Shown: positions 1-64,000 of the stretch, one piece after another
Position numbering within the stretch: position 1 is the stretch's first letter
Layout of the letters: every line of letters begins with the position of its first letter
Source of the DNA: Adineta vaga
Taxonomy: Eukaryota; Animalia; Rotifera
DNA length: 64,000 nucleotides
NCBI GenBank assembly: GCA_021613535.1
Contig: CP075494.1
Coordinates: 3,906,001 to 3,970,000 of the forward strand
Direction of reading: 5' to 3'
The notes under the pieces: generated by a model
The model's database searches: none
Seen by the model: only the letters and a program-made list of their open reading frames with translations
Told to the model about the DNA's origin: nothing
Translations under genes and position numbers: made by a program

Positions 1-3000
1 TTGTTTAATTTGGGTTAACGTTAATTTTAATTTACGTTGTGTCCAAATCAGATTCACAAGAGATGTTATACTAGAATCTTGTAAACTAATTGATGGTGTA
101 TAAATATTTCCATAAAATTCTCGACTGAAGAAAACATCTACCTCATCTATTAATAGTATCTTAACACGTGTATTCCTCTCTTTCTTTTTCATCGAATTTA
201 ATTGACTATTATTACAAATTAATTGTTCTACTATTTGACGAATATCACAATTTTCATTGATAATATCTTCGCAAAGTTTATTGAATGTATTATAGTGAAT
301 ATGATTCAATATATCTAAGGAATCAAATAATGATCGTAATGTTGAATGATCTCTATGACTTAAATATTCACTATATGATGCACAACGAACATCAAAGCCA
401 AGCAATGCTAGAATACAAGCAGTTACACCTAATACAATCGATTTTCCTTCACCTGTTCCAACTTCAACTAAATTATTCATTAATTCTTCTTTTTTATCTC
501 CGATACCTAACATACGAAAGATTGCGATTACTTGAGCTGCATGTGGCTGAAAAAGATAGTGATTTTTATCGTTTAATCCTTCAACTTCAAAATAATATTT
601 CGCGTTTTGCAAAGTCCAAAGAGCAAATACACGAGCGACTAGTTTTAATGCTTTATCTCTAATAGTTGCAGTCCACTTAATATTATTCTTAATTTGTATC
701 GTACCTCCCGCGATTATCTGAATATCTGAAATCAACGAACCTAATTCCATCTTAGGTCGAAGATATTGATGAATTAAACTATCGTAAGTCTCACGAAATT
801 CATCATAACGTTTTTTTAATAGATTTTTCTCGATCTCATTACCTCGAATCTTGCTTAGAACATATTCGACTTGATATTTTTGAGTTTTTTCATTGAATAG
901 ATTTAAAACATAACCTTGAAATAGTGTATGTTCAGAAATGATACGTTGGCCTATACCATGACTATCTTCATTTAGAATTTTACCTAATCTTGTGAACATT
1001 AAAAAATCATGTTCAGTCTTATAATTATTTAATATTTCATCGATTTTCTCATTGATTTTTGTTTTTAATAATGGAATATTAGATCCAATAAGTTTAATAC
1101 TTTTTAAACTCTCTGCTACAATCGATAATGACTTTTCATTTTTTATTGAACATTCTAACCCATGAATTTTATCAAGAATTCTACTCTCAATGTTTTCAAT
1201 TATTTCTTTTACTTCATTATTCATCAATTTCATTTCTTCTTTAATTGCGATTAAATTCGAATAACATAAATTAAACGAATTAAAATCTGCATTAGCAGGT
1301 GTCAAGTCTTGTAAGAATTGATTCAAAAACGTTTCAATATCTGATCGAATCATATGAACTTTTTTCTCGAATGATATTACGCACGTTTGTTTAATTTTAT
1401 CGATATCAATTTTTATATGAAACTCACAAAAGACTTTTGCTTGACTTAAAATCGAAAATTTTTCATCTAATATTCGATAGAATTCATGACGTGATTTACT
1501 TAATTCTTTTGTAGCATTATTCAGAAGTTCTTGATTGATTAATTCATCTCCTAACTCGACAATTCTTTGTGATATTAATGATAACAATTCTAATGGAGAC
1601 TGTAGTTTTTCTAAACTTACGATAATACAATCGATATATGTACTTTCTTTTCTATATACCATAATCAGATTTAATTTTACTGAATAAATTATTCCATGTC
1701 GATGTCACTTGTAGAATTTTCAAAAGACGATCGATATCAACTATTTTCAACGCATCATCACGTTTTATTTGATATTTATTTGAATATTCTTTCATTTTGT
1801 TTGTCAATAGGTTGAATTTATGAATGAAATCGTCTTGAGAACATCTTCTCAATCGATCCGCGAAGATTATCAAGAAATTTCATAAATTCCATCAAATAAC
1901 AAAAGGTTTTCTGTATTTTTTCGATATTCTCCTGATTCTCGGACGATAAATGAAGATTAGAAAGACGATTGATAAAATATTGATATTTATCTTCAACTAT
2001 TTTTACTAAATTCTGTTCTTCATCCGAATATAATTGATCAATTTCCTTAATAAAATCTCTAAATTCGACTTTGTAATTATACAAATCTTTCATTTGATTC
2101 AATACTTCAATAATTCTATCCTGTTGCATACTTTCATTCAATCTATGAATCATATCTTGCACGTGTTTTCTAATTAAATCTAAACTTTTTCTGACTAATT
2201 TTTGTTTATATTGAAATTGTTTATATTCGATTAATTTCTCTCTCATCTGTTTGACATTATCACTATTAAAGATAGTTTGTAATTCTTTTTCATCATCGTC
2301 AACACATTGTCGAAGATATTTCTTACAAAGTTCTATTTCATCATCAAGATTCTTTCTTATTATATCCGGAAGATATTTCATTGCCGATTCTATTCTTTCA
2401 CTATGAATACTTTCTGACCAAAGTAATCGTTTTTCTTTTGCTTGTTCTAATTCTATTCGAAATTTGATGAGAATTGTTTCTTTCATCGTATTTATTGCTT
2501 CAATATAAATTCGACTAGTAAGATCTGTTTTATCAAAAAACTCTTTTGGCGGATTTAAATGATATTCATTTAAATCCATATTCGAATATTTTTCGATAAT
2601 ATTTTTTAGAATTTCTTTATCATGATATTCTTCTAAGTTACCAATACGATTGCAAATTTCGTTTGTACAAAATTTACCTAAAACTTTACGTATTAATTTC
2701 ATTGATTCAAGTTTTTGATTTGCTTCATATAAATGATGATTAATTAGAAGAACATGAATACATTCAAGAGAGATTTGAATTCGTTCTTCGATTAATTTTT
2801 CGATTTCTCCTATTGAATTTTCAATTTCATTCGGTTCATCTAAATGTATCTCTAAGGATTGTTTAACTTTTTCCATTCGTTCTAAATTTTCTACTATAGA
2901 TTCAATTAATTCAATTTCAATCTCATCTCGAAGTTTTATAACTTGTTTTTTTGTACCTTCGTAGATCTGTTTGAGATTCTGATTAATGAATCGTTTCGAA

Positions 3001-6000
3001 TCGATATAAGTTTCCTTTCCTATCTCATCCGATAACTGAAGTTCTCTGATCTTTATAGCTGCTGTTTCATAATCGAAAACTTTCATCGAATCTTTCATCT
3101 GTCGACTTAGATTTGTATTTTGTAATTCAACTAAATGACGATATTTACGATAAATCTCCTCGTACTTTTCTTCATCTAAATACCAATCTAATCTACTCAA
3201 TTCTTGTGCAAGAGATAATTTCATTTGTAAATGTTGAATATTATGTGTCGTAAGAAGTTTGGCCATTTCGTCACTTAATGTTTGTAAAAAATTGACTAAA
3301 GAATCTTTCCAATCTTTAGCAATTGTATGTTGATGAAAACAAGAGAAAACATAAGAATAATTCTTTTCAATTTCAATGATTTCTCGAAGATAATTGGAAA
3401 GATAACGAACTTTTTGTGATATATTTTGATCATTAGTTTTGATTTCATCAAAAGCATCGTTCATATTTTTATCAATGGTTTCACTGTAACTACTAATAAA
3501 TTTCTCTAATCCATTCAGAACCGTTCGACATTCGTTTTCCGATACGAGAGATATGTTTTGACAAGTATTTAAATAAGTCAAAGCTTTCTGAACTTTTTTG
3601 AGATCAAAACTTCTATTTACTTCATGTTTTTTCGTATCTAAATTCGGTATTTGATCAAATTCATGTTTGATTGCGTTAGCAAACCAAAGATCAATGTCAT
3701 CGATCATTGGTATTAAACTCGGAAAATCTTTCATTTGATGAATATCTATTATAATCCTAGAGACATCCTTGATTTTATCTACATTATCTAGATCTAAACT
3801 AATATTTCTGAATGATTGTTTCATTTCTTGAACATGTTCAGTCATTTGTTCAACTAAATTATCGATGATATTTTTAGGAAATTCTTGCCAATATTTCTCA
3901 ATCCATCGAGCATTTTGTAAATCCAAGAGAACTTTTCGAAGTTGTTGATACTTTGCTTCACTTTTATGTTGAAAGAAAACTCGTAAGAGTTCATCAACTT
4001 CTTGTTTATATTGATGAACATAATTAATTAACTTTTCTATTGTATTATGATACGTTAAATTTGTTCGATGTGCTATATTAACTATTTCTCGAAGTAAATC
4101 CATTTGATTCATCGAGGATTCTAATGTATCTAATGCATTTTTATTCTCAAATTGTATCTGAATATTCTTAACAATTTGATTAAAATATGTCTCGATTTTC
4201 GATGAGAATTCTTCGTGAATCTTTTGAATTTCGTCTTTTGAAATATGTTGATGAAGACTATATGTTTGTAAAGCTAATTCAAGTAGAGACATACAATTCT
4301 TAAGACTATCTGTATCGATGATTTCTAATCGTTCTTGTGTGAAAATCTCGTTTGAACTTCGAACTAATTCGTTTAGAAAATTAAGAAAATATTTCTTGCA
4401 TTCGATATATTTGATTTCTAAATTCTGACTTTCTAAATGATCTTTTAAGATAATAAACACATTGAATAATTGACTGATCATAGTAGCACTTTGCTCGAAC
4501 TGATAAGATGATGTACAGTTTTCGAAAGATTGAACTACATGGTCGATTTTGTCAGAGAGAAGTTGACAAACTTCCTGATATTTGTTGGTTATAGTGGAAA
4601 AGCAATTGGAAAGAAGTTTGATTTTATCTAAATAGATTTTTACTAATTCATCATCTATATTTTTGTTTCCTAGATCGGTACACATGCGAATTACTTGTTG
4701 ATCAATATATTGAGTAAATGCACTACTATGAATTAATTGCTCACCTAAATGATCATTTCGAAGTTTTTCTGCAAGATTTGCACGATCAATGTATATTTTG
4801 CACTCTTCAATATCTTTCTCATTTAAAACTATTTGATGAAGTAAACAACTATCGAAAAAGGTAATAGCAGTATGATATTCTTTCGAAAGATGTTGATTGA
4901 TATAATGAATACATTCATTGTAAACATCAATATATTTCTGATCAAGTTCATCATTCAAATGTTTTAACTGATCTAATCGATATTTTATCAAATCGTACTC
5001 AAAACGTTTTAACGCAGACTTAATGCTCAGTTGATATTTACTAATTTGTTCGTATAGAATAGTTTTCGACTTTATCGTTGTAAAGAATTGAAAAACTTCG
5101 TCAGGACGACTAATGGGATCATTACGCATAAGTTTATCAAGAATTTCTCCAGGAGCATCTTTAATTGGATCTATACACAATGGACCTTTTTCTGTTTTAC
5201 GCAACATATCTCGAAACAGATTCATAAAACTCGCATCAGATTCTTCTTGATCATTTAATGTATCTAGAATATTCTTTAGCTTTGCATGAATATTATCTCT
5301 TTCATCGAGTGGATATTTTGTAAATATATATGAGAAAGAATCGATTGTATCTGCAATATTTTGTACTAATCCTGTTAGGATGTACGCTAGATTTTTCAAG
5401 CCTTCGGATCTATCACCAATACTTTGATAACTAATTAGTACTACTGGTAGAACACTTTTACATTCTCGTATTGCCTTAACAATCGCTATTGCATTGCCAA
5501 TATCGACTTCAGGACTTCTAGTATCTTCAAATCCAGGACTATCACATAATATAATACTACCTTTTCTATAAATAGGGACATCAGCAAAGTTAACAGTGAT
5601 GGGTATGATATAACGAGTTTCAGACTTCGCAAATGGTGAAGTTGTAATATTTTTCGCATCTAAATTTGTAATCTTTGTCGGAGTAATATGATTTAATCCG
5701 TTAACTTTCTGCCGTTCTAATTTCGAACCAGCAAAAAAATGAATCAAAGTAGATTTTCCTGATCCAGTACCTCCGAGAAAGAATATAACATCTTTATTTT
5801 TTATTTTCTCTGCAACAGTATCGATTCTTTTAATAATTCGAAATAATTCGGATACATTCAGAGGGCTTATCTGCTCGCGAGTCTTGTTAATCAACGTCAA
5901 AGAAGATTTCCAATCTCCATTTCTCATATATAGTGATAATTTCTCAAGTAAATTTTGAATGATAGAAAATGATTCTCCTTCTAATTTCAGTCTTTCTTTC

Positions 6001-6764
6001 AAACATAAACATTCATTTTCTACTTCTGTTTCTATCCTATTAGGTATGGAAATATTCTTGTTGAGTTCTACAATTTCACCATGTAACTTGAGAGAGATAT
6101 AAAAACGTAAACATAAAACAGATTTCTCGACACATGATGGCATAGAGAAGAAATCATTATACATATTTTCCAGCTCTTCTGTTAATATCTTAGATCTCAA
6201 AACGTTCTCGCTCTCGACTTCTAATTCTGGTATTGAGTCATTTTCTGCATAAAAAAATTCATCATTACTTGATTTGTCCATAGTAGAATATTGAAGTTCT
6301 TCGACTAGTTGTAACAAAGTGCGAATAGTTGCATTGGAACTTTCTTCCGGATCATCGTATTTTGTTTCATTTGTTAACTGTAATTCAATATTTGGATAAA
6401 CATTTTTAAATGAATTCTGTAATGTGTTTAAATCGATGTTAGAGCTACTGAACGAATCAACAAGTTCGGCTCGTTCAATACTTCCGTTTGATGTACATTT
6501 AAGGAATATTCCAATCCAATATACATCATTGAATTGATAAGGTATAAGAATAATACATTCTTGATATTGTAATGCTTTCGCTTCTTGTAATCGTGTTGTC
6601 CATTCATTAGCCACATTATTATGAACAGTAGGTAATACATGATTAAATTTTGAGCACTGTTCAGAATACTGATGACGTAAGTTTTTTAATCCATCTGATA
6701 ATTTGTCATAAACGCGATCTTGTAGATCCTTATTCGAATTGTTGCTTTGATTGCTATTACCCAT
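1..6764 (-). CDS. Giant P-loop GTPase / long helical region / SecA-like SF2 DEAD ATPase protein (3' end beyond window; two apparent frameshifts)
   Basis: ORF 1818-6764 has Walker A GGTGSGKS and G3-like DSPGFED. Coding continues through 1652-1873 and then a third frame open from ~1719 to base 1. My translation of that frame gives FQPHAAQV, EVGTGEGKS (439-459) and LLIDEVD (DEVD at 136-147), matching the SecA motifs TGEGKT/DEVD. Confidence 0.8.
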
Positions 6765-7844
6765 TGCATTAACGGATCTTTATTTTATGACTTGCTGGAT
6801 CGAACAGTTGTGAAGCTCAAAACCAATACATCTCCAAACAATTTCTAAAAACAAAAGAATCACATTGATTTTGATATTTCGATGTTTTTTTCTACAGTAT
6901 CTCTGCATATTAATATTTATATCCAAGAGTAAATGCATTTTCTAAAACGAAACATAAACAGATAAAACAGAAAGAAAGAAAGTAAATGAATTTTCTGTTC
7001 TATCGAAGCAACTGCAGTTAAGGCAAAACTTCGCGTACTCACTTTTGAATGTAAAAACAGCGTTAAACTGAGATAGTAAATGTAAAGATAACATATAAAG
7101 CGACGCATATGATAAAACCATTACAAAACATATTAACTCGTAGAGCAGCAGACTATCTGAATGAAGGTGATGCAAAATAATACGTCTATATTTATACTCT
7201 CACCTTCAATCAACCAATTTTTCTGAAATAATACTGTTAAAGCAACGTAAAATGAATCTTTTCGATTCTCTTCGCAAAAAGTGTGATATTTTATATTGAC
7301 TGAATGCATTAGATTCGCTTATCACCGTTGCGTTGTAAAGAATCTTTCATAATTATATTGTACTAAGCCATCTTGGCAATTCTTTTACCGATATTAGTGA
7401 CAACTGATTAATACTTTTATCTATTCCTTTTTAATTATTTGTTTGATATAATAAATTAGTCAATACTTAACTGTTTATAAACTAGACTTAATTGAATAGA
7501 CATTAAAATAAAATGAGTTAAATAGGTTAAAAAATTCACTCTAAAAATTGAGAATCTGAATGTGGGTGCAGTGTGTTGATGTTTCTCCTTCCATTATCCA
7601 CACTCACACCGTCATAGACGGTCTCATTACTGATTACAAAAACGACATATTCCAATATATCATGAGGCTGACACGACACGTGATAAATATATTTTTCAAT
7701 CAGAAGGAAAGTTATAACGATTCTTCAGTTTGGAGCAGAAGAAAATAGTGAAAGAATAAAATACGTTTTATCTCAAGTAAATAGAAGATTTTTTTATTCG
7801 TTTATCCATCTCAAAAAAATATACTTGTTTCATTCTCCGAAAAC

Positions 7845-10183
7845 ATGTATGAAAGCCTACAAGCAACTGACTGTAAAGATCATTGGGAAGAAAAAGAAAT
7901 TATCCTTGAAAGAGTAAGTTTGAAGTAAAGAAAATTACGTATTATTGTTCTATATTCTTTCTCTGACAGTCTATTGTTGACGACATTACTTCTCTTGGCT
8001 TTGCGATTGCTGGTGGCAATGATCGACCTATTGTTAAGAACTTCGCATATATTGTTGTGGTTCGTATCATCGAAAATGGTTTAGCAGATATTGATAAACA
8101 GTTGAGGTGAGTGAATGTTTGGATGTCAGAGAACGATAATGAGTTTGTTTTCCTAGATTGTACGATATAATTTTACGTGTAAATGATACTGATTATTCAA
8201 ATATTAAACATCAGACAGCTGCTGAGAGATTGAAAATGTCAGGAAAGAAAGTTGCATTAGTAAGTACTACTTTAAATATTTCTATTTTAATTTATGATAT
8301 CTGCTTTCTACTTATAACATATAGCGAATTCGTCGTCTTACACCTCGATTTATGGAGATTATTGAGTTAGAACATGAAAGTGGAAAACTAGGAATTGCAA
8401 TAGAAGGTGGTATTGGAAGTGAATATTTCAAAGGGTTTGTTTAGCATTTCTTATACCTTCGATTCATGAAAATCTTTCAGAGATCATGGTGTATTTATTA
8501 CTCAAATCTCCAGTCGAATTAGCAAACAGTTGAATGTTGATGATCGATTAATAGAAATCTCATCCACAGTGAGATGTGTGACAAACCTTTTGCTCCTTTT
8601 GTAAATTTTCTTTGCGCAACTTTTAGAAAAACACGTACGATCTACGATTTGTGACACATAGTGAAGCTAAAAAACGGATTGGGTTAGCATGTTCAGATAG
8701 TCCGAAGGTGAAATTGACTGTTAGTAATCATACGAGAACACCGATAAGGTAAATTGATCAGAAAATATTGATTATGTAAATTTAACAAGCAATGTTTTAG
8801 GGTCACTCAAAAACCAATCATTCTGCATTCAGACCAACATAATCCTCGAGCAACAAAAGACGAAAGTAAAAGTTTAAAGTTTTGATTTATTTCATTCGAG
8901 TATTTAATTCTCTTTGGTAGACAGTAAAAATAAACGAATGATTTCACATCAAGGTCAATATGATCAATGTAACTACAGAGACGAAGAAAGTAATAATATA
9001 ACTTAATTTCTGCTTTGTTTTTGTCTATAAAGCCACTCTTCCAAGCAACAACAGTAACCATAGCAGAAATTCGGAACCAACCAGATCGATAGTACCGCTG
9101 CACAAGAATATAAATGAGCAAATATTAATAGAATCATTCGATTTCGAAGGTGAGCTATGCAATTTTGAATCTGAAACTACATGTAACGCTTCTGTCATAT
9201 GTCATTTAAGATTATCAGCGATATGAAAGTCACAATAAATCACACACGATTGGCTATCGTACGAAGAGTACAATATTATCGCGTACTCCTCCTAATGCCG
9301 ATTTACAAATTCATCTTACAATAGCTCGAAAGATCGGTGTATTGCAGTTTGATCAGAAAAATCTAAAAGAAGTAATTCTTAAATAGATTCCGTTTCATAT
9401 TCTTCTTCATTAATAGATTCCACCTGAAATTTGTTCACTGTCTGGCTTGCGTACTCTATCTTTAAATGGTAACGACATCCAATTGCTTCCGGATGATTTA
9501 AGAAATTTGATCAATTTAAAGAATCTCTTTTTGAAATATAATCAAATCGGTAAACTACAGTTTATCATATCGTATTCTTTTGCAAAATGTCTGTTTAGAA
9601 TCTTTACCTTCGATTATTTTTACTCATCATTTATCAAAATTAGAGGTTCTTCAACTAAATGGCAATCTTCTATGTTCTCTACCTGCATCATTTTCCCATT
9701 TAACAACACTGAAACAACTAAATCTTTCAAAAAATAATTTTCCCACAATTCCTCAAGCAATTTTATATTTACCTAATTTACAACTACTCGATCTCTCAAC
9801 TAATTGTATCAGAGAAATTAAGGATGAAATCGAATTTTTAGGAGTAGATGAGTTAAATTTAAATAATAATCAAGTAAGTGTGTTGCTAGAGTAATTATAT
9901 CGATGTTTCTTTACTTTTTTTCTCTTTCAAGATTTGTCAAATTTCAACAAATATATCAAAATGTAAACGGTTGAAAATTCTTCGATTGGACAATAACAAG
10001 CTCATGCTAAAGTCGATTCCTATTTCATTATTAAAAAACTCTATTGTATATCAATTGAGTATTAACGGTAATTTGTTTGACGAAACACAATTTCAACTGG
10101 TCGAAGGTTATGATGATTATGAAAGACGGTATACGGCAAACCAACGCAAACGAGATGCAACTGCGATACTTCTATTGACTTAA
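7845..10183 (+). CDS. Multi-exon protein: two Dlg-like PDZ domains fused to an LRRC57-like leucine-rich repeat region
   Basis: A GT-AG splice model from ATG 7845 gives SLGFAIAGG (PDZ1) and KLGIAIEGG...DHGVFITQI (PDZ2), a linker, then LQIHLTIARKIGVLQF, LRRs and the tail VEGYDDYERRYTA. These resemble LRRC57 (LRAHVETAQKTGVFQL ... LEGYDKYMERFTA). Confidence 0.8.
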
Positions 10184-10664
10184 CAGCTCACTTCTAAAAA
10201 GTGAATTTCTTGTGATAATATTTTCATTTGAGATTATAAGAGATAATTTTCTTTTATAAAGAGAAAGTATAGGATATGTTTGACTTAATCATATTTTAGT
10301 ATGAATATTTATTCCAGTGCATCTACACCTCAGTCAATACATAGATCATCTTGAGGGTGAGAGTGTGGGTGACAGCAGATATGAATACCCACCACACCCT
10401 CAAAATTTTAAACCAACATTCAAGAATAACATTTTGTTTTTATATCCATGTGATTTTGTATCATGGCTCTTATAACGAGAAAAACATACAAACGTTGTGT
10501 GTGCGTCATGCATCATCGGTTTTCCTTTTTTTATCATATCATGTTGTTATGTTGCCAGATTCTCATACTATCTATTGCATAAAACAAACTAAATACATTA
10601 ACATTCTCATCGTAATCCTACAAATAGAGTGCATGGTACCTTTCTTTTTAGGTATTTCGTCTAG

Positions 10665-11942
10665 ATGATGCAGAAATCATGGCGAATAACGATCATATTA
10701 TTTCCAATATTAATGATTGTATTAAGCATGTTTTTACGTCATGAACTATTAAATGTAATAAAATCGCATCAAACATGGCTCTTAAATTTCTACAGTAAAC
10801 TTAAGATGAATAGCGACGAACAACAACCATATAATTGTCATTGGTCTTTTGTAAATTATACACCGAACAGTTGGGAAAATATGTGGTATGATAATATTGG
10901 AACTTTTCAAACGAATGTTTGCGAACAATTATCTAACGATGAAAATTTAAATAAAACAATTTTGATGATACAATTGATAACTATGTTACAAAAATCAGGC
11001 AGATATGATACTAGTATAGAACAATTACAAATCGATAATATTTTCTCAACTATGTTTTATCGTTATGAATGTATTAATCCTCGTACACTTAGAACATCGA
11101 AAATAATTGAAGTATCACATTCTATAGAACCTTTAATAGGTTTATTACGAGATCCATTCAGTATTTGTTCTCGTTTACACACATCTATAGTACCTTTATC
11201 ACTTTATGATGGAGCAAACTTACAATCAAAACGATCTATTCTCTTATCGGTTTCAGCACCATTTTATACACATTCAATACTGTCAGATTCCAAATATTTA
11301 AATGATCTATCTGTTATTTCTGATGATGATAATAATAATAACAACAATGTATTACCATGGATGTATCAACGCCTATCACATACGAATATTGATAAGGAAA
11401 TTCACATACGAAATCCAAAAGTTATTCTTCTTGATTTAGGAAGTTCTTATTTTAATGGTTGGAAAAGCGATACAACAGCCGCTGCAGGACAATGGTTATA
11501 CGAATATTATAAACGTTTTAATGTTAAATTTGATCGAATTATTGCTTTTGAATTCTCTCTATTAGATCAGGAAATTGTCTGGAAAGAATTACCTGATGAT
11601 GTATTTCCTATCTATACTTTTATCAATGTTGGTGTTACTGAAAATGGAAAATTTAATCCGTGGACAATGTTAAAAACAATTGCTCAACCATTCGATCATA
11701 TTATTGTTAAACTAGATATTGATACAACTGTTCTAGAAAATGTATTAATAAATCAAATATTAACTGATCCAAGTATTCACACTCTAATCGATGAACTTTT
11801 GTTTGAACATCATGTCACAATTAATGAGATGATGCCTTATTGGGGAAATATGGGACATTCATTAAAAGGTTCATTAGAAGATTCATACATATTATTTACT
11901 AAGCTACGACAACTTGGAATAAGAGCTCATTCGTGGCCATGA
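10665..11942 (+). CDS. Membrane-anchored FkbM-like SAM-dependent methyltransferase-family protein
   Basis: Intronless 425-aa ORF with an N-terminal hydrophobic anchor and motifs ILLDLGSS, IAFE, VKLDID and DELLFEHH. Confidence 0.65.
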   Translation: MMQKSWRITIILFPILMIVLSMFLRHELLNVIKSHQTWLLNFYSKLKMNSDEQQPYNCHWSFVNYTPNSWENMWYDNIGTFQTNVCEQLSNDENLNKTILMIQLITMLQKSGRYDTSIEQLQIDNIFSTMFYRYECINPRTLRTSKIIEVSHSIEPLIGLLRDPFSICSRLHTSIVPLSLYDGANLQSKRSILLSVSAPFYTHSILSDSKYLNDLSVISDDDNNNNNNVLPWMYQRLSHTNIDKEIHIRNPKVILLDLGSSYFNGWKSDTTAAAGQWLYEYYKRFNVKFDRIIAFEFSLLDQEIVWKELPDDVFPIYTFINVGVTENGKFNPWTMLKTIAQPFDHIIVKLDIDTTVLENVLINQILTDPSIHTLIDELLFEHHVTINEMMPYWGNMGHSLKGSLEDSYILFTKLRQLGIRAHSWP

Positions 11943-12695
11943 CAAAATATGGAAACGTGAGAGTGAATGAGACACGATACTAGTTAGAAAATAAAACTTC
12001 ATGTTCTGATAAAAGGGTGTGGTTGTGGGTGAGATTGGTTCTTACTGTAGCTCCACTTTCATTCACGCCCTCAAATTTTCCCAATCAGTACTATAGCAGG
12101 CATGCCTATTATAATTTGGATATCAGAAATACTCAAAAGTTTCACTAAACAAAACACAATATACAACGACGCCAACAGAATGTCTAGTTTTCCAAATCAT
12201 TGTATCATCTACACTTTTTTCGATAAAATACCTCATTTTCTTTATTTCGTCCACTGATATAAAATTTTCACATGCATACATAATATTTCACCTTACTCTA
12301 GATATATTATCAAACGCAGAACTTATTTTTGCATATTCTACATCATAAAGAATATTATTAAAAAGTTCCGGTGATTTTACACGTTTGATTTTTGAATAAA
12401 ACTTTATAAGCAATTCAAATTAGAGCTACTTGAAGATTTATACCCTTGAGAAAGATCGAAACACACCCACGCCCTTTCGGGAAGCAGTCTCTTACGCAGC
12501 TCATGATAAAATTTTGTAATCAAAAAGACATTTATTTGACCGATTAGATTTTTTTCAAATAAAACAGATGTACAAAGTTAAGTGTGAAAACATACAAAGA
12601 AACAAAATTGATTAAAATAAATAATTCTCATAATTAAAATATACGGGTATGATTAACATTGATTTTTATATATTACAGGGAGATCTTTCGCCTAT

Positions 12696-12896
12696 TTATG
12701 GAGTGGGTGCCATAAATGCTGGTAAACACAATGTGGGACACGCAACTGTTCCACCTAAAGGTGTTAAAGTTGGAACTGCAAGTGACATACATTTTGCTAA
12801 GCATGCAGCATAGGCCACTGGTCCAGCGTCTGTCATATTCAGTAAGCAACTTGCAATTAATGCGATGAGTACGATTTTGACGAGGAGATTTACCAT
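12696..12896 (-). CDS. Small secreted cysteine-rich peptide (GP..Y..C...C ... C...C....APTP type)
   Basis: Signal peptide followed by AGPVAYAACLAKC ... ACPTLCLPAFMAPTP; an AATAAA-type signal lies downstream. Confidence 0.75.
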   Translation of the reverse strand: MVNLLVKIVLIALIASCLLNMTDAGPVAYAACLAKCMSLAVPTLTPLGGTVACPTLCLPAFMAPTP

Positions 12897-14531
12897 TATT
12901 ATATATTAATTTATATCTAGAAGAAGAAAAGTTGAAATTTCGAATGTAAACGATATGGTGAGATCTTTTCGAATAAAGTTTGTCGGATGTTAAACTGAAT
13001 AAGTTTCCTTCTGTGACTGGCTTTTATAGACAATATCCACCCATTTCTTATGTAGGATTATTCCGTCGCATTGACTCATCGTGAGGATAGCATCGATGAC
13101 GAAATTATAAGAAAGAAAAAAATCCTCTAAAGATGTATTGTTACGTTATCTTTATCCGTAAATAAATATAACAGCGCACACCACCAAAAAAGAACGTGGA
13201 GACTGTAGATGTTGTGTAGTGATTTGAATATTATTACCGTTTGTTTTGGGAAATTCTTTTGGTTACACAGATGCATGACTATCACTAGGAAAAACCGAAA
13301 GAATTCATCAATGGTATAGAGTACGGAGTGGAACAAAACAAGAGAAGGAGTGGGTTTTTTTAATAGGTCCGTCTTTATTGCGAATCGTTTTTACCATAAC
13401 AATCGTATCTGAAGTATCATTAAGAATATGAGCATTTCTTGTAAATATTTTTGATTGTTTCAACTTCGAAATCTCATTGTTGAATTCTTTCAATTCTATC
13501 CAGTTCATGAAATATATGATTCTTGTCATTCAGAGAACTGATTCACACCAACTACGACAAATGAGTAACATTTAGTCTTATTAAGGATTAGAGTAAACAA
13601 AAGTAACTCGATTACTTGAAATATCAATTAATAACGATAAAGAAAATAAATAGCATATTCAGTGCCAGTCAAGTTACCACTAAACTCGAGTTTTTTCAGT
13701 TGTGATTCACTATATTACCTGAGTTGGTTGTAATTCAATGTGAATTTAATTCTGCATCGTATGATACTGTATAACTTACGATAGATGGGATCAAAGTGTG
13801 TGGAAATCTAAAGGGCTGGTCTTGAGCGATAGATTTAGAATTATTAGTACTCCTAATAAGTTGATTCTAATAAAGTTACAAATGATGCGCTTTATATTTG
13901 CGGATCTGGTTGTATAGTTTTTGTGAATAGTCTGTTGTAATGTGTGCATTTGGCCATGACGGAATATAATTTTTACATGCGTGTTAGTATTGAAAAATCG
14001 AATCTGATGTGCTGTTCGTGAAAGAAATAATTATAAACAACGCAGAGAATGATTGGCGTCGTTGTAATGAAAAGAATTTTGGCAAATATAAATGAGCAAT
14101 TTGTGAAGAACTGAATTGATTGAAAGCTGGCGATAATCTTCGTTGTTGACTAGAGAATTTTGACAATTTAATTTACAAAATGAATTATTTCATTTATTCG
14201 TTCACACTTCTTAGAATTCATTGTGTAATACATCAGTTTTTTCAACTAAGTAATGTCATGATTTATAAGAAGAATCTATTTATGTATTAAAACGACACTA
14301 CAATTAGGTGATTCTTTTTATGGTACTCATTATTTTTGAGACAAGAAGTTATTAATTATACAAATTAAAGCGAATGAATAAAAGTGCATTAAGAGAAAAG
14401 CTACTAACATGTAATCATTTGAGATTTTTTCTTCAGCGGCATTTACTCAAATCTACTCATCTTTTACTATTTGTCGCGTACAGACAACATGTGTTATAGC
14501 GGAAGATATTTTAGAAAGAACAAGACACATC

Positions 14532-15718
14532 ATGGCATCATGGCTCTATATAACTCAAATGTTCATCATCTATGTTGGTATTATAACACTCGTTTTCAGT
14601 TTATTTGGTTGCATAATGAATGTAATTATATTCTCAACCGTTCAAATGTATCGTTCGCAATCATGTACATTCTTTTTACTCATTTCAGCAATTATTCGAT
14701 CTGTGCATCTTTTCAGTGTAGGATTGTCACGTATCCTTGCCATTGTCTTTCGTATTGATTTGACATTGATCTCACTCTTACGGTGTAAAATGAGATTCTA
14801 TATAGTTCAGACTGGTTTTGGTGTATCAATGACATGTGAATGTTTGGCAACAATTGATCGTTTTTTAGTGACATCAAGAAGTATCAAATTGCGTCGATTG
14901 GGCAACATGAAATGCGCTCATCGGGCTACTATTGGCGTTGTCACGTTTTGGTTACTTCAAAATGCATCAAATTTCATCTTTGTTGATATACGGTCAGTTT
15001 TTTAAATTCATTTTTAGAAGAAGAAAATAATGCATCGATCTTAAAAGTTTATAATTACATAGAATTTCATAGTTTTTCCAGAATAATCAGCGAGTTCGAA
15101 CATAAAATATATAATCATATTTTGAAAAAAAGTGAATAGAGTTCAAAAAGACATCTACTATTTTTACAACATTTAGTTCCAGCATTTGCACGATTTATAG
15201 CCATTTTTGGGGAAATATACTCTAATTATGTTATCCGTTGGTTCTTATTGACAGCAGTTCCACTAATTATTTGTATTCTATTTGGTTCACTTACATATCG
15301 AAATATACGAACTTTAAAAAATTTACGTCAACTACAAGGAGCTGATCGTCAATTTATCTATATGATTTTTGGACAAATAGTAGCAACTGTAACTCCTATA
15401 ATACCAAGTGCTGTTTTCTACGTATACTCATCATCTGCAATTTATGTCAATCAAGCAGCGACAAAGGGTGTTGATTATTTTATCTATAATATTCTCAATA
15501 CTCTAGCTGTCCTGTTCTATGGAGTGAGCTGTATATATTTTTCAATATTTTCCCAATCATTTTTCTTTTTTCAGAGCACTTTCTATATATTTCTTATTGT
15601 TTCAAGTACTTTTCGTCAACAAGTCAAACGTTGCTTTTGTTACTTTTGCAAAAAAACAAATATTGTAACACCTAAGCCTACGAACGTATTGATCGCACAA
15701 AGAAATCCTCATCAATAA
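14532..15718 (+). CDS. Rhodopsin-like (class A) GPCR, three exons, one apparent 1-nt frameshift
   Basis: TM1 GCIMN, TM3 CLATIDRF and TM7 FYIFLIVSSTFR. Introns ~14993-15176 and ~15524-15574. An extra G in GGGG at 15209-15212 breaks the frame. Confidence 0.8.
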
Positions 15719-16605
15719 ACTCTAAATTTACATCATAATCCCACCCGTACAACATATTCATGCATTTTTCTATTTATTCGAGTTCAACAATAAATATGTT
15801 AAGTCAACATAATTTCTTTCTTGAACCATGTCATATTATGATGATCTTTGCACAAGTTGTTCAGATTGAAAGTAGGTTTGTGAAAAAGAGAGTAAAGTTA
15901 AGTACTCTGTGAAGCTAATGAATACGCGTTGCATTATACATTACTAGTTTTGAATTTTTCAATTTATCTGATTGCATTTCGTGAATATCTTAACGAGATG
16001 GAGAGGACGAAGAAATCGTTTAATTCAAAGAAACGATCGTCTATGGTCATTACTTACTGATTCTCTCTTCTGAGAGTAAATATGAATGATCAGAACATTT
16101 TTGCACATGCACCTTCATTCACTCTTCAACTCTTCTGTTATACAGTATTATGCACTCGAGATAATTTTATTTTTCACCTAGTATTAGCAATGATCTTCTT
16201 CCCGCGTTCTCTGCCTGTAAAATGAAAGGATGGGTGCGAGTGTGAGTATGTATTACATCTATCTGAAATCCGCACCCATACTCTTGTACAGTGCGACTTG
16301 ACAAAATGAAAGAGATTCGTATATGTACAAGCGCTCGTAAATTAGAAGTTTTGTGTTTCTATGTAGTTATTAACTAAGCAAACAGAATGAAAAACAACAT
16401 CATCTTATATTTCTCATTCTGTTTTCTGAGAGACTCGCATTTATCTACAAATATAATTTCAACAGAACAAGAAGCACACGTGTTGATACAAGATAAGAGT
16501 TACAAAGGTGTCTTTCTTGAAAGTGAGAGTGCTTAAATGAAACTTTTTTTTGTAGATAAATATCTAAAATATAAATCGTTATATAACACATTTGTTCGAT
16601 GAAAC

Positions 16606-18368
16606 ATGTCTGAAGTCAACTCAAATTTACTCTCAAAACCTGAAAAAAGAAGCAAACGAGTAAGAAACGTTTTTTTTTCAAATCTAAGAATAATATTCAA
16701 AAAACTTTACTCTCCAATTTTTAGGATAATATTGATGATGATCAATGCAACAAACATAGTTCAGGTAAATAGATTTTCCTATAACATTTTTTAACATAAA
16801 TTCCTGCTATAGATGATAGTGAAACGCAACGTACATCGCTTTCATCGAATATTAATGATTCGCTAATAGTTTTTACGGGATCTCTTCGAGATGCATGTGT
16901 AAAAGCTTTCGAGCCATCGGCAATCTCTGACGTTCGTTTGCATTCACTTTATTTCTTATCGAAGATATTTCACTCTCGATTATTTTAGCGTCGTCCCGTA
17001 CTTATTTATATATATCGTAATAAAGATACATTTCGAGAAAAAATGTGCGAGAAGAGCTTGTATTCACAAACGATTATGGCTTATTTAAATTCAAATTATG
17101 TTGTTTGGTCATGTGATATTGCATCCGAGTCAGACAGATTTACGTAAGTAAAATACTCATTCAAATTTTAACAAAAAAAAGAATCTATTCTATTTAGATT
17201 GAGCGAAATGTGGAAAGAAATGTTTTGTAATGAATTCTATGACGATTTCTCTGATGAGAAATATCCTTTGCTTATTGGAGTTATGCGATTATTTGAACGT
17301 AACGCAAATGAAATCGTCACATCGGAATACCAATTTCAAAAGTTAGTTCAAGATAATACCTTATTGCGCACTCAAATGACAGTAAATGATGAAAATTTAT
17401 TGACTGAATTAACGGTTTTTAAAGAAAACTGTTATGAAAATGAAAAAAATCCAGTGAGAATTTTCCTTTCGTCGACTTTTTTTTAAGAAAAATATTCGTT
17501 TCAGATATTTAGTTTCGTCGAAAAAACGCATCTTACATGGGAGATTATTCTTGAAATAGCTAAATATCTTTCATTAAATGATGCAATTAATACATTTTCT
17601 ATCGATATTTTGTCGTTATTAGATCATTCTCAAGCAAAATTTCACTTATCTGATCCTTCCGGTTTATTTATCAAAAAGATTCTTCCGAAAATTGATAATG
17701 AAAAAATTGTTTCATTACAATTCCGAACTAAATTCTTTCGAACGAACGTATTACAATTTTTATATCCTTCGAAGAAACTTACTTCAATAACGTTTCATGA
17801 TTTACACGACATGTATCTGAATGAATATGACCTACGATATTATCGAAATTGGACTCGTCTTTGCCTTTACTATGATCGTGAAATAAATTACAAAATATTA
17901 GAAAAAATCTTGTACGAATTTCAATATCAACTCAAACAATTTGAAATTCATTGTCCAGGATTATATGTATGTTATGGCAATTACGATACACCGAAAGATC
18001 TAGAAAAGAAAATGGTTATGGTTGAATATTTTCTGCTGGATATTAGTCTTCAATCTGCAAGGCCAATGTATGGTTTTAATGAAAGTCATCAAAGACAATA
18101 CTTTATGGTAGAAATGAAATTGATGAAAACAATGCCCAATATTCGATATCTTCATCTCATTATTCAAAATGATGATGTTGAACGTGTTTGTTATTTTACT
18201 GTATGGCAACTTATTGCATTAACATTTCCGAAATTAACGAAAATACGAATAGATGTACGTGGAAGTTCATCTGAAAATAAAGAATCGTTAATAAAGCAAG
18301 CATTGAAATTACAGACGGACATAGGTGCTCGTCGAAAATCATTCAAATTTCATATTAGATCTTTATGA
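16606..18368 (+). CDS. Multi-exon protein with FAF1-type UAS (thioredoxin-like) domain, F-box-like motif and LRR-like C-terminus
   Basis: Exons translate to FTGSLRDACVKAF...RRPVLIYI...YLNSNYVVWSCDI...YPLLIGV (UAS-like), then LTWEIILEIAKYLSLNDAINTFS (F-box-like), then ORF 17610-18368. Confidence 0.65.
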
Positions 18369-18417
18369 TTTTCAGATTTTTTAAAAGTCATGAATAAAAA
18401 TGTGATTGAAAAGCATT

Positions 18418-18440
18418 GTGAGTGAGTGAGTGAGTGAGTG
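18418..18440 (+). repeat. (GTGA)n microsatellite
   Basis: gtgagtgagtgagtgagtgagtg just 3' of the UAS/F-box gene. Confidence 0.8.
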
Positions 18441-18640
18441 TAAGGATTACAAATTGTTTTTTACTTGAAATGATTGTATAATCGATATCGTTGTTTGACA
18501 TTTTTTCATCATCAATTTATGGATAATCTTTGGCATGAGTGAACTAATTGAACGGAGCACTATCGCACCTCCACCATAGATACTGGTTATTCTAGTAAAT
18601 CACTGCAGGAAATAGCTGAAGACCAAGATTTAATGAATAT

Positions 18641-18670
18641 TGAGGGTGTGGGTGTGGGTGAGGGTGAGGG
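18641..18670 (+). repeat. Interstitial telomere-type hexamer array TGAGGG-TGTGGG-TGTGGG-TGAGGG-TGAGGG
   Basis: Five perfect hexamers read directly. TGTGGG and TGAGGG are the reported bdelloid telomeric repeats. Confidence 0.85.
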
Positions 18671-18827
18671 TTTAGAAGAGAAAATGTAACCCTTACCCTC
18701 TCGTACGGTTGGTATGAATTATTTTTTCAACTCTAAATCTATCCCGACTTCATTGACAATCGTTTGAAATATGAATTTTACCGAAAAAATAATTTATTGA
18801 AATTTATCAAGAAGAAGAAGATTTTAT

Positions 18828-19097
18828 TCATTTTTCAGAAGTACAAACTGTCGAGTTTTTACAAACTGAATTGATATAACCTGGACCGGGTAATGGAAAA
18901 CAATTTTGTGTATAACGTCGACAACACCCAGTATTACATGTACCATCTGATTCACAATTATCGACGTTAAAAGAAGGTTTTTCTACGGGTATACAACCTT
19001 GACCACGACAGCAAGTGCAAGTGCAACAGCCACTACCATTGACATTTTCAAACATTAAAATGAAGGAGACCATGATAAGAGTCATAAATACACGCAT
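18828..19097 (-). CDS. Small secreted cysteine-rich protein
   Basis: Signal peptide MRVFMTLIMVSFILMFENVNG, then CCTCTCCRGQGC...C...C...CC...C...C...C. Confidence 0.75.
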   Translation of the reverse strand: MRVFMTLIMVSFILMFENVNGSGCCTCTCCRGQGCIPVEKPSFNVDNCESDGTCNTGCCRRYTQNCFPLPGPGYINSVCKNSTVCTSEK

Positions 19098-19434
19098 TTC
19101 GCAAAACAAAGATATGTATAGTTGATCAGGAACTGTTGCTCACAATGTGATATGTTTAATTCGATATAGCATCACTTCGGACGTTTTATATATTATTCAT
19201 GTAGCCCCTAGATTTTGGTATCACTATTCGCAAATATTTTTCTAATTTAAATACGAGATCAATATTTGATAAACTTATATCATAAATATGTTTGGTTAGG
19301 ATGATCGAATGTTGAATTCAAAAATAAAATTTTATTATCTGTAAGTAAAGAAATTTGATCTTTTAGATTTCATTCTCATTTATTTATCGTATCCCTTATA
19401 TTTATCCGCTGTGAATAATGAAAAAGAAACTGAT

Positions 19435-20358
19435 TTATTTATGGTTCGTATTTTGCATGACATTATTGTAGGATAATGGTAGTAAGGACTGTTGGTCTAC
19501 AGTTCTTGTGCCTTGTTGTGATAATTCATTATAAGTTGTTGGTGAAATTAACAATTGTGGTCTAACAGTTTCAGGTATCTGTGAATATTGTGCAGTGTAA
19601 TTAGTGATAGGTTGATCTGTCGGCACATCATGTGTGGGTATAGAGTCATGTGTAATTGATCGTTGCCATATTTTTCTTGTGTTACTTCTATTAACTGGAG
19701 AATTGTTTGACCATCCCAATCGATCACGATTTCTCATGATAATTCGGAACACGGTAATCACACATATGATGAAGATAATAATGTATACAGATATTTTTTG
19801 GAATGGCGTTAGCGACTCAAACGGTGACGGTTTAGTGCATCTGTTAAAGGATCCACATTTGAAATTCACTACAAAAAAAACATAAATGTTAATAATGAAA
19901 GAATTATGTGACAGACTAGTCAGATTTGAAACTTACCAGGACAACACCAATAAAGCGAATACGATCCACATATTCGTTCTAAAATACAAGAGGAAAAGTG
20001 TTGCATCTATCATTAATTATTCTAGAAGTTTCATGACTTGGACTTAAGAAAATGTAGTTAAAGAATCTTACTTGCATCTTTAGTACATGAGTATCGCATG
20101 TTGCCTTCGATTCTTATTGATAGTTTACGTTGTTCATCAGTAAAAACTAAAAAACAAGATTGTATTATAAAAATGCTTTTTGTTAGATTTTTAGTAAAAA
20201 ACCCTACCTTCATCAGATTCATATGATTCTAACGGTGACTGCTTCGATGGTAAGCGAAAGTCAAATTTTGGTTTGACATAATTCCGTTGATCATTAATAT
20301 CACATTGAATCAGTAAGAATTGTAATGCAATAAATAGTGCGGTTGAATAAGATTTCAT
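19435..20358 (-). CDS. Single-pass membrane protein with small Cys-rich ectodomain (multi-exon)
   Basis: Signal peptide from ATG 20358. Short exons encode RYSCTKDA, ICGSYSLYWCCPG and FKCGSFNRCTKP; a TM helix (ISVYIIIFIICVITVF) and a disordered tail ending LPLSY follow. Confidence 0.65.
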
Positions 20359-23300
20359 TTGAATTAATTAAAAAGATTCGAAAACGCTACATCACAATAT
20401 ATCGATTGATTTTTTTCATGATAGAGGAAGTGATAACAAAAAAAAGAGAAATACTATTCTTAGTCACTGACGAAACTACCTGAGAAGACACATGATGGTA
20501 TTTGATCGAATTCTAACAAATGTTACTAATACTCCAAGCGTCATAGATCACTGAAATAGATTGTAGATAAAAGAAAATTGTTTTTTTTGAGTTTTTTCTG
20601 TTGAGAGTAATCTATTTCTGTCGACAATAGGAGACAATTGATTAATTGAAAATGAAGAATATGTCCGTTTAACATTGACAATGGTGTTAGTAAAAGAGAA
20701 CTACACGATTGAGGATTATAATCGAGAATATACAATACAAAGTGAAAAAAGTATTTTTTGCAACTTTGATCAATATACAGCTACTAATTTTTCCATTGTA
20801 AATAATTTTTTTATCGTACTTTAACTTTTGAAGAACATGAGATGACGATACGGATAAAAGAAAATTCAGGCACGTATAGTTTTCTGTTTTGATTGTTAGT
20901 TATTTTATTACTTACTTATTTAGCTGCGTATGTTGATAAGTAGTAAGAAAAACGTGAAGGGAGACAAATGAAGAGAAGAACAAATATATGTACAATCATA
21001 TGTAAGCATTCTTGAGCATTATCAAATGGAATGATGGGAAAATTCCCATTACGATATAAAATAACGCTTTACAAAGATGTGCAAGAATGAAATAGGAAGA
21101 AACTTTTCACATTCTGGAATATTCTATTGATATAGAGCTTTGCATAACACAGCACAGTTCTGATCACTGCAAGACAAAAGTGGATTGCGCTGTTGTTTAA
21201 TTGTTCTAAGAGTAGTGTTGACTGTAAGATTTGTTTAATCTAACATAGGGAGAAGTTTGACGAAGGCAAGTGTTTTTTTTAAGTTGGTGTAGATGATTTT
21301 TCGTGCTGAACTCTGGTCTAGAGTAGCTCTGTCCAGAATAGTCGAAATTTACCTTATTTTAGTAGTAGTGTGGCAAATATGGTATCAATGAAATTTACTT
21401 TGAGATCTCTTTATGCCGACTTGAACATGAGCTTATTTATGATTCACTTTCTTTTTTTAGTACAATTCAAGAAACATCGTCCGACCTTGCAAAATGATGC
21501 ACGGCCATTTTTACGTTTTCATGTTTTTCGCTGAACATCTCGGGAGTGCGATGAAGTTTCCATGATATTTATTTTCAAAGTTTCTTTTCATGCAGTGTCT
21601 ATTTTGTATGTATAAAATGAAAAGGCAAAATATTCCAATCAGTTCTGCTATCATTTTGAAATGAGTTCGTTTTAGGCAATTGTGCAGCTACTGCGGACTC
21701 GTAAAGCATCATATGAAACAAACAAAACTTGATCAATGTTGATTGTCATATATTTACTACTAGATTGATAAACAAAACAAAAAGAACTACGACAAATGAT
21801 TACATATAATGAGCACAAAATTTGCATTTGGAAAATAAACTAACTATTACAAAAAAATTCTAACATAGAACGTTGTGTTTTTTTACACATTAAAAACTGA
21901 GAGTTTGTCTGGTAATAATTAATAGCGATGATAATTTAAATTTAGAGTTCAAGTATTTTCTATGATCGACTGTTGCTCAAGAGTGATTATCGATGATGCT
22001 GTTGTGACTGTTGGAGATAACACGAAAGGAAATAAAATTAAAATTAAAAAATTGGCATCTTTTCGGATTCGTGAAAATGATGTCCATTTTCTAAAAGTCA
22101 TGAGAAATATATTCTGTCTTTACTTTGAAATTTATATTCAATAAATATTCTCTTCCTATTTTTATTTCTGTTATGTACTTACACAATACGTAAACCATGA
22201 ATCTTTGTACAACAAACTGCATTTGACGAAAACTCAAATACTCATAGGCTATAAATTTACAGTCTATTCTATCCTGCTTTCCTGTTTGCTAATCAAAAAT
22301 GGTAACTTACGTATATTGGATCTCGAGGATTCTGATACATACTCATGTCAGGATAACTATTTGGAAAGGTATATGGCCAATTTAAGGCTTTTTGTTCTTG
22401 ATTGACGATTCTAACGCAAATAAATGGTAATCTTCAGATATTAATATATATTCATAAATTTCAAACTCAAAAATCGTTTTTCGATAAAAAGATTTTACTT
22501 ACATCTTGACGTTCTTTACGAAATCGGGAAGTAGTGTTTTCCTATAATGTTCTATCGCTTGAACACTGTTAGCTTTTGATAGTTCAACGGCTACAGTAAG
22601 TGCTTGTTCTTTGTATTGGTTACGTTCGTCTAATATTGTACCGTTAAACGTAAATTATATTCCACTGATGAACTTTTTTGATTTCGAAGAGTATTTTCCT
22701 CTACGACGATACCAAAGACTATCTTTTCAAATAATAAATCCATCAGTTCCCGTACTCTCGAAACATCCCTTTTCGATGTATTGTTGACCTAAAATATCAT
22801 TTGAAAATTCATATATTAGCCCATACTATACTGGAAATGTATAAGTGAATGGTAAACGAACATATACTAACCTGCTTTCAGGAATTGGTTTCATTGTTTA
22901 TCGCACTTTTTTTGCTAATTGATATTTCCACCAGGATCCTATTTTCGAATAAAAGAGAAAGAATAAGAAATTTAATATTTCCATAAATTCGCCAAGCCTT
23001 TGACAGCAATATATATATATATATATATGACGTACCATAATTAATATCCAAGTATGGATAACAGATATCATTTTTTTTCTTCAATAATTATTAGATGTTG
23101 CACTGGATAATATGATTGAAACAGCATCCATAATTCTTTCCTCTGTAGATATTAAAAAATAAAATAACGTAGATAAAATAATAACTAAAATAGTGTTTAA
23201 TGAACTATACCTGAGTGACCGAAGTCAGCAAATGGTTGACCATGAGAATCAACGACTTCGTTTAAAACTTCAGTTTCGAATAGGCAATTGACACATTCTT

Positions 23301-24360
23301 AAGTACGAATTGAAATTGTAGCGATCATGTTTTTATAAGTTAAACGAAGCCTGTTATCTTTAAAAAAGAGAGAACATTATCAAACTCAATAACGAATTGA
23401 TGGTGTGTGCTTTTGATAAGTGTCATTTTTCACTGCGTATTCTATTATTCGTTTTTTGCCTTTCTATAATCTGTTAAATCACTAGAACCTTAGATCTCAA
23501 AGGTATATAATGTATGAAATGAGCTCGAACTGAACTTTTCGACAATCGTGAAATGGGTATGTAACAAGCGCTTCGTACATTCTGTCGACTCCAACGATTA
23601 CGACGAATAGAAAAGTTTTCTAATTTCTCAAACTTGCTCGGATTAAGATTGACCATAATAAAATATAACTGAATCCTTTACATACTTATTTTAAAATTTC
23701 TTCATTAAACTATGTAGAAATAATTATATATTTTAGTAATATATAGATCGACCAATACAGATAAGGTAATAATAATAGAGATGAAATCAGTTCTAACATG
23801 GAATATATCTGTTTATTACAACAGTGTTCAATAAATATATAATTGGAATACCTTTTCATACTGGTCTATTTATTAAGAGGATTCAAAATAAAGCCATTTC
23901 ATTTTTATTTCGATCATTGTTACAATAAATGTGAACGTTGACCGATCACTCACATTTTATGTATACAAAAGAGAGGAAAAAATACCCACTATAATAATGA
24001 AATGCAACGAACCGGAACGAAACATAAATCAACGACGGAAGAAAAAAAATGACCGTTTCGAATATATTGACAGAAAAGAGAAAAAGAAAAGATCGTATAC
24101 GAGCGATCTCTATAACAGGTGTGTACGAGTCGCCATAAACACGTGTATTTAAACAGGGTCTCATTACCTACACTCTCAAGATGAATCACTTTCTGTACAT
24201 TTTTCCGCAATTACAAGGATACCTGGCGTTATGGATGTTTTTCTCTTATCTGTTTGTCATCATTCTGTTTAACGTATAAAGGAAGTAAAAACCGTTCTAA
24301 TCTGTACTATTTTTCTTCAGCACATTCTCTCATCTATCGTTCGAAAATTCAAGTAAGTTG

Positions 24361-25356
24361 ATGGAAATTATTGATGAACTGAAGCAACGAAGAAAACCTA
24401 TTGTAACCCAAAAGTAAGTTTATGTTCGTTTTCTTCCGATTCCAATTTGTCACGATATAGTTCTGTTAGAATACGAATATACTGCATTGCAAAATGGTTC
24501 CACAGAGCTTTTCTTAAATCTCCAATATTCATAGGCATTCTGGTAACTATCGTTATTATAATGATAAATTTAATAAATTCAAAACCAAGTACATTTTTTA
24601 AGATCCAATAATTGCTTTGTCATGCAAAAAATGCAATTCTTATACCTTTAGAAATACAAGATTTTCCAAAGATTATTTATTATATGCGTCATTTTCAAGC
24701 TAAACACAATGTCGATCCAAAATACCTACAAGTATTAGATCCAGACTTGACAGAATATGGAATTCAACAAGGTTTAAATATGACATTCGACAATGAATTA
24801 GAATTAATTATATGTTCTCCATTATCACGTACAATTCAAACATATCTATCCTTATTTCATGATATCAAAAAACGTCAACTGATACCATTTATGTTAGATG
24901 CTGATTTGCAGGTAACTTAGTTCATTTTAAATATACTACGTGTAAATCAACATACTTCTGTAACAAGAGAGATGCTTAAACATTGTCCAAATATCTCTAC
25001 TTGTGGCTTAGTCCTCTAATCTTTTTTATTTCGATTTCTTACAGGAGGTTGGTGAAGTTCTCGCTGATACGGCTCGTTCAAAAACTCAATTGAAACAAAA
25101 ATTTCCTCAGCTAACATCAATTATCGATCGTGATTTAGCAGAAGATTTTAATGATAAAAATAATCCATTGTACAGTATTTCGTCTAACAATGTGAAGCAG
25201 CGTATCATCAGATTTCATCAACGTCTTTGGAGACAACGGAAAGAAAAACATATTTTGATTATAACACATGCCGGTTGGTTGATTAGAGCATTAAATCGAA
25301 AAGAACCCTCAAACGGAGAAATTGTAAAGAAAATTTATAAGAATGGCGTTGTGTAG
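24361..25356 (+). CDS. Histidine phosphatase (phosphoglycerate mutase-like) protein, multi-exon
   Basis: Motifs YYMRHFQAKHN, DPDLTEYG, CSPLSRTIQT and LIITHAGW; GT-AG intron 24912-25045. Confidence 0.8.
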
Positions 25357-26557
25357 CTTGAAATAAATACATAGATGCGTAAGTAATTGTCAAAATGTAA
25401 ATTCTAAAGAAAAAAATCACATAGACAAAGATTTCAAATGAGCGAAACATTTGAAATAACCTAAATAATTCTGTGCAAATTGTGAAAATTAAAGACGCTG
25501 AACTTTGATTTTAACTTAATTAGGAAATAACATTTAATCAAAGCTCAACAATGAAGATGAACGTGTGAGTAATAAGATATCAACGAATCTTATTTTATCG
25601 CGTCCAGCCATTTCATTCGTTAAGACAATTTGCTCTTACTCTCTTACTGTTTGTATTCATTGTAAGAGTTAAACAATATTCCTCTGATCGCTGTCTGTCT
25701 GTCTGTCTATATTGACACATTCGCCTCTGAATATGTATATGTATATTTCCTTCGTCGCATTTCTTCTCTTCGATGCAATAAGTCATCTGCATAGCATTGC
25801 TTCATCAACAACAATCGATTCTGACAGTGCAAACATATTGAAACATTTTCACCTCCAATTGTTCAGAATATAAAAAAGATTAATTTTGAAGAACAAAGAT
25901 AACATTTCAATCCTTGAAATATGTTTTGACAATGCAGAGCTGCTCGCTAAAAACGCTCATCGAGAAGCCCAATGAATTCTACTTATGACATTTCAAGAAT
26001 TCACAGACGACTGCCGATAGCTTGATTTTGCCGTATTCGTGAAAGGGTATATTTCAATTTCGATAAATTCCTAGAATGGTTAGGTCGATGTTATGTGAAT
26101 ACAGAACAAGTACGATAAAGTTCTCTGCTATTTTTGACGCTATTGCATGCATGAAAAATGTAGTGATCTGAAAGAACACTGCACAAGAATTGATCAAAGA
26201 ACTTTAAAAAAACATTCTCACCATAGACGAATATCCTTGTCTGAATTATAATCTCGATATAACTATGTAGTCACTTGAGAATAGAGTTTCTGGAAATACG
26301 ACTGGTTCACCATCAATATGTTTTCTATTAAAGTTCTTTAACTCTTGAAGACAAGAGATAACCTCGTACATGTCATATTTACACGATAAAATCACGTTGT
26401 GTTTATTCTGCCAATATTATTGTTATTCCTGAAATATAAGATGCATCAACTGGTCAATCGTCGAGTGCTGGAAGTACGGTGATACCACGTGCTTTTCATA
26501 CTCTTATTTTACTTAATTTTGGCAAAGTTTTAACTACGGGCGGTGAAACTTAGGCCG

Positions 26558-26870
26558 TTAACTGACGATTGTTTTATTCGGTAAACAATAACTCATGTTT
26601 TTACTGAAGGATAAAAATTTACAATAAACTGAATAGCAAACGATTTTTCTGAAGGGTAGGTTAAATGTCAAAGCATTAAGCATAAGTCTTTCGACAGTCT
26701 TATGTTTAGAACAGTGACATGTATTTAAAAGAATATATAAGATATTATTCATAGAAATCATACTAATTGTATCATGGTAAATATCATTATTGAAATTCTT
26801 TATGTCATTCAACATTTGATAACCATCCAGCGTATTCGAATAAATAGTTTGTGTTTGAAAATCTCAAAAA
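26558..26870 (-). pseudogene. Possible degenerate F-box gene remnant
   Basis: Frame-broken YLFEY/LDGYQMLNDIKNFNN resembles the N-terminus of the local F-box paralogs. Confidence 0.3.
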
Positions 26871-27034
26871 AACAAAAAATGTCAATTTACACTCGCATCT
26901 TGCTTTGTTTTATGAAAAAAGTGAAAAAAAAGATTCTTTAAATAAGTTGTCAATGATATAAAAAACAGGATATTTTGATTATGTCCCATGAAATTTGAAT
27001 ATGACACTGTTGTCGTATTTATTGCACATTTAGC

Positions 27035-27989
27035 TTAAGATAAAATTAATCGACGTACAGTAGGTAATGTATTTATACGCCGTACTATATTCAAAATCGA
27101 CCATAAACCATTTTGATCATCGATAAGACAAGAATGAGTTAAATATTCATATGGCATATAAAAGTAACCTCGATATCCCTAAAATATATGTTTTATTTAA
27201 TAAATGATGGATGAAAAAAAAACAAGACGTTTTTATTTTCTCTTACCCAACGATCACTCCATGAATTTCTACAAATAAAATATTGTCTTTTTCTATCATA
27301 TCCAACAATCATAATGCCATGTAAACCAGTTCTACCAATTAATGCATTGTCTAGGTCAGGAACTTCTAAATAACCACCATTACGTTGAATAGACTGTTCT
27401 GCACTTCGAATTATTCTAACACCAATAAGGACTGGCAATTGATTATGTAAACATGTTTCAATAGAATTAATATCGAGTGTCATATGAAGTGGAATAACAG
27501 TATAACGACTTGCTCGTTCATATGCTAGATCTGATGGCATTTTGTTAAGTAAATGTTTTTCATATGGCCAATATTTTTCCTCACAAACACCATATTTTCT
27601 TAAACTTAAAGTAATGTTTCTTGGATTAACTCCTATATCCTCAACTCCAAATGTACGTTGTTCAATTATTTGAGCATTATAATGAATAAATAAACGAGAT
27701 ACTTCAATATGACGACTCATCGATCGTTTGAATAAATAATTACAAAGAGCTGCAAATGCATGGGCACCACTAGAAAATCGAATAAATAATTATTACTAGT
27801 AGAATGAAGTCAATAAATATATACCAAGTGTTCATATCACCTTGCTCATTAATTGGTGACATCCATTGACGCAAATCTACAGTTTACCAAATGTTGTTTC
27901 GGAAGAGCTAATGGTCGCATGAGACGACTAACTACTCTTTTGGGTTCAGTTGAATGATCATTTTGAAATAGATTATTGTGAGAAAGCAT
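27035..27989 (-). CDS. Papain-family (C1A) cysteine protease, bacterial/xylellain-like type; apparent frameshift near 27885
   Basis: VDLRQW..INEQGDMNTC|GAHA (catalytic Cys across an intron), SRLFIHYNA, GLHGIMIVGYD, ICRNSW and GYRGYFYMPYEYL. No signal peptide or I29 prodomain is evident. Confidence 0.85.
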
Positions 27990-30251
27990 TTTACCTTCTA
28001 CCAAACACAAGATTTATTTCAAACGGAAATGGAGCATTTGAATAAAAAAATATTTCTATTATGCATAGTTTATATATAGTATAAACAGTGCTGACATTTA
28101 TGTCCAATTTCCGTTTCAATTATTCATTTTTACAAGAGTCGATAGATTTTCCAACTTGTTTGTATGCAAATTACTTAAAAAAAGGTAAGAGAAAAATTCA
28201 AATGAGGTGTGACAGTGTGATATTTTCAATTATATCACTTATCAGCGTATAACAAGTCATTTTCACATACACCTGATTTTTTCCAAGTTATAAGAATGAA
28301 ATATTTATTTATTTATTTATTTGAGAATGGTTGTGAATGTATTTTAAATCACAGCAAAAATTGAAAAAGATGTCTAACTTTAGAAATGAATATAGTTGAT
28401 TACGAAGTAGGATGAATGTAATGTTTCCAAATATATTATCTTTAACTTGTTCATATCAGCCGTTGTTAGAGCAAAAGAGTGCTGTTTATAAAATAAACAA
28501 AGAAAATATTTGTGACAATCTAGAACGATCATACCATACTCATTTTGCACTTTGATATTTGTCCTCTTATTGAACAGATCTTCACCCACGTAGTTCTCTT
28601 TCTCTTTTAATACTTCGATATTATCCTTAGGATTTAGAATACACTTGCTCTTTGCTCAAATGTTCTTGTTTCGGTGATAAGGACATTTTTCTGTCAGGTG
28701 TGATATTTTTTCTGTAACGTGATACTGAACATTTTGAGTGCTATGTATAGGACGAGGAATGTGCAGTAAATGATATCTTTTCTGGGTTGAAATGAAGTTA
28801 TATTCACCATCATCTTCCATCTTACGGATCCTAGTCCAGAAATCGTCACATTTGGCGACTCTGTCTATTCGATCTTCTTCTTCTGAACATGAAGTCAACT
28901 ATCACCTGCCTTACCCTGATCCTTAACCTCAATTATACATCGCCTCTTGTCTCAACATCATGAAGAAAAGCAATGATAAGAACCCTGTTCAAATTGTCAT
29001 GCAGTTTGTGATAATGGAAGGACAATAATACTTCTGATTGTGGGCAGTAGTATTGTAGATTGTCAGCGAACGTACTAAAGGGTGGCTATCTGTGGGTCGG
29101 CGGTGCGTAGTCCCAACGCATTTACCTCATAACATCTGTACGAACAACTCTGTTGGGTGGCAACTTACTCGGTTGCTCGACATTTCCTTCACTGTACTCA
29201 TTGTCTATTTCATTTAATTCAACATCATCAATACATCATTTGTTATAATCTTACAATTCACGGCAACTTTCAAATGTATGGACGCTGCTGTGATCTTTTT
29301 GCGACTTTTCGCCTCCTTAATGAACTGAGTGTAAGCAAATTCATTTATGAGTAAACGTAATAGAAATGTTTCCCTTCTGCTGTTCGGTGCCGGAGTGTGA
29401 CGAATCAGTGAAAAACGTCACCTACTTATATTTGTCCTTATTCTGTATTCTATCCTTATAATTCTTTTCTCTTTCGGAAGGGTATATAAGTGATTGTTTT
29501 GTCTGAGAACGATGCGATTTGTGATATGAAGAAATAAAGAAAAGCGTAGCTCCATCAGCGCTAGAGCCTCTTCTATCAAAAACCGTCACATTTTTGTTTC
29601 CAGAAGTAGGGATGCGTAGTTTCAGTTTACTGAATACTGGGAGCACCGTCGGTTGATCACTGAAACAGCGCATTCCTATCTGGAAGTGATATCCTTACAC
29701 TTGTAGAATATAACTAAAAACATCTAAGTACAATTTTTCGTATAATTTTTTTTAGATTCGCAGCTCTTTCTATTCGGCTGATACGTGCGTACAATAATCA
29801 AGTTTTATTTCTCTATATATTGCAACAAGAGAAGGTTCCCAGGATTTCTAGATAAACCCTACAGCAATGCAAAACATCGTACTACTCTAAAATAAATATC
29901 GAAGTTGAATAGTGCTGTGGGTAATATTATTATCTGAAGCGTCCAAGTTTATTCTTCGTGTTTGTTACTGTATTTCGTTGATAAACTCATTCTACTTTGT
30001 ACCATTCGAAAGTTTATATTAATTTTCTAGATTATATCATCTATGACTCATGAGCGTTTATGGTCAGTCATTATTTGTTGTAATCGAAATAGTTCAATTA
30101 CTTTTTTTTATTGTGTATAAACATATTGAGATCGATTCTAAAATGGTATTTTCTTTGAGAATTGTTGCTGGTATTAATATAAAAAATGAAAACTAGAGAG
30201 TTTTATTTCGTGTTTATGTTTTGACTAATGAGATTTTTAAGCGCCAAATGA

Positions 30252-31772
30252 TTATTTTTTAGTCTGTGGTATGACTAAAGTTGGTAATGGTTTGATATCA
30301 GGTAAGATCATTTCTTGTCTAGCAGTTGGATTGTTTAGTATTGTTTGTTTTTTATAATAATCAAGGTAAAGATCTTCTTTTAATAATTGTGGATTAAGAC
30401 GAAGGAATTCTTCGAAATTGATCTCTTTGGGAGTTTGTGCAATTGCTAAATCTATCATTTGAATCCAGAAATAGATCATTGTAAAATGAAATGCTGGTTT
30501 GGATGATATTTGAGTATTTTCTAAGAAGTTTTTAATCCCATCGAACATTTTCTTCACCCCTGTTCGACGACCATCACGTGTCAAATAAAGCCATGTTATT
30601 CGAACATGAGTCTTATGTGACCAACTTGTCAATATACACGACTCAAATTGTTTCAGAAATTCATCATCATCATTATCTATTTCATCACCAGGTTGTTTAT
30701 CTGTTCGACTAATCGCTTTTGAAACAGGATTGTATGCTGTAGGTAAAATACTTGGTAACTGTTTCACATCCGCTAAAACAACAGAGATTTTTGCTTGAGA
30801 ACTAAATAATGTTTCTTTTTTGTAATATACCAATGGAAGTTCTGTTTCATTCAGTATTTGAGGATTCATCAATAAGAAACCAGGAAAATCATTTGTTGGA
30901 TTCTTAGTTGCTTCACGTGCATAATGAACAATTTGAATCCAGAAATAAGTCAATGTTTCATTCATATCATTGATATAAGTAGGAAGATGATCAAATACCG
31001 CTTTGATCATTTCTTTTCGATTATGTAGTTGTAAATAACTCCAGATTGTTCTTAATAATGATCGATGATCAAATTGTTCGGCAAGTAATTGATGTTTTTG
31101 AAGTTTCCCTATAAATTCTTCATCTGTATCGTCATCTTCTTGGGATAACCATTGTAAGGACTTATTTGTTTCACGATAATTATTAGCTATTTTCGTTGTC
31201 GTAACATCTGATGGCGTCTTGATATAACTCGATGGTGATCGAATCGCACGTAACATCCAATCTAAACCTTCGTATAGACCATCACCTCTAGTAGCTGAAC
31301 AAGGTTGTAAATACCATGGTCTATTTCGAATATCATTCAATCGCATTTGTTCGATGAGATCTTCTCGAAGTAAGCTATGTTCTAAATCAATTTTATTCAT
31401 GTAAATCAATAGAGGTATTTCACGAAGTTCATCTTCATCAAATAAACGCCATAGAGCATCAGTTGCTTCAGGTAATCGTTCTCTATCATTTGCATCAACA
31501 ATAAATATAAGTGCTTGTGTATTTTGAAAATAATGTCTCATTAGAGAACGAATTCGATCACGTCCTCCTATATCCCAAAATGTTAATGATGCTGATTTGT
31601 ATGTTACCGATTCGACATTAAAACCAATTGTAGGAATTGTTGAGACTACTTCACCTAATTTCAACCTGTAAAGAATTGTTGTTTTTCCCGATGCATCAAG
31701 TCCAAAAATTAGCGCTCGATATTCATATTTACCAAAGATTTTATTCAACATTGAACTTACATACGACGACAT
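30252..31772 (-). CDS. Arf-family small GTPase fused to two copies of an uncharacterised helical domain
   Basis: Motifs [29 protein letters not shown] and CSATRGDGL. The two repeats share H...R..W.YL ... T..YFWIQ ... FL..NPQ ... D.K.LP. Likely ATG at 31772. Confidence 0.9.
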
Positions 31773-32348
31773 GTTTCTTTCTTTTCTGTTGTTGTTGTTG
31801 TTTTGAAACACATCTCCTATATACCTTTTTTTTTCATTCTGTTTTATGACACGTTGACAAAATGACTGTTCGTAAACATCCAATCATGTTACTTGATGAC
31901 TCAAAATCTATTCTATTTTTTCCTAACTACCATGACTTTCACCTTCACGAAATTGTAATTTCCTGAATCCATCACTAATTAAGTTCACATGTGTAGACAA
32001 CTTAACAACTACGTATATTCAAGTGATCAGAATATAAAAAGAATAACTATTTTGTTGAGAAGTGTGATGACTAGTACATTTCTTCACACATTTTTCTAAT
32101 AATAATGGTGAATGTGATAAGAGTTTGTTATTAAAAGAAGAATTCTATAAGATACATTTTTGGAACGATCATCATATACTTTATTTGTCACAGAACACAT
32201 AGATATCACTAACAACATTATCTTTGTTGAATGAGTCAGTTTGAATATGTCGATCTATATCAAGATAAAGTTGCCATGAAAGGATACTATAAAAACAACA
32301 TGTTATATTTATTTTGTTTCAGTTCTTACTGAAGAATATTTCTCCATA

Positions 32349-33225
32349 ATGAATATTTTATGCATAATTTTGTCTATAACTGTATTACATCTCGGTAAAA
32401 AAACATATTGGAATCTTCAGAAATAAGATAAATTGTATATTATAATTAATTTTAGGTGTATGCGAATGTAATAATATAACATCACTTATTTCAACTAGAG
32501 ATGGTGTCGGTGTTTGTTATTCCTGTACGAATTGTCCACAACCATTTAGTCCAGATCCATCGTATGTTACGCAAGTATATTCACCCACAGGCTGGTGTGC
32601 TGTAAGTTAAACTATAAATATGATTACAAAGAAAAATAGAGATTTTTTTCTATATAAATTATATCTAAAGAAACAATTGATTTAGATGTGGAGTCAAACA
32701 GACACAATTAATGCTATTTATACTCGAAATGCTGCTTCAGATGGAATGTGTTATACAAAAGGATGTTCTTGGCAAATATTAAATGGTTATAGAACATGGA
32801 TTTGTTGTTGTAATGGTAATCTATGCAATTGGGATCCTCCAAAAACTGTCTGTTATGATTGTCTTGGTTGTCCAAAACCATTCGATCCCAATGGTTCAGG
32901 AGTTTCAAAATCTGATTCAAGAACAGGGTGGTGTTATGTAAGTTGACGTATTATTGATAATTTTTTATTCGAATTTAATGTAAACAACCTAATCTATTTG
33001 TAGCGTAGAAGTAGTACAGATACATATGATGGATCTGCTGATCGGGGAGTTGCTCTACCAGGCCTTTGTATGTGGAATGAATGTTCATGGAAAATAATAA
33101 ACAGGAATAAACTTTGGGTTTGTTGTTGTAATGGAGATAAATGTAATACGGCTACTTCACTATCAAAATCTGTCATTAATGTATTGAGTGTTGCAATAAT
33201 TACTATCTTTATGTTTCGTAATTAA
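32349..33225 (+). CDS. Ly6/uPAR (three-finger) protein with two LU domains, probably GPI-anchored
   Basis: Signal peptide, two repeats CY.C..CP.PF.P...GWC...C...CSW.I.NG...W.CCCNG..CN, and a hydrophobic C-tail; four exons. Confidence 0.85.
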
Positions 33226-33400
33226 GAAACAACAATGTCTTGAGCTACTTTTGTATTCTGAACGTTAATAAAATAAATAATGGCATGCTATTGCACTATG
33301 ATTGTGTAATGTTCTTTCATAACTTTAAAGAAATGACTATTCTTCGATATATAATATGCATTTGACTGCGTTGCAACTGAATCATTCAGTTGATTTTTCA

Positions 33401-33831
33401 ATGGAACGAATAAAACGATTAGGAAGTGACATCGTGTACAAAAATGTGTTAGTACTTTTGAAGATTTTTCAAATGAAGTTATCTATGAAATATTTGAATT
33501 TCTCAATTTTCATGATGCATTTGAAAGTTTTTATGATCTTAATCAACGATTTCAAAATCTTTTTATTCATTTTAATCTTTCAATTAAAATCAATATTTCA
33601 CGTATATCAAAATTCGCGTTTCAACGTTATATGAAACATATTGTTATACCACATGCTAATCGAGTCCAAACATTTCGATTATCTAATCCATTCGCTACTG
33701 ATATCTGGCTACTGCTAGAGCCTATACTACCGAGTTTATCTCAACTTCAAACAGTTTGTTTAGATCATATTGAATCGGTTACTCGAATACGTCTTTGCCT
33801 TGCTAAACAAATGAAAATACAAAAATATTGA
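33401..33831 (+). pseudogene. Truncated, frameshifted F-box/LRR gene
   Basis: STFEDFSNEVIYEIFEFLNFHDAFESFYDLNQRF is out of frame with ATG 33401, and the reading frame ends after about one LRR. Confidence 0.7.
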
Positions 33832-34498
33832 TTTTTATACTTATCATTTCTGATCACTGATATTCTTCCAAAATCTCATTTCTCTTTCTAAAAGATAATA
33901 TGAAAAGATCGTTTACTACTTTGAAAGAAAATTCCACAGAAAAGAAAGAAAAGAAAAACACATATATATGTATATGTGTACAAGACAGCGTCATAAACTA
34001 ACAACCGTTGACGCTATCAATTGGCCATGGGAAAAATCACCCTGCTCTTTTTCTTCTTTTTCTGACCAGAATAGAAAATTTAACGAGCACAAAAATGACA
34101 GTTTTCTACATACAGGGAAAAAGCTCTTTAGATTAAACACAGCGGGAAGTTTCCCATTCATATGAATCATGCAGTGCGGGCGTTTATTTATTTCATTTTC
34201 TCGATGACATGTTCTGAAAAAAAAACACAAGTAATATGGAATACTCTAATAAAACTGGGAAAACTCTTCAGATTAGAGATAGAAAGAGCAAGAATTTTCT
34301 CATCCCAAAAAAGGCATGAAGCAGCTATTTATCTGTTCCACCAGCGCTATCAGGGCTCCGCGTGGGATGGGATCAAAGAACCAATTCTTCTGTTCCAGGG
34401 ATTTTTCTAGCCGGAATACCACACAGATTCCAATATATAGACGTTTAATTATTCTTTGTATTTCTAACTACTTTATAGTTTTCTGGATTCTTGGTTAA

Positions 34499-35366
34499 CC
34501 CTTTGAGACCGGTTGGCCCCTTGAGAGGCCATAGTGATTCTTTGGTATTTCAAAACACACAGATTCCTATATGAGATTAGTTCTTGTTAAAGCATTTATC
34601 AGAAAGTTTTTGGTATAATTTGGGTTGTAATTAGGTTATTTCATTCAGATATCTAGTGATGTATAATAAATATAACAAAACTGCCTTTCAGAGGAAAAAC
34701 TCTATAAGCTAGAATTCTTGTCAGCGACGTTGCTCCCTATATAGGAACATGCTAGATGATGTTCTGTATGTGTATTCTTTTTACTTTTTTCTTTTTTCCT
34801 TTTCTTTCTACTGTCGTGGTATGACGTCATAGATATGCAGATTAGCTTCTCAGAATGCGTAAGGAAAACTATAAAATGATATAAAAAGTTTTTCTTCCAT
34901 CTGCTCGATGTGACCTTGTACAATGCCTTCATTTTATACAAATTGAAGAGCGGAAAAACAATGCACTTGTCAGATTTTCGATTGGAAGTGATTCGATCTA
35001 TTATAGAATCTGTTGGAAGTCAAAAAAACGATAAAAAGAGGAAGACCACCTTTAGAAAATCCAATGAGACTCACTGCTCGACACTTTCCTTCACTCATTC
35101 AAGATTATTCAACTGAACATACATCTGAAAGAAGAAGGAGAAGAAAGTGCCATGTGTGTTATAATACAACAACAGCTCCAAAGAAAGAAACTAAAACAAC
35201 TTATGAGTGTATTGAATGTAATGTTGGTCTATGTGTGGTACCTTGTTTTGAGCTATATCATACTTTGAAAAATTTCTGAACACACGTTTTCACAAAGTTC
35301 TTTTAAAAAATAGAAATGTTGATTGACTTATGATGAAAAACAGAAAAAAAACCCGGCCTCAAAGGG
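34499..35366 (+). mobile_element. Internally deleted (non-autonomous) piggyBac element
   Basis: TTAA at 34495-34498 and 35367-35370. Terminal inverted repeats CCCTTTGAGACCGG / CCGGCCTCAAAGGG match at 13/14. Transposase C-terminal remnant RKTIK*YKKFFFHLLDVTLYNAFILY and Cys-rich domain CHVC...YECIECNVGLCVVPCFELYH. Confidence 0.95.
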
Positions 35367-36221
35367 TTAAGGCGATTTATTGTACGAACCACAGTAGATC
35401 GGCTTATTGTTTTTTAGTCGATTAGTTGATATAGTATATTATTCTTCTTCTCCATCTATTAGTCAACAGTTTAGTCAGGCAATTATTCTCCGTAACTAGC
35501 ATCATTTAGAGATAAGAAATGGTTTACCGAATTCGTCAGAATATGACGAATGCACAATTAAAATCATTTTTCGAAATTCAAGTCTATGTGAGAATGACAG
35601 TAAGATCAAAAGATAATAATTAACAGCTGAAAGTTTTTTTATACACTCATGTATGACTCAGTGTCAAAAGATCACCGATATGTGCACTGTTATATGAAGA
35701 TGTATTTTAATTATTGCATTGTTTAATATAAATTTATTCGTGGGACAGTCTCGATTAGTAAGAGACACTTTCAAATAGCTTGTTGGACACACAATAAATA
35801 GTTATCTTGGGAACGTGAATATGCTATGGTTAATTAACACCCATACCCTCAAGATGCGTCACATTTAAGTTTAGTAATGAAGTTCAATGTCCCGAAACAT
35901 TTGTTATCACAAACAGCACATAATTATCTGCCATGCTGTTAAATTTTAGTTTTAATTCCTTGCAGTTTTCTGTCAACAACAGTTTATATATTGAAGGTAA
36001 AATGAGAATCTTTTGAGACTTGCTCTATTTAAAATAAAATGCAGAAAACTAAGTATTATAACGTCGTTTAAATGACATTGTTTTCTGCACGCGTATATAA
36101 TTCAACAAATTATTTTATTCGCAGAGATTAAACTTTATATCGATTTATTAATTTTCATATAATGTACGTAAAGTGTATATCAGGTAGGAAAAGAAAAGAA
36201 GATGGATATTTGAATAGATTA

Positions 36222-37378
36222 TTATTTTTCAACTAAAGTACCTAGCGGAGATTTATGTGTTGGTATTTTGCTTCCAAAGTGTCTCTGATGAGTGTCCATT
36301 GTGATATGAGGCGCTATTTGGTTGTTGATATGATGTCTATAATAAAAATATTTGCCAAATATTGATTGTGTTTTAAAAATATTAAAATAAACTTCTGAGC
36401 GATAAATAAAGAGTAAAAATGTAATTGATTGAGGTATATAAAGAATTAAATTAGCTGATGTATTTAATCGTAAAAGCCATTTCAAAGAAATATCAACACA
36501 TGAAAATTTCAATGATAAAATCAATTGAGGCAATGTACATAACTGATAAAAAAGAAAGAAAAATATAGATGTATGAATCAGAATAAATTCAAACTTACCA
36601 TTGCAATTAATGGTGCAAAAAAAAGATGATAATGTGTTTGAAATTGCTTCATCCATTGTTTATAATAGGTTGTATGATGAAGAATAGCTTTTCGATGACT
36701 AATTGATGCTATTATTAAACACGTTGATATAATATGTAAAGAAAATGGAATAAATAAATGAATAAAAGTAAATATTTGATTTAATATTAATAAATCTGAT
36801 GGATATTTGATTTGACATACAAATTTTCCTGGTGCAACAGGATCTGGTAATGTAACACGACAAACTAATTCATGAATATGCATTAAAATGACAATAAGAA
36901 TTGTAAATATTATCTGTTTTATTGCATTGGATTTCGTACGAATTCGATGTAAATAATGATTTAATTCAAATGATTGAAGTGATCGATGAAAACCAATTAA
37001 ACCATTTAACCATAAACATATTCGAGTAAATATTGATGCTAAACCAGATATTAAATTACAAATAAAAAAAAATGGTATATAACTAAGAGAATCAATTAAT
37101 TGAAATAAACGACATTCAAGCATTAAAATACCAAATAATGATGCACAACTGTAAATTAATAAATATATTCCAACTGTAGTTGATCTTATTGCTGTTTGTC
37201 GAAATGTATCAATTGATATTATATTTGATATAATACTCAATGTAAACATTATTGTAACAGAAAATGCATAAGCAAATGTCATTAAATCTTGTTGATTAAC
37301 TTCACTTGTACGAATATCTGTTTTCATACTTGATGCTAAACCAAGTAGAAATATATTAACTGAATTATTACAAGTCAT
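36222..37378 (-). CDS. Rhodopsin-like GPCR, two exons
   Basis: Seven hydrophobic segments, SNIIS, WLNGLIGFHRS and IHLFIPF; intron ~36545-36596. Confidence 0.8.
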
Positions 37379-38350
37379 TTTTAATCAAGTCAAACCGAAT
37401 ATGTAAAAGAACAAAATCTGAAAATTGTTTTTTGTATTTATATATTATAGAAAGAAGAATGTACTTGAAAATTGTCGTGAACAGAATAAGGTTATTTATT
37501 ATTACGCAGAAGAAAAATATCAAGTTCACATTTTAATTAATGTAAAGAATATGAATCTTATTGACGTCATAATATCTTAAGAATTATTATTTTATTACTA
37601 GTTTTCTATTAATCTTGGAATTTTTGATAATCATCATTTGTTTTGATTGAACAACAATTGAATAAAAATATATCCATATAAATAATTTATGTTCGATTCT
37701 ATATATAACGAAATTAAGAATTTCGTTGTGAAGTTTATTATGTTATGTAAACTGATTGATAGAACATAATTCAGATATACCACGGAAAACCTCAATAATT
37801 AAACGAATATTTACGTGAAATACACATTTGAATGTTCTTAGTTTTCATTATTTTCTCTTACATCTCGACACAAATAAATAGAAATTTAGTATTTTACAAA
37901 AATGGTGTAAAACTTTTTCAATATCAATTATATATTTTAATAATTCATAATGACACACTGTCAATTTGGATTATATTTCTATCTTATACTATTGCGGTAA
38001 AAGTAGAAAGAAGAGGGTGTAGGTGTGGTGTGGGCACGGGTGAGGATGAAGATGAAAGTGTAATAACTCTTCCCTCTCACCCAAACATCTGTTTGTGGAT
38101 TGGTAGTATTTAAAAGAAAAACATAAGTTTATTCTGTTAATGACGTCATATTTAAAAAATCATCCAGTTCTTTCATAATGTATTCTTTATTTACTGAAGG
38201 AAAAAAACGCAGGATTAATATAACATATCATTTGGATTAAACATAAGAAAGGAGGTTTCTTTTGAAATACAAATCTTAAGTAAATAAGCACGAAAAAATG
38301 AACGCGGATCATATAGTTTTTAAAATTGATTTTTTTTTCGTTGTTTCCGT

Positions 38351-38617
38351 TTATTTCTGTTGTTTCTTTTCCTTTTCGTTCGGTTGTTTCGGCTTTCCAT
38401 ATTCATAATGACTGCCATCTGGATATTTTTCTCCATCTTTGTTAGCTGGATGATAATGGTTTTTTTGTCCTACTCCATGAGCAGTGTGATGAACAGGCGA
38501 TCGTCCACGACTATGACTTCGAGCTCGTTCTCTGGCTTCTGCTTTGCTATTACATTGTACGAAATGTTGATGTGGCTTGTCACTACCACCTATCTTTCGA
38601 GGAACATGATCGCTCAT
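38351..38617 (-). CDS. Small basic His-rich protein, possible HNH-EHHH-like toxin nuclease fold
   Basis: Clean 88-aa ORF with PVHHTAH...HYHP...HYEY and an AG acceptor-like site in the 5' UTR. Confidence 0.6.
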   Translation of the reverse strand: MSDHVPRKIGGSDKPHQHFVQCNSKAEARERARSHSRGRSPVHHTAHGVGQKNHYHPANKDGEKYPDGSHYEYGKPKQPNEKEKKQQK

Positions 38618-39104
38618 TTTTAAAAGAACTTGTTCAAACAGATAAGCTTTCTATCTGAAATAAATAGAGAAAGTCAGTAAGATCAAAAACTTATCTTACT
38701 CAAAAATGCCTCAGAGACTGCTTATTGTGAATAGTTTCTTCTGAGAGAGGTTTCAGACGAAATCAAATTAAAGCTTTGCGTGATTACTTGTCTCGTCATT
38801 GATGTAAATGCTCGTTTTTTGTATGACCTATAATACATTGCCAAATAGCTGTTATAAAAGCAATACGAATAGAGAGAACGAACAAAATATACACACGTCT
38901 ATAACGGTGCATATTTATGTATATAAGATAAAATGAAAGGAATAAACCAACATATATGAAAAAACAGGAAAAAACCATATCTAGGGTGGGTGTGGGTTCG
39001 AAGAGAATGCCAATGTAGACATCGACAACACGTATTTTGTTTAAGTACAACAAAAAAAATCATCACATTTTCGTAGATGAAAAAAAATGTTGTTTTATTG
39101 TTTA

Positions 39105-40850
39105 TTAACGAATCCATAGACGAATATATTTCATAAATCGTGCATCTCTGTTGATGATAACACATGGTAAACGAGCTCGTAACCATATAATCAATTCATC
39201 ATCGATCGGAAATAATGTCGATCTATTTTCCCATTGATCATCTTGACAATGAACTTTTAACGTACGAAGATTTGGTAATCCATCAACTAGATCGATAATA
39301 TTGGTTCGCTTGTCGATAATCAAAGAAAGAAATTCACATTGAAGACCTAATGGTGAGTTCATTAAGACAGAACATTTGTAAGTGTTGAAAGACGTTGTAA
39401 TATTATTGATCGAACAGCATGCATTTTGAAAATGAAGTGGTCGAATTGAACGACTGATGAGATTCAATGGTATCTCTTGAACAAACAATGGAAACCAAGC
39501 TAGTATCTCTAATGAATACAGATGAGGTGCTCGATCGATTAATTTTTGTAGTTGATGTACAGCCAGATTAGCATCGATCAATGGAAAACATCCAACTTCA
39601 AGAATCATTAATCTATCAAATTGTGGTAAGTTAGATAAGATGAAATCAGTGAAAGGTAATGTTAGATGAAGATGTCGAATATACGAAAAATACATATACG
39701 TGCGTGCAAATGCAAAGTGAATTAAGGATGGCAAATAATCATATTCTGATGGACATGTCGATTTAGTACGAGTAGTATAGCTCGATGGTTGAATAACAAA
39801 ATAATCTGAATGCTCAGGAAGTGTGTAAAGAAAAATTTCACTTTTAACATTATCTGGTGTCCATTGACATCGAACAAACCATTGATGGTCTTCAATCCAA
39901 AAAGGAGTACGATATGAATCAAATAAAGTATCAATGGTCTTCTCAATATCATTACAATCAATCGATTTATAGCTCATGAAAAAACCGAATATTTTAAGTT
40001 TTGGTAGATAATCAACAATAAGTTCTTTCCATTGATGACCATTGATGACAACATTTGCAGTTTTAACTATCAAACATAATAAATTCGGTGTATTTTGTAG
40101 CAGATTGAACATTGCTCTAGAGTTGTCTGACACGAAAAGCTGTAAAGCAGTGATATATTGAATTGAAGATTTCAATTGTTTATCAACGATAATATCAGGC
40201 AGACAAACATCTAGTCGATGAATATTCGGCGTAGATCGTAATAATTCAAAGAATTCGTTCCATTGCCATTTAACATGTGGAATCGATACACATCTAATAG
40301 ATTCAGATATGCGTATTGGTATAAAAATGTGATTATTATGCATAAATCTGAAGTCTAATACACAATGAGTAAGTTTTGGTAGAGACCAAAGACATTTGAT
40401 AGTATCATAATGAGATTTATTATAATTTTCAAAGTAACATTCGATGAAACGACAATGAGTTAAATGATGAAGATGACCGCATTGTGAGATAATTTTAGTT
40501 AATAATTCATTTGAACAAACAGAATGAAATGAAAGTGATCGTAAATGAATAAATCGACGAAGAATAAAGTCATCTGTTAGAAACAAATCGATTTGACATG
40601 GTGTCTCATCGGTATTTGCAAGATAAAGAGCAACAATTTGATGAGTAATCAATGGAAGGTATTGTTGACATGTTAAATCAAACTCTTGTTTAGATACGAA
40701 ATGAAAATCGAAACTATGTTTTCGAAAATATTCAATGAGAAGTGTGTCGAAACGAGAGTTAAGATTGTAAAAAGCACGAAATAAATAAATGCCATTGAGA
40801 TATTCAAACAATAATAATAATAATTCGTTAGCTAATAATTCGAGACTCAT
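39105..40850 (-). CDS. F-box/LRR-like protein (lineage-expanded family)
   Basis: MSLELLANELLLLLFEYL...LNSRF, FRTPFW-type motif YRTPFWIEDHQWFVRC, FLYTLP; ends LWIR. Confidence 0.85.
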   Translation of the reverse strand: MSLELLANELLLLLFEYLNGIYLFRAFYNLNSRFDTLLIEYFRKHSFDFHFVSKQEFDLTCQQYLPLITHQIVALYLANTDETPCQIDLFLTDDFILRRFIHLRSLSFHSVCSNELLTKIISQCGHLHHLTHCRFIECYFENYNKSHYDTIKCLWSLPKLTHCVLDFRFMHNNHIFIPIRISESIRCVSIPHVKWQWNEFFELLRSTPNIHRLDVCLPDIIVDKQLKSSIQYITALQLFVSDNSRAMFNLLQNTPNLLCLIVKTANVVINGHQWKELIVDYLPKLKIFGFFMSYKSIDCNDIEKTIDTLFDSYRTPFWIEDHQWFVRCQWTPDNVKSEIFLYTLPEHSDYFVIQPSSYTTRTKSTCPSEYDYLPSLIHFAFARTYMYFSYIRHLHLTLPFTDFILSNLPQFDRLMILEVGCFPLIDANLAVHQLQKLIDRAPHLYSLEILAWFPLFVQEIPLNLISRSIRPLHFQNACCSINNITTSFNTYKCSVLMNSPLGLQCEFLSLIIDKRTNIIDLVDGLPNLRTLKVHCQDDQWENRSTLFPIDDELIIWLRARLPCVIINRDARFMKYIRLWIR

Positions 40851-41064
40851 CTTCGATAGAACGTGCAACAGAAAAGAAATTATTCATTATGTTGCTCTTT
40901 ATAAAGATCGATTGCCTCGCAGAGAATATGTCACTTATTTTTGCCGTCGTCGGGCAACACATAGATCGTACGACGATAAAGAACAAGCGTCATATTAATC
41001 GGTTATTTCCTCCGAATTTTATTGCTTGAATGTGATGAAAAATTCTCATACAGTTTCGACAAAA

Positions 41065-44000
41065 TCATTCATCTTTCCAATTTAGTTGCACATTTCGCAT
41101 TACTAAGTCTTCGATACGTGTCCATGTCTTAGTAATTAAACAATAACTAACGTCAAGCTTTATTATCGTCTAAATTGAAAAGAAAAGAAAATTATTGATC
41201 ATTCAATAGTGAAACAATGAAAACTACTTTATTCTGTTCTAATGCTTCAACAAGGAAATGCGATCCTTTCTCTCCAATACCAGTGTTTCTAATATCCAAT
41301 GCGGTTAATGTCTATTTCAAAGCGAAAGTCAAACTATGTTAAAATCATAATAATCAGATTAAATACTGTGTTATTCTCTAAAATATTGGCAATATATTGT
41401 GCACCTGTATCTCCGATTTGATTACCAGCTAGATTCAATGTAGTCAATATCTAGTAGGAATAAGAAGACAAATCTATAAAGTAGAGTTGGAAAATAATTA
41501 ATACTGTGTGATTTCGCACTGTCTCAGAATGACGTAATCCATGTTCTTGGATAATATTGTTGCTAAGATCGATCCTACTCAACGTCTAATATGTTAGATG
41601 GAGAATAGAATGAGAAGAGAAGAGAGACGGGATGATTATTACTGTATTTTTCCGTAGTGTCTCAGAGAAATATTGTGCTCCTTGATCTCTAATAGTATTG
41701 CCACCAAGAATTATCGTTGTCAATGTCGTATTGTTTTGTATTGCATCAGCCAGATATTGTGCTCCATTGATACCAATCTGATTTCGTTCAAGATTGAGTG
41801 AGATCAATGTCTATGTTAGAATATTAAACCACATCCGAGATAATTACAGAAAAAAAATCATCATTACCTTACTATTTCGTAGTACATCAGCTAAATATTC
41901 TGCTGCATGACTATTGATTTGATTACCGCTGAGATCCAGTGTAGTTAATGTCTATGCAATAGATCTTGATAATAAGTACGAAAGATGGAGAGAAAAAAAT
42001 TCGAATTACTGTATTGTTACGCAATGCATTTGCGAGGAATCGAACTCCATCTATGCCAATATTATTTGTTGGAAGGATAAGTGTAGTTAATGTCTATCAG
42101 ATAGAATCAATACAAATACATGAAAATGTTGAAAATACGATAGATATCACTGTGTTTCTCATAAGAGCATTAGCAAGATGTTGTGTTCCTTCATTTCCAA
42201 TTTGATTCCGTCCAAGATCGAGAATAGTTAAAGCCTGCTCGAATAGATCAGACAGATAGAAAAAAGGTACGAAAAAGTGACTTTTACTCTATTCTGCTGC
42301 AAAGCACGTGCAAGATATTCTGCTCCTTGGTTCTTGGTTGCATTGTTTTGTAGACTAAGTGTAGTTATTGTCTGTTTCACAAAACAATAATAAGAGGAAA
42401 TACAAACAAAATAAGAATTACCAAGTTATGCTGGAGCGCATTGAAAAGCTGCTTGATGCCTTGTTCTGTGATACTATTACGTCCAAGATCGAGCTTAGTC
42501 AACGTCTATTGAAAAAAAACACATGTATACCTATAGAAGACCAAGAGCATAATAAAAATCACCGTGTTCTTCGTTATTGCATCAGCGAGATATTGTACAC
42601 CCGTATCGTCGACTTGATTGTATTCAATATCTAGTGTAGCCAATGTCTATTTCAAGAAATAAAAGAAAAATAAAAGAGATTCGAAGAGAGAGTGAATGTC
42701 ACCGCATTTTTTAGCAATGCAAAAGCGATACATCGTATTCCTTCGTTGCTGATAGATATACATCCAAGTTTCAAATCAGTCAACGTCTATTTAACAAAAT
42801 CGTGATACATAACAACCTCAAGGGAAAAGTTATCATTACCATATTCGTTAGCAGTGCATCAGCAAGATAAAATGCTCCTTGATCTTTAATTTCATTGAAT
42901 GAGAGATCAAGTTTGAACAGTGTCTGTAAAATACAATGAATATAGATGTGGAATAACAATAAGAGGCATATAGAACTTACTTTATTGTGTAGTAGTACAT
43001 CGACAAAATATTGTACTCCTTGCTCCGTTATAAAATTTTGTCGGAGGCTAAGTGAAGTTAATGTCTTTCAAAAAAAGAATGGGAGTAGATAAATGAAAGA
43101 TAACATAAAATTTGTTGATACCTTATTTTCTCTCAGTGCATTTACAAGATAGAAAGCTCCTTGATCATCGATACTACTGGAATCAAGTGCAAGCGAATGC
43201 AGTCTCTTTTATAAAGAAACAATGATCATTATATAGATAGTAAGATAATAAATGTTACCGTATCAGTTCGTAATGCTTCAGCGAGATACTGAGTACCTAA
43301 ATTACCGATACGTTGTGTCAAAGTGAGACGTGTTAAGGTCTACATACAACATAAAAAATATTGAAAATGGGCATTTCTTATGTTCCAAGAAATCGATACA
43401 TACTTCTGCGATGATCATTTTGCTTGTTTCATTTGTCCATCTTCTGGTCAGAAGACGGATATTACTCGTGGATGATATTTCACATCGAAATACGGTTTCT
43501 ACATCATCATTCTCATCTACGTTCGTATAAAGTCTGATTTCAGAAACGCCAAATCGTTTTTTCATTGTAAAATCACAAGTGACTAACCAACGTTTATGAT
43601 CAAGCCAAAATGGTGATTGAAATGTCTTAATAATGGAACTAAGACTAGGAGCCTGCTTTTCCTGGAGAGGCGAAATGATTTTGAAACAAAACTTGAATTT
43701 ATTTAACGAAGGTAATTTCGTTTGAATGAGTTCTTCCCAAAAATAACCGTCGAATATGGAATCAAAGCGGGACAAACATGAACCGAGTTTGAGATAAACA
43801 AGTGACGGGGTCGATGAAAGAACCAGCTGGAATTCTTCAATTGAATATCGACAGTTACTAATAGTCAGAGACGTCAACTGCGGGTAACATTCATTAGTCA
43901 AAGATAATGAAGGTTTTGTGTAAATATATTTCGATGCAGCAAACTGTATTATGAGTGTTTGTAGTTGAGATAAACGGCGAAGAATTAAGAAATAAATGTC

Positions 44001-44597
44001 ATAAGAACATTCTCTGATTGAGAGATATGATAGAGTGCAGTGAACAGGCCATGAAATCTCTGTAATATGATAGTTGTGATTTTCCAAATGAAACTTCTGA
44101 AGTCGATTATATTGAGCAAAGAATTTTGAGAGAATAGTGACAACATGATTTACTGGCGAATTGGATGCATTCGTACTAGAATAATTTAATTTATAAGAAT
44201 CGACTGTCAGCGAGACTAAAGAATCGGTGGCAAAATGTTCCAGAAATCGTTCCAGATTTGTTTCCTTGATTTGATCGAGAGTCAACGAATGCAGCCGAGT
44301 AAATTGAGTAATTTCAAATATTGAGAAGAATAAATCGATGTTGTCTGATGTTTGTTCGTCTTTGTCGGAAGCAATTATTGCAGTGACATATTCAGGTCGA
44401 ATAAAACGAGAAACAAATCTTAGATGTGATTGAGATATTGTAGTAAGATCAACACGAACTCGGTCATAGCTATTGATGGCAGCATTGAATCGTTTGCAAA
44501 CTAACGGTATCGATCTAAGAGCAGTCTGACTATCGAGATAATCAAAAATCCGATGAAGAATTTCAGTAGGTAAATTGATAAAAGTTACGTTCGACAT
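41065..44597 (-). CDS. F-box protein with C-terminal array of about 16 ribonuclease-inhibitor (NLRC3-like) LRRs
   Basis: Large first exon with LPTEILHRIFDYL and donor at 43403. It is followed by repeated ~84-nt exons TLT.L.L..N.I...G...LA.AL..N.T with ~140-bp period; stop at 41065-41067. Confidence 0.85.
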
Positions 44598-45514
44598 GAT
44601 TAATAATCTGAAAATATTTGGTTGACATAGTGGTGATTCAGTACAAGATGAGCAAGGAAAAAGTGAAAATCAGTTTTTATTACATGTTACTAGCAGCAGT
44701 GTCGTGTTTACGTGCTCTTTTTTTATACAGTATTCACACGTGTGTGAAAAAGGAAAGAAAAAAAGAAGAAAATGCGTCATTCGTACGTTTCATTTCATAC
44801 ATCTAGATATTATTTTTATAGAAAAAAACTGATCCTTTATTGCCAGCATAGTCTCCATATATAAATTATTAGTCCTTGTATTATGAAAAGAACTAATTTT
44901 TATTTCCAAAGTAGAAGTTCAAAAAAAGTAATGCTTCATTTAGCAATTAAGTACCACCTTGATATATGAGATCATTAAAATTCAAAGTGAAATGATAAAT
45001 CAATAAAATGTGGATATGAGTAGACAACACAAAATCACATCCACTCACATGCGTAACGTCAAAACAGTTCCTTCGGAGTAGTGACTTACAGTAATGGAAA
45101 CAAACACAGAACAAACTTACAAGTGTTACTTGCATTTATGGTTGATCGGTATTTGGTTTCTCTATTGATTTTGTATTGTTTTCTTTAGCCTAACCAATTC
45201 AAAGAAAGAAAAAAAGAAAGATTTCTTACTGGAGAGTAAAGGCATTAATTCTGTTGGAAATTTTGCTTTTATAAAATCTGGCTGGTAATTTTGAAATTCA
45301 TCAATTGAGTAATCTGAATCATACAACAAGGTGAGACTTGATTTAAAACTTGAAATTTTTACCCAGTAGGGTGCATCCACAAAAAAGACATATAATACTG
45401 GAGCTGTGATCTATATGAAAAGCATCAGAAATCGCTTTGACAATTTTTCGTTTCTACCTCTATACAATAATAAGGATTGTTCTTTTATTTAAGTTTTGAG
45501 TTGTTCGATAATTG

Positions 45515-48500
45515 ATGGCATCAAATGAAGAAATGCGTCGTTGGCGTGTTGAAATAACGTCTCTTCCTAAAGTCATTACCGTAGATCAATTAGCTTTATT
45601 ATTGCAGCTCGATGATGCCTCGCGTATTTACATTCCACAATGTCAGCCATCTTTAACTTATTATGCATGGATCAATAGCTTTGATAATGAACAAGATGCA
45701 AATGATTTTGCGCAGCAAAAATCAGGATTAATCCTTTCGAATTTATCCATAAAGTGTGTTGCAGTTAAACCGAAAGACGACGAAGCGAAAGAGAAACGTC
45801 AGCCACTAAGAGGTCTCGAGGATATTCAACCATTGATGAGATCTTCATCAATGAGTCTTATTCCAAACGACACTAATATAAGTGACTTTCCAGAGCATCA
45901 AGAACAAACAAACGAGAAATTTCATCGTCAGCAACAGCATCGAACTGCAAAAGAACGAGAAGGTAAGCTCTCATATTCACCTAAGAGAAGACAGTTAATT
46001 CAATAGAAAAATATAAATGCATTTTAGGAAGACCTGCGACACCAATTATTAAACCGAAGCTTCGCAATTCCTCCGCAAAAAGACAACTCATAGAGACAAT
46101 TGAGTTGAGTAGTGCTCAATATAATTTTCTTGAATCTTTTGGCAACAAAGTCATCGCTACGATTCGCAAGGAACCAGGTATCGTAGATGTGAAAGTCAAG
46201 GAAGGTAAACTTTACCTATCAGGACCCAGTTCCGTAATAATAAATGTGAAATCTTATTTAAATCAAACACTTCATGAGCAAAATGTAACAATTACTGCTG
46301 TATTGAAGCAATATTTGGAAAAATATGGTAAACCAACTTTTTTAAAGCGATTTTTACAAAAGTATTCTGTTGGAATATCTTCTACTCAAATATTAAGCAA
46401 CAGTCCGTTGACTGTTAAGAACACAACTATCAATAGACCTCTTGATAGTAATCCTGATGGAGATCAATCTGAAGATGATGACGATGATGCCAAAAGTGAT
46501 ATTTTAGGTGCGTCAGCAAATATCACAGCTGGCACCGTACATCTTAAATGCCGTCGTAGTCGTGCTCAAAATGTTTTTATTCAAGTAACATTATGCAGTG
46601 ATTCAGAAGATGTGTTATCTAAAGCCATCAAAACACTACGAAGTTATTCATTGCATGATCAATCAGAAGTATTAACACAAGATGAAATCACATTTATTGT
46701 AAGTCAATTGCCAAAAGGAAAACTTCCTTTACAAAAGAAGACTACAACTCGTGAGAAGTCTTTCCAAATCAAAGATTATCTCATACGATTCATTCAATCT
46801 AATACAAATTCAACCGTACAGATCTTTATAGATTATAAAAATGGTATATGGTATTTAAAAATGAGAGGATTCAAAGATCACGTGAGCAATGCTATGTCCA
46901 AGATAAAAAACTGGCTGAATGATAATGTCCAAACTGAAATACAACTTCCAATTTCAAAAGTAATGGCAATTTTTCTTCGAACAAAAGGTTCATCCGATAT
47001 TAAAAAGCTGGAAAAAACTTATTCTGTAAAGATTACTAGTTTCTCACCACGAATCTGTAAACATGCGAACGATGAGCAAGATGATGATGACGATGATCAT
47101 CATTGTTTAAAATTGACTGGTTCTACCTTACATATAAGTTTAGCACAAACAAATGTTGAAAATTTTCTTGATAACTTATTCGAACAAGAAAAAGATTTTT
47201 CTTGTCCTAGCTGGGATATTGCAAAGAATATTTCTCAAATTCTTCGTGGGCATCTGAAAAAAATACAAGACTCAGATGACAGTCACGTGATAGGCTGGAT
47301 TAAATCTTATACGACAGCTGAAAGACTGGATACATTACCAAAAATCACTTTAACATCAGTTGGTCGAAATGCAGAAGCAGTGGATGATGTCCTTGAACAA
47401 TGTCAAGGTGTTATCGACGGATATGTTGTTTGGAAACCGTCTTCAGACGAATATCGTGCGATAAAAAATGCATTACTAGGGAGAAAAACACCGTCTATCG
47501 ATGAATTTCAACAACAATGGAATACTAATATACGTATGGATCGGGAAACGAGTACGATCATCATTCCTGCAAGATCAAAAATAATTGCGGATGATATTAA
47601 AGAAGCTTTGTTGAATTTAACTGAAGAAACGAAAACACAAATAAATCGTATCTCTGAGTGCATTCCTATTCCATCCACGATTCGTCGTTTTGTAAATCAA
47701 ACTATCGATTCTGTACTCGAAGAAGCCAGATCACAAAGAGTTTATATAGAATCGAAAAATCCTAATAGAATAACATTCCATGGTCGTTCTGATATTGTCA
47801 CTGAATTGAAACAAAAGATGAATTCAATTATCGATGATATTCAAGCAAAAAGTATTACGCATCGATTGACATTATCAACAATCGAGTCGGACTTTATGCG
47901 TGCGGAAAAATACAAATATCCAACTCGTATTGAACGAGACACAGATACTGTCATTCGAGATATTAAAGCCGATACAGCTACTTCCTCATCGAAGATTATC
48001 GATGATGATTTCCACTCGACTCTAACTACAATTGTCAATCATCGTGGTCAAACCATTGTCGTTGAAAAAGGTGATATTACAAAGGTTAATAATGTCGATG
48101 CGATTGTTAATTCAGCAAATGGATCATTGTATCATGCGGGTGGTGTCGATAAAGCAATTGCTGATGCTGCTGGTCCGACAATAGTTCAAGAATGTCAACA
48201 AATAATTGCTCGAAACAATGGTATGCCTATTGCGGCAGGTAAAGCAGTAAAAACAACAGCTGGAAATCTTCCTTTCAAATGTATTATTCATGCCATTGGT
48301 CCTCAATATACTGATGGAAATCGACACGAACGTCCACTTCTATTTTCGAGCATCTTGAAAAGTTTACAATTGGCTGAAGATGAAGGTTGCAAAAGCATTG
48401 CTATACCAGCAATCAGTTCGAAAACTTATGGTTTTCCGTTAACGGATTGTACAAATATTCTTGTTCGTGCAGTTAAACAATTCTTTGCTGATTATCCACA

Positions 48501-49959
48501 ATCAAAGATGAGAAAAGTAGTTTTTTTAGATCTTGATGATACAGTTTGTAATTCATTTGCACGTGAATTAGTTGTTGATCATAGCAACACAGTTTTAGAC
48601 AATGATGATAATGATCTTGTCAATTTTGAACTACCTCCATTAACTGCTAGATGGTGTTGGCAAGACGATTATGATGAAAAATTATGTACTGATAATGATA
48701 TTCGTACAATTGAAAATGCATTTCAACAATATTTGAAAACTTTTACTCCATCAAATTTAAAAATTGCTCCCGATAATTTAAGGAGTGGTACTATTGTTAT
48801 TTATAGCATCCATTTCATTCCTGATCTAAAACGAATATTAATAAGTAACCCAAATGCACTCAATAGTCGACTTGTATGCGGATATCAAATGAGAGAGAAT
48901 ACTGGTTATAAAAGACATCTCATTCGTTACCCAATAGAAGTAATACAACAACAACAACAACGAATAAATCAAACAAAACGTATTGCATATCATCCAAAAC
49001 CATTAGATTCATATGAATTACAGACAAAAACCACAGAAGAGTATTGGGATATTATTGGTATGACGAATGCGTCAATAGTGCAAGCAGAAAAAGCAATTAA
49101 AGCAAGTATTCATTCAGCTACTGTTTCCGAATCTTTCTCGATAAATCTCAACAAAGACATTGACGTTCATAAGAGCGAACTCATGAAAATTGCCATTCAA
49201 GTACAAATCGAAATTATTTTCGAAGAACCATCTTCCCAACAACTATCAATGATATTGAAAGGATTAAAAGCGAATGTATCAGATGCAAAATTAAAAATTG
49301 CTTTATATGCTCAAGATATTTTAACAACGCAAGTTGAAAATGATGATGAATTACGCATACCAAAAGAATGGGGTGATCAAAAAGAAGAATGCAAATTAGT
49401 TGAAATCAGTAAGAATGATCAGAATTTTATTCGAATTGAAAATCGGATGAAAGAAACAATGTTAGACATTAAAATCGACAAAATCGAACGAATACAAAAT
49501 GTACGACTTTGGAGTCACTATGCATTTCGTCGTCGAGAAATGAAAAAAGAACTTCGTATTATGCCAAATCTACAAATTGAAATGGAACTCTTTCATGGAA
49601 CAAGAGATGCATTACCCAGTGAAGTTTATAATGGTGATTGTGGGTTTGATATGAGATTTAGTACAAGTGGAATATGGGGAATTGGAACCTATTTTGCACA
49701 AAAAGCTTCATACTCTTGTAATAGTTATGCATATAGTACGCCAAATGGTAAAAAACAAGTGTTTTTAGCACAAGTTTTGACAGGAGATGTGTATGATTGT
49801 CAACCAAATGGATCTTTACGTCATCCTCCGAAGAAAAATGAGCGAGTCTCTGGTCTAAGATATAATAGTGTATCAGGCGATACAGGAGGAAGTAAAGTTT
49901 ATATTGTGTATGAGAATCGTGTCGCTTATCCGACTTATTTAATCACTTTCAGTTCATAA
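45515..49959 (+). CDS. Macro-PARP (PARP14/15-like): RRM-like, KH-like, macro, WWE-like and ART domains
   Basis: Macro motifs GDITK..DAIVNSAN..LYHAGGVDKAI, HAIGP and SIAIPAISS. WCWQDD is WWE-like. ART motifs LFHGT, GIGTYFA and VYIVY...YPTYLI. Intron ~45963-46027. Confidence 0.9.
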
Positions 49960-50026
49960 ATTTTTCATTTTGAATAAACTTTTATTCTACTACTAAAAAT
50001 CTATTTCAATCTATTAAAATATACTT

Positions 50027-52078
50027 TTAGTTTGTTTTTTTAATAAACGATGAATGGCCATACTTTTCTAACCATTTCAGTTCTTCTCGAACTTTAATTT
50101 TTCCATGCCAAGGATCTTCAATTAATGCATGCCCTTCATTTGGGAAAAGTAATAATTCAACTGGAACTCCTAAATAATGTAGGCCGCGTTCTAACATATA
50201 ACTTTGATCAATTGGAACTCGAATGTCATTTGCGCCAGTAACAATATGTGTTGGCGTACAAACTTTATCAAGTTGATAGAGAGATGATTTATGTAGATAT
50301 TTATGTGGTATTTCCCAAGGTAATCCACCAATGATTACTTTGACAAACTCAGATAAATCTATTCTACCCCAAAAAGAAGCATAATCAACTACTCCAGCAC
50401 CAGACAGAGCAGCATTGAATTGGGTGGTTTGTGTAATTAACCAATTAGTTAAAATTCCACCATAACTGAAACCACCAATAGTAAGTCTATGTGGATCAAC
50501 AATTCCATCTTGAATTAAACGATCAATACCAGTTAAAATATCTTTTCCTGGTCGATCTAATGAATAACCAATGACTTCGTTCACAAATTGATCACCATAT
50601 CCAGTTGATCCTCGATAATTGGGTTCTAATACTAACCATCCTTCTGTTGCTGCCATAGGAGCCCAACTATACCAATCTGGTTGGAAGAAATTGAGACTAG
50701 CATCAGTAGGACCGCCATGAATAAGTACAAGTAATGGTAAATTCTTGCCTCGAAAATTTCCCACTGGATAATGTAGAATACCTTCAATCGTACGATTATC
50801 ATTTGGATTAATCCATTGATATGGTTCTGCTTTAGGTAATTCTCGTTGAGTAAAAAGGAAATTATCATTTGTAATGACCTTTGCTGATCGAAGGTTTTCA
50901 ATGGAATTGACAAAATAGACTTCTTCGGGTTGTTCAAACGATGAGTAACTAAATGCTAAGGATAATTTTCGTTTCTGTAATGATGAAGATATAGTGTGAT
51001 AAGTTCCATTCCATCCATCTAATAAAGTGGAATCTTTCAATGAGGATTGTTGCATATAAATGTGTACATTTGTTCCTAATTGTCCAAGATAGTAAACACC
51101 ACCGTCAGATCGAATTGTATATCCTCTAATACTTCCAGAAAAATCTTTTCCCCATTGATTAATTTGTCCATTAGTTAAATCAACTGAATACAATCGTAAT
51201 TGTGTCCAAGGTCCATGCTTTGTTCCAAGTGGAAACATTTGAAAGAATACGTGTTTACCATCTACTGACAGTTGTGGACTGAGTTCTAAACCTTCGTTAG
51301 TTGTTAATCTAGTTAAATTATATAGGTTATGTAAATCAAGTGAATATAATTCAAAAACATCGGTTTCTTCAACAATAATTGCACCCGATAATAAAATAAG
51401 TTTCTCTTTGCATGGAGTAAATAATAATTCGCTCACTAGAAAATTTATACTCTTAATGGGAATAATGGTAACATATGTTCGTCGCTTTCTTCGGTGAATA
51501 TCAATACGATAAATGCTGCTATTATCACTAGGTTTTGGATGACGATATCGAATAACATCTTTCCATTCATTTTCATCGTTTGTTTTATTATTATTGTTAT
51601 TGTTGTTGTTGTCTTCAGTCATTAATGACGTGAAATAAAGACAACTCTCATCATTCGACCATGTTAGAGCAGTTGGAATTTTATTACCAAGGTCAATAAA
51701 GAACGATTCATCTTTGATAACATGATAGAGTTGAAGATGTTGTTCTACTTTTGAATTGGTAGAAGAATTTTGATTGATTAAGAATGCAATGATATCTCCG
51801 TCTGGGGACCATTTTGGTGTAATGATTTGAGATAGTTGATTTGTGATTAATTTTCTTTCTCGGGATCGTTTAGTTGAATAAAGCCATAGACTGTTCTCAA
51901 ATTTATTCGACTCCCATGCTGGAGTCTTAGTATGAACGAGTACATAACGGCCATTTGGTGAGAGATTTATTGATGGAAAAGAAGTCGAATTAAAAAATTC
52001 ATCGAGAGTTAGTTTTGGATATATTTGAATCGACAAACATGATGAGAATGTCACTAAGATTAACAGATACAACTTCAT
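50027..52078 (-). CDS. Secreted S9-family (prolyl oligopeptidase / acylaminoacyl-peptidase-like) serine peptidase
   Basis: Signal peptide, beta-propeller repeats (WSPDG), IHGGP, NYRGSTGYG, nucleophile GFSYGG, DIRV and EGH; intronless. Confidence 0.9.
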   Translation of the reverse strand: MKLYLLILVTFSSCLSIQIYPKLTLDEFFNSTSFPSINLSPNGRYVLVHTKTPAWESNKFENSLWLYSTKRSRERKLITNQLSQIITPKWSPDGDIIAFLINQNSSTNSKVEQHLQLYHVIKDESFFIDLGNKIPTALTWSNDESCLYFTSLMTEDNNNNNNNNKTNDENEWKDVIRYRHPKPSDNSSIYRIDIHRRKRRTYVTIIPIKSINFLVSELLFTPCKEKLILLSGAIIVEETDVFELYSLDLHNLYNLTRLTTNEGLELSPQLSVDGKHVFFQMFPLGTKHGPWTQLRLYSVDLTNGQINQWGKDFSGSIRGYTIRSDGGVYYLGQLGTNVHIYMQQSSLKDSTLLDGWNGTYHTISSSLQKRKLSLAFSYSSFEQPEEVYFVNSIENLRSAKVITNDNFLFTQRELPKAEPYQWINPNDNRTIEGILHYPVGNFRGKNLPLLVLIHGGPTDASLNFFQPDWYSWAPMAATEGWLVLEPNYRGSTGYGDQFVNEVIGYSLDRPGKDILTGIDRLIQDGIVDPHRLTIGGFSYGGILTNWLITQTTQFNAALSGAGVVDYASFWGRIDLSEFVKVIIGGLPWEIPHKYLHKSSLYQLDKVCTPTHIVTGANDIRVPIDQSYMLERGLHYLGVPVELLLFPNEGHALIEDPWHGKIKVREELKWLEKYGHSSFIKKTN

Positions 52079-52331
52079 CTCGTCTTGTACAAACTCAAAA
52101 TGACAATATTTCTACCACAAACAGATGTCTTTTTTCTCTTCATCTTTCGATATTGTTAGATCTTAGGATTAACATTTATCGTGATCAAAAATATTTGAAT
52201 AAATGTCACAAATACCACATTGTAAAGTTAACAGCTTAAGAATACGAAATACTTTTATTTTTCTTTTATAAAAAGTAGAACAATGACAAGTTCGATAAGG
52301 GTGAGAGTATGATTTGATAGATCATCAACAC

Positions 52332-53585
52332 TCATACATCATCATCATTGATCTTTATTGCAATTTGATTCAACATAAGTTTCAGACGAGGATCAATAAT
52401 AGGTGCTGTGTCCGTTGCGATTCTATTCATAACATAAGCAAAAGTAAGATTTTTAGAGGGAGCTGCAAAACCAATACTTCCACCAGCTCCTAGAATAGAT
52501 AAAAACAAGATTTGTTTCCTAATCTCATTGATGATGTTCTCTCTCTCTGGCTCACCATGGTGACCAAATACATCCGGGCCAAATAAAGGAAGAGCATGAC
52601 CAAATCGATGGAAACCCATACTAAATGAGGAATTATATGGTAATACAAGATCCATCTCATTTGATGGTGTATTCGATTTGATTGCATATTTCAAAATTTC
52701 ATCATTTACTAACTCTTGTCCCGATTTATCTTTAATATTTCCAATAAATGTTGCATAGAGACGTGCAATTGACCAAGCATTTGTGAATCCGATGGCAGCT
52801 GGAATTTCTGCTTGATGTATAGTAGAATCATTCCATATATTGAAATAGTTTATCATGGACTCATTTAATGTACTTCTAACACCGACATGAGGAACAACTG
52901 GCGAGACGCGATATTGTAGATAAGGAGGTAATCCAATGTAAAATTCTGTTTCCGTTCGAGTGACTAGTTCATCCTGAAGAAATTGTCCAAATGTTCTTTT
53001 CTTTGGATCTACACGACGAACAAGTTCACCAACTAACCAACCATAGGTAACTGAATGATAACCATGAGCTGTTCCGGGTACCCATGCTGGTCGTTGTTTT
53101 TCTAGTATATGAATCATTGCTGTCCAATTCTTATATTGTTCAATTGGTGATGATACATCTGGAAGACCAGAGCGATGTGATAGTATATCAGCGACTGTTG
53201 TATTCTCCTTTCCATTTTGTCCATATTCCGGCCAATACTTTGTAACTAACGCTGAATAATCGAGTAAACCCTGTTGAACACAAATTGCAGCGGCCATTGC
53301 TACAATTCCTTTTGTTGTCGAAAACACCAACTGTAATGTGTTCTCATCGTAGGGTTTCGAATGTGCTTCATCAAACCATCCGCCAGTAAGATTTACTACA
53401 GAACGACCTTGGTAATATACTGCTACAGCTGCACCTAAATCTTGCTGTTCTCGAAAGTTTGCTAGAAATATATCACGTACAAACTCCCATCCATGCTCTG
53501 TTGTACCATGTATATTGTAATCAGGAGAAGGATAACAAAATACAGTGGAAAGAACTCCAGTTACGATCCATATGAAATAAAACAT
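52332..53585 (-). CDS. Secreted beta-lactamase-family serine hydrolase (EstA/AmpC-like) with one 66-nt in-frame intron
   Basis: FSTTK (SxxK), ILSHRSGL and HGYH. FGHHG|AGGS is restored by removing the GT-AG intron 52490-52555. Confidence 0.9.
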   Translation of the reverse strand: MFYFIWIVTGVLSTVFCYPSPDYNIHGTTEHGWEFVRDIFLANFREQQDLGAAVAVYYQGRSVVNLTGGWFDEAHSKPYDENTLQLVFSTTKGIVAMAAAICVQQGLLDYSALVTKYWPEYGQNGKENTTVADILSHRSGLPDVSSPIEQYKNWTAMIHILEKQRPAWVPGTAHGYHSVTYGWLVGELVRRVDPKKRTFGQFLQDELVTRTETEFYIGLPPYLQYRVSPVVPHVGVRSTLNESMINYFNIWNDSTIHQAEIPAAIGFTNAWSIARLYATFIGNIKDKSGQELVNDEILKYAIKSNTPSNEMDLVLPYNSSFSMGFHRFGHALPLFGPDVFGHHGEPERENIINEIRKQILFLSILGAGGSIGFAAPSKNLTFAYVMNRIATDTAPIIDPRLKLMLNQIAIKINDDDV

Positions 53586-54012
53586 GATGCGATTGCGAAA
53601 TAATCGTACTATTCACGTATCAAAACAGTATGGATTAAGTAAAAAAAGGATTTGAAATATAAATGTCAGTCACAACATGTAAAAAAGAGTACGAAGGATA
53701 AAGAGGGATTTGTGTATAGATGAAAGTAACACATAAATCTAACCATCCGATTCATTACACACATGATTTTCTTTGATTAAAATGTTTTCTGATAACGCCT
53801 ATTTTACATTTAATTTCATCCACACTTATCCTCAAACGATTTGAAGTGTGTATATAACTGAAAATACTCTTATCTGTTTTCTTACTTTTTTTCTTCATCT
53901 TTGAAACATATAAAGCAATGCCCATTTTGATGAGATAACACAATCAGCTCTTACCTTTGTTATATGACAGAAAAAAAAGAAACAATATTAATATCTTTTG
54001 AATATATTGCAA

Positions 54013-54456
54013 ATGTTGCACATTGCAATCATCACCTTTCTAATGATCTTCTTTACGGTTGCTGCACCGCCTCCCGAGAATCACTTGGAACTCATTATTA
54101 TCAACAATTCTACTATCACCCTTACATATGAAAACAGTCAGACCCCACCGTATACTACAGTTGATCTTAGTACTGATGTACTCAGACCTAAATCGAATAT
54201 TACTATAATTGCATATGTCGATCCTTCTCAGCGTGGAGATGTTATTGCTTCAATCCATTTCAAATATGATACCCAACAAGTATCTCTGCTCGTGGATGAC
54301 AGAGTACAAGTTCATACTGGTCAATCCATTTTTCAAATAGCTCATAACGAACTGGTTGTATCGAGCATTATTTTCAAGCAAAGGGCAAAGGTCTCGCCAT
54401 GGTACTTATCGTTCGCCAAAGTTACACTGATGGTCAACTCCTATGCACCATTTTGA
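54013..54456 (+). CDS. Secreted beta-rich protein of unknown function
   Basis: ATG 54013, signal peptide ending TVAA, intronless Cys-free beta-strand-like sequence (LELIIINNS). Confidence 0.7.
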   Translation: MLHIAIITFLMIFFTVAAPPPENHLELIIINNSTITLTYENSQTPPYTTVDLSTDVLRPKSNITIIAYVDPSQRGDVIASIHFKYDTQQVSLLVDDRVQVHTGQSIFQIAHNELVVSSIIFKQRAKVSPWYLSFAKVTLMVNSYAPF

Positions 54457-54871
54457 ACTAAACATATTTTTTGTTTTTTTAAGACTAGTAACTTTTTTAT
54501 TGACTTGCTTGCATATAAAAAGTATCATAACGGCATAAGACAGTCCATTCACCTATGGGCTATCTTTGCAAAAATTCGTATTAAAACGAATGTAAAAGAT
54601 GTGAGTTAGAGTTTGAATGAGAGTGACTGCGTACTTATGAGTCTTCATCTCACTCACATATATGCAGGAATAAGCAACTTGAATACGATCGTTATTTCGT
54701 TCTTTTATATATTGTGATATTCGTCAAATATTTTCACGTGGCATACTCGGTTTTCTTATCGATAAACACACACACGAGTCGTTTTATATACCACTATACT
54801 TGAGTATATTTTGTCAGTTTATTTCTATTTGACAATGGTTATTCGAGTTTTGATTCTTTTTTTCAGATAAA

Positions 54872-56668
54872 ATGAGTTTGGAAGTATTGGCTAATGAATT
54901 GTTATTGGAATTGTTCGAATATTTTTCTACCCACGATCTTTTTCATACTTTTATTGATCTCAATGCTCGCTTCAACATTCTTCTGCTGACACATCTCCAA
55001 AAATATCATCTCGATTTTCGATCCATATCGAAAAAACGTTTTGATACAATTTGTCAAAGTTATTTGCCATTGATATCCAATAGAATTATCTCTCTTACTC
55101 TTTCGGACGACAATGAAACACCAGATCAGATCAATACTTTTCTATCTTATGGTTTGATTCTTCATGGATTCATTAATTTACGTTCATTGAGATTATATCA
55201 TCTTCGATCGGCTATTTCAATGCAAATAATACTAACAAAATGTCATCAACTTCCATATCTTATGCATTTGAATTGCATCGATTGTTCTTTTAAAAATGAA
55301 GATGAGTGGCTTTGTGAGCAGTTGAACAATATTTGGAGTCTATCAAAACTTATTCATTGTCATTTGGACATAGATTTCGAAAATCATTATTATATTGTTA
55401 ATCCATCAACAATTTCCATTGCACTTCGAAGACTTTCCATTGAATCTTACAGTTATGGATTAAATGAATTATGTCGTCTATTAGAAAACTCACCTAATCT
55501 TCGATATCTTTCTTTATTATTAGGAAATGATTTAGAAAATCAATCCGTTGTTTCTTTTCCTATTGCATCAATAAGTACATTGAAACTATCCGTTTACGAA
55601 TCATCATCAACAACGATGATATATCTTTTAAAAAACGTATCTCATCTACGTCAATTGACTGTCAAAACCGATGAAGTGAATATGAATGGACATGATTGGG
55701 AGCAATTAATTACAGATCATCTAGTTAAATTAAAAGTATTTGAACTTCAAATGATATTCCGTTTGAATGATAATGATAACAAAGAGCAACGGGTTGTAGA
55801 TCTATTAAATTCATTTCGAACTCGATTTTGGCTTATTGAACGGCAATGGTACGTCCGATGTGATTGGAATCGTTGCGAACAATGTGATAAAAATAATATT
55901 TATCTTTATACGCTACCCTATGCTTTCGATAATTATTTTGTCCATGAATTAAACTTTAAATCGAGCTCAACTTATGTTGCAAATCACGATCTTTATTCGT
56001 CATATGATCATGTTCATACTCTTGCATATGAACTTATTCCTGCGGATAATACAATTTTAACTTTCTATCGCTTCTCTAATATATATCATTTGGATCTACA
56101 TCTTCCTTTCCATGAAAGTTTTTTCATTATGATACCCAATTTAGATCAATTAATTACATTGCGAGTAGAACCGTATCATGTAAACGACAATTTCGATCCT
56201 CAAAATCAATTTCAAACGTTACTCAATCGAACATCTCGTCTTGATTCATTAACATTCATAAATTGGTCATCATCTTCAAAAGAACGACCTCCTTATCAGT
56301 ATTCGAATAAATCGATACGTCAACTTCATCTACAAGATGTTGAACGATCCTATGATAATGAACAGTGTGCTAGTTTAATTCATTCACCGTTAGCGAATCA
56401 ATGTGAAGTGCTATCGATTTCCATTACAAATCGCATGAACCTACTAGATTTAATTCAAAAGATGACTAATCTTCGAGCTTTGAATGTTATATGTCAAGAT
56501 GATACATGGGAGATTAATAAAGACAACTTAACATCGTCATCAACGGATGAATTGATTCAGTGGTTGATAGAGCATTTACCATCGACATGTGTCATTACCA
56601 GACATAATCACAGTATACAAAATAATCAACAGATTTCCTTTCGACCTATTCACGTATGGATTCGATAA
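54872..56668 (+). CDS. F-box/LRR-like protein, paralog of 39105-40850
   Basis: MSLEVLANELLLELFEYF, FRTRFWLIERQWYVRC, YLYTLP; ends VWIR. Confidence 0.85.
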   Translation: MSLEVLANELLLELFEYFSTHDLFHTFIDLNARFNILLLTHLQKYHLDFRSISKKRFDTICQSYLPLISNRIISLTLSDDNETPDQINTFLSYGLILHGFINLRSLRLYHLRSAISMQIILTKCHQLPYLMHLNCIDCSFKNEDEWLCEQLNNIWSLSKLIHCHLDIDFENHYYIVNPSTISIALRRLSIESYSYGLNELCRLLENSPNLRYLSLLLGNDLENQSVVSFPIASISTLKLSVYESSSTTMIYLLKNVSHLRQLTVKTDEVNMNGHDWEQLITDHLVKLKVFELQMIFRLNDNDNKEQRVVDLLNSFRTRFWLIERQWYVRCDWNRCEQCDKNNIYLYTLPYAFDNYFVHELNFKSSSTYVANHDLYSSYDHVHTLAYELIPADNTILTFYRFSNIYHLDLHLPFHESFFIMIPNLDQLITLRVEPYHVNDNFDPQNQFQTLLNRTSRLDSLTFINWSSSSKERPPYQYSNKSIRQLHLQDVERSYDNEQCASLIHSPLANQCEVLSISITNRMNLLDLIQKMTNLRALNVICQDDTWEINKDNLTSSSTDELIQWLIEHLPSTCVITRHNHSIQNNQQISFRPIHVWIR

Positions 56669-56997
56669 ATTATCATATGAAAACTGATTGATGTTCTTAA
56701 CCGCTTGTTGTTTTTTTTGTAAAATTTTCTAAAGCTTCACTTACTTTTTCCTTTTGCATTTTATATACCAATAAAGTAGATATAGAAAGATGTACATGAG
56801 AATGTAAACGTATATGAAGAAGAGAGACCTTTTCACATATATTAAAAGTTGAACGAAGAGCAATAAGTCTCGAAGAAAAATATATGGATTATTTAGTGTA
56901 AAGGAAACAAAAACGATTATTATACTCTTCTGACTCTCTATTTTCTAGTCATATGGACATCTACATACTCACCCACGCCCTCAATGTTTATAAGCGA

Positions 56998-59900
56998 TTA
57001 AAATTGTTTTAGAGCCATGCTGAAAGATTGTTTATCCACTTTACCATTGTTTAATAAATCAGGGTTAACTTCAATGAGAGGAGCAAATCTTTTCAACCGT
57101 AATATTTCCAACGCTTTGTCGTGCGCTTGACTCGCATCTTCATATTTGTGTCCCATAGCTCTATGGAATCCTTCAATTAGTTTGTTACCACTTGTCATAT
57201 TTGTATAACTATCGTATAGTTCGTCGATTAGAGATCTCGACATTCGTTCATATAACGGATAGTGACAATTATCTCTTTCCCAGCTATTACGGGCCATTTG
57301 ATATCTAGTAACTATAGAATTTACCCATTGATCTTTTTGTGCATTATACCATTGATGTCGATCGATATATAAAGTTTCGTGTAATGTGTCTGTTTCATGA
57401 TTCACTCTTATTACTCTAACTGAAGTAATGTTCGCATTCTTCATTACGACTTCTAATTCATTTTCACGAAAGAATGAATCTATGTCTGTATCATCTACAT
57501 TGAGACTGATTTCACCACTGGCACATGCAGCAAAACCCAAAATATAAGTAGGTGTAACTTGTTTTTTGACGCTGTAAGGGATGCTCGAATCATCCCACAT
57601 TGCATTTAGATACGGTAGTCCTGCTTCTGTCATGGCTACTGTATGATAAAGATCTTCACATGTATAATTATCTTCGCTCTGCAATTCAACTTCAGCATTC
57701 TTCTCTACTAGCCAACGTTCAACAATAATTCTACTGAGTCCGTAACCGAGAGGATGCGAAGGAATGTAACCACCAGACCATAGCACTGTTTTATGTGGTG
57801 GAGCACTAATTCTACCGCATGCTAGTGCTTTTTCTGCAAATTCAACAGTATAGAATTGAGCTTTCTCTTCTTCAGTATAATGTCGTGGACATATATTTGT
57901 AAGACTCTGAGCAAAGCGTGTTTTCTTAAATACATCGGAAAGTTTATCTGGACTTATTGTTGAATAATCGTAAGGCCTATGGTTATAACCACTGTAATGT
58001 AGTTCATTTCTTTTTGTAGTAACATGATGCTGAATCAATGACTTTGCAACTATACTGGCGCTACAACGAATAGCCGGAATTGTTATTGATTCGGGATGTG
58101 CACCACTAACGATAGGTCCCAGTGCATAAAACCTTGGTGACGGTTCACCTTGAGCATTGATGAGTCTAAAATGATCATCAACATCGAGTCCTCCACTATG
58201 GTACATTCTTGCCAAACCACTGAGAACAAATTCTTTAGCACACACAGGCATTTGTTCTAAATGTTTTGATGGACCAGTGTTATTGACAATTTTAGTTGTA
58301 TGCACAACTCTAATAGATCCATCTGAATTTTTGATAGTCAAGTTGAAACCGGTACCCATGGCAATTTCTATATATTGTAATCCACCCGAAATTTCAAGTC
58401 TTCCTTCTCGACGAAGTTTATTGACCTGTTCCCATTGCTCATTGGGAATTCTATATCTGGCACAAGACCACATTGCTTCATATTTTTCAATGAAAGATTT
58501 CTGTTCACTCTGACTCATTGCTCTCCACAACGTATTTGTGTCAGAAAACATTGAATCTACTACATCTCGCCATTCAAATCCTGCTGCACGAGCAACTGTC
58601 ATTTCTTCCTTGAATAGTTGCATCAAATAATCAGCTGTTATATTTGTTATCGTCTTGTTCGCTTCTTCTACAAACTTCTCAACTGTACATATACTTCTAG
58701 TGTATGGCTTGGATCGATTAGCTACATGAGGCACTCGACCATTTCTAGACACCAATAAAAATTTTCCACTATACCCATGATCCACTGCCCATAGAGCAGA
58801 AAAACATGCACCATTTCCTGTGCCGACGATCACAGTAAAATTCGTTTCATTCACATTTTCAGGAGTAAATGCATGATCATCAAGATTGTAATAACCATTT
58901 TTGCCGCACAAAGTATTACCATCTTTATCTATGAGTGGTTTTGGATTAGCATTTCCTAAAGCATAGATGACAGCATTAGCGAAAATTTTCTTTCCGCTTC
59001 CTATGGTTACCACACATTTACATGCTGCTGTATCTTCCGTAGATTTTATTACTCTGTCACGAATGAACTTTACTTTTACTGGAGCTTTGTTTGCTTCAAG
59101 AAGCTGTATCATTGACTCGAGATGATCGCGGATATACTCTCCAAACTGCACATGTGTGACACTTGCTTGGGGATCAAAGCCTTGATCCTTTATATAAGTC
59201 ACATCACGAAATATATTCTTCCATTTTTCTGGATCTTTATTGATATGTTCAATACAAGCCGTTGATGTTTCCATTCCCAGACCTCCTATTGGATTAGCCA
59301 TAGTAACCCTTGTTGGTGACGCTCGATTATATGTATAACCTCCTGGATTGCTGATAGAATCAATTATATTTAACTCCAAAGTGTAACCGAAAGAAGTAGT
59401 ATTAAGAAACTCTTGAATGAGATACGTTGCCGCTAGAATTCCACTCGCACCTGCGCCAACAATAACTATCTTGGTAGAATAAATATCATTTGTAATTACG
59501 TGGCTCGTTTGAAATTTTTCTCTACTATACGGTTCTTGTAGTGGAATATCATCTTTTTCGATTGCACTATTATCCAAATGATAATATGTTCGAAAACCGA
59601 CATGTTTAGCTATGACATGTATTCTACCAGTAGCATGTTTGACAATCAAAGCACCGTCATAGAATTTTTCTGGTTCTCCAAATGGTTGATGTAATTCTCC
59701 AGCACCTTCTATATAAATTGCTCGACAAATTTGTGTTCCTTTCCGTTGTTTCCAGCCATATGTGGATGCAGGCATGTTTTCATATCCTGGAACATTCTCC
59801 ATCATTTTGTTTATGAAACCAACGTTTGAAGGATAGTAGTTTGTAAGTCCTAAACTCTCTGCATAAGCAAGAATTTCTTTAAGTTGTGGCATTGTAATTG

Positions 59901-61674
59901 TGTCTGGATCACCGTATTCATCTAGTTTTTTCTGCAGTTGTATTGCTTGATCTCGAGTCACTTCATTTAAGACTATAACATTGCGATCGTCATTTTTAAG
60001 ACCTGAGATAGCGGCCAACCACTGATCATTGATGCAATTATAAAAAGCGAAACCTTTGCCACTAATAATATCATTTTCGCACTTTAGAGGATCACCTTGA
60101 TGAAATTCTTCACCAGATTTGTACTTGCCATTTCTCGTAATCTGAATGGTTTCACCCAACTGTGGTACGCTGAGAATGAACTTCTTTGCTACAGAAATGA
60201 CTGGTATTGATTTATCATCGCTGAAATCGAGATCATGTGCTAGGAATATTGGTATACCAATACTTTTTCTAGAAGATTTTCGAGCTAATTCAGTAAGTCG
60301 CTTAGTAGCTGCATCAAGCGTTATATTGCCATCTAATATTGATTCAAATGGTGGACAATATGTGTGATAAATATCAGGCGAATATTTGAACACATGATTG
60401 ATCACATCACGATCAGTTATTTCACAAGTAAGATATTTCGCAATAATCTCTATCTTGTTACCAACTGTCGGAGCCTCGTCAAATGTCTTTTGCCAGATTT
60501 GTGGAAGTTCAACTTTTCCGTTAACATAATCATTAATCATTGAAGAAACTAGATGTTCGAATGGCGCTGTAGCAAGAAAAATATTTTCACGGCAAAAACG
60601 AGCAAATTTTTTGAATTGTTCATTGAGAGCGAGAGAAAACTCAACGCATACATGATCAAGATTTCGTATATCTTCGGCATTGTGAATCAATTGCGAATCT
60701 ATGGCGTTTTTCAGGTTTGCTGTTGTATTATCAATTAAGTCTTGTATTAAAGCTTCGCGAAAAGATGTAGCAAACCTCTGATAAAGAAATCCCATTATAT
60801 CAGTATCTTTGTAGATGATATTTTTAAGAAATTTACTATGCTTATTGTATGGATCGATGATCTTATATTCAGTTACGAATTGATCAACTGTTCTATCCAA
60901 AATGTGCCAAGCAAATGGAAAGTTGTTCTTTATCATTTCCGGTGTAAAACGTCCTATACGAAGTCCATCTTGAAGATCACTTATGTTGAAAGATAAACGA
61001 TCAGATTGAGCGGCTATTTGACCTTCTATATGGTTAAAACCATCAAACTTCATTGCATTGTTATGTGTTAGATCGATACTTTTTACTATATCGGGAATTT
61101 CCGCCATATCATGGTTATAAAAACTGCATTGTTTATTTTGATCATACTGCCAAAATCGTTTGATAATACCTTCGATGAAAGTTGGAGACAAATTGCAACC
61201 ATCTTTTGCATCTTCCGCCCAATCGGTGAGTATTCTGATACTGGCTATATCATGATTCCAGTTTAATCCATGAGGTTCTATAGCTTTTTTTATTGCCAGT
61301 TGACCCCAATGAGCAAACGGCGGATGGCCAATGTCATGAACCAATCCTATATTACCTGCTAAGAGCTGACTTTCTCTACCCAATCCCAATAATCTTGCTA
61401 GTTCTTCGGCTGTATCTTTTACATTTATAGAATGTATTTCACGATTTGTCAGTCGTGGGTCACTATAATTTATTGCAAATTGGTAAATATCGCGAAGTCT
61501 TGCCCATGCACGACTCCTTAGAATATTATTCCGATCATGTTCGAATACTGCCACTACACTCGTAGTACCTTCTAATAGAACTGAATCAGCTTGATATGAA
61601 GCGCTTCGATTATTAAAGTCAAAACAGTGACCTATATGACAATTAGTACTTGAACCGAGATGATTGTTGGACAT
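56998..61674 (-). CDS. 1558-aa fusion: dGTPase-type HD domain + unknown domain + FAD/NAD(P)-binding oxidoreductase + putative ADP-ribosyl cyclase/NADase-like domain
   Basis: HD part: FEHDRNNILRSRAWARL, REIHSINV, VHDIGHPPFAH, EGQIAAQSD...DLQDG. Flavoprotein part: IVIVGAGASG, IVGTGNGA, LVSRNG, IVNNTGP, FYALGP. C-terminal part: VLWSGG, TEAG, FAACASG, SFFRENEL. Confidence 0.85.
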   Translation of the reverse strand: MSNNHLGSSTNCHIGHCFDFNNRSASYQADSVLLEGTTSVVAVFEHDRNNILRSRAWARLRDIYQFAINYSDPRLTNREIHSINVKDTAEELARLLGLGRESQLLAGNIGLVHDIGHPPFAHWGQLAIKKAIEPHGLNWNHDIASIRILTDWAEDAKDGCNLSPTFIEGIIKRFWQYDQNKQCSFYNHDMAEIPDIVKSIDLTHNNAMKFDGFNHIEGQIAAQSDRLSFNISDLQDGLRIGRFTPEMIKNNFPFAWHILDRTVDQFVTEYKIIDPYNKHSKFLKNIIYKDTDIMGFLYQRFATSFREALIQDLIDNTTANLKNAIDSQLIHNAEDIRNLDHVCVEFSLALNEQFKKFARFCRENIFLATAPFEHLVSSMINDYVNGKVELPQIWQKTFDEAPTVGNKIEIIAKYLTCEITDRDVINHVFKYSPDIYHTYCPPFESILDGNITLDAATKRLTELARKSSRKSIGIPIFLAHDLDFSDDKSIPVISVAKKFILSVPQLGETIQITRNGKYKSGEEFHQGDPLKCENDIISGKGFAFYNCINDQWLAAISGLKNDDRNVIVLNEVTRDQAIQLQKKLDEYGDPDTITMPQLKEILAYAESLGLTNYYPSNVGFINKMMENVPGYENMPASTYGWKQRKGTQICRAIYIEGAGELHQPFGEPEKFYDGALIVKHATGRIHVIAKHVGFRTYYHLDNSAIEKDDIPLQEPYSREKFQTSHVITNDIYSTKIVIVGAGASGILAATYLIQEFLNTTSFGYTLELNIIDSISNPGGYTYNRASPTRVTMANPIGGLGMETSTACIEHINKDPEKWKNIFRDVTYIKDQGFDPQASVTHVQFGEYIRDHLESMIQLLEANKAPVKVKFIRDRVIKSTEDTAACKCVVTIGSGKKIFANAVIYALGNANPKPLIDKDGNTLCGKNGYYNLDDHAFTPENVNETNFTVIVGTGNGACFSALWAVDHGYSGKFLLVSRNGRVPHVANRSKPYTRSICTVEKFVEEANKTITNITADYLMQLFKEEMTVARAAGFEWRDVVDSMFSDTNTLWRAMSQSEQKSFIEKYEAMWSCARYRIPNEQWEQVNKLRREGRLEISGGLQYIEIAMGTGFNLTIKNSDGSIRVVHTTKIVNNTGPSKHLEQMPVCAKEFVLSGLARMYHSGGLDVDDHFRLINAQGEPSPRFYALGPIVSGAHPESITIPAIRCSASIVAKSLIQHHVTTKRNELHYSGYNHRPYDYSTISPDKLSDVFKKTRFAQSLTNICPRHYTEEEKAQFYTVEFAEKALACGRISAPPHKTVLWSGGYIPSHPLGYGLSRIIVERWLVEKNAEVELQSEDNYTCEDLYHTVAMTEAGLPYLNAMWDDSSIPYSVKKQVTPTYILGFAACASGEISLNVDDTDIDSFFRENELEVVMKNANITSVRVIRVNHETDTLHETLYIDRHQWYNAQKDQWVNSIVTRYQMARNSWERDNCHYPLYERMSRSLIDELYDSYTNMTSGNKLIEGFHRAMGHKYEDASQAHDKALEILRLKRFAPLIEVNPDLLNNGKVDKQSFSMALKQF

Positions 61675-64000: not shown

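Follow-up and report, generated by a model that had tools for sequence, protein, structure and literature searches.

Two questions are raised by an ORF in the 64,000-nucleotide stretch of Adineta vaga DNA analyzed here (the window): what would a bdelloid rotifer do with a single protein that joins a bacterial-type dNTPase to a flavoprotein and an NADase-like domain, and is this really a gene of the animal? The ORF (56998..61674, minus strand) is the sole long ORF there, complete and intronless, and encodes 1558 aa plus a stop codon (protein P0001). An earlier note had described it as uninterrupted and made of four modules, and both the ORF and the module positions were confirmed. Along the minus strand, module 1 is a Dgt-type HD dNTP triphosphohydrolase domain (aa 35-430, 60385..61572), module 2 is conserved and has no recognizable fold (aa 431-734, 59473..60384), module 3 is a YdhS/HpyO-type FAD/NAD(P)-binding flavoprotein matching PF13454 (aa 735-1205, 58060..59472), and module 4 is an ADP-ribosyl cyclase (ARC; CD38-fold) domain with a C-terminal helical extension (aa 1206-1558, 57001..58059). 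No signal peptide or membrane anchor was evident in P0001, suggesting that it is a cytosolic enzyme.

Lacking introns and being of bacterial type, the ORF also has a GC content (0.35-0.375) slightly higher than that of its flanks, as might be expected if it came from a contaminating bacterium, arose by chimeric assembly, or were a dead relic. However, the gene lies 3.96 Mb inside a chromosome-scale contig of 16.9 Mb, as one full copy in a 100.8-Mb assembly of six contigs, and a DNA contig from an independent 2013 run joins its 3' end to the neighbouring ORF. Two haplotype variants are present in both the DNA and the probable RNA runs. Orthologues were found in three other bdelloid species, full length in Adineta ricciae and Didymodactylos carnosus and as the flavoprotein region only in Adineta steineri, and within the single clade of rotifer sequences the branching agrees with the species order. 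Furthermore, there are no internal stops, and each module has a dN/dS near 0.2 (range 0.16-0.31; 0.20 in module 2). Contig position, bridging, haplotypes, orthologues and dN/dS together already contradict an artefact, which we consider very improbable, and the fusion gene is truly integrated in the animal genome. The chimera or contaminant that the earlier note had wished to see checked is contradicted by the same observations. The flanking F-box gene that it reported was not found next to the fusion: the adjoining ORF (54872-56668) has no F-box match, and the F-box ORF lies at 43302-44597.

The fusion gene is probably transcribed, which bears on the question of expression that had also been put forward as a check. 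Contigs from several probable RNA runs (X1, X2 and X5 were presumed to be RNA) match the ORF and short UTRs, covering only 56908-61722, whereas the DNA run covers everything. The contigs of three probable RNA runs all stop at 56908/56909, delimiting a probable 3' UTR (56908..56997, minus strand), and the 3' contig ends lie ~10-15 nt past an A/T-rich ATAATAAT stretch. Contigs of the probable RNA runs likewise delimit a probable 5' UTR (61675..61722, minus strand). One 5' contig then skips ~310 nt and resumes at 62033. On the gene strand, the skipped stretch opens with GT (62032-62031) and closes with a polypyrimidine tract and AG (61730-61721), so that it may be a 5'-UTR intron, although five letters at the joint are unmatched.

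The assignment of module 1 to the bacterial Dgt family, made before from its motifs, was borne out by profiles and by alignment to a known dNTPase. The module matches the Pfam HD model (E 1e-6), TIGR01353 dGTP_triPase (E 7.9e-32, aa 44-368, profile positions 5-315 of 389), and the PADLOC dGTPase model (E 8.3e-32). It also matches the Thermus thermophilus dNTPase 2dqb (E 2.5e-15), with the H...HDxGHPPFxH...ExQ...D...DxxDG motifs aligned and the metal-binding residues H81, H113-D114 and D225 falling on those of 2dqb. The metal and catalytic residues H81, H113, D114, H117, H122, E217, D225, D233 and D236 were verified and are invariant in a six-sequence alignment (A1), and the Dgt-specific motifs HDIGHPPFAH and IEGQIAAQSDRLSFNISDLQDG are both found. 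Nevertheless, the curated family cut-off was not reached by TIGR01353 (111 bits vs 152), and all equivalog models scored far below theirs. The HD module is thus a divergent Dgt subfamily rather than an equivalog. It fits the housekeeping-type PRK01286 models (PRK01286.1-3, profile positions 32-386 of 404) more fully than the anti-phage dGTPase model NF041026, which it matches in the N-terminal third only (positions 18-163 of 425; 56 bits vs a cut-off of 400). Like Dgt-family enzymes, anti-phage dGTPases included, of which SAMHD1 is a functional analogue, the rotifer domain has the HD fold and every Dgt motif. It differs from them in its fusion to three further modules and in scoring below all equivalog cut-offs, and its identity to stand-alone Dgts is only ~25%. 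Depletion of dNTPs by stand-alone dGTPases defends bacteria and is a proven antiviral strategy (bioRxiv 10.1101/2021.04.26.441389).

Between the HD domain and the flavoprotein, the earlier note had set apart a domain that it could not name. This region is indeed conserved and has no assignable fold: no Pfam, PDB or stand-alone homologue of module 2 was found, and it was seen in fused forms only. The two-Rossmann flavoprotein that was proposed to follow it is supported by a PF13454 NAD_binding_9 match (aa 737-908, E 2.7e-12, 47.4 bits vs a cut-off of 21.8) and by two GxGxxG/A dinucleotide motifs (G740-G745 and G951-A956). Its named relatives are YdhS, HpyO and CreE (PF13454, COG4529), which share the NAD_binding_9 domain and two dinucleotide-binding motifs with it, at an identity of only 22-27%. 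This family is of monooxygenase type, and the flavoprotein need not be a "sensor". To our knowledge, no member of it works with an HD or ARC enzyme.

Sequence profiles and structure both point to an ARC fold for the structural core of module 4 (aa 1271-1439, 57358-57864), where an NADase-like domain had been placed at 57800-57400, an interval that corresponds to the catalytic core. Pfam PF02267 did not match the rotifer domain and matched the distant family member P0019 only below the cut-off (E 0.0018), whereas a profile of 23 family sequences matches Aplysia ADP-ribosyl cyclase (E 8.7e-8). The AF2 model of the domain (pLDDT 90) has a Z-score of 10.8 to 9ro8 and 9ouf and of ~7 to CD38, and the top Foldseek rows are all ARC/CD38-type NADases, apart from a few that represent a Vibrio MARTX NADase domain. 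Of the four canonical catalytic residues, the domain has three. The essential Glu, E1406 (codon 57457..57459, minus strand), is aligned to Glu179, the catalytic Glu of Aplysia cyclase (CD38 E226), and is invariant in 23/23 family members, within an S-x-F-R-x-x-E motif. W1299, in a WSGG motif (codon 57778..57780, minus strand), aligns with Aplysia W77 (CD38 W125), and E1319 aligns with Aplysia E98 (CD38 E146) and is invariant in the close subfamily A5, not in distant members. The second canonical Trp (CD38 W189, Aplysia W140) is missing, as T1374 occupies its position in the profile alignment; an invariant Trp, W1360, sits 14 residues upstream. In Tac1 and CD38, the second Glu favours hydrolysis over cyclization.

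The closest solved structures are Tac1 (PDB 9ouf, a T7SS LXG toxin) and ARCtox (PDB 9ro8, a T6SS PAAR toxin), both NAD(P)+-depleting toxins (PMC12356396, PMC12605009). Superposed on 9ouf and 9ro8, the ARC model aligns over 126/127 and 133/148 residues with an rmsd of ~3 Å and 18-20% identity. The rotifer domain has in common with these toxins the minimal CD38-type core, the first Trp, both Glu residues, and a C-terminal placement in a multidomain protein. However, it does not conserve the second Trp, members of its family carry ~120 additional aa of helical extension at the C-terminus, and it is animal-encoded, with a dNTPase and a flavoprotein fused or linked to it. P0001 and the Pfam matches listed for the loci L001, L083-L088 and L092 showed neither a trafficking domain (PAAR, LXG, Rhs, CDI) nor an adjacent immunity gene; L094 and L095 were compared by ORF structure and similarity. 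With metazoan CD38 and Aplysia cyclase (PF02267), the domain shares the fold and the catalytic motif (W77, E98 and E179 corresponding to W1299, E1319 and E1406). In contrast to them, it has no disulphide-rich N-terminal lobe, and the CD38 chain aligns only partly. The metazoan CD38 lineage is not that of the rotifer domain, whose nearest relatives are bacterial and whose protein is predicted to be cytosolic.

Full-length fusions were found in two bacterial lineages that read TGA as Gly, one represented by L085/L086 (27% identity over 1529 aligned columns) and the other by L095 (31% over 1442 columns). The search for the full architecture that the earlier note had proposed was therefore positive in both bacteria and other rotifers. 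The same modules recur in looser associations. A giant bacterial protein of high GC (L084) has the HD, middle and flavoprotein domains followed by Zeta-kinase, ARC and methyltransferase regions. In L001, one chain runs from HD through the middle domain and the flavoprotein to a Zeta-like region and is followed by a gene starting with an ARC domain, and in L083 and L092, isochorismatase, HD, flavoprotein and ARC are separate adjacent genes. The ARC of L083 is fused to AAA_33 (a P-loop kinase), with an IMPase-family gene alongside. Zeta/AAA_33 kinase domains are fused to or beside ARC in P0008, P0012, P0006 and the neighbouring gene of L001, and several multidomain proteins that are otherwise unrelated also contain the ARC module, among them one that has a weak YopJ-like region. 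Because the modules are fused or adjacent in bacteria and bdelloids, we regard them as a conserved unit that was transferred horizontally to rotifers. The horizontal acquisition suggested before is upheld by these full-length bacterial fusions and by the nesting of the rotifer clade among bacterial and metagenomic homologues. Matches amounted to only a handful among 5.8 and 1.8 billion proteins and, with the patterns used, to none among 185,579 species genomes. No description of the HD-middle-flavoprotein-ARC architecture was found in the literature; it appears to be undescribed, in line with the novelty claimed for it.

In the bacterial neighbourhoods there are an isochorismatase, kinases of AAA_33/Zeta type, a phosphatase of the IMPase family and a methyltransferase; known defence genes were not observed there. 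These enzymes suit a theme of NAD and nucleotide targeting just as well as they suit a pathway that modifies or salvages nucleotides in several steps. AvrRxo1-type Zeta kinases phosphorylate NAD, and the bacterial ARC-linked kinases, absent from the rotifer protein, are likened to them by domain only. NAD-phosphorylating Zeta-type kinases are known effectors (PMC5491322, PMC5087710).

Combined depletion of dNTPs and NAD(P) by the fusion is our best reading, held tentatively at somewhat short of an even chance. Since bacteria keep the same enzymes together, the linked enzymes probably act as one nucleotide-attacking unit. We infer the following scheme, in its catalytic activities, the role of the flavoprotein, the gating and the biological role alike. 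The Dgt-type HD domain would convert dNTPs to deoxynucleosides and triphosphate, and the minimal bacterial-type ARC at the C-terminus would cut the nicotinamide-ribose bond of NAD+ and NADP+, with the presence of E1319 favouring hydrolysis over cyclization. ARC enzymes can cleave only the oxidized form, NAD(P)+. The flavoprotein could convert NAD(P)H to NAD(P)+, opening the whole pyridine-nucleotide pool to the ARC, and the middle domain may serve to connect the modules or to gate them. In the rotifer, the protein might be latent and cell-autonomous, serving as a conflict or defence effector by depriving a replicating parasite of dNTPs and NAD. The domain assignments, the intact catalytic residues, the co-occurrence of the modules, the toxin nature of the closest solved structures, the precedents of defensive dGTPases and NAD-phosphorylating Zeta-type kinases, dN/dS and the coverage by probable RNA contigs count for this reading. 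Counting against depletion are Thr1374 in place of the second canonical ARC Trp, the HD scores below the Dgt equivalog cut-offs, the fuller match of the HD domain to housekeeping-type than to anti-phage models, and the flavoprotein family, whose members are substrate-hydroxylating monooxygenases rather than dedicated NAD(P)H oxidases. In addition, neither a sensor nor an immunity protein or secretion domain was recognized, a cell that steadily expressed a dNTPase and NADase without gating would be harmed, and the reading of X1, X2 and X5 as RNA runs is a presumption.

The monooxygenase affinity of the flavoprotein would be accommodated by a biosynthetic or signalling pathway, a somewhat unlikely alternative. 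The HD domain would free a nucleoside from a triphosphate, the HpyO/CreE-type flavin monooxygenase would hydroxylate or N-oxidize the base or the pyridine, and the ARC would build an NAD- or ADP-ribose-derived product by base exchange or cyclization; in bacteria, the kinase, phosphatase, methyltransferase and isochorismatase would tailor it into a signal or an antimetabolite. The clustering of five to six different small-molecule enzymes in L083, L092 and L084 resembles a pathway rather than a single effector, no immunity gene was recognized beside the ARC genes, and there are bacterial ARCs that release cADPR and are not toxic (PMC12356396). However, the closest solved structures are NAD(P)+-depleting toxins, the close subfamily conserves E1319, the pathway has no product that we can name, and the rotifer fusion lacks all four tailoring enzymes, yet is under purifying selection.

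A housekeeping or scavenging role, which we consider distinctly unlikely, would have dNTPs and NAD(P) broken into transportable or recyclable pieces, as would suit nucleotide-auxotrophic epibiotic bacteria, and could serve pool homeostasis in rotifers, e.g., around desiccation and DNA repair. The TGA=Gly bacterial copies lie beside ordinary genes (S15, S1, RecG, TsaE), the isochorismatase genes nearby would agree with a recycling of nicotinamide, the HD domain lies closer to the Dgt models of housekeeping type than to the anti-phage one, and expression is apparently steady in several probable RNA runs. The extremely patchy distribution argues against such a role, as do the integrase adjoining the gene in L085/L086, the location of the L084 copy inside a giant multidomain protein, and the recurrence of ARC in unrelated multidomain proteins, which is typical of conflict modules and not of core metabolism.

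A wider possibility, which we think unlikely, is that the HD/middle/flavoprotein/ARC combination represents an unrecognized mobile multi-enzyme conflict module common to TGA=Gly Patescibacteria-like bacteria, giant bacterial conflict proteins and bdelloid rotifers. Such a module would exhaust both the dNTP and the NAD(P)(H) pools at a single stroke, by means of an NAD(P)H-oxidizing step of its own, or make a toxic or signalling nucleotide analogue by monooxygenase and ARC base-exchange chemistry. If this were true, an animal would have taken over an entire bacterial device for nucleotide warfare and made it an effector of innate immunity.

The focal gene of Adineta vaga occupies window positions 56998-61674 on the minus strand as one uninterrupted 1558-aa ORF without stops; no longer ORF exists in this part of the window. 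Its N-terminal module contains a Pfam HD domain (aa 79-157). The NCBIfam model TIGR01353 (dGTP_triPase) matched aa 44-368 with an E-value of 7.9e-32, and several PRK01286 dGTPase models were covered over nearly their full length; TIGR01353 and these models alike scored under the curated cut-offs. The PADLOC dGTPase model was also matched (E 8.3e-32). The best solved relative was the Thermus thermophilus dNTPase 2dqb (E 2.5e-15), with which the histidine, HDxGHPPFxH and ExQ...SD...DLxDG motifs align, and the catalytic residues, checked directly together with their codons, are invariant across six full-length homologues. Judged by these models and motifs, the module is a divergent member of the Dgt-type dNTP triphosphohydrolases, although it is not an equivalog of the anti-phage dGTPases.

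The flavoprotein module has an NAD_binding_9 domain (PF13454, aa 737-908) and two dinucleotide-binding motifs. Among proteins with a name, it comes closest to "NAD(P)/FAD-binding protein YdhS" and to proteins with a "HpyO / Asp monooxygenase CreE-like" domain, and a PDB search with its profile returned generic Rossmann matches only. We regard the flavoprotein as YdhS-like. The single ORF, the Dgt-type HD domain and the flavoprotein had all been proposed in an earlier note from the sequence alone, and all three hold.

Between these two modules lies a middle domain (aa 431-734) that is under purifying selection and is kept in all fused homologues, including the bacterial ones. It had no matches in Pfam and no profile matches in the PDB, and no stand-alone homologue was found among the proteins within the length limit of the search. 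Its AF2 model was of moderate quality (pLDDT 68) and gave no match with Foldseek. A kinship with 2H phosphoesterases was considered and rejected: the VIA-wide best Z-score of 4.2 was treated as noise, and the family has no invariant His for the HxT/S motif.

The C-terminal domain alone matched nothing in Pfam, NCBIfam or PADLOC, and the best score in an ESM Atlas feature search was 0.77, without a usable lead. An exhaustive HMMER search with this domain only found 24 relatives among 1.84 billion representatives. A profile built from 23 relatives matched Aplysia ADP-ribosyl cyclase (ARC; E 8.7e-8) and a Pantoea ARC toxin (E 0.006). In the profile alignment, W1299, E1319 and E1406 correspond to Trp77, Glu98 and the catalytic Glu179 of the Aplysia enzyme, and none of the 23 sequences departs from S1400, F1402, R1403 and E1406. 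For this domain, AF2 gave a confident model (pLDDT 90.2, pTM 0.88), whose best Foldseek rows were nearly all ARC/CD38 proteins, the few exceptions being the Vibrio MARTX NADase domain. On re-alignment, it superimposed best on two bacterial ARC toxins, ARCtox (9ro8; Z 10.8, 126/127 residues, rmsd 2.9) and Tac1 (9ouf; Z 10.8, 133/148 residues, rmsd 3.1), followed by CD38 entries at Z ~7. Each of these toxins cleaves NAD+ as well as NADP+ by hydrolysis and needs two Trp and two Glu residues (PMC12605009, PMC12356396). The earlier suggestion that the protein ends in a CD38-like NADase thus gains real support from the profile alignment and the structural matches as far as the fold is concerned. However, one of the four canonical residues is absent, since the second Trp of ARC enzymes (Aplysia W140) aligns with T1374 in the profile alignment. 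The domain represents a new ARC clade whose closest kin are the minimal ARC toxins of bacteria. The focal protein falls outside the defined sense of polymorphic toxins because no trafficking domain or immunity gene was recognised. The clade also occurs in further architectures. In P0015, a 968-aa protein from Logan, an ARC-clade domain follows an N-terminal region with a weak match to YopJ acetyltransferase (E 5e-4, under the cut-off), hinting that some members of the clade may be secreted effectors.

The full four-module architecture was found both in other rotifers and in bacteria. Close full-length relatives (69-81% identity) carried the labels Adineta ricciae or Didymodactylos carnosus or came from metagenomes, and an Adineta steineri protein matched the flavoprotein region. 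Database names were only "unnamed protein product", "uncharacterized protein" and "predicted dGTPase". Among the bacterial and metagenomic loci, L085/L086 and L094/L095 contained almost no long ORFs in genetic code 11 and many if TGA is translated as sense. The TGA codons within these reading frames lie mostly opposite Gly of homologues, indicating by alignment the use of genetic code 25 (Gracilibacteria/Absconditabacteria-type). In P0016, as translated in the database, W stands at these codons. Translated in code 25 where they contain TGA (L085, L095), the ORFs of these loci yield proteins with all four modules, 1531 and 1461 aa long; across more than 1400 aligned columns, their identity is 27% and 31%, respectively. 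Both fusions sit among ordinary bacterial genes, and an integrase adjoins the one in L085/L086.

Other bacterial loci carry the same parts in different arrangements. In L001 (GC 37.5%, tightly packed genes), the protein P0006, 51% identical over HD, middle domain and flavoprotein, has a weakly Zeta-like end, and the product of the next gene, P0010, begins with an ARC domain of ~56% identity. In L084 (GC 71%), HATPase_c, HD, middle domain and flavoprotein lie within a protein of several thousand residues. The gene call there (L084:1-15841) is split at 10001, with an upstream product of 4995 aa, and the next call (P0012) carries the C-terminal third of the flavoprotein followed by Zeta-kinase, ARC and methyltransferase regions. 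Since P0012 opens with the rest of the flavoprotein, both calls probably represent one giant protein. In L083 (GC 51%) and L092, the parts are separate adjacent genes, with isochorismatase and HD sharing one strand and flavoprotein and ARC the opposite one. L083 joins its ARC to an AAA_33 kinase in a single protein and has an IMPase-family gene and a giant Zeta/DUF4116 protein nearby; its neighbouring unassigned genes do not encode the middle domain. A prokaryote scan of one genome per species (185,579 species), whose two-peptide-pattern query reaches fused rather than split-gene forms such as L083, returned among the matches listed only stand-alone Dgt proteins of ~25% identity. A metagenome scan with the alignment of the close ARC subfamily (A5) returned three loci only.

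The focal gene is present as one full copy in the 100.8-Mb, six-contig A. vaga genome, in which the window spans 3.906-3.970 Mb of contig 5. The chromosome-scale contig 1 carries a decayed HD fragment (15872696-15873127) with 40% identity to aa 44-190 and six in-frame stops, the pseudogenised remains of a related HD gene. A 2013 DNA run spans the focal ORF and both flanks, and one of its contigs bridges the neighbouring ORF and the 3' end of the focal gene. Three runs, recorded without an RNA label, resemble transcriptomes in that their contig totals fall far short of the genome size. These probable RNA runs cover 56908/9 to 61688/61722 with an identical 3' end in all three, and their intergenic bins are empty. 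One contig jumps ~310 nt upstream of the ATG (window 61721-62032), with five unmatched letters at the joint; on the minus strand, the skipped stretch opens with GT (62032-62031) and closes with a polypyrimidine tract and AG (61730-61721), making a 5'-UTR intron possible. Comparison with an orthologue of 81% identity from a metagenome contig gave a dN/dS of 0.21 overall and 0.16-0.31 per module. A contaminant or chimeric assembly was ruled out by the single copy in the six-contig genome, the bridging DNA contig, the dN/dS values and the rotifer clade in the tree, and we regard an artefact of any kind as hardly credible.

In the maximum-likelihood tree of the HD, middle-domain and flavoprotein region, the rotifer sequences formed one clade (100/100) with Didymodactylos as its first branch. 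L001 was sister to this clade (88/93), and the remaining bacterial forms branched deeper; the tree is rooted at the midpoint only and its bacterial branches are long. Taken with the contexts of the relatives and the 185,579-species scan, we read this topology as pointing to one ancient transfer, in which an already linked bacterial unit would have entered the bdelloid lineage.

The surroundings of the gene differ from the earlier description in one respect. The supposed flanking F-box gene, a 598-aa neighbour at 54872-56668 (plus strand), gave no F-box match and nothing beyond a CARD match under the threshold (E 0.087); the ORF with the F-box, of 431 aa, lies at 43302-44597 (minus strand). Two adjoining long intronless ORFs on the minus strand look bacterial, a prolyl oligopeptidase of the S9/DPPIV type (50027-52078, 683 aa) and a beta-lactamase family member (52332-53585, 417 aa), and the region around them may be rich in acquired genes. 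An intronless 1284-aa ORF at 46105-49959 (plus strand) combines a Macro domain (E 4e-32) with a PARP catalytic domain (E 6e-15). This is another NAD+/ADP-ribose enzyme, and it lies just ~7 kb away from the ARC gene. Farther away, an intronless 1648-aa ORF at 1818-6764 (minus strand) has only a weak GTPase P-loop match.

Alignments and gene contexts show intact cofactor or catalytic motifs in the three predicted enzyme modules and a linkage of these modules across phylogenetically distant bacteria. The reading that we tentatively prefer, at somewhat less than an even chance, is a combined attack on nucleotide pools. The HD domain would hydrolyse dNTPs, and stand-alone dGTPases act in bacterial defence through dNTP depletion (bioRxiv 10.1101/2021.04.26.441389). 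The ARC domain would perform an NAD(P)+ glycohydrolase step; it retains E1319, whose equivalent promotes hydrolysis in Tac1 and CD38 (PMC12356396). The flavoprotein may oxidise NAD(P)H. ARC-type NADases use only the oxidised dinucleotide as substrate, so that such oxidation would feed the ARC domain. The bacterial partner genes fit the nucleotide-pool theme: the isochorismatase-family partner could take away nicotinamide, and NAD phosphorylation is known for Zeta-type kinases (PMC5491322, PMC5087710).

Several observations speak against a combined attack, however. The flavoprotein family consists of monooxygenases, one ARC Trp is absent, no sensor or immunity partner was found, and such an enzyme should be harmful if ungated. 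A tailoring or signalling pathway built on ARC base-exchange chemistry is an alternative that we consider rather unlikely. The modules could also serve nucleotide and NAD scavenging or homeostasis, which we judge improbable.

We found no paper on the HD/flavoprotein/ARC combination, whether fused or conserved as a gene neighbourhood, nor any on bdelloid ARC genes. Each assigned domain of the focal protein belongs to a known superfamily; what is unusual is the presence of the combination in an animal. Depletion of dNTPs (SAMHD1, bacterial dGTPases) and destruction of NAD+ (TIR, SIR2, SARM1, ARC toxins) are both major outputs of immune systems and toxins, and to our knowledge have so far been known only in separate proteins. 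Here a predicted dNTPase and a predicted NADase lie in one chain, together with a flavoprotein, and the recurrence of this linkage across unrelated bacteria, fused or as neighbouring genes, argues for a hitherto undescribed functional unit. Further outcomes are a new CD38-fold enzyme clade, a conserved domain without a recognised fold, and a candidate role for a YdhS-type flavoprotein beside a predicted NADase. As a conserved and apparently expressed animal gene, it provides a concrete case for the recruitment of bacterial conflict genes by bdelloids.
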